The notes under the pieces: model-generated | Told to the model about the DNA's origin: nothing | What the model saw: only the letters and a program-made list of their open reading frames with translations | Databases searched by the model: none | Shown: one piece after another, positions 1-64,000 of the stretch | Layout: every line of letters starts with the position of its first letter | Position numbering within the stretch: the first letter of the stretch is position 1 | NCBI GenBank assembly: GCA_964016885.1 | Contig: OZ024760.1 | Coordinates: 35,030,001 to 35,094,000, forward strand | Origin: Eledone cirrhosa | Lineage: Eukaryota | DNA length: 64,000 bases | Direction of reading: 5' to 3' | Made by a program: the position numbers and the translations under genes

Positions 1-1369
1 GACCATCTAAACCAGGCGATTTACCCCTTGTGCAGCCAGTCATTGCCTCCCGTACTTCAGCGGTTGTTATCGACTTTTCGCAACAATCCGCCTCAGTGGC
101 CGAAAGCCGCGGCAGTCCGTCGTCGAGGTAGACACTAAAGTCCATCCCTCGATCCGGCCCGCCACTGCCCCGAACAGTTGAGCGAAGTGTCGCTGAAAAG
201 CTTCACACATTTGCCCGGGATCGAGTAGCATGCGCCCGTCGTGGTCCACCAAAAACCGGATCGTGGCTTTATTGCCACGACGCGCCTCTGCCACTCGGGC
301 CCATTGAACGGATTTCGTCCCCTCGTGTCTGAGAGCACGCACCCTAGCTCTGACAACGCAGCCTTCGTGCTTTGCATTGAAGAATTGGTCAAGGGTCAAT
401 TTCGCCGCAAGTACGTCGGTCGCGATGCCTTTGCTAAGCGCCTCGTCTAATTTTCTAACTAATTCTCCTTCTGCTCTATTTTTCTCTATTGCTAAAGCCT
501 TACTAAACCTAATGGACTCTATTCTAATTGCTCTTTTCAGAGCAAACCACCACTTGTTGTTGACGATGGCCCCCGTCAACTAGTTCGCTAATCCGGTCTC
601 TGTAGGCCTTGCGCGCTGGTAAGGACGCGTTTAGCTTCCAGTAGCCGGGTCCTCGTCTATGAAGCCTATCTAAGTCAAGCACACAGATAACGAATTTGTG
701 GTCCGTGTAGCTGACTATCTTGAATTGTGGACAGCCTATGCTAGACCTATCTATTTCCCTACAAAATACTCTATCTAGATATGATCTGGATGACCCTATG
801 CGATTTGTTCAAGTCCACATTGGTACATTCGGGAAATCCATTCGGTACCTGTCAGACAGTTCAAAACGCCTGAGCAGGTTGGTGAGACTCTTGCACCCTC
901 CTTCCCTATCCACTAATCCCACACAATCCCAGCGTGCATCTAAGATCCCGTTCCAGTCGCCCACTAACACTAAAGAGCGGGACGTTCCAAGAAAGGTCTC
1001 CAGACGCCGGAAGAAATCAGGTCGCCCTGCTCCTGTCGGGGCATAGACGGCCACTAACCTGAAAGCTTGCCCTTCTCCGCTGGTCACGTCCTGCACCACC
1101 AACTTACCTTCTGGGTCCAGGAAGATGGCCCGTATGGCAAGATCCAAACCTCTCCGAAAAAGCACAGCAACTCCTCCCCCGATCCCGGACGGCTGGGAGA
1201 TGCGTACACATCGTAGCCGCCGAAGATCGGTGCGAAGGCCCGTGCTTCGGAGATTCTGGTCTCGCTGATGGCCACTACATCTATGTTTAGTGACCTGAGG
1301 TCGTTGGCCCTGCTTCCATGACGACCCGAAGCCACGCACATTTATGCTGCCTATTCTGAGTGAGGTCAT
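1..1369 (-). pseudogene. T1 ORF2 N-terminal part (APE endonuclease and linker), disrupted
   Basis: ORFs 809-1369 and 67-579 are near-identical to T2 ORF2, with frameshifts and stops. Confidence 0.85.
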
Positions 1370-1403
1370 GTTGAAAAGGAATGGAAAAGATGGGAAAGAC
1401 CAC

Positions 1404-3361
1404 TTACCTTACTTCTCGTAGGGGAAGGACGGTTTTTCCATCCTTTTCACTGCTTGTGGCCTCCTCAGGAAGGATGTCCTTATAAATCCTCCTGGAGAGT
1501 GCTTGTCGGAAGTCTCCGATGTCTTTGGGGAATTTTTGTTTTAGTGTCATGTACGTTTTCTGTGTGATGCGAGTGATTTGTATGTGTGGAGGTGGTGTGA
1601 ATTTTTGGGTTGTTGTGTAGTCTTTTCTGTGATGCTGGTGTTGTGTTGGATGTAGTGTAATAATTGCTTGTTGTTCAAATTTAATGCTGTGTAGTGTGTA
1701 TCGTTTTGGTTGTTTTGTTTTGTTTGCGTTTGTTGTGGGTTTGTTTGTTTCGCATTTTGGTGACTTTTGTGGTGTAGGTGATGGTGGTGTTGGGGTTAAT
1801 GATGGTGATGGTGTTGGTGTTTGGGTTGATGGGGTTGGTGATGCTGGTGTGGATGGTGGCATATCTGTCCTAACATTTTTGTTTGTTAATTTATTTGTTT
1901 CCCTCTGTATTTTGTTTTTGGAGGGGGAAGGAAGAGAATTTTTTCTTTTTTTGGTTTCTTTTTTTTTTTCCTGATACCGTTTCCCACTCCTCGTCGTCAC
2001 AATCTGTCTCCAGTTGTGATAGGCCGGGGAGTGGAAAATCCTCCACAGGCGTTAGTTTTCGTTGTGGCGTGGTGGATGGTGTAGGTGCTGGTGCTAGTTC
2101 TGAAGCGTTGGGTGGTGGTGGTGTTGGTTTTGCTGGTGGTGGTGGTGTTGGTTTTGCTACTGTTGCTGGGGTTGTTGCTGTTATAGTTGCTTCTGTTGTT
2201 GCTGCTACAGTTGTTGCTGCCATCTCTGCTACTGGTGGTGTTGATGGTTGTGTCACTGGGGTGGGTAGGAGAGGTGGCCTCAACCTTTTAGCCTGAGGGC
2301 AGAAAGCCCTTAGGTGGGTTCCTTCACCACAAACGACACACCTAGGCCTTCTGCCCTCGACAATTACGGTGAGGTGGCTGCCGTCAGTGAGGTCTATTAC
2401 CTCTGGGATCTCCTCAATGCTTTTTTGCTCCATCCCAGATCCAGACCAGTTCTCCTGTTTTTCTTTTGCTATTGCTATTATCTTTATGTTGGCTTCGATG
2501 CCGGCGAGGACGGCCGCTATTAGCCAGGGAATTTCGATGGCCGGTGGAACGTGGGTCACCCTGATATTTACGAGTCTCTGGCCACAATAGCTTGGGACGA
2601 GTGTGAAGTCGTCACTTCTTAATGGGGCCATGGAGTGTTCTCTAGCCTCCTCTGGTGTTTCAAAGAACACGTCCACGGTTCCATACTTCTGCCCACGTCT
2701 GATGTGGGTTTTTCTTGCCCACACATGTCCCAAAGCTTTTTGGATTTGGGACTCGGATGCCCGTTCCACTCGGCGCGATTTTACATTTATTGTTCGATAC
2801 GACACGGTGCATAGGCGCCGATGCTCCATTTTATTAGGTGGGGGGTGAGGCTGACCCTGTACCCATCTTTCTTTACCATTTGTTTGGCATTTTCTAAATC
2901 CTCCTGAGTTACCGTAAATGCTTCGAACTGTTTTGCTACTCTGGCAAAACTCAGGGTGGTTTTTTTAATGTCATTGTTGTTGTTGTTGCTATCGTTATTT
3001 TTGTTATTATTAATTTTAGTTTCAGTTGTGGTGGTGGTGACGTCAGTGAAAGTCGGTTTGGGAGAGTCCATTTTGGTTGAAAATATTTCGACATCACGAG
3101 TTGATTTATTTTTTCCTTTTTTTTCTATGTCGCGGTGGTGGTGGGGGTGGTGGTTGTCGCGGTGGTGGTGGCGGCTTTAACACCTGCAGTCATTGGTAAT
3201 GGCGGGAAATGAATGTCTGCCTGAGACAAATTTAAAATATTGCTAGTGCTTAAATTGTTTGTGTTGGAAGACGTATAATCATTTACAATGGTGGTGTCGG
3301 TGTGAGGTGTTAATTTGTGAGGAAGGCTTTCAGCTGCTTGGTGCAGTGGTGAATTAGCCAT
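1404..3361 (-). pseudogene. T1 ORF1 (gag-like, zinc knuckle), frameshifted
   Basis: ORF pieces 3125-3361, 2787-3071, 1891-2829 and 1404-2000; the last three are colinear with T2 ORF1. Confidence 0.75.
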
Positions 3362-3717
3362 TTTTTTTTCAAAGAAATTTTTTGATAATCATAAAAGTTT
3401 AAATTTTGGGCACAAGGCCCCAATCTTTTTGGGTGTCCTTTTCGGAAAACAATGTATGTGCGCTTATATATAGTTAACAATAAAATTTTTCCATAAATGG
3501 CAATTTTTAACAAACGGAAATAACAAACCTTTGCGGAGCTCACGATGATACGATTTACTACGTAGGTCGCCAATAATAATAATAATAATAATAATAATAT
3601 AGACATAGAATATTCGAAAATATTCTGTATGTTTATAATAAACATTTTGAAGACCTAATCGCTATAGAATAGAATACGTCACGTATTACAATTAGATTCT
3701 CGATAAAAGCAAGGGAA

Positions 3718-3760
3718 GTAATCTACGCGTTTCATTCTTGTTAGAAATCATCAGGACTAC
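3718..3760 (-). ncRNA. Minimal type I hammerhead ribozyme motif (H1 copy 1)
   Basis: Reverse complement reads GTAGTC-CTGATGA-T-TTCT-AACA-AGAA-T-GAAAC-GC-GTA-GATTAC. Confidence 0.8.
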
Positions 3761-4027
3761 ATATCCAGTGCTTTTATCGAGAATGACACAGCTAGAGACT
3801 TATAGAATACTTAGCTGTGTACAGGAACTGGTTTGAAAGAGCGGTTGCCGGTCCGGCAGAAATTAGAAATTGGAATAAATGCTCTGAAATAGCGATATAT
3901 ATGTGAATATAGACATAGAATATTCGAAAATATTCTGTATGTTTATAATAAACATTTTGAAGACCTAATCGCTATAGAATAGAATACGTCACGTATTACA
4001 ATTAGATTCTCGATAAAAGCAAGGGAA

Positions 4028-4070
4028 GTAATCTACGCGTTTCATTCTTGTTAGAAATCATCAGGACTAC
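4028..4070 (-). ncRNA. Minimal type I hammerhead ribozyme motif (H1 copy 2)
   Basis: Identical to copy 1, 310 bp along. Confidence 0.8.
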
Positions 4071-4337
4071 ATATCCAGTGCTTTTATCGAGAATGACACA
4101 GCTAGAGACTTATAGAATACTTAGCTGTGTACAGGAACTGGTTTGAAAGAGCGGTTGCCGGTCCGGCAGAAATTAGAAATTGGAATAAATGCTCTGAAAT
4201 AGCGATATATATGTGAATATAGACATAGAATATTCGAAAATATTCTGTATGTTTATAATAAACATTTTGAAGACCTAATCGCTATAGAATAGAATACGTC
4301 ACGTATTACAATTAGATTCTCGATAAAAGCAAGGGAA

Positions 4338-4380
4338 GTAATCTACGCGTTTCATTCTTGTTAGAAATCATCAGGACTAC
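4338..4380 (-). ncRNA. Minimal type I hammerhead ribozyme motif (H1 copy 3)
   Basis: Identical to copy 1, 620 bp along. Confidence 0.8.
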
Positions 4381-4688
4381 ATATCCAGTGCTTTTATCGA
4401 GAATGACACAGCTAGAGACTTATAGAATGCTTTTATCGAGAATCTAATTGTAATACGTGACGTATTCTATTCTATAGCGATTAGGTCTTCAAAATGTTTA
4501 TTATAAACATACAGAATATTTTCGAATATTCTATGTCTATATTCACATATATATCGCTATTTCAGAGCATTTATTCCAATTTCTAATTTCTGCCGGACCG
4601 GCAACCGCTCTTTCAAACCAGTTCCTGTACACAGCTAAGTATTCTATAAGTCTCTAGCTGTGTCATTCTCGATAAAAGCACTGGATAT

Positions 4689-4731
4689 GTAGTCCTGATG
4701 ATTTCTAACAAGAATGAAACGCGTAGATTAC
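4689..4731 (+). ncRNA. Minimal type I hammerhead ribozyme motif (H1 copy 4)
   Basis: CTGATGA at 4695-4701, GAAAC at 4716-4720, predicted GUA cleavage after 4725; outer 16-bp stem ATTCTCGATAAAAGCA/TGCTTTTATCGAGAAT. Confidence 0.8.
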
Positions 4732-4998
4732 TTCCCTTGCTTTTATCGAGAATCTAATTGTAATACGTGACGTATTCTATTCTATAGCGATTAGGTCTTC
4801 AAAATGTTTATTATAAACATACAGAATATTTTCGAATATTCTATGTCTATATTCACATATATATCGCTATTTCAGAGCATTTATTCCAATTTCTAATTTC
4901 TGCCGGACCGGCAACCGCTCTTTCAAACCAGTTCCTGTACACAGCTAAGTATTCTATAAGTCTCTAGCTGTGTCATTCTCGATAAAAGCACTGGATAT

Positions 4999-5041
4999 GT
5001 AGTCCTGATGATTTCTAACAAGAATGAAACGCGTAGATTAC
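4999..5041 (+). ncRNA. Minimal type I hammerhead ribozyme motif (H1 copy 5)
   Basis: Identical to copy 4, 310 bp along. Confidence 0.8.
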
Positions 5042-5467
5042 TTCCCTTGCTTTTATCGAGAATCTAATTGTAATACGTGACGTATTCTATTCTATAGCGA
5101 TTAGGTCTTCAAAATGTTTATTATAAACATACAGAATATTTTCGAATATTCTATGTCTATATTCACATATATATCGCTATTTCAGAGCATTTATTCCAAT
5201 TTCTAATAATAATAATGATTTCTTTATTAACCACAAGGGTTTACATAAAGTAGACATTAAGGACAGTGCAGGACAATACAGTACGGTACAAATGGGCATT
5301 TCTGCGTGTAAAAAACAAAAACAGAGGATGTAACAAAAAAATAACAATGAAAAATTCCCCAATAGGGGGGAGACTTCGGAGGGACATATGTGGAGAAAGC
5401 CCAGTAAAAGGCCACAGTGACCCTGACTACCAAGGCAAGTGCCCTCTCCCAGTTTTCCACTTTTAAT

Positions 5468-8400
5468 TTACAGATATATACTCAGAGTAGGCCCATTCAC
5501 TCGGGCCATTCTTGCTTCTCTCACCCATCTTTCAACAAAATGTTGGGAAGAGAGCACTTCCCTCTCTACTCTGATTTTCCTTTTCAAATGAAATTTGAAA
5601 AAGTCAATCAGGGCATCACCGAAGAGGTAAGTGCTCGTCTTCAGCCCTTTCAAACGTGTCCACCATACTATCTCTTTCGCCATGGCCACCAGACAGATAA
5701 AAACTGCCTGCCCTTCCCGGCTAAAGGAGGAGGGCGGGGAAATCCTCACGATGGACTCAGATGATAGCCGAATCCGTCCTACACGCGACAGCAGGTGTTC
5801 GACATAAACCCACAAGTCAGCAATTTTCGGACACTGAACGAGTGCGTGCAGGACGGTTTCGTCGCCCTTCGCGCATCTCGGACATGCCCGGCTGACGGCA
5901 CCTCCATGCCTGTAGAGTTTATCCCGAACTGGCAAGGCTCCTCGGTAGCACTGCCAGGCCAGAGATTTCTGGAAGTTGTCCATAGGCCCTGGCCCGAAAG
6001 TTCTTCCGAAGAGATTGGCTAGTTGATTTTCGTCGACGCCTAGAGTTTCCCCAAGTACGTCGTCGCTCTTCCCCTCCACTAATACTCTATAGAACGCCGA
6101 GGTGGAGTTTCCACCGATCACATTGCCCGATTGGTCGAGGGCTGTGAGCGCCTGAAGAAATTCCAGTCTCCAGGCGCTCCCTCTCGGTCTTCGCTTGACC
6201 CAGGACTGCAGCTCCGTCAAGGAAACGAACTGGGGAAATACGTGTCTAGCAAACGGCGACCACACCTGATCACCGTCGAGGAAGAGGTGGAGATGTCGTA
6301 GCCTGAGCGCGTGCCTGCGCATCATCAGCCACGGCATGCCCAGCCCTCCACGTAGCGGGTGTTGACAACAGATGGACCGCCTGACCATCGGAGCGCGTCC
6401 CTTCCACAAGAAGCGAAAGAGCAAACGCTCCAGCGCAGTCAGGCGAGGCTTAGGACAAGGTACGACGGTCAGGCGGTAGCAGATGACAGACGCGATGTAC
6501 GCGTTAGCCACCTCCGCTCGACCTTTCAGGGATAGCTTCCTCTCCACCCATTTCTGGGTGAGAGAAGCCACCCTGCTCGTCACCTCGTCCCAGTTTTTGT
6601 CCGTCTGGAGGTCTGGACCGAACCAGACCCCTAGCAATTTAACCGGTCCGTCTGTCCAGCGTCCGACGACGCTGTTAGACGGCATGGACCTGCCTCTCCA
6701 GGTGCCGAGCTGCAGGCCCACTGACTTTTCCTGGTTGATCATTGCTCCTGTCACCGCTTCGTATTCTCTTAGTGTAGTGCCGATCGCCTAGATGTGTTTG
6801 GCGTTCACACCACTACGGTGACATCGTCCGCATATGCTGACACGGATCTTCCGCATCCTAGTTCGCGCGGGACGCCCCTCAACGTCTCCAGTTTGTGCAG
6901 TAATGGCTCGAGAGTCAATACGTACAAGAGGGACGAGAGGGGACATCCTTGGCGGACCGAGCGCATGATGTTGAACGGTTCCGAAAGGTGACCGTTCACT
7001 CTCACCACAGAGCAGATGTCGCTGTGCATGGCAGCGATCCAGCCTCTGAAGACGGGCCCAAAGCCAGCCACCCTTAGGACTGCCGCTAGGTAACGATGGT
7101 CGACCCTATCGAAAGCTTTCTACTGATCTAAATTGATCAAGGACCCACCCGTGCCAGGTTCCCTAGCTACCCTCTCTACGATGTATCGCATGAGGTGGAG
7201 GTTGTTGTGGATGAATCTGTCGGGAATGGCGCATGTCTGCGCCTCTCCCACCAGACCACCAACGACAAGCGCCAACCTCTTTGCTAGCACCTTGGCCAAA
7301 ATCTTGAACTCTGTGTTTAGCAGAGTTATGGGCCTGAAATTATCTATGTTATCCCCCTTGTTCGGATCCTTTCTCAGCAGTGCCACCGCTCCTCGGCTCA
7401 CAGAACTGGGAATTCTCCCGTTCTGTTGCCAGTTGCAGTAGACGTCCGCCAAGAGGCCTCCGAACAAGTCTGGCATCTGTACGTAAAGTTCATAGGGCAG
7501 ACCATCCAAACCAGGCGATTTACCCCTTGTGCAGCCAGTCATTGCCTCCCTTACTTCAGCGGCTGTTTTCGGCTTTTCGCAACACTCCGCCTCAGTGGCC
7601 GAGAGCCGCGGCAGTCCGTCGAGGTAGACACTAAAGTCCATCCCTCGACCCAGCCCACCGCTGCCTCCGAACAGCTGAGCCAAGTGTCGCTGAAAAGCTT
7701 CACACATTTGCCCGGGATCGAGTAGCATGCGCCCGTCGTGGTCCACCAAAGACCGGATCGTGGCTTTGTTGCCACGACGCGCCTCCGCCACTCGGGCCCA
7801 TTGAACGGCTTTCGTCCCCTCGTGTCTGAGAGCACGCACCCTAGCTCTGACAACGCAGCCTTCGTGCTTTGCATTGAAGAATTGGTCAAGGGCCAATTTC
7901 GCCGCAAGCACGTCGGTCGCAATGCCTTTGTTAAGCGCCTCGTCTAATTTTCTAACTAGTTCTCCCGCTGCTCTATTTTTCTCTATTGCTAAAGCCTTAC
8001 TATTCTAATCGCTCTTTTCAGAGCAAACCACCACTTGTTGTTGACGATGGCCCCCGCCAACGCCCGCTTAACTAGTTCGCTAATCCGGTCTCTGTAGGCC
8101 TTGCGCGCTGGTAAGGACGCGTTTAGCTTCCAGTAGCCGGGTCCTCGTCTATGAAGCCTATCTAATTCAAGCACACAGATCACAAATTTGTGGTCCGTGT
8201 AGCTGACTATCTTGAATTGTGGACAGCCTATGCTAGACCTATCTATTTCCCTACAAAATACTCTATCTAGATATGATCTGGATGACCATATGCGATTTGT
8301 CCAAGTCCACATTGGCACATTCGGGAAATCCAATCGGTACCTGTCAGACAGTTCAAAACGCCTGAGCAGGTTGGTGAGACTCTTGCACCCTCCTTCCCTA

Positions 8401-8870
8401 TCCGCTAATCCCACACAGTCCCAGCGTGCATCTAAGATCCCGTTCCAGTCGCCCACTAACACTAAAGAGCGGGACGTTCCAAGAAAGGTCTCCAGACGCC
8501 GGAAGAAATCAGGCCGCCCTGCTCCTGTCGGGGCATAGACGGCCACTAGCCTGAAAGCTTGCCCGTCTCCGCTGCTCACGTCAAGCACCACCAACTTCCC
8601 CTCTGGGTCCAGGAAGATGGCCCGTATGGCGAGATCCAAACGTCTCCGAAAAAGCACAGCAACTCCTCCCCCCGATCCAGGACGGCTGGGAGATGCGTAC
8701 ACATCGTAGCCGCCGAAGATCGGTGCGAAGGCCCGTGCTTCGGAGATTCTGGTCTCGCTGATGGCCACTACATCTATGTTTAGTGACCTGAGGTCGTTGA
8801 GCAGGTGACCCTGCTTCCATGACGACCCCAAGCCACGCGCATTTATGCTGCCTATTTTGAGTTAGGTCAT
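5468..8870 (-). pseudogene. T2 ORF2 (APE endonuclease + reverse transcriptase + CCHC), disrupted
   Basis: KSPGLDG, FRPITLLN, RQGCPLS, AYADD, CPRCAKGDETVLHALVQC; split by stops and a frameshift. Confidence 0.9.
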
Positions 8871-8905
8871 GTTTAAAAGAGAGTGGAAAAGATGGGAAAG
8901 ACCAC

Positions 8906-10536
8906 TTACCGTACTTTTCGTAGAGGAGGGATGGTTTTTCCATCCCTTTTCATTTGATCGTCTGGTGAAGGGACCGTTGAATCGTCCCTTCGGCTGGTCG
9001 TCGGCTCTTCTATGAGTATGTCCGAATATACTCTTCGGTTGAGTGTCCCTCCTAGGTCTCTGAAATCACCAACTGCGTTGGGGAATTTCGTTTTAATATT
9101 TGTGTATTGTTTCTGTGCTATTTTTAGCAGTCTTATGTTAGTTGGCGTTTTGATTGGTGCTGGTATTATGTAGTCGTGTTGTGAAATGTCAGTGTGTTCA
9201 ATTATGTAAGTCATTAGTTTCTTGTTGTGTGTATTTATTGCCGTGCATTTGTTTTTCTGGGGGTGGGGTGTGGTTCTGCTATTTTCTTGTCGTTGTTGCT
9301 GGGTGTGTGTGTTTTGTTGTTGTGTTTGCGTGGTTGGTGCTTGTGGTGGTGGTGTTGAAGGTGTTGTTGGCGGTGGGGTTGTCGCCGGCGGTGATGGTGG
9401 TGCTAGTGTGGGTGGTGATGGTGTTGGTGGTGTTGCTGCTGTGAGTCTCTTTGCAGTAGCCTTTACCCTTTTTGCATTTCTTTCCTCCCTTTTCAAAGGC
9501 GACGATGCGCTGCTTCTGCGTTTGTGCCTGCTTACGACCTTTTGCCATCCCTCTCCCACCTCACACTCCATGTCTGATTCTGTGAGGTCGGGGAGGGGTA
9601 CCAGCTCCACTCTTTCACTTGTTGTTGTTGGTGATGTTTGCACTGGAGTCTCTGTTGCAGCTGCATTTGGTATTGCTGTTGTTGTTGTTAATACTTCCAC
9701 TGCTGCTGCTGTTTTTGATTTCCGTGGCGTGGGTATGGGTGCCACGGACCTATCGTTCCTGGTTGCCGCTTGTCCTGTTGCTGGTAGCCGTGGAGCCGGT
9801 TTCGGAAGGAGGGGGCTTTTCTCCTTTCTCAGGGTCTTCTCGTTGCAGAAGGCCCTGAGGTGAGTCTTCGATCCACAGCGAAAGCATTTCGGGCGTTTGC
9901 CCTCAACACTTATGGGCAGTTGAGTGCCGTTATCGAAGTCTATCACATCCCGGATAGCTTCGATGCAGTCCTGGTTGCTTTGGATTAACATCTCAATGGA
10001 GGTGCCGACCCAATCTTCTCTTACTTTTTTCTGTAATTGCAGTACAGTTGTTTTGTCCTCGATTCCGACGAGGACAGACGCGGCCAGCCAAGAAGGGGCC
10101 ATCCCGGGGGGGACGTGGGTCAGTTTGACCCTCACAATTTTTTGCCCGCAGTAGGAGGGCACCAACACCATTTCCTCGCTCCTTGGGGTCACTAAGGATT
10201 GAGCCTTTGCCTCCTGGGGTGTGACAAAAAGTACGTCTACGGTGGCATATTTCTTGCCTCGGGTGATGTGCGTTTTCCGCTGCCACACAGACCCCAAGGC
10301 TTTTTGTATTTGAGCCTCTGTGGCTCTTTCAACCCTACGGGATTTTGTACTTACTGTACGGTACGTGACCGTACAGTGCTGTTGGGTTTCGAAAAATGTT
10401 TCTGCTGCCTTGCAGATTGCTCGGTGTCCAGTTTTTGTCACCATCTTCTTCGCTTCCTCTAATTCCTCATTTGTTATGAGGATGGTTTCCAGGTTCTTTG
10501 CGATACCTGCAAACGAGATTGGTTTTTCTTTGCTGC

Positions 10537-10578
<42 letters not shown>

Positions 10579-11089
10579 CGTCAGAGCTGCTGTTACTTTT
10601 GTTGTTGTTGCAGGTACTACGACTACTGCCGCCGCCGCTGTTACTGTGGTTGTTGTTGTTGTTGCTGCTGCTAATGCTGTTGTTGTTTATGCTGCTGCTG
10701 ATGCTATTGCGGCTGCTACTGTTGTTTTCATTGTCACTGTTGCTGTTGTTATTACGGCTGCTACTGCTATTATTCCTGACGTCAGACGAATGAAATGGGT
10801 TTTCGTACTTCCCGCACACCTGTTTCGTCGTTGTCGTCGTGGAGAAATCTTGCACGCTTTGCACGAGACTTTTCTTTTCTGTCGTCGCTTGCGAAAGAGA
10901 AGGGAGGGAGAGAGACACATTTAAAGAAGGGAGGGAGAGAGACACATTTAAAGAAGGGAGGGAGGGAGACAATCTTCTCTCTGCTGTAGTGACGATTGAG
11001 GAAGAAGAAGACGGAATGAGTGGGAGTGACCTATGAAAATTCTTTTTCGTAGCCATGTTGTTTTTTTGTTTAAAATAAATATTGGGCAC
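8906..11089 (-). CDS. T2 ORF1, gag-like nucleic-acid-binding protein (open; ATG probably at 11056)
   Basis: 727-aa ORF with CCHC knuckle CFRCGSKTHLRAFC, poly-N/S and Pro/Thr-rich tracts. Confidence 0.8.
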
Positions 11090-11295
11090 AAAACCCCAAT
11101 AAGCAGTTATTTAACCCCGAAGGGCCAAATAACGGGCAGAAAGACCCCTCTCACGAGGAGGAGGGTGTTTTTGTCTACAAGTAGGTTAAAGTTTGAAACA
11201 ATTTACAATTGTTATAGCGGTCAAAATTTACAATACCTTACAGAGCCGAGCCTCCGTCAACCATAGCATTCAATAATAATAATAATAATAATAAT

Positions 11296-12671
11296 ACAGG
11301 TGAGATGATAAAGGAAATTGACACTGAAGAAGGATACAAGTATTTGGATGTTCTGGAGGCTGATGACATCAAGAAGAAAAAATGAAGGAATTGATAAGAA
11401 CTGAATACATTCGGAGAGTAAGGAGCCTATTAAAGTCACATCTGAACAGTAGGAATGCCATAAGTGCAGTAAATTCCCGAGCTGTGTCTATTATTAGGTA
11501 CAGTGCGGGAATTCTGAGATGGAATGTTGCTGAACAAAAAGAAATGGATAGGAAGACTAGGAAGCTATATATTTTGGATAGGAAGACTAGGAAGCTATAT
11601 ATTTTGTATTCTACAACATGTTCCACAAGAGGAGTGATGTCGATAGACTCTACTTAAGGAGATCTGAAGGTGGAAGAGGTCTTATCAGCATAGAGGACTG
11701 TGTTCAGATGGAGAAAAACAACCTACACAAATACGTGACTGATAGTAAGGAGCCAATGCTCAGAACTGTACTGAAGGAGAGGACAATAGACCAGGGGATG
11801 TCCAAGGAGGAAATAACATCAAGGAGGAAGAGCAGCCTTCAGGAAAAATCCCTTCATAGTACCTTCTTTGAGAAAACTGAATTCAGAGATCCACAGACAT
11901 GGAACTGGTTGAAAAGAGGAGACCTTAAAAAGGCTACAGAAGGAATGTTAATGGCTGCGCAAGAGCAGGCCCTCAAAACGAAGTGGTTGAAACACCATAT
12001 TTACAAGGAGGAGGCTAGCCCACTGTGCAGGATCTGTGGAGAGAGAGAGGAGACTGTGGCTCACATTGTATCCGAGTGTAAACACCTAGCCCAGACTCAC
12101 TATAAGGGCTGGAGAAATGATATGATGGGCAGGGTGATCCACTGGCACCTATGCAAAGTAAACAATTTACCACATTCTGAGAAGTGGTATGAGCATAAGC
12201 CAGAGTCGGTGATAGAAAACGATCAGGTGAAGGTGCTGTGGGATTTTAGGATACAGACGGACAAGAAACTGGAACACAATAAACCTGACCTGGTGGTTTG
12301 GGACAAGGAAAAAAGATCGTGCCTGATTGTGGATGTGGCCTGCCCATTCGACACGAGAGTGCAAGAGAAGGAGAGGGAGAAAATTAACCGATACCAGGAC
12401 TTAAAGTGGGAGGTAAAAAGGAGTTGGAACTGTCATGAAGTCAAAGTGGTCCCGATTGTCATAGGTGCACTAGGTACTATCTCAAAAAGTTTCCAGGGAT
12501 GGTTAAAGAAAATTGGCCCTTTCACGCTCTTTGGAACGCTTCAAAAGGCATGCTAGCTGGGAACAGCAAGAACCCTACGATACGTCCTGAATATATGAGG
12601 CTGCAGGTAGTGGCTCGATATTCATTTCGACAAACTTTCCAGTTAACTAACATCAATGACTGAGACACAAA

Positions 12672-12672
<1 letters not shown>
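11296..12672 (+). mobile_element. 5'-truncated Dong/R4-type element, family B
   Basis: GGRGL, CRICGEREETVAHIVSEC, KPDLVV..IVDV..EKINRY REL endonuclease; (AAT)n at both ends. Confidence 0.88.
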
Positions 12673-12702
<30 letters not shown>

Positions 12703-12705
<3 letters not shown>

Positions 12706-15700
12706 GAAGGGAAGAAGACGCAGAGGAAGGGAAGAAAACGCACGAGGTGGTAGAAGGTCATGAAATTGCTCCCGTAAGTTTTTGATTTTTAACATATTTA
12801 AATCAATTGTGAAATAACAATTCTTAGTACAAATGTTGCATAAACCACCGAATCAAGTCCCATAAAATTTCGGATCTATATTATATTGTTATATCGCTCA
12901 AATATTCAATTTTGTATTATATATTTTGTATTCAAAAAAGAAAATGGTTATAAATGGAAGAAAACACCCTCTGTCTACACTATATAGAACAGCCAAATAA
13001 CAGCAATTTTACCAACACCAGAAACTTGATACACCACCTACTCCATCACACTAAATATAACAGCCAGATAACGGCAATTTCACCACCACCACCACCAATC
13101 CCAGCATCAAAATAATAATTACTATTATTATTTATATTGTTGGTGAGGAAGGGGTGAGCCAGCAGTGTCATAGTTGTTGATGTTGACGTTTGGCCCATTA
13201 TTATTGTCTCAAGTTTTAACAAAATGTTTCATTCCAATTTTACGAGAATATGTCAACACAATATATATTAAACATACGCGACACAAACTCAAAGATACTA
13301 CATATCACATAACTCAGTAACGACAACGCCACCGCCGCCACCACTCCATCCATCATTGCTACCACTATCCCATCACTGCCGCCACCACTCCTTCATTGCT
13401 ACCACCACTATTCCCCTGTTAAGTTGAGAGAGAAAGGGGAAGGTGGCGGTATCACTAGACAAGGGAGAGGCTAGGAAAAGATATAAATAGATTGACTTAG
13501 TGATCTGGCCACCGGCCACCGGCCAAACGTCAACAACTATGGCACTGCTGGCTCACCCCTTCCTCACCAACAATATAAAAAGCCCCATCACCACCACCGA
13601 CATAGCCAACAACAATAACAGGCAACTTCAGCAAAAAGTATATTATATTATTGTAATGCACTGGGTGATTGCTGGCCTTGTGCCTGTGGAGACAATTATT
13701 AATAATTTCATTCTTAAGCCACGCAATGCTCACATTAAGGAACCACTCATGATAGTAACAATTTTAAAAAAACAACAAAAAGAAAACCCCGTGACCAAGA
13801 AATACCGGGATGGCGGCCGGTGGGGAATAGCCGTGTCTCTAGGGGAGAACGACCCCTCTAGTCTTGGTTGACACTCGTCCTAGAAGTGGTAACACGAAAC
13901 GATTACCCCTTGGCGGATAAGGATAAAACGCGACAAAATAAAGTAAATGTCTAATGATAAAATCTCATACCGGATCGGCCGTCACCCGGGTAAAAAAGGG
14001 CCGCGTCCCTCAGAGAGGAACCAGACTGGGGTCGAAAAATCAGCTAATGGTTCAAACCTTCCCATCACTTCGGAGCTGGAGACCTCCCATAACCGGAATA
14101 CTCCCACTGTTGGCCCTCGATGCTCACCACCAAGAAATCCAAAGAAAAAGAGAGAAAAATGGTCAAGGGAAGATAATATAGAAGTCCTTGAGGCTTTCTA
14201 CACTGCCATGTACTACCCATCAAATACATCGAATACAGAACAGACATATATCAACTGGAAAAAGAAACATCCCGAAAACAGAGGCTATATTGACAGTAAC
14301 AAACTAGCCAATATACGAAGAAATATTGTAAAAAAAAAGTTACTAACTGATATAGAAATTGATCAGATCAGCGAAGGGAAAATGAAACATGTGTCAGTGA
14401 AAACGAGGTAAATTGTAACACTTCGAATCCCAGGGTTGGGGCGGAATCACTGGCAACAGAACAAATTAAAGAAAGGATCGAAAAAGTGGAGGGAGTGCAT
14501 GCTCAAGATGAAACTCCAAATGAAAATAATGAGATCGTAAATGATAAAGAAATGAATGAGAATGAACTTGCCAACTTGAAGGATGAAATTATGATCGAAT
14601 GGATGAAAATGAAAGAATCTGACATGGGGCAACGAGACACCCTCCCTAAGATCCAGAACTCCAAACGGAACCAAAAGATAATAGACAAGACTAACATAAT
14701 TCTCAAAAACATTATCATCACAAACAAACTAAACATTACTGATTTAAATCATCTCTATTATGCATCGGCTAAAGTCACCACTCACTTATGAAAAAACAAA
14801 GGAATTCCCACAAGAAATCTACTTGGCAAGAGAACATCAATCGCCAAATAAACCTTCTCCGATCTGACATAGAAATTTTATCAAACTATAAAGTAGGTGA
14901 ACATGTTAAACAAACTAAACTTAGAAAATTGAAAAGAAAGTACAGTATAAAATCAACAAGTGACATAGACATGCTGATAGAAATAATCAAGCAAAAAGTG
15001 TCGGCCAAAGCTGCTCGTATAAGGCGCTTTGAAAAACGATCTAGATTCTATAAGGACAATAATATGTTCAAAAACAACCAAAGAAACTTCTACAGAAAAA
15101 TTGGTAAGTCAACAATAACTGCTAAATCAATACCACCCAAGGAGGAAGTGCAAGAATTCTGGGAAAAGATCTGGGCCGAAGAAAAAGTTCATAACATACA
15201 TGCCCCATGGATAGACAGACAAATGAAAGATACAGCTCACCTTGAGGAACAAATATGGCAAAATATAACAGTTGAACAGTTGCGCTTGGCTCTAAGAAAA
15301 ACCAGCAAATGGAAATCCCCAGGAAAAGACAAAATACAAAACTTTTGGATAAATGCCTTCACAGAGTCTCATGAGCTGTTAGCCCAACTTTACACTGAAA
15401 TAGTTAAGGAGCCAGAAAAGATACCATCATGGCTAGTTAACGGCATTACATTCCTGCTTCCGAAGAATGATGAGACAAACAATCCAAAAAATTACAGACC
15501 GATAACTTGCTTGACCACAATGTATAAAATTTTAACATCAGTCCTAACTGAATACACATATGACCACCTGATAACAAATGACCTATTTCCCATTGAGCAG
15601 AAATAGTGTAAACGAGGCTCATATGGCTGTAAGGATCAGCTTCTGGTTAACAAAATGATACTGGAAGATTGTCATAATAGACACAAAAATCTATCGATTG

Positions 15701-17679
15701 CTTGGATAGATTATAAAAAAGCAACACAGTTGGATTGAAAAATGTTTAGAGATTTTCAAAATATCCCCCGTTGTCAGGAGGTTTTTGTCATTCAGTATGA
15801 AGACATGGAATAGTGAAACAAAATCACTGGAAGCTGGAGAAGTTAATATTAATTGTGGAATTTTTCAGGGTGACTCTTTATCACCGCTTTTATTCTGCAT
15901 CGCACTTATACCATTAAGTAAAATGCTCAATGAAACAAAACATGGATATAAAGTCTATGACAAAACCATTAATCACTTGTTCTACATGGATGACCTGAAA
16001 CTATTTGCAAAAAATGATGAACAATTGCAAGGGCTATTATCCACTGTGGAGCAGTTCAGTGATGACATTAAAATGGAGTTTGGACTAGATAAATGCGTCA
16101 AAGCAACGTTCACCAAAGAAAAGCTGCTCAAGAGTTCAGACATTAATCTTGATCGGGGGAACGTGATAAGAGAACTTGATCAAGAGAAAACTTACAAATA
16201 TCTAGGTGTTTGTGAAGGAGACGGAATCAAGCACTCGACAATGAGGGAAAGGATAAGGAAGGAATGTTACCGCAGAGTAAGAGCAATCTTAAGAACGGAA
16301 TTGAATGCAAGGAATAGGATCGATGCCATAAACACGCTTGCCATACCAGTAGTAACCTACAGTTACAATGTCATCAACTGGTCAAGCACAGAGATCCGTA
16401 GGCTCGATACAAAAATTCGAAAATTCTTAACCATGCACAGAATGCATCACCCTAAGGCAGATATAGATAGTATATATCTCCCTAGGAAAGAAGGAGGACG
16501 TGGGTTAATTCAGTTAGACATTGCGTTGAAAACTGCAACAATTGGATTATCTACATATCTAAGAGAATCACATGATTGGATGATCAAACTCGTTTTGAAA
16601 CACGAAAGCATCAAAAGATCATATTCCATTACAAAAGATGCACAAAGATACAGTAATGGACTACAAATTTCAGAAGTCCCATTTACTGCTGAAATGGAAA
16701 ACACAAAAAAAGCAAAGCAGGTAAAAGTAACTGTAAAGAAAGAACTGCTACAGAAACTGGCTAAGAAATGGCAAGAAAAGCCTCTGTATGGAAAATACCC
16801 AGGGCGAGCTAACAATCCTGATGTTGACGAAACTTTAACCCATCAGTGGTTGGCATCCTCTGGACTGAAATCGGAGACTGAAGGACTGATTATATCAGCA
16901 CAAGATCAGTGTCTGCCAACAAAAAATTACCAAGCCAAACATAATAAAAAACGGATGCAGCCCATTATGCCGTGTATGCAAAAAACAACCAGAGACCATT
17001 GACCATATAATTTCAATGTGCAGTCCTATAGCTCCAACCGAATACCTAAACAGGCATGACAGAGCTGCACAATACATACATTGGATAATGTGTAAGCATT
17101 TTGACCTGCCCCATCAAAAGAATTGGTGGGAGCATCAACCACCTCCCATACTTGAAAAAGATCACATCTCAATCTTGTTGAACTTTAGCATCCAAACAGA
17201 CCGAAAAATAGATGCAAATAGACCTGATATAATATTGAAGGACTTTAAAAAGAGGGTATGCCTGCTAATTGATATGTCTGTTCCAATAGACAAGAATGTA
17301 TCTATAAAAACATTTGAAAAATTGAGCAAGTATAAGGACCTGGAGATAGAAATTGGAAAAATGTGGAAATTGAGAACTAAAACAATACCAGTGGTTGCAG
17401 GCGCTCTGGGAATGATACCTAAGGAGTCTAATGATTACTTATCGCAAATCCCAGGAAACCCGCGTATAGGAGAAATACAAAAGATAGTACTAATGGGAAC
17501 TGCCCATATACTAAGGAAGATTCTGTCAATATAAGTACATCACAGGTCTAAACACTAAAGATGCATGTGTGAGTATGTATGTACTTTCTTGAACATGGCG
17601 GACCTTGTTGTCTCTTGAGGTCACTGGTTGTGACTTGGTGATAACTCGTATGAACATAAAGCAAGATAAATGCAACTGT
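12703..17679 (+). mobile_element. Full-length Dong/R4-type element, family A copy A1; single ORF 13947-17534 disrupted
   Basis: KSPGKD, YRPITCL, GIFQGDSLSP, FYMDDLK, CCHC, RHD, RPDII..LIDMS REL domain; ~1.25 kb 5' UTR; ends in (AAT)n. Confidence 0.9.
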
Positions 17680-18565
17680 AATAATAATAATAATAAGGGA
17701 AGAAGACGCACGTGGTGGATAGAAGGTCATGAAATCGCTCTCGTAAGTTTTTGATTTTTAACATATTTAAATCAATTGTGAAATAACAATTCTTAGTACA
17801 AATGATACATAAAGCACCTGAATCAAGTCTCAGAAAAAATTCGGATCCATAATATCCTGTTATATCACTCAAATATTTAATTTTGTATTATACATTTTAT
17901 ATTCAAAAAAGAAAATGGTTATAAATGGAAGAAAACCCCTCTGTCTATACTATATAGAACAGCCAAATAACAGCAATTTCACCAACACCACAAACTAGAT
18001 ACACCACCCCTCTGTGTACACTAAATACAACAGCCAGATAACGGAAATTTCACCACCACCACCACCAATCCCAGCATAATAATAATAATTACTATTATTA
18101 TTGTCTCAAGTTTTCACAAAATGTTTAATTCCAATATTAAGTTAATATGTCAACACATATATTAAACATACGCGAAAAACGCATAGATACACAGATCAAA
18201 CAAAACTACAGTCTATTCAACAAAACTCAGTAACGACAACGCCATCACTATAGTCACCGCCGCCACCACTCCATCCATCATTGCTACCACTATCCCAACA
18301 CCGCCGCCACCACTCCTTCATTGCTACCACCACTATTCGCCCATTACCTTCTGTTAACTTAAGAAAGGGGAAAGTGGCCGTATCACTAGATAAGGGAGAG
18401 GCTAGCAAAAGATATAAATAGATTGACTTAGTGACCCGGCCACCGGCCAAACGTCAACGACTATGGCACTGCTGGCTCCCTCCATCCCCACCAACAATAG
18501 AAAAAGCCCCAGCACCACCACCGACATAGCCAACAACAATAACAGGCAACTTCAGCAAAAAGTAT

Positions 18566-18740
18566 TGGCAGTATCGGTAGAGAGTCGGACGCCATGCTTT
18601 CCAGCATAGTTACGTCCCTTTACGATCTGAGTTCAAATCCCGCCGAGGTTGACTTTGCCTTTCATCCTTACGGGGTCGATAAAATAAAGTACCAGTAATG
18701 CACTGGGTAATTGCTGGCCTTGTGCCTAAAGTAGAAACAA
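18566..18740 (+). mobile_element. tRNA-type SINE inside the A2 5' UTR
   Basis: A-box-like TGGCAGTATCGG, B-box GAGTTCAAATCC; matches the copies at 40986-41300 and 48461-48650; absent from the homologous UTR at ~31550. Confidence 0.8.
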
Positions 18741-18991
18741 TTATTAATAATTTCATTCTTAAGCCACGCAATCCTCACATTAAGGAACCACTCATGATAA
18801 TAACAATTTAAAAAAACAACAAAAAAGAAAGCCCCGTGACCAAGAAATACCGGGATGGCGGCCGGCGAGGAATAGCCCTGCCTCTAGGGGAGGACGACCC
18901 CTCTAGTCTTGGTTGACACTCGTCCTAGAAGTGGTAACACGAAACAATTACCCCTTGGCGGATAAGGATAAAACGCGACAAAATAAAGTAA

Positions 18992-21900
18992 ATGTCTAAT
19001 GATAAAATCTCATACCGGATCAGCCGTCACCCGAGTAAAAAAGGGCCGCGTCCCTCAGAGAGGAACCAGACTGGGGTCGAAAAATCAGCTAATGGTTCAA
19101 ACCTTCCCATCACTTCGGAGCTGGAGACCTCCCATAACCGGAATACTCCTACTGTTGGCCCCCCATGCTCACCACCAAGAAATCCAAAGAAAAAGAGAGA
19201 AAAATGGTCAAGGGAAGATAATATAGAAGTCCTTGAGGCTTTCTACACTGCCATGTACTACCCATCAAATACATCGAATACAGAACAGACATATATCAAC
19301 TGGAAAAAGAAACATCCCGAAAACAGAGGCTATATTGACAGTAACAAACAAGCCAATATACGAAGAAATATTGTAAAAAAAAAGTTACTAACTGATATAG
19401 AAATTGATCAGATCAAGCTATTAGCACAAAGACAGCGAAGAGAAAATGAAACATGTGTCAGTGAAAACGAGGTAAATTGTAACACTTCGAGTCCTAGGGT
19501 TGGGGCGGAATCACTGACAACAGAACAAATTAAAGAAAGGATCGAAAAAGTGGAGGGAGTGCATGCTCAAGAGGAAACTCAAAATGAAAACAATGACATC
19601 GTAAATGATAAAGAAATGAATGAGAATGAACTTGTCAACTTGAAGGATGAAAATGAAAGAATCTGACATGGAGGAACGAGACACCCTCCCTAAGATCCAG
19701 AACTCCAAACAGAACCAAAAGATAATACACAAGACTAACATAATTCTCAAAAACATTATCATCACAAACAAACTAAACATTACTGATTTAAATCATCTCT
19801 ATTATGCATCGGCTAAAGTCACCACTCACTTATGTGGAGTGAAGATGAAAAAACAAAGGAATTCTCACAAGAAATCTACTTGGCAAGAGAACATCAATCG
19901 CCAAATAAACCTTCTCCGATCTGACATAGAAATTTTAACAAACTATAAAGTAGGTGAACATGTTAAACAAACTAATCTTAGAAAATTGAAAAGAAAGTAC
20001 AGTATAAAATCAACAAGTGACATAGACATGCTGATAGAAATAATCAAGCAAAAAGTGTCGGCCAAAGCTGCTCGTATAAGGCGCTTTGAAAAACGATCTA
20101 GATTCTATAAGGACAATAATATGTTCAAAAACAACCAAAGAAACTTCTACAGAAAAATTGGTAAGTCAACAATAACTGCTAAATCAATACCACCCAAGGA
20201 GGAAGTGCAAGAATTCTGGGAAAAGATCTGGGCCGAAGAAAAAGTTCATAACATACATGCCCCATGGATAGACAGACAAATGAAAGATACAGCTCACCTT
20301 GAGGAACAAATATGGGAAAACATAACAGTTGAACAGTTGCGCTTGGCTCTAAGAAAAACCAGCAAATGGAAATCCCCAGGAAAAGACAAAATACAAAATT
20401 TTTGGATAAATACCTTCACAGAGTCTCATGAGCTGTTAGCCCAACTTTACAATGAAATAGTTAAGGAGCCAGAAAAGATACCATCATGGCTAGTTAACGG
20501 CATTACATTCCTGCTTCCGAAGAATGATGAGACAAACAATCCAAAAAATTACAGACCGATAACTTGCTTGACCACAATGTATAAAATTTTAACATCAGTC
20601 CTAACTGAATATACATATGACCACCTGATAACAAATGACCTATTTCCCATTGAGCAGAAAGGGTGTAAACGAGGCTCATATGGCTGTAAGGATCAGCTTT
20701 TGGTTAACAAAATGATACTGGAAGATTGTCATAATAGACACAAAAATCTATCAATTGCTTGGATAGATTATAAAAAAGCATTCGATAGTTCGCCACACAG
20801 TTGGATTGAAACATGTTTAGAGATTTTCAAAATATCTCCCGTTGTCAGGAGGTTTTTGTCATTCAGTATGAAGACATGGAAAACGACACTCCTTTTGAAT
20901 AGTGAAACAAAATCACTGGAAGCTGGAGAAGTTAATATTAATTGTGGAATTTTTCAGGGTGACTCTTTATCACCGCTTTTATTCTGCATCGCACTTATAC
21001 CATTAAGTAAAATGCTCAATGAAACAAAACATGGATATAAAGTCTATGACAAAACCATTAATCACTTGTTCTACATGGATGACCTGAAACTATTTGCAAA
21101 ACATGATGAACAATTGCAAGGGCTATTATCCACTGTGGATCAGTTCAGTGATGACATTAAAATGGTGTTTGGACTAGATAAATGCGCCAAAGCAACGTTC
21201 ACCAGAGGAAAGCTGCTGAAAAGTTCAAACATTAATCTTGATCAGGGGAATGTGATAAGAGAACTTGATCAAGAGAAAACTTACAAATATCTAGGTGTTT
21301 GTGAAGGAGACGGAATCAAGCACTCGACAATGAGGGAAAGGATAAGGAAGGAATGTTACCGCAGAGTAAGAGCAATCTTAAGAACGGAATTGAATGCAAG
21401 GAATAGGATCGATGCCATAAACACGCTTGCCATACCAGTAGTAACCTACAGTTACAATGTCATCAACTGGTCAAGCACAGAGATCCGTAGGCTCGATACA
21501 AAAATTCGAAAATTCTTAACCATGCACAGAATGCATCACCCTAAGGCAGATACAGAGAGAATATATCTCCCTGGGAAAGAAGGGGGACGTGGGTTAATCC
21601 AGTCAGACATTGCGTTGAAAACTGCAACAATTGGATTATCTACATATCTAAGGGAATCACATGATTGGATGATCAAACTCGTTTTGAAACACGAAAGCAT
21701 CAAAAGATCATACTCCATTACAAAAGATGCACAAAGATACAGTAATGGACTACAAATTTCAGAAGTCCCATTTACTGCTGAAATGGAAAACACAGAAAAA
21801 GCAAAGCAGGTAAAAGTAACTGCAAAGAAAGAACTGCTACAGAAACTGGCTAAGAAATGGCAAGAAAAGCCTCTGTATGGAAAATACCCAGAACGAGCTA

Positions 21901-22616
21901 ACAATCCTGATGTTGACAAAACTTTAACCCATCAGTGGTTGGCATCCTCTGGACTGAAATCGGAGACTGAAGGACTGATTATATCAGCACAAGATCAGTG
22001 TCTGCCAACAAAAAATTACCAAGCCAACATAATAAAAAATGGATGCAGCCCATTATGCCGTGTATGTAAAAAACAACCAGAGACCATTGACCATATAATT
22101 TCAATGTGCAGTCCTATAGCTCCAACCGAATACCTAAACAGGCATGACAGAGCTGCACAATACATACATTGGATAATGTATGTATTGGATAATGTATGCA
22201 TTTTGACCTGCCCCATCAAAAGAATTGGTGGGAGCATCAACCACCTCCCATACTTGAAAAAGATCATATCTCAATCTTGTGGAACTTTAGCATCCAAACA
22301 GACCGAAAAATAGATGCAAATAGACCTGATATAATATTGAAAGACTTTAAAAAGAGAGTATGCCTGCTAATTGATATGTCCGTTCCAATAGACAAGAATG
22401 TATCTATAAAAACATTTGGACCTGGAGATAGAAATTGGAAAAATGTGGAAATTGAGAACTAAAACAATACCAGTGGTTGTAGGCGCTGTAGGAATGATAC
22501 CTAAGGGGTCTAATGATTACTTATCGCAAATCCCAGGAAACCCGCGTATAGGAGAAATCCAAAAGATAGTCCTAATGGGAACTGCCCATATACTAAGGAA
22601 GATTCTGTCAATATAA
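18992..22616 (+). pseudogene. A2 RT-REL endonuclease polyprotein, frameshifted
   Basis: 888-aa RT-containing piece plus flanking pieces offset by small indels. Confidence 0.85.
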
Positions 22617-22783
22617 GTACATCACAAGTCTAAACACCTAAAGATGCATGTGTGAGTATGTATGTTCTTTCTTGAACATGGCGGACCTTGTTGTCTCTTG
22701 AGGTCACTGGTTGTGACTTGGTGATAACTCGTATGAACATAAAGCAAGATAAATGCAGCTGTAATAATAATAATAATAATAAT

Positions 22784-24696
22784 GATTTCATTTATTAGCC
22801 ACAAGGGCCGACATGTAGGGGACAATACAAAGACAGGGACAGTGGGGGTTTACAATAAGGTCGAGTAAAAGTGCACAATGGCAAGACTAATTTAACAATG
22901 AAAATATAAAAATATAAAATAAACTATGCATAAATATAACAAAATAAATTCCCCGATAGGGGGTGGACGACCCTGGGGTGATTCGGGTACCCCACCAATC
23001 CTGAACCACCCTGCGCTTCTAGGGCACCCAGGGGAGCACCCCTCTCCTCAAGTTAGCCAGCCTATAGGCGCATGGTCAGAGTAGGTCCATTCACACGAGC
23101 CATTCTCGCCACATTCACCCACCTTTTAGCAAATGTACTGGGGGGGCAGCACTTCTCTCTCCACCCTCACCCTCCTTTCCAGGTGAAACTTGAAGAAGTT
23201 GATGAGGGATTGGCCGAAGAGAAAAGTGTCTGTCTTTAGTCCTTTCAACCTGGTCCACCATATAATCTCTTTCGCAACTGCCACCAGACAGAGGAAAATG
23301 TCCTGCTCTTCCTGACCTAAGGAAGGTGGCGGCTCGATCTTCACTATGGACTCGGCCGATAGCCGGATTCGTTCCACACGCGACAGTAGCTGTTCGACAT
23401 AACTCCACAATTCAGTAATGCACGGACATTGGACAAGTGCGTGCAGAACGGTTTCGTCGTTCTGTGCGCATCTTGGGCAGGTCCGTCTGACAGCACTTCC
23501 GTGCCTGTAGAGTTTATCCCGAACCGGCAGTGCCCCCCGGTAGCACTGCCAAGCGAGGGATTTCTGGAAATTGTCCATCGTCCCCGGCTCAAAAGTCCTC
23601 CGGTACAGACTGGTCAGTTCGACTTCGTCGAGGCCCAAAGCTTCTCCGAGTGCGTCATCGCACTTGCCCACTACTAATCCTCTATAGAACTCGAGAGTGG
23701 AAGTTCCACTGATCGCATTGCCCGCTTGGTAGAGGTGCCTGGCAACATTCCAGGTGCCAGTCACCCAGTCTCGGTCTCTTCTGAGAAATGAGCTGCAAAG
23801 AAATGAGCTGCGGAAAGGCCCGTCTGATAAACGGCGACCACACCTGTTCACCATTGAGGCAGAATATCTGGAGATGTCGCAGCGTCAACGCATGTCTGCG
23901 CATCATTAGCCACAGCATGCCCAGCCCTCCGCGTAGAGGGTGCTGGCAGCAGATGGACCGCCTCACCAACGGAACTTGTCCCCTCCACAATAATTTGAAG
24001 AGGAGCCGTTCCAACTTGACGAGGCGCGGACGGGGGCAAGGCACGACGGTTAGGCGGTAGTAGATGACGGACTCGATGTACGCATTCGCCACCTCCGCGC
24101 GACCTTTCAGTGATAGCTTCCTCCCAGCCCATTTTTGGGTGAGACTGGCTACTCTGCTCGTTACCTCGTCCCAATTCTTTTCCACCTGGAGGTCTGGTCC
24201 GAACCAAACCCCGAGCAACTTTACTGGTCCGTCCGTCCAGCGCCCCACGACGCTGTTGGACGGCATGGGCTTGCCTCTACAGGTTCCGAGCTGCAAGCCC
24301 ACCGACTTTTCCGGGTTAAGTTTGGCTCCTGTCAACCTTTCATATTCCTTCAATAAGGTGCCGACCATCTCGATTTCTGAGGTGTTCGACACCATCACGG
24401 TGATGTCGTCCGCATAAGCCGACACCGCCTTTCCACGTCCCGGTTCGAGCGGGATGCCCTGCAACAGCTCCAGCTTCCGCAGTAAAGGCTCGAGAGTCAA
24501 TACGTACAGAAGGGAAGAGAGAGGGCACCCTTGACGGACCGATCGGAAGAGCCGAAATGGTTCCGAGAGGTGGCCATTAACCTTGACCACCGAGCGTGTG
24601 CCGCTGTGCATTGCAACGATCCAGCTTCTAAAGACAGGGCCGAAGCCAGCTGCTTTGAGGACAAACTCCAGATACAGATGGTCGACCCTATCGAAT
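22784..24696 (-). mobile_element. 5'-truncated Tx1-clade element T3 (RT C-terminal half and 3' UTR)
   Basis: RQGCPLS, AYADD, CPRCAQNDETVLHALVQC; 3' end AATAAATGAAATC into (ATT)n. Confidence 0.88.
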
Positions 24697-24718
24697 ATAA
24701 TAATAATAATAATAATAA

Positions 24719-25175
24719 TCGATCAGGTGAAGGTGCTGTGGGATTTTAGGATACAGACGGACAAGAAACTGGAACACAATAAACCTGACCTGGTGGTTTG
24801 GGACAAGGAAAAAAGATCGTGCCTGATTGTGGATGTGGCCTGCCCATTCGACACGAGAGTGCAAGAGAAGGAGAGGGAGAAAATTAACCGATACCAGGAC
24901 TTAAAGTGGGAGGTAAAAAGGATTTGGAACTGCCATGAAGTCAAAGTGATCCCGATTGTCATAGGTGCACTAGGTACTATCTCACAAAGTTTCCAGGGAT
25001 GGTTAAAGAAAATTGGCCCCACCACGCTTTTTGGAACGCTTCAAAAGGCATGCTAGCTGGGAACAGCAAGAACCCTCCGATACGTCCTGAATATCTGAGG
25101 CTGCAGGTAGTGGCTTGATATTCATTTCAACAAACTTTCCAGTTAACTAACATCAATGACTGAGACTCAAAGAAC
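24719..25175 (+). mobile_element. Short 3' fragment of Dong/R4 family B
   Basis: REL domain DQVKVLWDF..KPDLVV..IVDV plus family B 3' UTR; followed by a long (AAT)n at 25176-25249. Confidence 0.85.
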
Positions 25176-25250
<75 letters not shown>

Positions 25251-26029
25251 CCCCAACCCCTCCCCTCCTCTCCTCTGGCTACACTATATAGGACAGCTAA
25301 ACTTACCAACACCAGAAACTAGATACACCACCCACCCCATCATCTGTGTACACTAAACACAACAGCCAGATAACGACACATTTTCACCTTCACCTCCACC
25401 GCTCACTACGGCCATCATTACCACCACTATCCCATCACCGCCGCCACCACCCCTTGACTCCGCTACAGCACCATCACTACAGTAATACGGTCACATCACC
25501 GCCACCACTGCCTCGGTATCGACATCACCACCACCACTGTCTCAGTATCGCTAACGCCGCCAGTCTCCCACTTCCCCCTGCTGGCTGCTACTTCCACATT
25601 ATAGAATTCCTACTACTAACAAAGAGGAAGGCATCAAAATATATAGATAGACCCAAAAGAAAAAAGAAAAAACAAACAACAAAACCAAAGCAGCACAGCA
25701 ACAACAGCAAAAAACGAGAAAAACAAACAGAGAAAAACAAAAACAAAAAAAAGAAACCCCAAAAACGTAAAGAAAATAAGAATGAAGAGAGAAGCAGGCG
25801 GACGGACAGAGAAGAGGGGGGAAAAAGTAAAACTTAAAAAACTAAAACTAAGTCAGACATTCGAACACTACATTACAATGAAACTTATGCTTATTCATTT
25901 TTGGGGCCCTTTCTGCCTGTGTGTTTGTTTGTTTATGTGTGTTCGTATACAGCGTGGTGATAATGCCACACAAGGGCCAAGTGGAACGGCGAATCCACAG
26001 ATGGCTATGTAACCATACATTCGCCAATC

Positions 26030-27146
26030 CGCGTATAGGAGAAATACAAAAGATAGTACTAATGGGAACTGCCCATATACTAAGGAAGATCCTGTCAATA
26101 TAAGTACATCACAAGTCTAAACACTAAGGATGCATGTGTGAATATGTATGTTCTTTCTTGAACATGGCGGACCTTGTTGTCTCTTGAGGTCACTGGTTGT
26201 GACTTGGTGATAACTCGTATAAACATAAAGCAAGATAAATGCAAATAATAATAATAATAATAATAACTATAATAATAATAATAAAAACAAAAATGTATCT
26301 ATAAAAACATTTGAAAAATTGAGCAAGTATAAGGACCTGGAGATAGAAATTGGAAAAATGTGGAAATTGAGAACTAAAACAATACCAGTGGTTGTAGGCG
26401 CTCTGGGAATGATACCTAAGGGGTCTAACGACTACTTATCGCAAATCCCAGGAAACCCGCGTATAGGAGAAATACAAAAGATAGTACTAATGGGAACTGC
26501 CCATATACTAAGGAAGATCCTGTCAATATAAGTACATCACAAGTCTAAACACTAAGGATGCATGTGTGAATATGTATGTTCTTTCTTGAACATGGCGGAC
26601 CTTGTTGTCTCTTGAGGTCACTGGTTGTGACTTGGTGATAACTCGTATAAACATAAAGCAAGATAAATGCAAATAATAATAATAATAATAATAACTATAA
26701 TAATAATAATAAAAACAAAAATGTATCTATAAAAACATTTGAAAAATTGAGCAAGTATAAGGACCTGGAGATAGAAATTGGAAAAATGTGGAAATTGAGA
26801 ACTAAAACAATACCAGTGGTTGTAGGCGCTCTGGGAATGATACCTAAGGGGTCTAACGACTACTTATCGCAAATCCCAGGAAACCCGCGTATAGGAGAAA
26901 TACAAAAGATAGTACTAATGGGAACTGCCCATATACTAAGGAAGATCCTGTCAATATAAGTACATCACAAGTCTAAACACTAAGGATGCATGTGTGAATA
27001 TGTATGTTCTTTCTTGAACATGGCGGACCTTGTTGTCTCTTGAGGTCACTGGTTGTGACTTGGTGATAACTCGTATAAACATAAAGCAAGATAAATGCAA
27101 ATAATAATAATAATAATAATAACTATAATAATAATAATAAAAACAA
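26030..27146 (+). repeat. About 2.6 identical tandem copies (428-bp period) of the family A 3' end
   Basis: Identical ORFs at 26319 and 26747; the same interrupted tail (AAT)n-AACTAT-(AAT)n-AAAAAC in each copy. Confidence 0.9.
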
Positions 27147-27382
27147 AAACTAAGTCAGACATTCGAACACTACATTACAATGAAACTTATGCTTATTCAT
27201 TTTTGGGGCCCTTTCTGCCTGTGTGTTTGTTTGTTTATGTGTGTTCGTATACAGCGTGGTGATAATGCCACACAAGGGCCAAGTGGAACGGCGAATCCAC
27301 AGATGGCTATGTAACCATACATTCGCCAATCCTCGATAAGAGTGTTTAAATATCGAACATAAAGAGTTCGAATAACGGTGAA

Positions 27383-30262
27383 ATGGAGACTAGAACATCA
27401 TGTGACAGACTCTCACCCAACAGGTGCCCCCTGGCTCAGCAGCAGGAACCTGACTGTCAACCAAATACTGCTGATGTTGGAGGAAGAAGAAGAAGGAAAG
27501 GGGCCAGAACCAACTGGACGAAAGAATTGAATAGAACTGTTATGCAATGTTACCTGAAAAGTAACCCCAAGGAGAGGGGCTACAGGAGACGGATGCATAA
27601 CATCTGGAACGAGATTGGTCTATTTAAATTAGATGAACAAAAATTGGCCGGGCAGGCTCGGGTAATAAGAACTAATGGGTGGATAAGCGAGCTGGAACTG
27701 GAGGAACTGAGCAGAGAGAATGGCTTGGAGATGGCGGGTGTAGTATGCCAGACAAGCGAGCCAGTGGGAAATGAAGGTGAAGAGGTCCTGAGAACGGAGG
27801 AACCACCCGAAGCAGACAATGATCTGAATACTGAGATAAATAATACCTGGAACAGAGATACGGCCACTCAGGAGATGAATGCTGACGGGCTAGGACAAGA
27901 TTCGGTTGACATCCTACATTTAGTGGTAGATGAATTGAACAATGATAGTGGGAGACCTATGAACCTAAGATTTGTAGACAGGAAAAAGTTAAAAGAAACA
28001 ACAGCTAAGGTAAACAAAGTCATCCCATACCTTGAGGCGAGGAGCCTTCACCAGTGCAATAATATCCTCAAAGCAACAGCAAATACGGTGAGGAAACTAC
28101 TTGGTATAAAAGCGAGAGGAAACAACAGACAAGAAAGAGCAGAGCCGTGGTGGAAGAAACGACTGAGTGGTCAAATCGGGGAAATGAGAAATGACATAGG
28201 AAAGCTTGAGTCACTACTGAATGGGACACTAAAAAACATAGGTACTAAAAATAGACTGGAAATAAAGTACAAAACTAGGAGGAAAAAGCTAAATATTATC
28301 ATAGAGGAACTGAAGCAACGCATTGTAGCAAAGAGTGCAAAAATCAGGCGATACGAGAACAGAGTCAGTCAGTATAAACAGAACCGCATGTTCGACAACA
28401 ACCAGAAGATGCTGTTTGGACAGCTTGAGGGGAAAGAAAGAGGCAACGACTTGATCCCTGGGGCGGAGCAAACTAAAACGTTCTGGAGAGGAATATGGGA
28501 GCAGGATGTTAGACATAATGTCCAGGCAGGGTGGATTGAGACAGTACAGAGGGAGATCGGTGAGCAGGCACACCAACAAACTGATTTGAGTATCACAGTT
28601 GAAACTCTTAAGGGGCAGGCCAAAAAACTAACCAACTGGAAATCACCAGGCCCAGATGGTGTGCAGGGGTATTGGATTAAAAATTTAACATCCCTCCACC
28701 CGAAGCTGACGGCTATGTTCAATGACTGCTTGGTGTCGGGTGAGGTGCCAGAGTGGTTGACAAAAGGTACCACAGTTCTGATAATGAAAGACCGAATCAA
28801 GGGTAATGATGTTACCAACTATAGACCTATCACATGTCTGTCCGTAATGTGGAAACTGTTGACGAGCATTGTGTCTGAGGAAATCTACCATCACCTCCAC
28901 ACAAACAACTTGTTACCGGACGAACAGAAAGGATGCCGAAAGAAGTCACGTGGTACAAAGGACCAGTTACTTATTGATAAGATGGTAATGGGGAATTGCA
29001 GGAGGAGACACACTGATCTTGCCATGGGATGGATAGACTACAGAAAGGCATTTGACATGGTGCCTCATTCTTGGATCACCAAAAGCCTGGAGATCTTCAG
29101 GGTGGCAGATAACATCAGACAGTTGCTGGGCAGGAGTATGGGGTCCTGGGAGACAGAGTTGACATCAACTGGAGTATCCTTGGGAAGCGTGAAGATCAAG
29201 AGAGGTATCTTCCATGGAGATAGCCTGTCCCCTCTGTTGTTTGTCCTTGCCCTGGTGCCCTTGACCATTATGCTGCGAAAAGTGAGAGCAGGATACAAGT
29301 TGGGAAAGGGAGAGCTTACCATCAATCACCTCCTCTTCATGGACGATCTTAAGCTCTTCGGGAAAAGTGAGAAGGAGTTGGATGTGCTTGTTGACACTGT
29401 CCGTATTTTCAGCAGTGATATATGTATGCAGTTTGGTATTAGTAAATGTGGAGTCATTGTGATGAGGAGAGGTAGATTGAGCAGAAGTAACGGGATCCAT
29501 ATACCAACAGGTGAGATGATAAAGGAAATTGACTCTGAGGAAGGATACAAGTATTTGGGCGTTCTGGAGGCTGATGGCATAAAGAACAAAAAAATGAAGG
29601 AATTGTTAAGAACTGAATACATTCGGAGAGTAAGGAGCGTATTGAAGTCACATCTGAACAGCAGAAATGCCATAAGCGCAGTAAATTCCCGAGCTGTGTC
29701 TATTATTAGGTACAGTGCGGGAATTCTGAGATGGAATGTTGCTGAACAAAAAGAAATGGATAGGAAGACTAGGAAGCTATTGACTATCTACAACATGTTC
29801 CACAAGAGGAGTGATGTCGATAGACTCTACCTAAGGAGATCTGAGGGTGGAAGAGGTCTTATCAGCATAGCGGACTGTGTTCAGATGGAGAAAAACAACC
29901 TATACAAATACGTGACCTATAGTAAGGAGCCAATGCTCAGAACTGTACTGAAGGAGGGGACAGTAGGCCAGGGGATGTCCAAGGAGGAAATAACATCAAG
30001 GAGGAAGAGCAGCCTTAAGGGAAAATCCCTTCATAGTACCTTCTTTGAGAAAACTGAATTTAGAGATCCACAGACATGGAACTGGTTGAGAAGAGGAGAC
30101 CTCAAAAAGGCTACAGAAGGAATGCTAATGGCTGCGCAGGAGCAGGCCCTCAAAACTAAGTGGTTGAAGCACCATATTTACAAGGAGGAGGCTAGCCCAC
30201 TGTGCAGGATCTGTGGAGAGAGGAGACTGTGGCTCACATTGTGTCCGTGTGTAAACACCTAG
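27383..30262 (+). pseudogene. B1 RT polyprotein (959-aa open piece; frameshift before the REL domain)
   Basis: KSPGPDG, YRPITCL, FHGDSLSP, FMDDLK, YKYLG, GGRGL; the REL domain continues in 30202-30723. Confidence 0.85.
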
Positions 30263-30869
30263 CCCAGACCCACTATAAGGGCTGGAGACACGATGTGATG
30301 GGCAGGGTGATCCACTGGCACCTGTGCAAAGTAAACAATTTACCACATTCTGAGAAATGGTATGAGCATAGGCCAGTGATGGAGAACAATCAGGTGAAGG
30401 TGCTGTGGGATTTTAGGATACAGACGGACAAAAAACTGGAACACAATAGACCTGACCTGGTGGTTGTGGACAAAGAAAAAAGATCGTGTCTGATTGTGGA
30501 TGTGGCCTGCCCTTTCGATACGAGAGTGCAAGAGAAGGAGAGGGAGAAAATTAACCGATACCAGGACCTAAAGTGGGAGGTGAAAAGGATTTGGAACTGC
30601 CATGAAGTCAAAGTGATCCCGATTGTCATAGGCGCACTGCGGACTATCTCCAAAAGTTTCCAGGGATGGTTAAAGAAAATCGGCCCCTTCACGCTTTTTG
30701 GATGCTTCAAAAGGCATGCTTGATGGGAACAGCAAGAACCCTCCGATACGTCCTGAATATCTGAGGCTGCAGGTAGTGGCTTGATATTCATGCCAACGGA
30801 CTTTCCAGTTAACCAACATCAATGACTGAGATTCAAGGAATAACAACAATAATATAATAATAATAATAA

Positions 30870-31780
30870 TATTGTTATATCGCTCAAATATTCAATTGTG
30901 TATTATACATTTTATATTCAAAAAAGAAAATGGTTATAAATGGAAGAAAACCCCCTCTGTCTACACTATATAGAACAGCCAAATAACAGCAACTTCACCA
31001 ACACCAGAAACTAGATACACCACCTACCCCATCACCCCTCTGTGTACACTAAATACAACAGCCAGATAACGGCAATTTCACCACCACCACCACCAATCCC
31101 AGCATAATAATAATAATTACTATTATTATTGTCTCAAGTTTTCACAAAATGTTTAATTCCAATATTAAGTTAATATGTCAACACATATATTAAACATACG
31201 CGAAAAACGCATAGATACACAGATCAAACAAAACTACAGTCTATTCAACAAAACTCAGTAACGAAAACGCCATCACTATAGTCACCGCCGCCACCACTCC
31301 ATCCATCATTGCTACCATCACTATTCCCCCATTACCTTCTGTTAACTTAAGAAAGGGGAAGGTGGCCGTATCACTAGACAAGGGAGAGGCTAGCAAAAGA
31401 TATAAATAGATTGACTTAGTGACCCGGCCACCGGCCAAACGTCAACGACTATGGCACTGCTGGCTCCCCCTTCCCCACCAACAATAGAAAAACCCCCAGC
31501 ACCACCACCGACATAGCCAACAACAATAACAGGCAACTTCAGCAAAAAGTATATTATATTATTAATAATTTCATTTTTAAGCCACGGAATGCTCACATTA
31601 AGGAACCACTCATGATAATAACAATTTAAAAAACAACAAAAAAGAAAACCCCGTGACCAAGAAATACCGGGATGGCGGCCGGCGGGGAATAGCCGTGTCT
31701 CTAGGGGAGGACGACCCCTCTAGTCTTGGTTGACACTCGTCCTAACTTACGAAAGGGGAAGGTGGCGGTATCACTAGACA
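30870..31780 (+). mobile_element. Orphan family A 5' UTR fused to the start of B2
   Basis: Colinear with 12885-13881 and 17855-18926 up to CTCGTCCTA, then switches to the family B UTR. Confidence 0.8.
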
Positions 31781-34700
31781 ATATTAATAAACAATATTAA
31801 TATTTAATTTTGGATCAGGAATATTGGAGTCGAAAGGGAGGAAAATGGCAAAATGACTAAATAGCTAATTAGCTAAAGATAATTTCACCACCAACACCAC
31901 CACCACTACCACGCTAAAAACTCTGGTCAAGTTGCCTCAACCTCTATTTCTACTTCAACTTCAACACCATCACTACAGCACTACGATCACATCACCACCA
32001 CCACTGCCTCATTATCGCTACCGCCACTATTCTCTCCCACTACCTCCTGCTAGGTACTACTAGCACAGCACCTCCACCACTTCCTCATTATCACAACCGC
32101 CGCTATTCTCTCCCACTACCTCCTGCTACATCGTAGTGTACCCACTAAAAGAGGAAGGCATCAAAATATATAAATAGACTGAATTGATGACCCGGTCAAA
32201 ATCCAAAAACCAAAATCAAAATCAAAGCAGCACAGCAACAACGAAAAACGTAAAGAAAAGAAAAATGAAGAGAAGAACAAACAGACGGACAGAGAAGGGA
32301 AGGGAAAAACTAAGTCAGACACTCAAACATTACATTACAATGAAACTTATGCTTATTCATTTTTGGTTTTTTTTTTGCCTGTTTGTTTGTTTATTTATGT
32401 TCGTCTACAGCGTGATAATGCCACACAAAAATCACCGGGAGTGACGAAATCACCGGTGGTTATGTAACCATACATTCGCCAATCCTCGATAAGAGTGTTT
32501 AAATGTCGAACCTAAACAGTTCGAATAACGGTGAAGTGGAGACTAGAATGTCATGTGACAGACTCTCACCCAACAGGTGCTCCCTGTCAACCAAATACTG
32601 CTGGTGTCGGAGGAAGAAGAAGAAGGAAAGGGACCAGAACCAACTGGACGAAAGAATTGAATAGAACTGTTATGCAATGTTACCTGAAGAGTAACCCCAA
32701 GGAGAAAGGCTATAGGAAACGGATGCATAGCATCTGGAACGAGATTGGTCTATTTAAATTAGATGAACAAAAATTGGCCGGGCAGGCTCGGGTAATAAGA
32801 ACTAATGGGTGGATAAGCGAGCTGGAACTGGAGGAACTGAGCAGAGAGATTAGATTGGAGATGAAGAGTGGAGTATGCGAGGCAAACGAGCCAGTGGGAA
32901 ATGAAGGTGAAGAGGTCGAGAGAACGGAGGAACCATCCGAAGCAGACAATTATCTGAATGCTGAAATAAATAATACCTGGAACAGAGATACGGCCACTGA
33001 GGAGATGAATGCTGACGGGCTAGGAGAAGATTTGGTTGATATCCTAAACTTAGTGGTAGATGAATTGAACAATGATAGTGGGAAACCTATGAACCTAAGA
33101 TTTGTAAACAGGAAAAAGTTAAAAGAAACAACAGCTAAGGTAAACAAAGTCATGCCATACCTTGAGGCGAGGAGCCTTCACCAGTTCAACAATATCCTCA
33201 AAGCAACAGCAAATACGGTGAGGAAATTACTTGGTATAAAAGAGAGAGGAAACAACAAACAAGAAAGATCAGAGCCTTGGTGGAAGAAACGACTGAGTGG
33301 TCAAATCAGGGAAATGAGAAATGACATTGAAAAGCTTGAGTCCCTACTGAATGGGACACTAAAAAACATAGACACTAAAAATAGACTGGAAATAAAGTAC
33401 AAAACTAGGAGGAAAAAGCTAAATATTATCATAGAGGAACTGAAGCAACGCATTGTAGCAAAGAGTGCAAAAATCAGGCGATACGAGAACAGAGTCAGTC
33501 AGTATAGACAGAACCGCATGTTTGACAACAACCAGAAGATGCTGTTTGGACAGCTTGAAGGGAAAGAAAGAGGCAACGACTTGATCCCTGAGGCAGAACA
33601 AACTAAAACATTCTGGAGAGGAATATGGGAGCAGGATGTTAAACATAATGACCAGGCAGTGTAGATTGAGACAGTACAGAAGGAGATTAGTGAACAGGCA
33701 CACCAACAAACTGATTTGAGTATCACAGTTGAAACTCTTAAGGGGTAGGCCAAAAAACTAACCAACTGGAAATCACCAGGCCCAGATGGTGTGCAGGGGT
33801 ATTGGATTAAAAATATAACATCCCTCCACCCGAAACTGACAACCATGTTCAATGACTGCTTGATGTCAGGTGAGGTACCAGAGTGGTTGACAAAAGGTAC
33901 CACAGTTCTAATAATGAAAGACCGAATCAAGGGTAATGAATGTTACCAGCTATAGACCTATCATATGTCTGTCCGTAATGTGGAAACTGTTGACAAGCAT
34001 TATGTCTGAGGAAATCTATCATCACCTCCACACAAACAACTTGTTACCGGACGAACAGAAAGGATGCCGAAAGAAGTCCCGTGGTACAAAGGACCAGTTA
34101 CTTATTGATAAGATGGTAATGAGGAATTGCAAGAGGAGACACACTGGTCTTGCCATGGGATGGATAGACTACAAAAAGGCATTTGACATGGTGCCTTATT
34201 CTTGGATCACCAAAAGCCTGGAGATCTTCAAGGCGGCAGATAACATCAGACGGTTGTTAGGCAAAAGTATGAAGTCCTGGGAAACAGAGTTAACATCAGC
34301 TGGAGAATCCTTGGGAAGCGTGAAGATCAAGAGAGGTATCTTCCATGGAGATAGTCTGTCCCCTCTGTTGTTTGTCCTTGCCCTGATGCCCCTGACCAGT
34401 GTACTGCGAAAAGTGAGAGCAGGATACAGGTTGGGAAAGGGAGGGCTTACCATCAATCACCTCCTCTTTATGGAGGATCTTAAGCTCTTCGGGAAGAATG
34501 AGAAGGAGTTGTGCTTGTTGACACTGTCCGTATTTTCAGCAATGTTATATGTATGCAATTTGGGATTAGTAAGTGTGGAGTCCTTGTGATGAAGATGGGT
34601 AAATTGAGCAGAAGTAACGGAATCCAGGTACGAAGAGGTGAGATGATAAAGGAAATTGACACTGAAGAAGGATACAAGTGTTTGGATGTTCTGGAGGCTG

Positions 34701-35978
34701 ATGACATCAAGAAGAAAAAAATGAAGGAATTGATAAGAACTGAATACATTCGGAGAGTAAGGAGCCTATTAAAGTCACATCTGAACAGTAGGAATGCCAT
34801 AAGTGCAGTAAATTCCCGAGCTGTGTCTATTATTAGGTACAGTGCGGGAATTCTGAGATGGAATGTTGCTGAACAAAAAGAAATGGATAGGAAGACTAGG
34901 AAGCTATTGACTATCTACAACATGTTCCACAAGAGGAGTGATGTCGATAGACTCTACTTAAGGAGATCTGAAGGTGGAAGAGGTCTTATCAGCATAGATG
35001 ACTGTGTTCAGATGGAAAAAAACAACCTACACAAATACGTGACTGATAGTAAGGAGCCAATGCTCAGAACTGTACTGAAGGAGAGGACAATAGACCAGGG
35101 GATGTCCAAGGAGGAAATAACATCAAGGAGAAAGAGCAGCCTTCAGGAAAAATCCCTTCATAGTACCTTCTTTGAGAAAACTGAATTCAGAGATCCACAG
35201 ACATGGAACTGGTTGAAAAGAGGAGACCTTAAAAAGGCTACAGAAGGAATGTTAATGGCTGCGCAAGAGCAGGCCCTCAAAACGAAGGGGTTGAAACACC
35301 ATATTTACAAGGAGGGGGCTAGCCCACTGTGCAGGATCTGTGGAGAGAGAGAGGAGACTGTGGCTCACATTGTATCCGAGTGTAAACACCTAGCCCCGAC
35401 TCACTATAAGGGCTGGAGACATGATATGATAGGCAGGGTGATCCACTGGCACCTATGCAAAGTAAACAATTTACCACATTCTGAGAAGTGGTATGAGCAT
35501 AAGCCAGAGTCAGTGATAGAAAACGATCAGGTGAAGGTGCTGTGGGATTTTAGGATACAGACGGACAAGAAACTGGAACAAAATAGACCTGACCTGGTGG
35601 TTGTGGACAAAGAAAAAAGATCGTGCCTGATTGTGGATGTGGCCTGCCCATTCGACACGAGAGTGCAAGAGAAGGAGAGGGAGAAAATTAACCGATACCA
35701 GGACTTAAAGTGGGAGGTAAAAAGGATTTGGAACTGCCATGAAGTCAAAGTGGTCCCGATTGTCATAGGCGCAATAGGTACTATCTCAAAAAGTTTCCAG
35801 GGATGGTTAAAGAAAATTGGCCCCTTCACGCTTTTTGGAACGCTTCAAAAGGCATGCTAGCTGGGAACAGCAAGAACCCTCCGATACGTCCTGAATATCT
35901 GAGGCTGCAGGTAGTGGCTTGATATTCATTTCAACAAACTTTCCAGTTAACTAACATCAATGACTGAGACTCAAAGAG
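31781..35978 (+). mobile_element. Dong/R4-type family B copy B2, ORF disrupted
   Basis: ORF pieces 32531-33664, 33936-34589 and 34511-35860; (AAT)n tail. Confidence 0.88.
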
Positions 35979-36010
35979 TAATAATAATAATAATAACAAT
36001 AATAATAATA

Positions 36011-39000
36011 TGGTGGATATATATCGTTATGGAATCGCTCCCGTAAGCTTTTGATTTTTACTTATTTAAAACAACTGTGATAGAATAATTCTTATTACAA
36101 ATGAAGTATAAGATTACAGTTTTGACGCTCAACAAGCGTCAACGCATCACATTACGGCATAGGGCCCCAATATTTAATATTTAATTTTGGATCAGAAATG
36201 TTATAGTCGAAAAAGAGAAAAATGGCTAAGTGGACAGACAGGCAACTAATTTCACCACCAACACCACCGCCGCCACCATCACCACTACCACGCCAAAAAC
36301 TCTAGTCAAGTTACCTCAACTTCTATTTCTACTTCAACTTCAACACCATCACTACAGTACTACGATCACATGACCACCATCACTGCCTCATTATCGCTAC
36401 CGCCGCTATTATCTCCCACTACCTCCTGCTAAGACAGGCATCGCAGTATTCCCACTAAAAGAGGAAGGCGTCAAAAGATATAAATAGACGGATTTGATGA
36501 CCCGGTCAAAAAATCAAAAAACCAAAAATCAAAATCAAAACAGCACAGCAGCATCGAAAAACGTAAAGAAAAGAAAAAAAAAAGAAAAACAAACAGACAG
36601 ACAAGAAAAAAAAAAATAAGTCAGACATTCAAACATTACATTACAATGAAACTTATGCTTATTCTTTTTTTTTTTTTTTACCTCTTTATTTGTTTGTTTA
36701 TTTATGTTCGTCTACAGCGTGATAGTGCCACCCTAAAACCACCGGGGGTGATGAAATCACCGGTGGTTATGTAACCATACATTCACCAATCCTCGATAAG
36801 AGTGTTTAAATGTCGAACCTAAACAGTTCGAATAACGGTGAAGTGGAGACTGGAATGTCATGTGACAGACTCTCACCCAGCAGGTGCTCCCTGGCTCAGC
36901 AGCAGGAACCTGGCTATCAACCAAATACTGCTGTTGTCGGGGGAAGAAGAAGAAGGAAAGGGACCAGAACCAACTGGACGAAAGAATTGAATAGAACTGT
37001 TATGCAATGTTACCTGAAGAGTACCCCCAAGGAGAAAGGCTATAGGAAACGGATGTATGACATCTGGAACGAGATTGGTCTATTTAAATTAGATGAACAA
37101 AAATTGGCCGGGCAGGCTCGGGAAATAAGAACTAATGGGTGGATAAGCGAGCTGGAACTGGAGGAACTGAGCAGAGAGATTAGGTTGGAAATGAAGAGTG
37201 GAGTATTCCAGGCAAACGAGCCAGTGGGAAATGAAGGTGAGAGGTTGAGAGAACGGAGGAACCATCCGAAGCAGACAATGATCTGAATGCTGAAATAAAT
37301 AATACCTGGAACAAAGATACGGCCATTGAGGAGATGAATGCTGACGGGCTAGGAGAAGATTTGGTTGATATCCTAAACTTAGTGGTAGATGAAATGAACA
37401 ATGATAGTGGGAAACCTATGAACCTAAGATTTGTAGACAGGAAAAAGTTAAAAGAAACAACAGCTAAGGTAAACAAAGTCATCCCATACCTTGAGGCGAG
37501 GAGCCTTCATCAGTGCAACAATATCCTCAAAGCAACAGCAAATGCGGTGAGGAAAATACTTGGCATAAAAGCAAGAGGAAACAACAAACAAGAAAGATCA
37601 GAACCTTGGTGGAAGAAACGACTGAATGGTCAAATCAAGGAAATGACAAATGACATTGGAAAGCTTGAGTCCCTACTGAATGGGACACTAAAAAACATAG
37701 ACACTAAAAATAGACTGGAAATAAAGTACAAAACTAGGAGGAAAAAGCTAAATATTTTCATAGAGGAACTGAAGCAACGCATTGTAGCAAAGAGTGCAAA
37801 AATTAGGCGATACGAGAGCAGAGTCAGTCAGTATGGGCAGAACCGCATGTTTGACAACAACCAGAAGATGCTGTTTGGACAGCTTGAAGAGAAAGAAAGA
37901 GGCAACGACTTGATCCCTGAGGCGGAACAAACTAAGACATTCTGGAGAGGAATATGGGAGCAGGATGTTAAACATAATGACCAGGCAGTGTGGATTGAGA
38001 CAGTACAAAAGGAGATTAGTGAACAGGCACACCAACAAACTGATTTGAGTATCACAGTTGAAACTCTTAAGGGGCAGGCCAAAAAACTAACCAACTGGAA
38101 ATCACCAGGCCCAGATGGTGTGCAGGGGTATTGGATTAAAAATATAACATCCCTCCACCCGAAACTGACAACCATGTTCAATGACTGCTTGATGTCAGGT
38201 GATGTACCAGAGTGGTTGACAAAAAGTACCACAGTTCTGGTAATGAAAGACCAAATCAAGGGTAATGATGTTACCAACTATAGACCTATCACATGTCTGT
38301 CCGTGATGTGGAAACTGTTGACAAGCAGTGTGTCTGAGGAAATCTACCATTACCTCCACACAAACAACTTGTTACCGGACGAACAGAAAGGATGCCGAAA
38401 GAAGTCCCGTGGTACAAAGGACCAGTTACTTATTGATAAGATGGTAATGAGGAATTGCAAGAGGAGACACACTGGTCTTGCCATGGGATGGATAGACTAC
38501 AAAAAGGCATCTGACATGGTGCCTCATTCTTGGATCACCAAAAGCCTAGAGATCTTCAAGGTGGCAGTTAACATCAGACAGTTGTTGAGCAAAAGTATGA
38601 AGTCCTGGAAAACAGAATTAACATCAGCTGGAGAATCCTTGGGAGGCGTGAAGATCAAGAGAGGTATATTCCAGGGAGATAGTTTGTCCCCTCTGTTGTT
38701 TGTCGTTGCCTTGATGCCCCTGACCATTATACTGCGAAAAGTGAGAGCAGGATACAAGCTGGGAAAGGGAGAGCTTAAGCTCTTCGGGAAGAGTGAGAAG
38801 GAGTTGGATGTGCTTGTTGACACTGTCCGTATTTTCAGCAATGATATATGTATGCAATTTGGTATTAGTAAGTGCGGTGTCCTTGTGACGAAGAGGGGTA
38901 AATTGAGCAGAAGCAACTGAATCCAGGTACCAACAGGTGAGATGATAAAGGAAATTGACATTAAAGTCACATCTGAACAGTCGGAATGCCATAAGTGCAG

Positions 39001-40130
39001 TAAATTCCCGAGCTGTGTCTATTATTAGGTACAGTGCGGGAATTCTGAGATGGAATGTTGCTGAACAAAAAGAAATGGATAGGAAGACTAGGAAGCTATT
39101 GACTATCTACAACATGTTCCACAAGAGGAGTGATGTGAAGGTGAAAGAGGTCTTATCAGCATAGAGGACTGTGTTCAGATGGAGAAAAACAACCTACACA
39201 AATACGTGACTGATAGTAAGGCGCCAATGCTCATAATTGTACTGAAGGAGAGGACAATAGACCAGGGGATGTCCAAGGAGGAAATAACAACAAGGAGAAA
39301 GAGCAGCCCTCATGAAAAATCCCTTCATAGTACCTTCTTTGAGAAAACTGAATTCAGAGATCCACAGACTTGGAACTGGTTGAAAAGAGGAGACTTTAAA
39401 AAGGATACAGAAGGAATGCTAATGGCTGCGCAAGAGCAGGCCCTCAAAACGAAGTGGCTGAATCACCATATTTACAAGGAGGAGGCTATCCCACTGTGCA
39501 GGATCTGTGGAGAGAGAGAGGAGACTGTGGCTCACATTGTATCCGAGTGTAAATACCTAGCCCAGACTCACTATAAAGGCTGGAGACATGATGTGATAGG
39601 CAGGGTGATCCACTGGCACCTATGCAAAGTAAACAATTTACCACATTCTGAGAAGTGGTATGAGCATAAGCCAGAGTCGGTGATAGAAAACGATCAGGTG
39701 AAGGTGCTGTGGGATTTTAAGAAACTGGAACACAATAGACCTGACCTGGTGGTTTGGGACAAGGAAAAAAGATCGTGCCTGATTGTGGATGTGGACTTCC
39801 CATTCGACACGAGAGTGCAAGAGAAGGAGAGGGAGAAAATTAACCGATACCAGGACTTAAAGTGGGAGGTAAAAAGGATTTGGAACTGCCATGAAGTCAA
39901 AGTGGTCCCGATTGTCATAGGCGCACTAGGTACTATCTTAAAATGTTTCCAGGGATGGTTAAAGAAAATTGGCCCCGCCCAGCTTTGGGGAACACTTCAA
40001 AAGGCATGCTTGCTGGGAACAGCAAGAACCCTCCGATACGTCCTGAATATCTGAGGCTGCAGGTAGTGGCTTGATATTCATTTCAACAAACTTTCCAGTT
40101 AACTAACATCAATGACTGAGTCTCAAAGAA
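36011..40130 (+). mobile_element. Full-length Dong/R4-type family B copy B3, ORF disrupted by deletions
   Basis: ORF pieces 36810-37286, 37334-38920, 38955-39164 and 39179-40054; (AAT)n on both sides. Confidence 0.88.
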
Positions 40131-40155
40131 CAATAACAATAATAATAATAATAAT

Positions 40156-43100
40156 TTCCATGTACGTCCAATACCATGCGTAACGAAGCATGTACTGCGA
40201 GATGAACAAATAAAAATTAATACACAATGCCAAATCGCTTTTTCTATAGTTAATCAGGAAGCGCGTCCCGCAGGAAGGTGCCAACCTCAGATCGAAAAGT
40301 CCTCCACTGGTACAAACTCTTCTCTAATTATGGACCTGGATGGTCACTTGATCGGGGATTGCCCCAACTCGAGCCCTCCAGATCCACCACCCAAACCACC
40401 TCAAAAAGAAAACCTAAAAGAATGAAATGGACCCGAGAAAAGTATAAAGAAGTAATATATGCATATTACTATGCATTAGGTAAGCCATCACAAGACAGAC
40501 ACTTTAAACTCCTACAAAATCTGGAAAACTCGGAATTAAGCTAGCAGACGTGATATGGATGGAAATAAGTTGGCAAATGTAAGGAGGTATATCTTCAGAA
40601 ATAATAGACTCACAGACACTGAACTAACTGCGATCAAACAGGCTGTGGAGAATGACATAAATATAAATGATGAAAGAACTGAAGAATCTCCTGGAGATAG
40701 TAACCAGTCACAAGTCTTTACTGAAAGACCTCCATCTGACCAAATCACAAACAGGTTTGTAGAAATGAGAAGCCCTATTGAACCCACTGAAATAGCCAGG
40801 AGAGGGACTTAGAAACAGTAATTGAAAACCAAACATCTGCTGAAGAACACAGGGAGACTATGAAGGAATTAAAGCAAAAAATACTGAATGTCTTACTACT
40901 GCAAGCAGTAGTAACACATTCTAGTATAAATGATAGAGAACCACTTCAAAAATTCCCAAATACAATCCAAAATAGAAAACAAATAATTGTTTCTACTTTT
41001 AGCACAAGGCCAGCAATTACCCAATGCATTACTGGTACTTTATTCTATCGACCCCGGAAGGATGAAAGGCAAAGTTAACCTCGGCGGGATTTGAACTCAG
41101 ATCATACAGGGAGGTAACTCTATGCTTCAAAGCATGGCATCCGACCCTCTACCGATACTGCCAATCCACCAAATAGAAAACAAATAATTGTTTCTACTTT
41201 AGGCACAAGGCCAGCAATTACCCAGTACATTACTGGTACTTTATTTTATCGACCCCGTAAGGATGAAAGGCAAAGTTAACCTCGACGGGATTTGAACTCA
41301 AAAATAGAAAACAAATAATGATTGGTAATTCTGTGACAAAAGAAATCATAGAAGAAATAGAACCTGATCTTACTGAGTTAAATGAAATCATTTATGCATC
41401 TGCTAGAGTAATTGAAAGAAGTTGTTTACCACCAAAAAAACAAAAAAAGGCGCACCTTCGAGGTAAACCAATTTGGAGGAGTAGAATCGAAAAGGAGATT
41501 GACGTAACGAGAGGAGAAATATCTTTATTGAGTGAGTTAACCGCTGGAAATGATATAAGATCCAAGAAAGTAAGAAAGCTAAAGAGAAAATATGGACTGT
41601 CTTCTAGAGAAGCAATAGTTTCAACAAAAGAATCTCTGAAACAAAAAGTCCAACGAATTCGTAGATTCGAGAAACGAAACAACCTCTACAGGCAGAATAA
41701 GTTGTTCTCATCCAATGCCATGTCATTTTATAGAGAAGTAGGGAAGAAAAAAATAATTATTGAAGAAGTTGAAAACTTCTGGAGTAAGATTTGGAGTGAT
41801 GAGAAGACATATAATGCTAATGTAGATTGGATTAGTCGCCTGGAAAAATCCAACACAAATTTAGAAGAACAGGCGTGGGAAGACATATCTATAGCGGACT
41901 TAAGGACAGCACTCAATAAATCTCATATTTGGAAATCTCCTGGTAGAGACAGGGTGCCAAATTTCTGGCTTTCCTGACTCCCGTGCACTCACAATATATT
42001 GGTCAAGCTGTTTAATGGAATTATGAAAGATCCAAAACATACACCTGATTAGATAGCAAGTGGCATTACCTACCTTCTACCAAAGAACAACGAAACCAAA
42101 GATCCAAGAAACTATCGGCCCATAACCTGCTTGTCCACCACTTATAAACTATTAACCTCTATTTTCATGGAAAAAGCATACGTGTTTTTGGAGGAAAACA
42201 ATCTTTTCCCCATTGAACAAAGGGGTGCCGACGAGGTTCATATGGTTGCAAAGATCAACTTTTGATTAATCGTATGATACTTGACAACTGTCATAATAAA
42301 CACAGAAATCTCAGTTCTGCATGGATCGATTATAAAAAAAGCCTTTGACAGCATACCACACTAATGGATTCTGAAATCACTGGACATCTTCAAAATCTCA
42401 CCTGAGATCTCAAACTTCCTGAAGCACAATATGTCATTATGGAACACAAAGTGTCTCATTCCACTGGGGTACTGTGCTCTAGGAATATAAACATCAACTG
42501 TGGTATATTCCAGGGTGACTCACTTTCACCCTTGCTTTTCTGCATAGCTTTAATACCCTTTACATCCAAACTTAATATAACAGGGTACGGTTATAGAATT
42601 GACAACAAAAAAATAAGCCACCTATTTTATATGGATGATTTGAAGCTATATTGCAAAGATAATGATGAACTGGAAGGCCTTTTGCGGACAGTAAAAACGT
42701 TTAGCGATGACATCAGGATGGAGTTTGGACTTGACAAGTGTGCAAAAGCCACTTTCAAGAAGGGAAAGCTTGTCAACTCAGACTCAGTTGAATTGGATGC
42801 TGAAACAATCATAATGGAACTTGAGCAGGAACAAACCTATAAATACTTAGGGATTAATGAGGGCTCTGGCATACAGCATGCAAGTATGAAAGAGAGGATA
42901 AGGAAAGAATGTTACAGGAGAGTACGTGCAGTTCTGAGATCAGAACTAAACGCTCGTAATAAATTCCTTTGCAGTCCTAGTTGTCATTTATAGCTTCGGT
43001 GTGTTGAACTGGAATATGAGTTAAATCAAAAGAATCGACACCAAAGTCCGTATGCTACTGACCTGTAATAGGATGCACCATCCAAAAGCAGATGTGGGTC

Positions 43101-44262
43101 GTCTTTACCTTCCTAGAACTCAAGGAGGCCGTGGCCTGATCCAATTTGAACTTGCTTACAAGACCACCATCATTGGACTGGCCAAATACCTTGAAACAAC
43201 TAACGACTGTATGCTGAAACTTGTTGAAAAGCATGAGAGAAGTAAGAAGCTTCATTCTATCGTGAAGGAGAGCAAAAAATATGCTACTGATCTCATGCTT
43301 GATACCCAGGCTGGACAGACTAAAGAAACTGTTGCAACTGATGCTGCATAAAATCACTGGCAAGGACAATTAGCATCAAATTGGGAGCAGAAACCTCTGC
43401 ATGGCAAATATGTGGCCCGTAGCAAACAAGTTGATGTTGACCAAAAGCACACCCATCAGTGGCTACGTAGTTCAGGGCTAAAGGTGGAGAGTAAAGGCTT
43501 CATCTTAGCTGCCCAATATCAAAGCTTATTGACTCGTAATTACCAGGCCAATGTGATGAGAAACGGAATAAACCCAAAGTGCCGATTCTGCAATGCTGAG
43601 GTTGAAACAGTGGATCACTTAGTCTCTGGATGTAAAGTTTTAGCACCAGTAGAATACAAATATAGACATGACCGAGTTGGCCAATATCTACACTGGGTAA
43701 TATGTCGGCATTACAAAATCAAAGCTGAAGACAAGTGGTACAATCATCATCCTGAGGCTGTAACTGAAGGAGAAAAAGTAACAATTCTCTGGGACTTTCC
43801 TGTACATACTGACAGGACCATAAAATAGACCTGACATCATTATAAAAGATCAACATAACAAGGTTTGTTTGTTGATAGATATGAGCATCCCATGTGATCA
43901 CAATATAGGCCGTTACAATACCAATGATTGTGAGAGGACTGGGAATGATCAAGAAAGGAACAGAACAATATTTGCGAATGATTCCTGGTTTACCCTCTCT
44001 GCAAGAGGTGCAAAAAATTGTTTTGACTGGTACTGCACACGTATTGAGAAGAGCACTATCTCTGTAAGATTGATATCCCTCCATGTATTTACATATGATA
44101 TGCACATGTGTATATATGTATACTGTTTTTATTTTGTTTTTTTTTATTATAATCAATGTGCTGTATTAACTGGCTTACCAATGCACACTGTGAATTTATT
44201 TGCCCTAGGTGTCAGAAAGACATTCAGCATATATCTCAGAAACAATAATGAAAGAAAATAAA
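40156..44262 (+). mobile_element. Dong/R4-type family C, more heavily decayed
   Basis: KSPGRD, GIFQGDSLSP, FYMDDLK, CRFCNAEVETVDHLVSGC, RHD, ILWDF; many stops; own 3' UTR followed by (AAT)n. Confidence 0.85.
40986..41300 (-). mobile_element. Two tandem SINE insertions in family C
   Basis: Copies at ~40986-41169 and ~41187-41300; the target sequence AAATAGAAAACAAATAAT occurs three times. Confidence 0.82.
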
Positions 44263-44283
44263 AATAATAATAATAATAATAAT

Positions 44284-45368
44284 TAAGTTGGAAATGGAAA
44301 GTGGAGTATGTCAGGCAAACGAGCCAGTGGGAAATGAAGGTGAAGAGGTTGAGAGACCTGAGGAAGCATCCTAAGCAGACAATGATCTGAATACTGAAAT
44401 AAATAACATCTGGAACAAAGATACGGCCATTGAGGAAATGAATGCTAACGGGCTAGGCCAAGATTTGGTTGATATCCTGAACTTAGTGGTAGATGAAATG
44501 AACAATGATAGTGGAAAACCAATGAACCTAAGATTTGTAGACAGGAAAAATTTAAAAGAAACAACAGCTAAGGTAAACAAAGTCATCCCATACCTTGAGG
44601 CGAGGAACCTTCACCAAAGCAACAATATCTTCAAAGCAACCGCAAATGCGGAAATGAGAAAAGACACTGGAAAGCTTGAGTCCTTACTGAATGTAATGTG
44701 GAAACTGTTAACAAGCATTGTGTCTGAGGAAATCTACCATCACCTCCACATAAACAACTTGTTACCGGACGAACAGAAAAGATGCCGAAAGAAGTCCCGT
44801 GGTACAAAAGACCAGTTACTTATTGATAAGATGGTAATGAGGAATTGCAAGAGGAGGCACACTGGTATTGCCATGGGAGGGATAGATTACAAAAAGGCAT
44901 TCGACATGGTACCTCATTCATGGATAACCAAAAGCCTAGAGATCTTCAAGGTGGCAGATAACATCAGACAGTTGTTGAGCAAAAGTATGAAGTCCTAGGA
45001 AACAGAGTTAACATCTAGTGGAGAATCCTTAGGAGGCGTGAAGATCAAGAGAGGTATCTTCCAGGGAGATAGTTTGTCCCCTCTGCTGTTTGTCCTTACT
45101 CTGATACCCCTGACCGTTATATTACGAAAAGTGAATTCCCGAGCTGTGTCTATTATTAGGTACAGTGCGGGAATTCTGAACAAAAAGAAATGGAGTGATG
45201 TCGATAGACTCTACTTAAAGAGATCTGAAGGTGGAAGAGGGCTTATCAGCATAGAGGATTGTGTTCAGATGGAGAAAAACAACCTACACAAATACGTGAC
45301 TGATAGTAGGGAGCCAATGCTCAAAATTGTACTGAAGGAGAAGACAATAAACCAGGGGATGACCAAGG
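44284..45368 (+). mobile_element. Family B derivative with multiple internal deletions
   Basis: Colinear jumps through family B sequence (e.g. ESLLN|VMWKLL, ILRKV|NSRAV). Confidence 0.8.
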
Positions 45369-45465
45369 ATGAAAGGCAAACTTAACCTCGGCGGGATTTT
45401 AACTCAGAATGGAAAGGACCGTAACTCTATGCGTCAAAGCATGGCGTCCGACCCTCTACCAAGGT
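45365..45465 (-). mobile_element. SINE 5' fragment
   Basis: AAGGATGAAAGGCAAA..CCTCGGCGGGATTT..CATGGCGTCCGACCCTCTACC matches the other SINE copies. Confidence 0.7.
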
Positions 45466-45521
45466 ACAAATAATAATAATAATAATAATAATAATAAAGA
45501 AAAAAAATTGAAGGAGCATAC

Positions 45522-45762
45522 CATACAAACTTTGAATTCCTCTGACATCATCAACATGTAGCTTGAAGTTTGGAATATATCCCCGATAATAAGGGACCAT
45601 TAGAGCTTCTGACACTTGAGAATGGGCCAGACCAAGGGCATGACTAAATTCATGTGCAGCAACAATTTGCAGGTTGTTACCTTTTTCTGTATTGATTGTC
45701 CATTGTCTTCTGAATCATCAAAGTGGGTGTCACCGGAAATAAAGCATAAGCAAGAACGCCAC
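45522..45762 (-). pseudogene. Decayed exon of a matrix metalloproteinase (M10) catalytic domain
   Basis: Across two frameshifts it reads [79 protein letters not shown] (HExxHxxGxxH plus Met-turn); acceptor TCTTCATTCCTAG, donor GTATGC. Confidence 0.85.
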
Positions 45763-46009
45763 CTAGGAATGAAGAGAGTAAACATGTGATATTTTCTAAA
45801 CTTTTTTGTGGTGGAGAGGCTTTATAAAAATAGACACAAAAATGATGGATGTTGTTTAATGTAAGTATATCATCATTTTTACGTCAATTTTTCCAGCATG
45901 GGTCGGACTGAACTTTTTGAGTCTGGTACCACCCTGGGTTTATCATATAAAAAACTGGCCATTTTGAAATGTTCATATTTATATTAAAATCTTCCATCAT
46001 AATTTTTGT

Positions 46010-46127
46010 TTATGAAATCTTTGCTATGCAATGTAAAACTTTTTTACACGACTGTATGTAAAATTCCAACCATATGTCTTTGAATTGTCCCCTTTTCTTG
46101 TGCGCCCTTGCGACAAATAAAGAAATC
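46010..46127 (+). mobile_element. Solo Tx1-type 3' end
   Basis: TTGTCCCC..CCCTTGCGACAAATAAAGAAATC followed by (TATC)n; 5' boundary uncertain. Confidence 0.65.
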
Positions 46128-46173
46128 TATCTATCTATCTATCTATAAATATGTATATATAGATAGATAGATA

Positions 46174-46849
46174 GATTTCTTTATTTGCCACAAGGGAGCA
46201 AAAGAAAAGGGGACAATACAAAGACATATGGCGGGGATTTTACATACAGTTATGTAAAAAAGTTTTAACATTAAAATATAATAATCGAAATCCCCAATAG
46301 GGGGGAGGCGTTACAAATGGGTTGCTTTATACCCCGTAGATAGAACAACCCTCAATTCCAGGAGCATGTTGTGAAAGTGCTCCTTTCTTCCTGTTGCTCT
46401 CCTCTTCAACCTACAGGCTTATATACAGAGAAGACCCAATCACTCGGACCATTTTTGCCACGTTCACCCATCGTTCAGTAAATTTACTGTGGTGCAGTAC
46501 CTCTCTCTCCACTCTGATTCTCCTTCTAAAGTGGCACCTAAAGAAGAGAATGAGTTGTTGTCCAGAGAGAAAGGCATCTTTCCTCAGTCCTCTCAACATT
46601 GTCCACCATATAACCTCTTTTACCATAGCCACTCTACAGAGGAAAACCGCATCTCTTTCGGTTTTAAATGAAGATGGCGGTTTGATCCTTACTATGGACT
46701 CAGCAGTCAACTGGATTTGTCCCACACGTGACAGCAGTTGTTCTGCGTAGTTCCACAGGTCGGTTACGCCTGGGCAGTGTACAATTGCGTGCAGGACGGT
46801 TTCAATGTCCCGCTCGCCTCTTGGACACGTCCTCTTTGAAGGATCCCTG
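46174..46849 (-). mobile_element. 5'-truncated Tx1-clade element T4
   Basis: CPRGERDIETVLHAIVHC C-terminus (ORF 46411-46887); 3' end AATAAAGAAATC followed by (TATC)n. Confidence 0.82.
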
Positions 46850-47049
46850 GTTAACTGTCGATCAGTTTTTGTAAAGATCGATATCAACTAATTTGTGAGT
46901 TTATTTCGCCATCATTAAGTCCCAGGTTCGATCACACCTATGTGAAACTAGATAGACTGAAACTGTATAGAAGTATGTAATTCAAATGGCCAGTCTTATA
47001 ACACTGAATCTCCCTGAGAATTACGTATGTAATTATAGATCAACTTCTA

Positions 47050-47225
47050 GTGCTATAGCATGACCAAGCTGTTTAGATATTGCTGTACCATGGCCAGGAT
47101 TTTTAGATGGTGCTGTAGCATGGCCAGGGATCTTAGAAGGTGCTTTAGCATGGCCAGGGATCATAGAAGGTGCTGTAGTATGGCTAGGGATCTTAGAATG
47201 TGCTGTAGTATGCCAGGATACTTGG
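47050..47225. repeat. 30-bp minisatellite
   Basis: About 6 units resembling TGCTGTAGCATGGCCAGGGATCTTAGAAGG. Confidence 0.85.
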
Positions 47226-47624
47226 AACATGCGCACTGGATTTCTAAATCTCGTGCTTGCACATTCACCCCCCCCCCCCCCCCTCCATGGCCGTCAGTTT
47301 GTAGGATTTTCTAATCTTTCCAAAAACTCTTGTTAAGTGGTTTAACAATGGACAAGAGCAGCTTTCCGAAATGTAACCTAAATTTTTATATTACGTTGAT
47401 ATATTTTTTGTCGCCCGACCCTCTACCGATAATTGGCGATTATAAAGTTAAAAACACTGTGTATATATATACTGAAGTATATGTATGTATTTTTCTATTT
47501 TCTTTATTAATTTCTTTATTTAGATATTGTTAATACATAAAAATTATGTTATACAATACACCTTTTAACACCTTTTATTTGAAGGAAAACGAACATTTAC
47601 GATAGATAGACAATTAAGTGTGAA

Positions 47625-48056
47625 GTCTCCGATTTTTAATTGAAAATGCATCAGAAAATCGGACATTTGAGACTTAATGGTTTAAGGCATCGATGTTATC
47701 ATCAACTTCAATTTCGTCATCAACAATTTCAATTTCATCATCGCCAACTTCAGTTTCGTTTTCGACAACTCAAGTTCGTTATCATCAACTTCAATTACAT
47801 CATTAAGTCTGCCTGTCCGATTTTTAATGGGAAATGCATTACAAAATCGGACATCAACTATATAGATGTCCGACTGTTAATACTAAAATGCATTACGAAA
47901 TCGGACATCAAGATGTCCGATTTTGTAATGTATTTTAGTATTAAGTCGGACAGCTTCATAGTACATGTCCGATTTTGTAATGTATTTCCCATTAAAAATC
48001 GGACATGCAGACTTAATGACGTAATTGAAATTAACGATAACGAAATTGAAGTTGAC
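47625..48056. repeat. Fold-back / MITE-like palindrome built from TGTCCGAT..ATCGGACA subrepeats
   Basis: Arms ~47765-47909 and ~47912-48056 are imperfect reverse complements; an extra subunit lies at 47625-47667. Confidence 0.7.
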
Positions 48057-48059
48057 TTC

Positions 48060-48225
48060 TCCAGACCCTTACTCCGTCTACAGGTCTCTACAGACGTCTA
48101 CCGACCCCTTACTCCGTCTACAGGGGTCCACAGACTGCTACAGACCCTTACTCTCTCTACAGGGGTCTACAGACTTCTACAGACCCTTACTCTCTCTACA
48201 GGGGTTTACAGACTGTTACGGACCT
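48060..48225. repeat. 39-bp minisatellite
   Basis: About 4 units resembling CAGACCCTTACTCTCTCTACAGGGGTCTACAGACTTCTA. Confidence 0.8.
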
Positions 48226-48460
48226 TTCTCTCTCTTTCTCCTAGTCTCACAGGCTCTCACCTTCTCTGGCCACAGACTACACCAGCATAGCAGTGCTTCG
48301 GTTCAATTATCTGAAATTCCGAGGGTCCCCCTCTTTCCTGCTTCTGTTATTCCCACTGAAGGAATCTCCGAGGTTCCTCATATCCTAAAATCGATTGCGA
48401 GTATTGTAGTCTCTCGCAATAACAACAACAACAACAATAAACATTTGTCATTGTAGCGAT

Positions 48461-48650
48461 TAGGGCGGTGGATTGGCAGTATCGGAAGAGGGTCGGACGC
48501 CATGCTTTGCAGCAAAAAGTTACGGCCCTTTATGGTCTGAGTTCAAATCCCGCCCAGGTTAACTTTGCCTTTCATTCTTACGGGGTCGATAAAATAAAGT
48601 ACCAGTAATGCGCTGGGTATTTGCTGGCCTTGTGCCAAAAGTAGAAACAG
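48461..48650 (+). mobile_element. Near full-length tRNA-type SINE
   Basis: A-box TGGCAGTATCGG, B-box GAGTTCAAATCC, body GGGGTCGATAAAATAAAGTACCAGT; possible TAGCGA duplication at the ends. Confidence 0.8.
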
Positions 48651-48688
48651 TTATAGCGAAAGTCTTTTTTAAAATCTGTGTTGTTGGA

Positions 48689-49006
48689 CACACATACATA
48701 TATACATAGATATACATACATACACACAGAAATACATATATATACACACATACACACAGAAATACATATATATACACAGAAATACATACATACACACAGA
48801 TACATACATACACACAGAGATACATACACAGAGAAATACACATACATACACCAAGAAATACACACACATACACCGATACACACAGAAATACACATACATA
48901 CACCAAGAAATACACATACATACACAGATACACACAGAAATACACACACATACACCAAGAAATACACATACATACACCAAGAAATACACATACATACACC
49001 GATACA
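48689..49006. repeat. Compound CA/TA microsatellite
   Basis: Degenerate (CA)n/(TACA)n with recurring GAAATAC. Confidence 0.9.
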
Positions 49007-49316
49007 GAATTGAGTTGTTTAGTGAGAGAGGGGGAATTGTGAGAACGAGTGAGATATGTAGCGAGATATAGAGTAATTTCTATTTATTTGCCACCAGGGC
49101 ATCAAAGATTGGGACAAATACAAAGGGGGGCATTTACATACATTTAAAAAGACGTGTAAAAAAACATATAACAAATTAAATTTAACAATCGATGTCCTCA
49201 ATAGGGAGGGGCGTTGACATGGGTCGCACACACCCCCGAAAAAATGTGCAGCCCTCCTCTTCAGGAGCACAAAGAGCGGGTGCTCCCTTCCTCTTCTCAT
49301 TCTTCTCCTCTCTCAC

Positions 49317-52300
49317 CTACAGGCTGATATAGAGAGAAGGCCCATTCACTCGGGCCATTCTCGCTACTTTCACCCACCTTTCATAAAACTTGCTGGGGTA
49401 GAGCACCTCTCTCTCCATTCTGATCCTTCTTCTAAAGTGGTACTTGAAAAAAAGGACCAGTTGTTGGCCGGAGAGAAAGGTGTCTGACTTCAGCCCTTTC
49501 AACCTTGTCCACCATACAACCTCTTTCGCCATAACTATCACACAGAGGAAAACCGCCTCTCCTTCGTTTTTGAAAGGGGGAGGCGGTTTGATCGTGACAA
49601 TGTTCTCGGTGGTCAACCGAATTGGTCCCACCCGCGACAGTAGTCGTTCCACATAGTCCCACAGGTCAGCAACGCCCGGGCAGTGTATGAATGCGTGTGC
49701 GACGGTTTCCTCGTCACGCATGCATCTCGGACAGATCTTCTTCGAGGGGTCCCTACCCGGGCGCCCGTGTCTGTAGAGCTTTCCCGAACGGGTAGAGCTC
49801 CTCGGTAACATTGCCAAGCCAGGGACTTTTGGAAGTTGTCCATCGGTCCCGGGCCAAACGTCCTACCGAACAGACTGGCTAGCTCATCTTCCTCCATGCC
49901 CAGAGCCTCTCCGAGAGCGTCGTCGCACTTACTGCGCACCAACCCTCTATAGAAGTTGAGGTTGAGTCTCCACTGATAGCCGGATCCGCTAGCCAGAGGG
50001 CCGTGAGCAGCTGGGCACATTCAATGTGCCAGTCGCCCACTTTTCTCGGCCTTTGCTTGACCCAGGATTGCAGCTCGGTGAGTGAGACGAGTCTCGGAAA
50101 GGCTCGCCTCACAAACAGGGCCCACACCGGCTCACCGGTGAGGAATACCTGGAGGTGCCGTAGCCTTAATGCGCGTCTACGCATCGTCAGCCACGGCATC
50201 CCCAGCCCTCCGTTCGAAGGGTGTTGACAGCAGATGGATCTTCTCACCAAAGGAGCCCGCTTCTTCCAAAGAAATCGGAAGAGCGCGCGCTCCATTTTGG
50301 CGAGTGTTTTCTCTGGGCAAGGCACGACGGTCAAGCGGTAGTAGATGACGGACGCTATATAAGCGTTCGCCACCTCCGCTCGACCTTTCAGGGATAGTTT
50401 GCACTCGGCCCACTTCTGGGCGAGTGCAAACACCTTGCCCGTTACCTCGTCCCAGTTTTTCTCCACCTGGAGGTCCGGTCCGAACCAGACCCCGAGCAGC
50501 TTCACCGGTCCCTCCACGTTCTGAGTTGCAAACCGACGGACTTGTTCCGGTTCAGCTTGGCTCCTGTGAACCTTTCATATTCCTCCAGTAAGATGCCGAT
50601 CTGCCCGATTTCCGAGGCGCACGACACCATTACTGTCACGTCATCGGCGTAGGCCAACACCACTTTCCGCAATCCCGGTTCCAAGGGGATGCGCTGCAAC
50701 TGCTCCAGCTTCCGCAGTAGTGGCTCGAGAGCCAGCACATACAGAAGGGAGGAGAGAGGGCATCCCTGTCGGATGGATCGCGTGATTTGGAACGGCTCCG
50801 AGAGGTAGCCGTTCACCTTGACCCTCGAGCAGGTGTTGCTGTGCATTGCAGCAATCCAGCCCCTGAAAACGGGTTCGAAGCCTGCCGCCGCGAGCACCGC
50901 ATCCAGGTACCGATGGTCGACCCTATCGAACGCCTTAGATTGATCCAATTTGATCAGGGCCCCACCAAAGCTGGGTTCGTTCCCTACCCTCTCTACTATG
51001 TATCGCATGAGGTGGAGGTTGTCGTGTATGGACCTGGACGGGATTGCGCATGTCTGCGCTTCTCCCACCAGGTTCCCGACGACAAGCGCCAACCTCTTCG
51101 CTAACACCTTGGCCAAAATCTTTAACTCTGTGTTTAGCAGAGTTATGGGCCTGAAGTTATCTATGTCATCCCCCTTGTTCTCGTCCTTCCTTACCAGCGT
51201 GACTACGCCCTTGGTCACACAACTGGGAATTCTCCCGTTCTGTTGCCAGTTGCAGTAGACCGCCTCGAGGAGACCGGAGAACAAGCCCGGCATCGCTACA
51301 TAAAGTTCGTATGGTAGACCATCGAGACCCGGAGATTTGCGTTTGCCGCATTGGCTCAGCGCTTCCCCTATCTCAGCTGCTGAAATCGGCCTCTCGCAGG
51401 ACTTCGCCTCCCCGTCCGAGAGCCGCGCCAGACCGTCGAGGTATGGACCGAAATTCATGGCCCCACCCGGCGCGCCGCCCCTTCCGAACAGTTGAGCAAA
51501 GTGCCGCTGAAAGGCCGCACACATCTGCTTCGGCTCACGTATCACGCGTTCGTTTTGGTCCTTCAAAGACCGAATCGTGGACTTGTTGCCACTTTTTGCC
51601 TCTGTCACTCGGGCCCAGCTAACAGCTTTGGCTCCCTCGTTACCCAGAGCACGTATTTTACTCCTGACAACGCAGCCCTCGTGCTTCGCATCAAAGAACT
51701 GGTCTAGGGCCGTTCTTGACGCCAGCACGCCGGCCACGTTGCCACTCCTAATCGCCTCTTCTACTCTATCTATTAATTCCCTTTCAGTTCTATTCCTATC
51801 TGATGCTAATTCTTGACTAAAACCTATCGATTCTATTCTAATTTCTCTCTTGAGAGAGCCCCACCACCTGCTGTTGACAATTGCCCCCGTCAACCGCTGC
51901 TTAACTAGTGTGCTAATCTGCTTACTGTAAGCTTTGTTTGTCGGTAAAGACAAGTTTAGCTTCCAGTAACCGGGTCCCTGTCTATGAGTTCTATCAAGGT
52001 TGACCACTCCGGTCACCAACTTATGATCCGAATAGTCAACCATGAACATTTGTGGACAGCTTAATATGTCCCTATCCTTATTTCTAACTAGGAACCTATC
52101 TAGGTACGACCTAGATGTTCCGCTACGATTAGTCCACGTCCACAGTGGCACAGTCGGAAAATCTAGTCGATATCTATCGGCCAGATCAAATCGGCCGATT
52201 AATCGTTTGAGGCTGTTACACCCCCCTCTATCGGGACATGCCCCTACATAGTCCCAACGTGCATCCAGGATACCATTCCAGTCCCCCACTAAAATCAAGG

Positions 52301-52703
52301 AGCGAGATGTTCCCAGGAAATTCTCCAGGCGTCGGAAGAAGTCCGGTCGCAGTGTCCCAGATGGGGCATACGCTGCCACCAGCCTGAAAGCTCCACCTTC
52401 ACTACTGCCGACGTCTAAAACCACCAGTCGACCCTCCGGGTCCAGATGTACCTTCTGTGTGGCAAGACCCAGGTATTTTCGCAGCAGAACGACAACCCTA
52501 CCCCCACCCCTCGGCTGACAGAGAGATGCGTAGATCTCAAAGTCGTCGAAGATGGGGGCCAGTTGGTGCTCGCTGCTGATCCTGGACTCGCAAATAACCA
52601 TTACATCCACTCTGTGCGACCTGAGGTCATTTAAGAGTTTGCCCTGTTTCCAGGACATCCCCAGGCCGCGTGCATTCACACATCCAACTCTTATATTTGC
52701 CAT
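49317..52703 (-). pseudogene. T5 ORF2 (APE + RT + CCHC), disrupted
   Basis: 733-aa piece (CVNARG, VGDWN, SDHK, RQGCPLS, AYADD) plus 49879-50517, 49613-50020 and 49317-49817. Confidence 0.88.
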
Positions 52704-52744
52704 GTTGGTGCTGAAGAGTTAAAAGGAAGAGGAAAGGAAATTAC

Positions 52745-54563
52745 TTACCTCTTCGTCTCCTGGGGACCAGGCTGCACAATTTCCATGGGGGTGTTGGAAG
52801 GGTTGTTTGGTGGGGTGGTGGTTTGTGGTGGGGTGAGGACATCAGTGTGTGGTGGGATTGGGGTGTTTGGTGGGGTGTGGATGTCTGGTGTGGGGGTGGG
52901 GGTGGGGAAACATCTCAATAGGACGCTGTTAAGTGGTTTGGTGCAGGTGGTCCCCACATGCATTGGATGGTTCTTTTTCAGAGTTACATAGGTTTCCGTT
53001 GGGACCCTAATCATCATTAGGTGCGGTTTGTTCGCTGCGTAGGTGAAAGTGATCCCTTCGGTTTCCACCGAAGGGTTATTATCTATTGCTTTCATCAAAG
53101 TTTTATTGTTCTTGTTAATGTATGTATAGAGTTTTTGTTGTGTTTTTGTTTTTGTTTGTTGTTCTTGTGCGTATTTGCGTTTTGTAGTATGTGTTATGTT
53201 TTCGGGAGGGGTGGGTTTTTTTGTTTGTGATGTTTGTTCTATTTGTGCTGGTGGTTGTGTTTGTTGCATTTTTGTTAATGTGGTGCCTTTTTTTTTCCTT
53301 TTCACCTGTTGAAAGGGTTCTCCCTCGTCGTCACTGGGTGACGTTTATACGGAGTCCTCTTCCGTGTTGTTGGGGAGGGGTATATTTTGGGGTTTTGTTG
53401 TGGTTGCTTTTGTATTTGTTTTAGGTGGGGAGGGGTTGGGTGGAACAGTGTCTTGTGTTGTTATTTTTCTGTGTTGTTGTGGTTGTTGTTGTTGTTGTTG
53501 TTGTTGTGGTGGTGGTGGTGGTGGTTGTGTTGTTGTGTTCGGGGTTGGCAGAAGAGCCCTTTTTTTTACTCGTTAATTGAGGACAGGCAGCCCTCAGGTG
53601 ACCCCTGCTTAAGCAGTGGTAACATGACGGCCGCCTTCCCTCCACTGAAATGTTTATATAAGTTAGCCCGTCCAGAGGCACGCGTTGTGGGATATTCGCT
53701 ATTCGTTCTGGGCTCATTTGCACCAGAACTTCTACGCTGGTCCCACCAAATACACCTCCGGAGGACTTTCCTACTGAAATTATCCTGTCTTCATCAAAGT
53801 CAATGAATCCACATAGTATCCACCAAATATTTACATTTGGTGTGATACTCATTATTTTTATTCTTTGTGTCCTTTTTCCCCTGTTTGTGGGGAAAAAGGT
53901 GAAGCGGGGCGACACAATGGGTGATACAGAGTATTTTTGTGCTGTTGGCTGGTTATTCATTAGCACCGAAATGCTACCAAACAGTTTTCCTTTTTGGATG
54001 AAGGTTATGTCCTTCATTGCATCTTTTAGAACCAGCTCAATTTCATTTTGTGATAATTGAGCTGGTTTTCTTGTTTCGTTAGATATTGTCCTGAGAACCA
54101 CAGTTTTCAGGACAGCCTCTCTACGTAATACCTGTGGAGAATTGATGCTAAAAGCACCGTTTTCGCCAAAAGTCACGAATTGTTTTGCGTCTTGTAGTAG
54201 TTGTTTAGCATTTGTTATGTCAATTGGCGTGTATAGTTCGTTTTTTTTTACAGTCTGTGCGAACGTCGTTTTGGTGTTGTTGTCTTTTTTGTTGCTGTTG
54301 TTGTTGTCACTGTTGGTGATATTGTTCATGTTTTCCTTGGTGTTGTTATTGTTGCAGTTGTTGGTTGTGGTGTTATTGTCATTGTTCTTGTTGTTGGTGC
54401 TGGTATTATTTACCGGGTTTGGTTCCGTGGTTTCAATATTTTCAACGTTTTTCGATAATGCGAGGAGGGAAGGCTGCAAGCTTTGTACTCCTACCTTCCC
54501 TCCACCACTTTTCTTAGTGAACGTGGTACTCACGACAGTGTGCGAGGTTGAAATGGCATCCAT
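52745..54563 (-). pseudogene. T5 ORF1 (zinc knuckle), disrupted
   Basis: VEGRRPSCYHCLSRGHLRAAC; pieces 53421-54563 and 52745-53305. Confidence 0.8.
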
Positions 54564-55061
54564 TGTTGACTACCAAGTCTACACAGTTTTGAGATGAAAA
54601 TGAAAATTTCGCCCCAGAAAGGGGCGAAAATTGGTTGACTCAACGTCTGAAGGCCCAAGCAAGGGGTTAAACTAAACAATGCTAACAAATTGAACAATGA
54701 ACTCACAGTTTTTTTTAACAATAATCTGTAAAAATCCGGAGCGAAGTAATACATGAGTTTGTTGATTTAGTGAGATGAGAGAGGGGGAATTAAGAGAGTG
54801 AAAGAGAGTGAGGTATGTAGTGGAATATAGAGAGAGGGAGAGAGTTTGGTGGTTTAGTGAGAGAGGGGGAATTGTGAGAATGATAGAGTGAGATATGTAG
54901 TGGAATATAGAGAGGGGGCAATTGTTTCTAGGTTAATGTGTATGTGTGTTTATACGTGTGCATGTGTGTGTGTTTATATATATATATTAAAATAACAGAT
55001 TAAAGTTTAAGCAAAGAATCGCTGCTTTCACCCTTAACGGGATCTTCTGAAACATTATTAT

Positions 55062-55111
<50 letters not shown>

Positions 55112-55115
<4 letters not shown>

Positions 55116-55777
55116 TAGAATTGGTGCTCTGAAATAGCCATATATATATGAATGTATATATAGTGTATTTTGCAATACACTTTATGCTTAATTAAAAGCA
55201 TTTTGAAGACCGTATGCTATTGTTTTAAAGTAGTGACAGACTCACTTACTTTAATTTCAGCAAACAGGGGGAGATAAAGCTGACAAGGCCTTGTTTCTGC
55301 ATTTATTGATGCTTATCAAAGCCAACTACTCCTCCCGTTCGCTGAAATTACGGATGTTATGTTCTTATAGAATTCTAGTAAATAATCAGGAACTGATTAT
55401 ACAGAGCGGTTGTCGGTCAAGCAGAAATTAAAAATTAGAATTGGTGCTCTGAAATAGCCATATATATATGAATGTATATATAGTGTATTTTGCAATACAC
55501 TTTATGCTTAATTAAAAGCATTTTGAAGACCGTATGTTATTGTTTTAGAGTAGTGACAGACTCACTTACTTTAATTTCAGCAAACAGGGGGAGATAAAGC
55601 TGATAAGGCCTTGATAAGCATCAATAAATGCAGAAACAAGGCCTTGTCAGCTTTATATCCCCCTGTTTGCTGAAATTAAAGTAAGTGAGTCTGTCACTAC
55701 TCTAAAACAATAGCATACGGTCTTCAAAATGCTTTTAATTAAGCATAAAGTGTATTGCAAAATACACTATATATACA

Positions 55778-55790
<13 letters not shown>
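55112..55790. mobile_element. Hammerhead-like 320-bp repeat element H2 (related to H1); ~1.6 units followed by an inverted partial unit, within (TA)n
   Basis: Units start at 55112 and 55432; inversion at ~55610; shares CATTTTGAAGACC, CAGGAACTG, AGAGCGGTTG, GCAGAAATTA and GCTCTGAAATAGC with H1. Confidence 0.8.
55278..55323 (-). ncRNA. Variant hammerhead motif (U3-A8 core)
   Basis: Reverse complement GGCT-TTGATAA-GCAT-CAATAA-ATGC-A-GAAAC-AAGGCCTT-GTC-AGCT; second copy on + at 55607-55652. Confidence 0.6.
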
Positions 55791-55813
<23 letters not shown>

Positions 55814-56991
55814 TAGAAGGGATATTTAATTTGTTGGAAATTCAACAAATATAAATGTTTATAACTGATTCAGAGCACTCGACGGTTTTCTGGAGTAAAT
55901 ATTCATTGATATTAAATAAATGGAAACTATATTTATAAAACCATAGTTATTCTATTATATATATTTCAAGGGTACCAAAAACTTTCGTACGCTTTCATCA
56001 GATAAAATACAAAGTGTGTTTTATAAATTTTGACATAGCCAAGAAAAACATACCTTATCAGTTGAATTTTCCTTGGATAGTGAGTTTAAAGAACGGAATT
56101 TTTCAAAATTGTTAGGATGAGTATGCAAATAAATATGTAAATGAGGTTGAGTTATATGATTGAAAAATCTTTATTTTAAACGCTATGGAAAGTTTAGATA
56201 TATTAGTAGGAGAGAAAGAAAGAAAAAGGAAAAAGAAAAAGAAGACCACTTATATACGTTAATTTTGGGGGAAAAAATTTATATCGAGAATTATGTTTGT
56301 AAGTATTTATCTTATTACAATATTGTAGTGGGTTAAATATATAAATATCTATATATGTATTATTATTAAAGAGATAATTTGCAATTATTAGTTGTTTATA
56401 ATATGAGTTACGAGAGATGTTCATTTTGTGTTTTATGTAGATAAATAAATAAATAAATAAATAAATAAATAGGTAGTTCAAGTTTTTGGTGGTTGTTTAT
56501 AATATGAGTTACAAGGGAAGTTGATTTTGTATTTTATGTAAATAAATAGGTTGCTAAAATTATGAATTTATATATTTGAATATCTTGTTCGGCTTTGAGA
56601 ATTTAACGGAGTTACTTATATAATAATGTAATAAGTTTATATGATTGAGAAAGGAAAAGATAACTCCAATTTTGATTGTTAATCGATAAATTTTTTTTAA
56701 GAGTTAGTGTGACGTTAATTAATTATTTAGTAGAAAGAAGTGTGAATGTTTAAAAATCGTTTTGAATAGGATACATTTTTCAAATGTCAGTTAATGGTTA
56801 TTAATCTCCGTTTAAAAGTAGCTTTAGAGGGTGTCATTGGAAAAATATAATGTAAGAATTAAAGATATACATAAATATATATATATATAAATATATATAC
56901 ACATATATATATTTACAAATAAATATATATATATATATCCAGAATTAGCCGTCGAAACGGCTTGAGCTCAGCCGTCGGGGTCTTACTGGTT

Positions 56992-57070
<79 letters not shown>

Positions 57071-57075
<5 letters not shown>

Positions 57076-57299
57076 AGTATGTATGTATACGTACATACAT
57101 ATATGTATACAGACGTACAGTAGCATGCATATATATGTTAAGGCAACCACGTCACCTTTTTGTTCAAAGGTGACGTGGTTGCCTTAACACCGTGCGGCAT
57201 AAATTCAGGCTGTTCAGTTTATTTACAAACGAACAAAGCGGGCGCTATAATAAGCGTCCGCTAAACTGATGCGTACATATATGTATGTGTACCTGTATG

Positions 57300-57387
<88 letters not shown>

Positions 57388-57822
57388 TGCTACTGTACGT
57401 CTGTATACATATATGTATGTACGTATACATACATACTTACATTTAAGTAAGTGCCGTACTAAGAGTGAGAAATGAAATTTCGTTTTCATTTTTTTTACAA
57501 CTCATCGTTTTCGGTGCGCCTGACCGATTTAACTCACTCGATATGCAAATTAGGCTGCTCAGCCGTTAATTTTCATAAGGAAAGTATATACTTTCGAACG
57601 TTCAACTATCTGGCAGATGGGTATACGGTGCTGATGATAGCTAACAGGCTTGAAACTAGTACATCGTTCCTGTGCCAGTGTTGAACAAAAAGGTGACGTG
57701 GTTGCCTTAACACCGTGCGGCATAAATTCAGGCTGTTCAGTTTATTTACAAACGACCAAAGCGGGCGCTATAATAAGCGTCCGCTAAACTGATGCGTACA
57801 TATATGTATGTGTACCTGTATG

Positions 57823-57910
<88 letters not shown>

Positions 57911-58024
57911 TGCTACTGTACGTCTGTATACATATATGTATGTACGTATACATACATACTTACATTTAAGTAAGTGCCGTACTAAGAGTGAGAAATGAAA
58001 TTTCGTTTTCATTTTTTTTACAAC
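57071..58024. mobile_element. Hammerhead-containing 523-bp repeat element H3; short inverted arm followed by ~1.6 units, within (TA)n
   Basis: 57166-57688 is repeated at 57689-58024; 57071-57167 consists of reverse-complement pieces of the unit. Confidence 0.82.
57626..57666 (+). ncRNA. Minimal type I hammerhead ribozyme motif (H3)
   Basis: CGGTG-CTGATGA-T-AGCT-AACA-GGCT-T-GAAAC-TA-GTA-CATCG; outer stem GTTCAAC..CTGGCA/TGCCAG..GTTGAAC. Confidence 0.82.
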
Positions 58025-58061
58025 TATATATATATATATATATATACAGATTGGGGTATGT

Positions 58062-58129
<68 letters not shown>

Positions 58130-58192
58130 CATTTTTGCTGAAAAAGATATTACCAATTAGAAATATTAAAATATTAAAAATTTAAATTGTTA

Positions 58193-58362
58193 AAGAGACT
58201 CATAGCGAACTCAAGACGACACGGTAATTATTTAAGTGAATTTATAATGTAGAATTCGGTTTAAGTGTATTTCGTATTAATCATTACTAAACATCTAATA
58301 TGAGATATTGAACATTACCTTAAATAATTATCGTGTCGTCTTGAGTTCGTTATGAGTCTCTT
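58193..58362. repeat. Inverted repeat with ~44-bp arms and an ~80-bp spacer
   Basis: AAGAGACTCATAGCGAACTCAAGACGACACGGTAATTATTTAAG / CTTAAATAATTATCGTGTCGTCTTGAGTTCGTTATGAGTCTCTT. Confidence 0.8.
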
Positions 58363-58584
58363 TTTTATAAAAGGATGCCACAGAGTGTACGATAGATAAT
58401 GATTAAAATATTTTTGAGTAACAACTCTAGTCCCACACTTTTGAAGGTTTATTATAACATTCTGTGGCTCTTTTGAGCTTATCGAGCCTCGTGAAATAAA
58501 TACGTTTGTTTATATTTTGTTATTGTATATGCAAAAATATCTGTACACGAATATATAATTATCTATCTATACAATTGTGATAAT

Positions 58585-58665
58585 ATTTTACACGTTTTTA
58601 TTGTATGTAAACTCCCCCTTTGTAATTGTCCCCTTCTTTTGTGCCCCTGTGGCTAATAAAGAAAC
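58585..58665 (+). mobile_element. Solo Tx1-type 3' end
   Basis: TTGTCCCC..CCCCTGTGGCTAATAAAGAAAC followed by TATC/TA repeats. Confidence 0.6.
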
Positions 58666-58884
58666 ATATCTATATATCTATCTATATATACATATAGTTA
58701 TGTAATAAACAACATAAGGCAATTATTTCATTTACCAGTGGTTTCTTAAAAGCAAAAAAATGTTGCTTTCAGTCATCAGAATGAAAAAATCCTGGCGTAT
58801 TTATTGCGTTGGATTTTAAAAACAAAAATGCAATCTATATGAAAGTGAGGCTACAAAAGGAAGAAGGAAAGGAAAAATAAAATA

Positions 58885-58968
58885 AAAACACACAAGCAAA
58901 CACACACACACACACAATTTTATACATACACATATATATATATATATACATACACACATACATACACA

Positions 58969-59015
<47 letters not shown>

Positions 59016-59584
59016 GTGTATATATATACATACACATACATATACAAATACATACATACACACATAAATATCAACATATCCATACATACACATACATATA
59101 TATACACAACCACACACACACACATATATGTATATATACATACACATACACATAAATAGCCATACACACATACATATACATACATACGTACACACAATCA
59201 TACGTATATACACACGTACATACATACACAAACATACACACATATATACATACATACGTACGCATGCACAAAAATAGAAATATATACACGCACCTCTACA
59301 TACTCACACACACAAATAAATATAAGAAAAAATATATATAATAATAAAAGACATAAAAAAGAAAATAAAGACTATTATAATGTTTACAGTGATACAGGCA
59401 ACAAATAAATGAACAAACACAAGTGATAAGCAATACACACAAATGCACGTACACATACATACGTAAAAATGAATACATACACACACTCTCACACATAAAT
59501 ATATTTATACAAATACATAAACACATACATATGCATACACAAATACATACACACACACACACACACACACATATACATATATAG

Positions 59585-59630
<46 letters not shown>

Positions 59631-59722
59631 ACACATAGCCATACAATTATACACATACATATACATACATATCACAAACACGTACATACAAATACAAACA
59701 CACACATATATATATATGTGTG
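58885..59722. repeat. Compound CA/TA microsatellite
   Basis: Seen directly. Confidence 0.9.
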
Positions 59723-59776
59723 TAAAACTCATTCTTAGATAATTCATATGAACCTTATTTAACTCTAATATATATA

Positions 59777-61080
59777 CAGGGTGGGGCATAAAAACTGTTA
59801 CAAAATAAAATGCAAATAGTTCTTGAAAAAAACATTTATTTCAAGATCTGACTTCAACAAATAGTAAGTAATATACTATTAAACAACTGCACAAAAATTT
59901 ATTCGAAATGCTTTCCTCTAACTCTCACCACCGCTGGAAGTCTTCTAGGAAAGTCTTCGATGACTGCACGAACAGTTTCCATGGGTATTTTCTCCCCTAC
60001 TTTATTCAGTTTTGATTTTAGAGTTTCAATATTTTGGCTAGGAGTAGAGCAGGTTTCACTCCCAAGAATTGACCATAAAGAAAAATCGAGAGGGTTGAGT
60101 TCTGGTGATGTGGGATGCCACTCTTCCTTACTGATCCATGCATGACAATGGTCTCTACACCACTGTTATGTTATGCAAGCAGTGTGGCTCGTCGCTCCAT
60201 CTTGTTGGAGAGTCCAAATGTCATCGCCATAAACAGATATGCACCATGGCATCAGTGCTCCTTCCAAAATATCCTTTATGCAAAGTTCTTTGTTAATTTT
60301 AACTCCTTGAGGCACAAAAATCAGAGGAGACTTACCTCTTTTAGAAATGGCTGCCCAAATCATCACTGATGCTGGTTTCTGTGTTCTGAACACTTTTCCT
60401 ACACTTGAAGGAATTGATTTGAGACTTTTTGCAAGTACTCGATCATTTTGATGATTGTGAGACTGCTGCACAGTGAATAACTTCTCATCTGTAAAGATGA
60501 TGTTTTGCAGCGTGCCATCCTTGATACAATTCAATAACAGTTTACTTCTGGAGAGCCTCTTTTCAATTGTGGCTGCAGAAAGAAGATCTCTCTTTTGGAA
60601 CTTATAGGGTGACATCCCCAGATCATTTCGACATATCCTCCGCATAGTTCTCGGCGATGTTTCTGTTTCTTCTGCCATTTTTCTCATAGACCTTCTTCGA
60701 TTACGCCTTATTTTTTCCCTCAGACTTTTAACGAGTTTTGGTGTTCTTGAGGTGCGAGGGCGTCCGGATCGAGGTCTGTCTTTGGTCGAGGAAGTTTCCT
60801 TAAATCGATCGATTGTCCTTTTGATCAACATTCTATTGATCTTAAGAATTTTCCCCAGTTTAAATATCTTGGGTGGAGTCAGGCCTTTTTCATGCTTCTC
60901 TATTATGAACTTTCTTTTCAATTCTATGGACATTGCAAATTGTTAATGGAGTAATGTTCTGAAAAATAGTTAATATGGTTATAGTGCATGGATTTGATAT
61001 AAATATATTAGTTATATTAGCAACATAATGTATTTTTAAGTTGATTTAAAATTTTGTAACAGGAATTATGCCCCACCCTG
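59777..61080 (-). mobile_element. Tc1/mariner DNA transposon, DD37D (maT) type, 1304 bp
   Basis: ~30-bp TIRs (CAGGGTGGGGCATAA..CTGTTACAAAAT) with TA on both sides. Confidence 0.92.
59899..60933 (-). pseudogene. DD37D transposase with an in-frame stop at 60166-60168
   Basis: RSGRPRT, FTDEK, QQDGATSH, then after the stop WHPTSPELNPLDF; 37 residues between the second and third D. Confidence 0.88.
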
Positions 61081-61088
61081 TATATATA

Positions 61089-61148
<60 letters not shown>

Positions 61149-61162
61149 CACATACACATACC

Positions 61163-61625
61163 CACTGAAAATCCGCCTCTTCATTGCTGTAGTAGAGTCT
61201 GTGCTGCTGTATGGGTCTGAGACTTGGACACTGACCAAGAGACTCACTCAGATGGTGGATGGGTGCTACACGAGAATGCTGAGGATGGCTCTGAACATTA
61301 ATCAGTATACACTGAGGATGAAAAACTCAGAGCTGTATGGGAGCATCCCAAAAGTCAGCTCAAAAGTGACACAGAGGAGACTGAGGTTGACTGGACATGC
61401 TCACCGACATCCAGAGTTGACATTGCACTCAGTGCTCCTTTGGGAGCCCCTACATGGACACACTAGAAGAGGAAGACCAAGGTTAACATATGTTGATGCC
61501 CTAAGGACAGACACTGGTCTGTTGGAGATGCAGGATATGGCAGCGATAATGAGGGACAGAGACCGCTGGAGAGAACTCGTCCATGGATCTCGGGAATTTT
61601 ACCCGCCTTAGATAGATAGATAGAC
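61163..61625 (+). mobile_element. 3' fragment of an RTE-clade non-LTR element
   Basis: SVLLYGSETWTLT..LR..RRLR..GH..RGRPR..DR..WR; short (GATA)n tail. Confidence 0.8.
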
Positions 61626-63419
<1,794 letters not shown>

Positions 63420-63421
<2 letters not shown>

Positions 63422-63470
63422 TGAAACAAAATGAAAACGAAATTTCATTTCTCACTCTTACATGCATACT

Positions 63471-63475
<5 letters not shown>
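63420..63475 (-). repeat. Short fragment of the H3 unit end
   Basis: AAAATGAAAACGAAATTTCATTTCTCACTCTTA is the reverse complement of 57460-57493. Confidence 0.7.
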
Positions 63476-63529
<54 letters not shown>

Positions 63530-63532
<3 letters not shown>

Positions 63533-63915
63533 TAGCCTAAGAAAATATATATATGCCTATGTATATAATTACATGCATACATTTATTTTTTTTAATTAAT
63601 TGAGTTCTTTACACGAGGAATTGATATTAGTTTTGAAATAACTAATAAACCCGCGTGTGTTTTATATTTTACTCTTAATTCGCCCGGAGGTTTACATTCC
63701 TATTTGCCCTTTAAAGCATAACTTTCCGTATTTACTACGGTTACGAGATGCGGTTTCTTATTCAGGTACAACCTCTGATTTAGCCTAAGAAAATATCGAT
63801 ATGCGTGTGTAGTTTATACACGCATATATTTATTTTTTTTATTTCAATTGAGTTCTTAACACGTTGGATTGATGTTTTCGAAAAAACCGTTTAACCCGCG
63901 TGTATATTATTTTTT
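63530..63915. repeat. Diverged ~250-bp tandem duplication
   Basis: TTTAGCCTAAGAAAATAT..AATTGAGTTCTT..AACCCGCGTGT occurs twice. Confidence 0.65.
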
Positions 63916-64000
63916 TTCCTCTTTTCGTGGATCGTGGTTGTCTCCCCTTCCCGCTTAGTGACGCTATAATACTTCCTCAGTCAAAAACTGCTGGAATTTC

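What the first reader, a model, noticed from the sequence alone, without database searches (positions are those of the whole stretch)
3596..5207. Five-hammerhead retrozyme-like concatemer with head-to-head inversion inserted in (AAT)n
Seen: identical 310-bp non-coding units, each with CUGAUGA/GAAAC/GUA, palindromic stem III (ACGCGT) and a 16-bp outer stem; three face left and two face right. Known: minimal type I hammerheads with palindromic stem III occur in Penelope-like elements and animal non-LTR retrozymes, cleave as dimers and yield circular RNAs. Inference: a young insertion copied by rolling reverse transcription of a ~310-nt circular RNA, primed from both target strands.
Basis: partly seen in the sequence, partly recalled or inferred. 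Interest (0 to 1): 0.8.

Follow-up and report, generated by a model that had tools for sequence, protein, structure and literature searches.

The report
Two-armed retrozyme in off-target AAT repeat
A 310-base non-coding repeat with a hammerhead ribozyme motif lies here as two back-to-back tandem arrays, as it does at many other places in this animal genome; it was likely pasted in by a Penelope-type transposon enzyme copying a predicted small RNA circle from both ends of a DNA break, and this rare copy in an AAT repeat suggests that the target DNA can shift where copying starts.

Summary
Observation confirmed: 310-bp units, three minus-strand and two plus-strand type I hammerhead motifs, a 16-bp outer stem, and arms diverging from base 4428 inside (AAT)n. 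It is no assembly artefact: the 32-nt core occurs 4,584 times in the genome, at roughly 1,900 insertions. One arm ends at site A (about 128-139 nt after the cleavage site), the other at site B (about 160-172); 54 of 54 closed end-pairs are A-B. This matches the inverted-copy-plus-tail footprint of Penelope-like elements (PLEs). Both arms share one haplotype (30 of 30 informative loci), and inner junctions are scattered with microhomology, which favours rolling reverse transcription of one circle; four loci have mixed units. Nearly all copies sit in (TA)n. This locus and one independent one sit in (AAT)n in the same orientation, both with ends shifted to 128/172, where 4-nt target matches lie; three other triplet-flanked loci lack such matches. 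No coding partner was found; cleavage and circular RNA are untested. It is a known class (animal non-LTR retrozyme), but the two-arm footprint is not described in the retrozyme papers read. The scan has found this family before.

The parts
3572..3599 (+). (AAT)9 target remnant; last 4 nt (3596-3599) also match the element
3596..4428 (-). Left arm, 2.7 tandem units; outer end at unit position 128 (site A), inner end at 226 (positions counted from the base after the GUA cleavage site)
3724..3754 (-). Type I hammerhead core 1
4034..4064 (-). Type I hammerhead core 2
4344..4374 (-). Type I hammerhead core 3
4428..4432 (.). Inversion junction: 1 nt exact overlap, 4 of 5 nt fit both arms
4428..5207 (+). 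Right arm, 2.5 tandem units; inner end at unit position 13, outer end at 172 (site B)
4665..4753 (+). Hammerhead 4 with its 16-bp outer stem (4665-4680/4738-4753), stem I (4690-4694/4726-4730), core 4695-4725, predicted cut after 4725
4726..5035 (+). One predicted cut-to-cut 310-nt monomer (two more on the minus strand, 4343-4034 and 4033-3724)
   Evidence: cleavage inferred
5005..5035 (+). Type I hammerhead core 5
5164..5207 (+). 44-nt 'tail' (unit 129-172) present at the right outer end only
   Evidence: (inverted repeat I1 ends at 5163)
5204..5216 (+). T(AAT)4 target remnant at the 3' end of a minus-strand LINE; first 4 nt also match the element

Best explanation
This is one insertion of an abundant, young, non-coding 310-bp repeat with a type I hammerhead motif (an animal non-LTR retrozyme), and it was likely made when a Penelope-type endonuclease/reverse transcriptase supplied in trans cut both strands of an AT-rich microsatellite and copied a predicted 310-nt RNA circle several times round from each cut end. 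SHOWN: two divergent multi-unit arms whose RNA-sense 3' ends point outward; one arm always ends at site A and the other at site B; one haplotype through both arms; scattered inner junctions with short microhomology; a strong (TA)n bias. INFERRED: (1) tandem transcripts self-cleave after GUA and are ligated to circles; (2) a PLE protein binds the A-B region and primes one target end at A and the other at B, leaving the 26-44-nt tail on one side; (3) each RT runs round the circle with strand displacement; (4) the two cDNA 3' ends anneal by 1-5 nt and are filled in, giving the inversion; (5) within the two windows, the exact start can slide to where the target end pairs with the RNA, hence 128/172 in this (AAT)n site against 139/165 in (TA)n.
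For: Ends: 8 of 10 insertions picked by the ribozyme core alone are two-armed and all 8 are A-B; 1 is single-armed and 1 cut by a gap. Of 48 loci analysed, most picked by one end, 45 show both arms in the stretch fetched, all A-B. Genome-wide, site-A junctions number 1,114 and site-B 1,030. Among 100 A and 91 B ends on C1, 54 of 54 closing pairs are A-B, none A-A or B-B. PLE signature: inverted 5'-truncated copy, 30-40-bp one-sided tail and microsatellite bias (Craig et al., 10.1101/2021.04.23.441226, passages); a PLE protein cuts ATT, extends both strands and starts at two internal RNA sites that bound the tail (PMC11167929). Internal control: an ORF-bearing element of this genome with a weak GIY-YIG match (Pfam E=1.4e-4, just under cut-off) also has two fixed ends in (TA)n, 9 and 12 of 30 loci, and both in one locus. 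Template: 78 of 90 arms exceed one unit, so they cross the cleavage site; inner ends are uniform round the unit (Rayleigh p=0.34, n=88; 3 of 88 near the cut); 30 of 30 informative loci carry the same variants in both arms, against about 0.16 for random draws. 21 substitutions are fixed in every covering unit of some locus, 10 of them in a single locus of 50, while lone changes are rare (51 in 442 units): this needs a frequent one-unit bottleneck. Junctions: mean microhomology 2.5 nt in 29 insert-free junctions against 0.76 expected, 0 of 20,000 simulations. A 13-bp target duplication flanks L034. Register: the two (AAT)n loci of this orientation have unrelated flanks beyond 40 bp and different junctions, yet both end at 128/172 with 4-nt matches; 172 is the only such AAT match in unit 120-180; L091 ends at 160, the best ATT match. 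In 19 of 31 loci the outermost unit alone has T for C at 131, as if target (TA)n was paired over it. Ribozyme under selection: a 322-bp sister family (1,287 motif matches; 185 of 322 columns identical) keeps stems I-III and the outer stem by compensatory changes and has U3-A8 for C3-G8 in 33 of 37 distinct motifs.
Against: No autonomous partner sharing sequence with the unit was found, so the PLE link rests on the footprint alone. No RNA evidence. Four loci have mixed units: L103 has the same variant in the outer unit of both arms only, L059 switches haplotype within an arm, L037 and L106 have scattered variants; L036 shows a 7-unit repeat of variants, as from local duplication. L059 counted as 'shared' although its variant is in 2 of 6 left-arm units. 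Shared haplotypes could also come from one active donor. Folding does not favour the catalytic form: stem II probability about 0.15 and dimer stem III near 0 in a two-unit transcript, and fixed variants do not spare predicted pairs (6 of 21 broken, 7.5 expected). Related motifs cut poorly in vitro (1 of 9 Xenopus dimers, 10.64898/2026.07.22.740005; low activity in PMC4209133), and the anole PLE did not need cleavage (PMC11167929). The register idea rests on few loci: L092, L093 and L094 end at 161, 161 and 164/132 with 0-1 nt of match, and PMC11167929 reports initiation without homology to the cut DNA.
Confidence: 0.62

Rival explanations
1. Same PLE-type two-end priming, but the template is an uncut linear multimeric transcript of a donor array (one molecule or sibling molecules); no circle is needed.
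For: L103 (same variant in the outer unit of both arms, other allele inside), scattered variants in L037 and L106, and a switch in L059; weak in vitro cleavage of related ribozymes (10.64898/2026.07.22.740005; PMC4209133); unprocessed RNA was the main substrate of the anole PLE (PMC11167929).
Against: Variants fixed in all units of both arms at single loci need a one-unit bottleneck. On one linear molecule the B arm should stop near site A, but only 5 of 88 inner ends lie at 124-145. Lone variants are rare and show no A>G excess (4 against 6 T>C).
Confidence: 0.22
2. PLE enzymes insert short (about one-unit) two-arm copies, and the arrays grow afterwards in place by unequal crossover or slippage, the scenario sketched in the Discussion of 10.64898/2026.07.22.740005.
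For: Variants repeated seven units apart in L036; arrays up to 28 or more units, whose lengths could also be mis-assembled.
Against: Both arms are usually multi-unit (78 of 90 arms), with exact 310-bp period and near-identity; each arm would have to expand separately, and an arm shorter than one unit has no direct repeat to seed it. A non-tandem hammerhead family with the same two-end rule stays single-copy per arm.
Confidence: 0.1
3. This particular copy was put in by the neighbouring (AAT)n-associated LINE or R4/Dong-like enzymes, or by break repair capturing RNA or DNA.
For: The window is a cluster of APE-RT LINEs and restriction-like-endonuclease elements ending in (AAT)n; the second (AAT)n locus lies in similar flanks.
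Against: It keeps the A-B rule of the (TA)n copies; only 2 loci matched the AAT patterns and one more (L094) came, against more than 1,000 (TA)n ends; a PLE protein prefers ATT in vitro (PMC11167929).
Confidence: 0.04
4. The palindrome is a fold-back read or assembly artefact.
For: Raw reads across this locus were not examined; none of the four contig sets laid spans it.
Against: The flanks are not mirrored, the arms end at different unit positions, and the same design with different junctions recurs in 45 of 48 loci and 54 of 54 end pairs.
Confidence: 0.02

Closest known systems
Metazoan non-LTR retrozymes (Cervera and de la Pena 2020, PMC7229834; Li, Clavereau and Pollet 2026, 10.64898/2026.07.22.740005)
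   Same: Non-coding, low-GC tandem units of 150-450 bp, each with a type I hammerhead; weak palindromic helix III and a U-U at the base of helix II, as in axolotl HHR_Amex2; proposed circRNA template and PLE helper.
   Different: Here the insertions are two divergent arrays with a strict A-B end rule in (TA)n. 'inverted' and 'microsatellite' occur 0 times in PMC7229834; 'tail' and 'priming' 0 times, and 'inverted' only in a reference title, in the 2026 preprint. No pLTR homologue was found here, unlike 24 of 57 Xenopus families matched to Repbase there. Expression and cleavage are not shown here.
EN+ Penelope-like elements (Craig et al. 2021, 10.1101/2021.04.23.441226; Frangieh et al. 2024, PMC11167929)
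   Same: Inverted 5'-truncated copy, one-sided tail between two internal RT start sites, (TA)n bias, hammerhead upstream of the start sites.
   Different: No ORF; each arm holds up to tens of complete identical units; ends shift with the target and often coincide with short target matches, whereas the anole enzyme was reported to start without homology.
L1 twin priming (recalled, not read here)
   Same: Both cut ends prime cDNA; inversion junction with microhomology.
   Different: Priming sites are fixed and internal, the arms overlap in sequence many times over, and there is no poly(A).

Membership tests
Metazoan non-LTR retrozyme | Type I hammerhead motif in each tandem unit, at least two consecutive | tested here: met
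   5 cores at 310-bp spacing; Rfam HH9 E=0.021, below gathering
Metazoan non-LTR retrozyme | Unit of about 150-450 bp, GC under 50%, non-coding | tested here: met
   310 bp, 34% GC, longest ATG frame 30 codons
Metazoan non-LTR retrozyme | Dispersed multi-copy family | tested here: met
   4,584 exact cores; about 1,900 insertions estimated
Metazoan non-LTR retrozyme | Target duplications longer than 4 bp where present | tested here: inconclusive
   13 bp at L034; unreadable in microsatellites, including this locus
Metazoan non-LTR retrozyme | No PBS or polypurine tract | not tested
   No LTR-like direct ends seen; PBS and PPT not searched
Metazoan non-LTR retrozyme | Self-cleavage of the transcript | not testable with these tools
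   Core intact; sister family covaries; folding gives no support
Metazoan non-LTR retrozyme | Accumulation as circular RNA | not testable with these tools
   No RNA holder listed
Metazoan non-LTR retrozyme | Sequence kinship to a PLE pLTR (Li et al. 2026) | tested here: inconclusive
   None found in 60 relative loci or one PLE family; other PLE families not surveyed
PLE-type insertion footprint | Inverted 5'-truncated copy at the 5' end | tested here: met
   45 of 48 loci; 54 of 54 end pairs
PLE-type insertion footprint | 30-40-bp tail on one end only | tested here: met
   44 nt here; 26-36 nt in (TA)n copies depending on the true A start
PLE-type insertion footprint | Microsatellite insertion bias | tested here: met
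   1,030 and 1,114 (TA)n junctions
Autonomous Penelope-like element | ORF with RT and GIY-YIG endonuclease | tested here: not met
   No ORF in the unit; it works like PLE cargo but is not a PLE
min-HHR of PLEs (PMC4209133) | No helix III or loop 3 required around the core | tested here: not met
   Has a 1-2-bp palindromic helix III, the 'canonical' metazoan type I form of that paper

The most novel reading that the evidence does not exclude
Two Penelope-type reverse transcriptases, one on each end of a single DNA break, start 26-44 nt apart on the same 310-nt RNA circle and run round it repeatedly, and the cut DNA end picks its exact start by short base-pairing, telomerase-style. The rare (AAT)n copies such as this one would be natural register-shift experiments showing this in vivo, against the homology-free initiation seen in vitro.
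Probability: 0.35. Interest if true: 0.75.

Novelty: new variant of a known kind. Interest (0 to 1): 0.52.

Why it matters
That animal retrozymes spread by PLE-driven reverse transcription of circular RNA has been proposed (PMC7229834; 10.64898/2026.07.22.740005) but, in the papers read, not shown. This family gives a countable genomic footprint (strict A-B ends, one haplotype per insertion, multi-unit arms) and a 310-nt substrate with mapped start sites that can be tried in the existing in vitro PLE assay. It would also explain the long-noted inverted-plus-tail structure of PLE insertions as two-ended priming. The class itself is known, and the key biochemical steps remain untested.

Tried and rejected
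DNA search of the own genome with the unit returned nothing, not even the window (common words are skipped): uninformative, replaced by pattern searches. Partner hunt: 30 loci of the 322-bp sister family, 30 further motif variants, a third hammerhead family with a like B end (11,539 matches) and one GIY-YIG-bearing family gave no ORF linked to sequence like the unit. Four PLE-looking frames (motifs recalled) had no Pfam hit, and the one tried against PDB had none. No RNA holder was listed among sequencing runs; no evidence either way. Four contig sets each hold one 340-nt contig equal to one unit with no listed differences; the library type is not on record, so it cannot be read as circular RNA. 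A cross-organism check of the A/B ends in raw reads was not obtained. Structure sparing by fixed variants: none (6 of 21 broken, 7.5 expected); none of the 21 hits the 12 core positions, but under 1 is expected. A>G excess on the ribozyme strand among fixed variants is 7 against 2 T>C, p=0.05, absent among lone variants: too weak, and G-U tolerance would give the same. Dimer folding: ACGCGU self-duplex -7.5 kcal/mol, but no dimer stem III in the ensemble. Rows dropped: L095 (mis-chosen region, empty); L033 and L038 were left out; L050, L096 and L106 had no second arm in view (L050 and L106 have A ends further out); L041 (complex junction) and 15 junctions with inserts were left out of the microhomology mean, about 3 of the 15 being artefacts of my parsing. 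A-ends facing (AAT)n in the sense orientation were not searched, so triplet-target counts are lower bounds.

Full report
Observation. The finding is real. Two tandem arrays of one 310-bp unit meet at base 4428: 3596-4428 on the minus strand (2.7 units) and 4428-5207 on the plus strand (2.5 units), with one mismatch, at the junction. Each full unit holds a type I hammerhead motif; three read left and two read right, so the ribozyme-sense 3' ends point outward. (AAT)n lies on both sides, between two minus-strand LINE copies, in a window full of LINEs and R4/Dong-like elements (clade names recalled). Rfam gives only a sub-threshold HH9 match. By PMC4209133 (passages) the motif is the ordinary metazoan type I form with a short palindromic helix III, not the minimal form. 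Unit positions below count from the base after GUA.

Family. The window is G000:C21 of a 3.0-Gb genome; earlier scan notes call it a cephalopod, which I did not check. The 32-nt core has 4,584 exact matches, control 0. The first 100 matches fall into 10 insertions: 8 have a minus arm followed by a plus arm, 1 is single-armed and 1 is cut by a gap. Outer ends cluster at two sites, A (about 128-139) and B (about 160-172), and none lies at the cleavage site. (TA)n-joined A ends number 1,114 and B ends 1,030. Pairing the listed coordinates on C1 (100 A, 91 B) gives 54 closing pairs, all A-B, and an estimate near 1,900 insertions genome-wide. Of 48 loci analysed in detail, most chosen by one end, 45 show both arms and all are A-B. 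This excludes a fold-back artefact.

Enzyme. An inverted 5'-truncated copy, a 30-40-bp tail on one end and a microsatellite bias are the described marks of PLE insertions (10.1101/2021.04.23.441226, passages). A purified anole PLE protein cuts ATT, extends both strands and starts at two internal RNA sites that bound the tail (PMC11167929, parts 1-2 of 4). Here the tail is 5164-5207. An ORF-bearing element of this genome with a weak GIY-YIG match shows two fixed ends in (TA)n (9 and 12 of 30 loci; 7 not parsed, 2 other), and both ends in L185. I found no autonomous element sharing sequence with the unit, so the helper is inferred from the footprint.

Template. 78 of 90 arms are longer than one unit; inner ends are uniform round the unit; insert-free junctions carry 2.5 nt of microhomology against 0.76 expected; 30 of 30 informative loci have the same variants in both arms. 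In 50 loci, 21 substitutions are fixed in all covering units, 10 of them at one locus only, and lone changes number 51 in 442 units. A one-unit template copied repeatedly from both ends explains this most simply. Against it: L103, L059, L037 and L106 have mixed units, and L036 shows signs of local duplication; a single active donor could also give shared haplotypes. Circular RNA was not observed; no RNA holder was listed.

What is special here. Patterns for AAT-joined ends in this orientation found only this locus and one on C5, apart from two chance matches in (TA)n. The two have unrelated flanks beyond 40 bp and different junctions, yet both end at 128 and 172, where the unit matches the target for 4 nt; such matches occur at 3-5% of positions. 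L091 ends at 160, the best ATT match. In 19 of 31 loci the outermost unit alone reads T for C at 131, as if target (TA)n lay over it. But L092, L093 and L094 end with 0-1 nt of match. The two windows are therefore fixed by the RNA, and target pairing likely tunes the start without being required. The numbers are small.

Ribozyme. A 322-bp sister family with the same two ends keeps all stems by compensatory changes and swaps C3-G8 for U3-A8 in 33 of 37 distinct motifs, which points to selection on the fold. Folding of the 310-nt unit forms stem I but gives stem II only about 0.15 and no dimer stem III. Related motifs often cut poorly in vitro (10.64898/2026.07.22.740005; PMC4209133). Activity is open.

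Prior knowledge. Non-LTR retrozymes, their circRNAs and the proposed PLE helper are described in PMC7229834 (term search, parts 2 and 4 of 6) and 10.64898/2026.07.22.740005 (parts 1-3 of 5, term search); the latter also sketches local expansion. Six literature searches and term counts in those two papers showed no description of two-armed A-B retrozyme arrays; supplements were not seen and may bear on this, and subscription papers are missing from the library. This scan has noted the same 310-bp family and the same reading several times in this genome, and like families elsewhere; I looked at those notes after forming my reading and count them as leads, not support.

Verdict. A young retrozyme insertion with a PLE-type two-ended footprint; rolling-circle copying of one RNA likely (0.62); a new variant of a known kind; interest 0.52.

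Noticed in passing
window 57070-58025: A second, unrelated two-armed element in (TA)n: short inverted arm, then about 1.6 units of a 523-bp repeat with one type I hammerhead (57631-57661, stem III ACTAGT); the same core recurs in several fetched loci.
   Followed up: partly
window 26029-27149: 2.6 identical tandem copies of a 428-bp 3' end of an R4/Dong-like element, including its (AAT)n tail, set between two copies of a ~185-bp stretch that precedes the ORF at 27350; looks like repeated template jumping.
   Followed up: no
window 1-53000: Dense cluster of APE-RT LINEs (minus strand) and restriction-like-endonuclease elements (plus strand) separated by (AAT)n runs, apparently inserting into each other's tails.
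   Followed up: no
public runs X1-X20: 20 runs under 17 organism codes hold 76-100% of the unit's words; the four laid each have one 340-nt contig equal to a unit with no listed difference. Horizontal spread, close kin, contamination and RNA origin were not told apart.
   Followed up: partly
L061-L090 (G000:C1): A 322-bp sister retrozyme family, older, mostly 1-2 units per arm, with a U3-A8 hammerhead core and a long palindromic stem III.
   Followed up: partly
L141-L173 (G000:C1): A third hammerhead family (11,539 matches) with the same two-arm, two-end rule (ends about 76 and 141 nt past the core), one ribozyme per arm and no linked ORF found.
   Followed up: partly
L059:1076-5094: Left arm reads A at unit 276 in its outer four units and G in the inner two; the right arm is all G: a template switch, or editing during copying.
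   Followed up: no
L037:2599-2870; L091:1534-1565; L041:5305-5520: Inner junctions with a 272-bp foreign insert, a doubled 16-nt slip, and a duplicated junction block.
   Followed up: no

Follow-up and report, generated by a model that had tools for sequence, protein, structure and literature searches.

A probable U1-type splice donor at the ORF1 stop codon of Tx1-like LINEs from Eledone cirrhosa and of a distant LINE family

What fixes the ratio between ORF1 and ORF2 protein in two-ORF LINEs has been debated as reinitiation versus internal ribosome entry (in the portions of PMC5381506 and PMC3894237 drawn on here). A splice donor at the ORF1 stop codon that is kept across distant families would add RNA processing as a third lever on this ratio. 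If this is true, a LINE has converged on the solution of copia elements and retroviruses. The closest described system is the short Gag RNA of EVD, a Ty1/copia element of Arabidopsis (Oberlin et al. 2017, PMC5580714). EVD likewise has a conserved U1-type donor near the end of its structural gene, with a proposed split between an mRNA for the structural protein and an unspliced full-length RNA, and U1 acts both in splicing and in a splicing-independent role. As an LTR element EVD has a single Gag-Pol frame, with a short intron and a premature termination that are demonstrated at the RNA level, whereas the lineage presented here (window elements T1-T5 and the L family, below) is a two-ORF LINE known from DNA sequence alone, in which the acceptor would be distal.

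Among LINEs, human L1 also has functional splice sites, and its spliced RNAs (SpIREs) are retrotransposable (Larson et al. 2018, PMC5860796). In the available sections of that paper the splices lie inside the 5′UTR or run from the 5′UTR to ORF1, they are harmful, and a donor at the ORF1 stop is not described. When 31 L1 spacers from lizard, frog and zebrafish were inspected by eye (excerpt of the PMC5381506 supplement), none carried G/GTRAGT in its first 15 nt (the slash marks the putative exon-intron boundary; three of the 31 start with GT, their upstream codon lying outside the listing), so a donor at this position is not a general L1 trait. Kibi and Koshi of the Tx1 clade (Kojima 2015, PMC4494074) are microsatellite-targeting LINEs of the L1 group, and T2, T3 and T4 similarly end in microsatellites; the excerpted account of Kibi and Koshi describes no internal splice signals. 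The UAAUG stop-start of SART1 (excerpt of PMC3894237) is comparable to the TAATG and TGATG found at the ORF2 start within the L family, whereas T1, T2 and T5 have spacers of 35-41 nt without a stop-start overlap. Drosophila TART (excerpt of PMC1636488) is a LINE that retains introns in its DNA and, like the L family, lies in head-to-tail arrays; the TART introns are in antisense transcripts, whereas the sites described here are on the sense strand, at stop codons. The L-family arrays might be self-targeting or telomere-like. Full-text literature searches outside subscription journals and Repbase reports gave no description of a donor at a LINE ORF1 stop.

The window analysed here, 64,000 nucleotides of Eledone cirrhosa, is a nest of LINEs amid microsatellites that includes five Tx1-like pieces, T1-T5, on the minus strand (Table 1). 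The T5 copy is broken, with ORF1 split over two frames and ORF2 over three pieces. Its ORF2 matches PF03372 (E 1.4e-10) and PF00078 (E 1.8e-27) and its best solved relatives are human L1 ORF2p (E 1.4e-37), that is, an AP endonuclease followed by a reverse transcriptase closest to L1-type proteins, as in the Tx1/L1 group. A separate ORF1 with a CCHC zinc knuckle is a feature of the Tx1 clade. In ORF1 of T1, T2 and T5 the pattern CX2CX4HX4C is invariant; the Pfam zf-CCHC match is weak for T5 (E 0.058) and above the cut-off for locus L001 of the L family and protein P0162. An ORF1 C-terminal motif resembling Y-x2-LK-x2-FP-x-DVG, for which there was no Pfam match, is common to the window elements, proteins P0079, P0083, P0084 and P0162, and the L loci. 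The 3′ ends of T2 and T3 are (ATT)n and that of T4 is (CTAT)n, with no poly(A) tail; three of the four 3′ ends in the window adjoin a microsatellite and that of T5 a longer repeat, which is a small number of insertions. Many Tx1 members prefer a target sequence. By domain layout, and perhaps by insertion sites, the T1-T5 lineage would fit the Tx1 clade, a label that comes from the initial annotation and from resemblance.

Table 1. Positions of the candidate signals and of the elements that carry them, numbered from the first letter of the window
Feature	Position	Strand	Remarks
T1, Tx1-like piece	to about 3570	minus
Donor 1 of T1, AAG/GTAAGT	1402..1410	minus	over ORF1 stop
T2, Tx1-like piece	about 5215-11270	minus
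Acceptor-like site, T2 3′UTR	5302..5324	minus	T-rich tract and CAG; T4, T5 without AG there
Donor 1 of T2, ACG/GTAAGT	8904..8912	minus	over ORF1 stop
T3, T4, Tx1-like		minus	3′ parts only
Conserved ORF1 C-terminal motif	52940-52990, 1515-1560, 9065-9110	minus
T5, whole element	49074..54860	minus	ends are by-eye estimates; related short repeat on either flank
T5 ORF1	52745..54569	minus	two frames, 53421-54569 and 52745-53344; one CCHC knuckle and conserved C-terminal motif
T5 ORF2, AP endonuclease and reverse transcriptase	49317..52703	minus	frameshifted, three pieces
T5 ORF2 ATG	52703-52701	minus
Donor 1 of T5, GAG/GTAAGT	52743..52751	minus	over ORF1 stop; intron +1 = 52748
T5 pyrimidine tract	52721..52740	minus	just behind donor
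TTAAC branch-like motif of T5	52718..52722	minus	A at 52719
CAG, candidate acceptor of T5	52711..52713	minus	38-nt intron, phase 2; no counterpart in T1/T2 or L family
AAG, candidate acceptor of T5	52690..52692	minus	59-nt intron, in ORF2 Arg codon; homologous AG in T1, AAA in T2
Donor-like TAG/GTGAGA at T5 ORF2 stop	49311..49319	minus	in one of four window elements; not in T2, T3, T4
Weak acceptor-like site, last T5 ORF2 codons	49324..49346	minus	phase 2; loose filter only; not in T2, T3, T4

The top protein match is from Argonauta hians (61%), and the named ORF1 relatives are from Octopus sinensis, O. bimaculoides and A. hians, which points to a likely octopod host. Scans of viral contigs, metagenome contigs (two scans) and plasmids gave no relatives. 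In an endonuclease tree of 11 rows the window elements and L families stand apart from a fish and a coral protein (98/98, on long branches). Rfam and tRNA searches returned no match in the window, and there was no Rfam match in eight L loci.

The initial annotation had described a splice-like junction at the ORF1 stop of T5 without naming the strand; on the minus strand this reads GAG ACG AAG AG/G TAA GT ... CAG/C ACC AAC ATG, with the intronic G directly before a stop codon at 52747-52745. The pyrimidine tract, TTAAC and CAG are all present, candidate introns of 38 and 59 nt are both in frame (the donor and both AGs being phase 2), and a phase check reproduces the proposed junction peptides, ETKSTNMANIR and ETKRVG. 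It is also right that T5 ORF1 is unlike its T1/T2 counterparts: the C-terminal part next to the donor differs by eye, and the cores are 29-30% identical, with the endonucleases at 63%. The statement that the junction is the same in these families holds for the donor and fails for the acceptor. T1 and T2 have G/GTAAGT on the ORF1 stop with a pyrimidine tract next to it and no AG up to the ORF2 ATG. T1 has its first AG, an in-frame one, at 52 nt, and T2 has its first at 58 nt, in phase 1 and out of frame; the 52-nt AG of T1 and the 59-nt AG of T5 are homologous and lie within an ORF2 arginine codon.

As a short intron, the 38-nt form of T5 has a GT donor consensus and a YAG with pyrimidine tract, and its acceptor is the sole site in the 5.8-kb element to pass our strict filter, a home-made pyrimidine count and not a trained splice model. 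In the 59-nt form the acceptor is AAG, and little tract precedes it. Such an intron is not conserved at both ends in the relatives that keep the donor, as T1, T2 and the L family have no AG before the ATG. Since T1 and T2 have the tract without an AG before the ATG, and a similar tract lies behind a second donor of the L family, the tract behind the T5 donor likely belongs to a donor module rather than to an acceptor.

Contigs from three runs (X1-X3) of one sample were aligned to 51200-53440 only; the tables used here list 40 of 633 differences, 15 of 78 joints, 18 of 1902 loose ends and 24 of 25416 pieces. In each run 8,051-9,012 contigs align to T5 over 2.2 kb, and the family appears to be of high copy number. 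At donor position +3 each of the three runs has a G majority (73, 52 and 67% of depth), giving GTGAGT and a TGA stop, a change that leaves the donor and the stop both intact. Depth falls within the spacer, to about 2,300-5,000 at 52726 and 52746 versus 79,000-89,000 at 52698; none of the 15 joints listed (of 78) accounts for this drop, which subfamily divergence could cause.

The donor at the ORF1 stop is beyond chance by the following test. With the stop fixed, 80 flanking bases were shuffled 200,000 times and G/GTRAGT was sought within -6..+10 of the stop; the resulting p values are 0.0028 for T5, 0.0018 for T1, and 0.0056 and 0.0016 for loci L026 and L070, and these are not to be multiplied, as the lineages are of common ancestry. 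Over both strands of the window (128,000 bases) G/GTRAGT occurs 11 times, three of them at the ORF1 stops of T1, T2 and T5. Coding sequence, too, holds chance occurrences of a perfect donor, at 1107 in T1 and once each in L001 and L054.

RNA structure was considered as the conserved feature and rejected: hairpins at the junction have z scores of -4.2 in T1, -2.0 in T5 and -1.5 in T2, and the hairpin is absent in four L loci (z -0.2 to 0.7). In T1 (1355-1470, minus strand) the pyrimidine tract pairs with the purine run of the last ORF1 codons and so encloses the donor; the pairing is weaker in T2 and T5.

Genome contigs, when scanned, gave 66 loci, 65 in contigs of one bacterial MAG record and one in another. 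From their content we infer that the MAG-record contigs with these L loci are animal-type LINE sequence. Loci L001-L064 (G001 contigs C3-C19, record CAXXMW01) are head-to-tail arrays of an animal-type LINE of 6.4-6.8 kb, with open ORF2 frames of at least 1143 aa in 56 of the 84 matches, and the arrays are likely host DNA within a bacterial MAG. A 539-kb contig of the second MAG record (G002 contig C16), likely host DNA too, holds decayed copies of the same family, L065 and L067-L070. Endonuclease identity is 37-42% between the window and L families, and 34-42% where L001-L064 are compared with T5 and T2.

At this distance donor 1 is found at the ORF1 stop in 61 of the 64 loci L001-L064, a count that leaves aside L065 and the frameshifted copy L066. 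The junction of these 61 main-family loci reads stop TAA, G/GTAAGT, 7 bases, ATG, so that in a spacer of 14-15 nt the stop lies ahead of the donor and there is neither an AG nor a pyrimidine tract. The other three loci, the L054 lineage, have no donor 1, intact frames and a TAATG stop-start; their endonucleases are 43-44% identical to those of the main family. L070 belongs to an older subfamily (~69% DNA identity to L026) and has a TAG stop followed by GAG/GTAAGT with different spacing. Among the other decayed copies, donor 1 is imperfect in L065 and in L067, and in L068 a deletion falls there. T1 and L026 share 14 identical bases spanning the donor, in a different ORF1 frame. The donor was thus independently retained, as had been proposed, in T1, T2, T5, 61 of 64 L loci and L070, though frame and spacer change. 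Four sampled endonucleases of L001-L064 are 90-95% identical, these being tandem copies in one assembly and the main family one lineage. Counted as independent evidence, some four lineages have the donor (T1/T2, T5, main L and L070) and one lacks it, since the 64 L loci are copies of two lineages from one assembly.

A second pair of signals lies past ORF2. All 58 L loci that contain the UTR have donor 2, GTRAGT (GTGAGT in 23, GTAAGT in 35); it lies 17 nt past the ORF2 stop, or 43 nt past it in the L054 lineage. Six loci end before the UTR. The UTR of the L054 lineage otherwise barely aligns with that of the main family. Older copies keep donor 2 as well, namely L065, L070 and one of the two in L068. 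Behind donor 2 come a pyrimidine-rich stretch and a near AG, at 33-40 nt in 56 of the 58 loci, the same module of donor, tract and near AG as at the T5 junction. Further on, 236-263 nt after donor 2, an acceptor-like tract ending in TAG is present in 55 of 55 main-family loci with UTR, with similar sites in L065, L068, L070 and L054. From donor 2 to this acceptor (8471-8725 in L001, and equivalents) runs an intron-like 3′UTR unit that is retained in all copies read. Donor 2 sits a few hundred bases 5′ of two AATAAA signals. Donors less than 50 nt from a stop codon avoid junction-dependent decay, and all donors of the candidate sets are within 50 nt of one.

The window elements are less complete in this respect. 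There is no acceptor-like site in the 3′UTR of T5 or T4 and one each in T2 and T3, at positions that are not identical. With the loose filter acceptor-like sites number about 10 per 3.7 kb, and those common to several copies can be explained by codons, as they fall in coding sequence. Judging from all of these junctions, the donor, rather than a short intron, is the conserved part, and the G/GTRAGT motif is quite probably a selected U1-type site. The L family would have all parts of a splicing system (two donors and one acceptor before poly(A) signals), and the octopod copies a donor without a demonstrated partner.

Tentatively, we propose that the donor splices over a long range. U1 would read G/GTRAGT at or just after the ORF1 stop as a splice donor, and the end of ORF1 would be joined to a far-downstream acceptor, so that ORF2 is removed and an ORF1-only mRNA results. 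LINE particles need a surplus of ORF1 protein; if part of the transcripts were spliced, the spliced RNA would supply it, while the unspliced RNA would give ORF2 protein by termination-reinitiation and serve as template. Since the ORF1-only RNA would encode no reverse transcriptase, it would rarely be copied back, and the retention of the ‘intron’ in the DNA copies would follow from this. A pyrimidine tract behind a donor is the arrangement of TIA-1-type enhancers, and the tract would here enhance the donor and not mark an acceptor.

Several observations weigh against long-range splicing. In the L family donor 2 is nearer than donor 1 to the distal acceptor and would compete with it, the L054 lineage does without donor 1, the donors of L065 and L067 are imperfect, and L068 has its deletion there. 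The lack of a 3′UTR acceptor in T5 and T4, the frequency of loose acceptor-like sites, the chance donors in coding sequence and the stop-start overlap at the L-family ORF2 start (below) count on the same side. No exon-exon join from donor 1 or donor 2 to the acceptor was found in 73 loci (768,504 bases); the T5-family contig alignment stops short of the element's 3′ end, so that a splice reaching it would not appear there as a joint.

It is possible, if on the doubtful side, that the LINE lineage controls its own RNA output through alternative 5′ splice-site choice. Each stop codon would have a donor, a single acceptor ahead of the poly(A) signal would serve both, and the products would be an mRNA for ORF1 alone, another with both ORFs, and the unspliced template. 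If true, alternative 5′ splice sites set the ORF1:ORF2 ratio and which RNA is copied.

The main rival, somewhat less likely than long-range splicing, is that U1 docks at the donor without productive splicing and acts on elongation, 3′-end formation, stability or export. The donor and the U/C-rich tract would form a U1-binding module in the sole non-coding slots of the element, with near AGs too close for use, so that the site is not spliced out and lost. The donor is indeed the only part kept in all signal-bearing lineages, adjacent acceptors not being kept, and the recurrence of the module past the L-family ORF2 stop, with donor 2 upstream of the AATAAA pair, fits docking too, as does the splicing-independent action of U1 shown for EVD (in the excerpt of PMC5580714 used here). 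The conserved distal acceptor of the L family speaks instead for real splicing there. Nor is there much for U1 to mask. The initial annotation had suggested suppression of premature polyadenylation as an alternative role, and between the ORF1 and ORF2 stops there is no AATAAA or ATTAAA in T5, T2 or eight L elements, a zero that is unsurprising at their GC content and concerns canonical signals only; T1 has one such signal, 1.1 kb into ORF2. This is also where the comparison with copia elements divides: the T/L lineage has the conserved U1-type donor where its structural gene ends, and the premature poly(A) site soon past the intron is missing from T5, T2 and the eight L elements.

We think it improbable that the motif has no U1 part at all and is a by-product of translation signals (two-frame stops, a purine after the stop, stop-start overlap) or of shared ancestry. 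In its favour, the GTAAG GTAAG of T1 and the L family closes the ORF1 frame and the ORF2 frame alike. Each of the 64 L loci also has a stop overlapping the ORF2 start, TGATG in 61 of 61 main-family loci and TAATG in the three L054-lineage loci, and the TGA of the main family stops the ORF1 frame a second time, four codons past the first stop; from this arrangement translation coupling would also be shaping the L-family spacer. SART1 makes use of a UAAUG stop-start (excerpt of PMC3894237), and the L054 lineage manages without donor 1. A by-product would leave unexplained the GG before and GT after the stop, the position of donor 1 after the stop in L070, and the presence of donor 2 in untranslated sequence, where A and G alternate only as a donor allows.

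Least credible of the four is the model of the initial annotation, in which an intron of 38 or 59 nt (T5) or 52 nt (T1) is removed to give an in-frame ORF1-ORF2 fusion, at least in the octopod families; we regard it as very doubtful. It does account for the phase 2 of the T5 donor and both AGs, for the homologous in-frame AG of T1 and for the best acceptor-like site of T5 (home-made filter) lying at 52711. GT-AG introns down to 30 nt are also on record (excerpt of PMC4675715), and the 38-nt form exceeds this length. As a general mechanism it fails in the L family: with the stop before the donor, and no AG in the spacer, in 61 of 64 loci, fusion is impossible there. The first AG of T2 is out of frame, and phase 2 amounts to an AGN codon, expected by chance for about one AG in three. 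A branch A usually lies ~18-40 nt from its AG. In T5 the branch-like A is only 8 nt from the first AG, which counts against the 38-nt form, and 29 nt from the second.

A fusion RNA, moreover, would encode the reverse transcriptase that copies it, so intronless copies should arise and replace the intron-bearing form, and none was seen in the data examined: four listed contig pieces bridge the T5 junction without a 38- or 59-nt gap, and neither these pieces nor the 15 joints listed of 78 include an intronless T5-family copy. No protein of 1254-3580 aa matches the T2 ORF1 core, which is a weak test. Twenty-one long proteins include no close relative (at most 36% identity), and the six of them that were read have no ORF1 of the T lineage before the endonuclease. 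A short fusion intron is possible as an octopod-only event, as T1 and T5 share the homologous in-frame AG in the ORF2 arginine codon.

Two apparent fusions were set aside: in P0031 ORF1 and ORF2 join upstream of the donor and not at an AG, which indicates a deletion (from protein only), and P0224 is a deleted copy. The ORF1 C-termini QGK (P0083) and EGKS (P0084) are compatible with an encoded donor, although they are known from protein only and not counted as evidence, and the last residues of 150 ORF1 matches, mostly fragments, have no excess of Arg (9/150). A U12-type intron does not fit, the donor not being the U12 consensus, and an escape from HUSH-type silencing is not supported, since according to PMC7619638 the protection that introns give has nothing to do with splicing or the splicing machinery. 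Target mimicry is rejected too, as the motif lies within the element and not where insertions end.

With the exact donor base known, and L1-Tx1 elements recently active in Octopus vulgaris (13 families and 421 young insertions in the excerpt of PMC13282606 used here), a role of the donor is cheap to test. Host genes into which such a high-copy element inserts would be affected as well by its strong donors on the sense strand.

Some further features were seen in passing. A donor-like GTRAGT occurs near the 5′ end as well, in the 5′UTR of L001, L026 and L049 and at 54701-54709 of the window (minus strand), and is not present in L006, L010, L015 and L019. Related copies of a short CT-rich repeat flank T5 (54770-54915 and 49010-49073) and are possibly its target. 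At 46020-46200 T4 and an inverted sister copy face each other with their 3′ ends, tail to tail over a (CTAT)n tract. Near-perfect 310-bp tandem repeats at 3596-5207, which invert at about 4430, and a 428-bp tandem triplication at 26026-27149 are either young duplications or assembly artefacts. On the plus strand, 11300-45400 is occupied by nested single-ORF LINEs at (AAT)n tracts, presumably R4/Dong elements, with a confirmed RT domain and a C-terminal nuclease-like motif.

Follow-up and report, generated by a model that had tools for sequence, protein, structure and literature searches.

The repeat at positions 55112-55790 of the 64-kb window (the whole stretch of DNA analysed), here called H2, is best explained as a non-autonomous retrozyme that was likely copied by a Penelope-type reverse transcriptase into AT-rich microsatellites, and whose U3-A8 hammerhead motif would, by prediction, cleave only in a pair of copies held together through a 12-base palindrome. 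The probability of this reading is put at roughly 0.7. It starts from the anatomy of the locus, homology with a second repeat of the window (H1), stems that covary between the two, copies found at family level in sequencing reads and the tandem joints among them. Judged from its letters, the U3-A8 hammerhead is genuine and is shared at family level; the repeat that carries it resembles a retrozyme, with a non-coding tandem unit inside the 150-450 bp and GC below 50% that are typical of retrozymes, and a highly self-paired monomer.

Anatomy of the locus and of its ribozyme

The locus is a single insertion in (TA)n, with target sequence on the left at 55065-55111 and on the right at 55768-55811, the latter overlapping the end of the inverted arm. 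It is made of 1.57 tandem units and a head-to-head inverted arm. Unit 1 (55112-55431) is a full monomer of 320 bp whose RNA sense is the minus strand, it is joined by a partial, 5'-truncated tandem unit on the same strand (55432-55613), in which 3 of 182 bases depart from unit 1. The inverted arm (55611-55790, plus strand) is likewise 5'-truncated, is without a tail and differs from unit 1 at 2 of 180 bases, and at the inversion junction (55607-55613) helix III and the stem I/core strand share 7 nt of microhomology, one position of which is mismatched. The GC content of the region is 0.34, and no open reading frame above 40 amino acids was found in the element.

Read along the minus strand, unit 1 begins with a conserved upstream block at 55362-55431, which is identical to H1 at 50 of 70 positions. 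The ribozyme is enclosed by a 16-bp distal extension of stem I, with its 5' arm at 55334-55349 and its 3' arm at 55253-55268. Between these arms lie the stem I 5' strand GGCU (55320-55323), the core UUGAUAA (55313-55319, running U3 U4 G5 A6 U7 A8 A9 from U3 at 55319 to A9 at 55313) and stem-loop II (55299-55312), in which GCAU (55312-55309) pairs with AUGC (55302-55299) across the loop CAAUAA with pair probabilities of 0.87-0.99. An extra A (55298) precedes G12 A13 A14 A15.1, the GAAA of 55297-55294 (together 55294-55298), and then follow the 12-nt palindromic helix III ACAAGGCCUUGU (55283-55294), with a self-duplex energy of -19.5 kcal/mol, and C17 (55282) with the stem I 3' strand AGCU (together 55278-55282), the predicted cut falling between 55282 and 55281. 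Further downstream are a 13-nt block with the same letters in H1 and H2, GGUCUUCAAAAUG (55199-55211), a conserved 3' block with a pair of hairpins (55162-55201; 8 bp with a GCAA loop, and 6 bp) and, again on the minus strand, a one-sided tail of 28 nt (55112-55139), or at most 38 nt with its inner end lying within ATATATATAT, which contains the motif GCUAUUUCAGAGCA common to H1. The unit length of 320 bp and every H2 feature named in the preliminary description were recovered in unit 1 on the minus strand.

The core is that of a type I hammerhead with a U3-A8 pair and all remaining core bases canonical. Stem I has 4 bp, with 4 and 16 more distally, stem II has 4 bp, and stem III has 4 bp, or 12 bp in a dimer; that stem I is so short and includes a G-U pair counts against the preferred reading. 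In the copy in the window the extra A interrupts the step from G10.1-C11.1 to G12. Placing this A as an A-A or G-A mismatch was rejected, since either stem II would be disrupted or the core would lose length. The locus holds one complete ribozyme only, that of unit 1. The second UUGAUAA (55611-55617, plus strand, with its palindrome at 55636-55647) had its stem I 5' strand cut away where the inversion begins, and the partial tandem unit has AUC where unit 1 has GUC.

A strict U3-A8 descriptor gave a single match in the 64-kb window and matched in 2 of 200 shuffles (mean 0.01); the same descriptor misses H1, which has a U-U at the base of stem II. Rfam gave no match at gathering thresholds in the whole 64-kb window, and its hammerhead models gave none to H2 at E<=10. 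H1 gave a weak HH9 match (E=0.029) under the gathering threshold, and Rfam is a weak test for this lineage because H1 too fails at gathering. Rfam matches by E-value over the H2 locus (mir-577, mir-6302 and others) reflect the inverted-repeat hairpin only and were set aside. Exact-pattern scans for the blocks shared by H1 and H2 gave 0 matches in metagenome contigs and 0 in viral contigs. A third hammerhead candidate lies nearby on the minus strand at 55925-56015, with CUGAUGA at 56001-55995, a long imperfect stem II, GAAA, a palindromic helix III AUAUAUAU and an 8-bp stem I. The motif TGCTCTGAATCAG at 55865-55877 resembles the tail motif of H1 and H2 in an orientation opposite to this third core, and may be chance.

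Homology with H1 and copies in sequencing reads

H1 is a 310-bp repeat of tandem-plus-inverted build at 3596-5207, with a tail of about 44 nt. It sits inside the (AAT)n tail of an upstream LINE and carries five canonical CUGAUGA cores (three minus, two plus), a 6-nt palindrome ACGCGU and a GUA site. The preliminary description had spoken of blocks colinear with H1; an upstream block, a 3' block and a 13-nt block are conserved between the two. Identity between the two repeats is 50/70 upstream, 64/122 in the ribozyme and 92/128 in the 3' block. Over the 112 bases upstream of the core the two align without gaps at 65 identities, set against 23-36 at 12 neighbouring offsets, and this ungapped register makes U3 and A8 homologous to C3 and G8 of H1; the ungapped alignment was used for the core as a global gapped alignment misplaces gaps in the ribozyme.

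A 16-bp distal stem begins 30 bases ahead of position 3 in either repeat and is paired at 16 of 16 positions. Between H1 and H2 both partners differ in 8 of these pairs and a single partner in 2, and no pair is broken. When the 18 changes were placed at random all pairs of this stem were kept in 0 of 200,000 trials, a lenient control in that the stems were chosen from the same two sequences. In the 3' hairpins 14 of 14 pairs are kept with 3 double changes, which 63 of 500 shuffles matched and is not significant with two sequences. The loop of the first hairpin is GCAA in H2 and UUCG in H1, both of which are extra-stable RNA tetraloops. Register and covarying stems together make decay of H2 unlikely.

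Among 12 runs listed in a survey of sequencing reads, nine held part of the H2 unit, and none of the 12 was an RNA run containing it. Four runs were analysed at 80% likeness, in which 3,293 contigs (X1), 8,090 reads (X10), 45 contigs (X4) and 5 contigs (X5) aligned to H2 under three organism labels. Substitutions were judged from the best-supported 40 of 129 difference rows, after exclusion of rows 55148-55159, which derive from H1-type reads. None of these 40 rows falls in 55287-55332, where the depth of X10 is about 578 reads; were the rows spread uniformly, 55294-55323 would be free of them with a chance of 0.02, a figure biased by the clipping of divergent reads. As rows of far lower support are present among the 40, neither C3 nor G8 is likely to be the majority form. 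The preliminary description had named a CUGAUGA consensus as the outcome that would count against it, and such a majority is not indicated, the view being that of the best 40 of 129 rows, with a minority form possible. Its main proposal, a compensatory variant and not decay, is supported by the homologous register, the covarying stems and the lack of any core position among those 40 differences.

The extra A, which the same description regarded as non-canonical, is present in the copy in the window and is not a feature of the whole family. It is absent from 363 of 487 X10 reads (56 starts), in which G12 directly follows the G10.1-C11.1 pair, from 9.9 of 12.2 depth in X4, from 4,775 of 10,264 depth in X1 (21 contigs) and from 0 of 2.1 depth in X5. 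Since most raw reads are without it, it appears to be a subfamily trait. Roughly one X10 read in four, about half the contig depth of X1 and the one X5 contig keep it, so copies with a non-canonical core have spread, which speaks against the preferred reading.

Elsewhere in the unit the variants are of two kinds. All 6 distal-stem positions among the best 40 of 129 rows keep pairing, alone or jointly, with two G-U pairs becoming A-U in 80-94% of X10 reads and 55346/55256 becoming C-G, and in the 3' hairpin the variants 55165/55178 become A-U at unphased shares of 0.47 and 0.42. Other variants disrupt structure and tell against the preferred reading: 55286 (186 of 581 X10 reads) breaks the helix III palindrome, 55187 (515 of 1,104 X10 reads) opens a pair of a 3' hairpin in which the partner is unchanged among the best 40 of 129 rows, and 55171 (608 of 1,363 X10 reads) disrupts the GNRA loop.

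The reads also hold joints. The head-to-tail tandem joint 55429 to 55112 occurs in 15 X1 contigs and 1 X4 contig, 561 X10 reads pass into (AT)n at 55140, and 2,527 X10 reads run on into H1 sequence; H1 is abundant in X10 and is present in the loose ends of X4 and X5. The depth of X1 falls more than tenfold over the ribozyme and stays high over the flanking blocks, partly through H1-type reads on the shared blocks. A stretch of 78 other letters takes the place of 55271-55352 in a single X5 contig and in 16 X10 reads that have one start, and in loose ends of X4 a plain GAAA is followed by different self-complementary helix III sequences.

Predicted folding, insertion and spread

Folding models give predictions only, with kinetics, concentration, tertiary contacts and protein help outside their scope. 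In these models a single H2 copy prefers a helix between GGCUUUG, the stem I strand with U3 U4 G5, and CAAGGCC (55293-55287), which is predicted to be inactive. The active fold of the monomer lies 5.2 kcal/mol above the minimum with a stem I probability of 0.006, and with C3 the gap is 2.3. The circular 320-nt monomer is highly folded (z=-5.7 against 60 shuffles, 61% paired), and the inactive helix persists in it (0.78-0.98). Two copies folded together without constraint have as their optimum a double hammerhead whose core is unpaired throughout. Its energy is lower than that of two monomers by 9.9 kcal/mol, or by 6.3 kcal/mol when the extra A is left out, set beside 6.1 for the H1 dimer. It is thus predicted that the H2 hammerhead would cut only when two copies pair. 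The variant 55286 abolishes the predicted dimer advantage (+2.1 kcal/mol). When C3-G8 is modelled into the H2 dimer the optimum is a misfold with a GCUC/GAGC hairpin across the core, 4.0 kcal/mol below the double hammerhead.

A different account keeps the type of element and supposes that its ribozyme is dead or nearly so, with U3 and A8 being two ordinary transitions that became fixed in one master copy, and this copy spreading because reverse transcription needs no cleavage. Both changes are indeed transitions in AT-rich DNA, the monomer disfavours the active fold, copies with the extra A or the 55286 variant have spread, and insertion by a Penelope element in vitro was not stopped by ribozyme mutants according to the available text of PMC11167929. 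Yet the nine remaining conserved positions of the core are unchanged, against only 64 identities with H1 in the 122 bases around them, two changes among 11 conserved positions would fall on 3 and 8 only once in 55 even before pairing is demanded, the stems covary and the dimer fold is the predicted optimum, so that a dead ribozyme is regarded as unlikely.

The marks of insertion point to how the retrozyme may have been copied. In both H1 and H2 the direct arm has a tail and the inverted arm none, microsatellite lies on either side, and the junction, near the ribozyme, shows a short imperfect microhomology. Partial tandems, an inverted 5'-truncated copy, a one-sided tail (of 30-40 bp) and AT-rich or microsatellite targets are the build of Penelope insertions, as far as the accessible portions of PMC8557442, PMC3846280 and PMC11167929 describe it, and all are found in both repeats. 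In the Poseidon element of the anole, as presented in the consulted part of PMC11167929, a stem-loop contains two start sites of reverse transcription with the tail between them, the target is cut and extended on each of its strands with ATT preferred, and cleavage by the ribozyme requires protein and is yet dispensable for insertion in vitro. From these Penelope-like marks the conserved 3' block is likely to be the region where reverse transcription starts. The conserved blocks had been suggested to be promoter or RT-recognition signals, and the second part of that suggestion gains from the insertions of H1 and H2 ending at the 3' block with a one-sided tail.

The promoter part fared less well, for internal A and B boxes of the kind found in Pol III SINEs were absent from both strands of H1 and H2 in a scan for the consensus, and T4 runs lie on both strands. 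The box patterns used were those which we take to be standard. A sigma-70 scan was at chance level and is irrelevant for a eukaryote.

The proposed cycle would begin with transcription of tandem source loci into multimeric RNA. A lone unit would fold into the inactive form through GGCUUUG and CAAGGCC, whilst two units could swap strands to give a double hammerhead that cuts after GUC, releasing 320-nt monomers which may circularise. A Penelope-like RT/endonuclease would then nick a (TA)n or (AAT)n target on its two strands. Synthesis of cDNA would begin at two sites in the conserved, hairpin-rich 3' block, separated by about 30-45 nt, so that one arm has a tail and the other has none. That the arms become joined head-to-head via a short microhomology close to the ribozyme is a conjecture, chosen among several models. 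In H1 the inverted arm (837 bp) is longer than the direct arm (780 bp), so simple fold-back cannot be the sole route. By the rule applied to retrozymes H1 would count as active and the H2 locus, with one complete ribozyme, would not. In the transcript of the whole locus the core is predicted to pair with the inverted arm, and because of this self-folding, the single complete ribozyme and the minority extra A the locus in the window is probably a dead-end copy.

If the tail and arms were instead those of a 5'-truncated insertion of an autonomous Penelope-like element, H2 would be its pseudo-LTR and there would be no separate non-autonomous family. Tandem, inverted arm and tail are all the build of truncated Penelope copies, and U3-A8 is known from such pLTRs, but the units join head-to-tail without intervening sequence both in the window and in the 15 X1 and 1 X4 contigs. 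H2 itself has no open reading frame above 40 amino acids, where an autonomous element would have an RT and GIY-YIG frame between pseudo-LTRs, and no Penelope/GIY-YIG match was found among the 23 of 50 open reading frames scanned in the window. Moreover, a 4-bp helix II with a long stem I fits the canonical ribozymes of retrozymes and not the minimal pLTR type, going by the portion of PMC4209133 at hand, and this alternative is considered quite improbable.

The window at large is a microsatellite-rich cluster of retroelements, with APE, RT and zf-RVT frames on the minus strand and RT frames on the plus strand (23 of 50 open reading frames scanned). Minus-strand APE-RT-zf-RVT elements, which we take to be L1-like, occupy 1-11110 and 46400-54569 with Asn/Thr-rich ORF1-like frames and two weak MBD matches, and the plus strand at 11296-45400 holds several RT elements that are nested and carry (AAT)n tails. 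On the same strand a 428-bp tandem (26029-27149) encodes GTAHILRK near a stop, presumably the restriction-like endonuclease end of R4/Dong-type elements, which target TAA repeats, and 41267-41974 has a weak Pfam match to the rotavirus VP4 helical domain (E=0.0014) that is below the cut-off and probably spurious. At 59790-61080 a Tc1/mariner-type transposase remnant with HTH matches and apparent terminal inverted repeats lies in (TA)n. Other inverted repeats (62615-63529, 46030-46272, 47766-48054 and 58192-58363) are possibly further fold-back insertions. A 337-bp direct repeat, 99.7% identical and with (TA)n inside, is found at 57166-57502 and 57689-58025, and short GC-rich stretches at 56942-56995 and 62230-62262 hold GAGCTCAAGCC in opposite orientations and adjoin (TA)n.

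Both H1 and H2 lie 230-540 bp upstream of the ORF1-like frame of a minus-strand APE-RT element, and it could be supposed that their ribozymes process the 5' end of neighbouring L1-like elements. This is very improbable as both sit inside microsatellites with inverted arms of their own, H1 is embedded in the (AAT)n that ends the upstream LINE, the shared blocks are absent from the many other LINE copies of the window, and reads of the family enter diverse flanks. Equally improbable is satellite DNA spread by recombination with the ribozyme as a relic, which would suit the tandem units and high read depth but not the short arrays, 5' truncation, tail and microsatellite targets, all of which indicate reverse transcription, nor the RNA-type covariation and tetraloops on one strand.

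With the retrozyme reading in place, a bolder model may be sketched, which is doubtful in our own estimate. The H1/H2 lineage might consist of a fixed RT-recognition chassis (3' hairpins and tail) with an exchangeable ribozyme module, in which U3-A8 was selected for folding and not for chemistry. By the same model U3 would lock the monomer off, U3-A8 would avoid the GCUC/GAGC hairpin of C3-G8, and cutting would occur only as a palindrome-paired dimer. The fall in X1 depth, the 78-letter replacement and the other palindromes of X4 fit such an exchange of modules.

Comparison with known systems

The U3-A8 pair is less novel than the preliminary description implied. Natural covariation of C3-G8 to U3-A8 is known in several hammerheads that are active in vitro (PMC3088659), and U3-A8 occurs in about 1,300 Penelope motifs of Schistosoma, one of those listed with UUGAUAA (PMC4209133), in the available parts of both papers. 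Those of PMC3088659 are from other hosts and contexts than H2, and the insertions discussed in its accessible text are A6a, U13a and 2a/2b, with none at 11.1-12. The hammerheads of the Cercyon Penelope-like element of Schistosoma mansoni resemble H2 in U3-A8, a palindromic helix III and a dimer model, a model that the part seen of PMC6765202 summarises for hammerheads. They differ in being minimal, mostly single and placed in the pseudo-LTRs of 3-kb coding elements, and they have a long helix II with an extra base after A9, whereas H2 has a 4-bp helix II with an extra base before G12 (PMC4209133, same portion).

Compared with Penelope-like elements that have an endonuclease (Poseidon PAc, PMC11167929; Penelopes of Adineta, PMC3846280; Naiad/Chlamys, PMC8557442; each in the sections available), H2 has the same partial tandem, inverted truncated copy and tail of that length but encodes no RT or endonuclease. 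Retrozymes have been tied to Penelope pLTRs, a link argued hitherto from co-occurrence and phylogeny (bioRxiv 10.64898/2026.07.22.740005 and PMC7229834, in the excerpts available), and the tails and inversions of H1 and H2 point to Penelope-type reverse transcription of retrozymes. If the bolder model is true, the tails would be a direct footprint of the Penelope RT on retrozymes, and surveys that demand CUGANGA would overlook whole families like H2. Against the preferred reading, 8 of 9 Xenopus retrozyme dimers failed to cleave in vitro (same bioRxiv excerpt).

The metazoan non-LTR retrozymes are the closest in build, with AT-rich, non-coding tandem units of 150-450 bp, a type I hammerhead and a predicted self-paired monomer (PMC7229834, in its available part), and the axolotl, in the text at hand, has two related ribozyme families in one genome, as H1 and H2 are here, one of them with the U-U at the base of helix II seen in H1. 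H2 is unlike the metazoan retrozymes so far as these are described there in its U3-A8 core, 12-nt palindromic helix III, 16-bp extension of stem I and inverted tailed insertion. No retrozyme family with U3-A8 and no 11.1-12 insertion was found in the literature searched, and supplements may list such cases. H1 with C3-G8 and H2 with U3-A8 make a natural homologous pair for asking why the core pair swaps. As each ingredient of H2 is already known singly, the element refines the picture of retrozymes, and overturns nothing in it.
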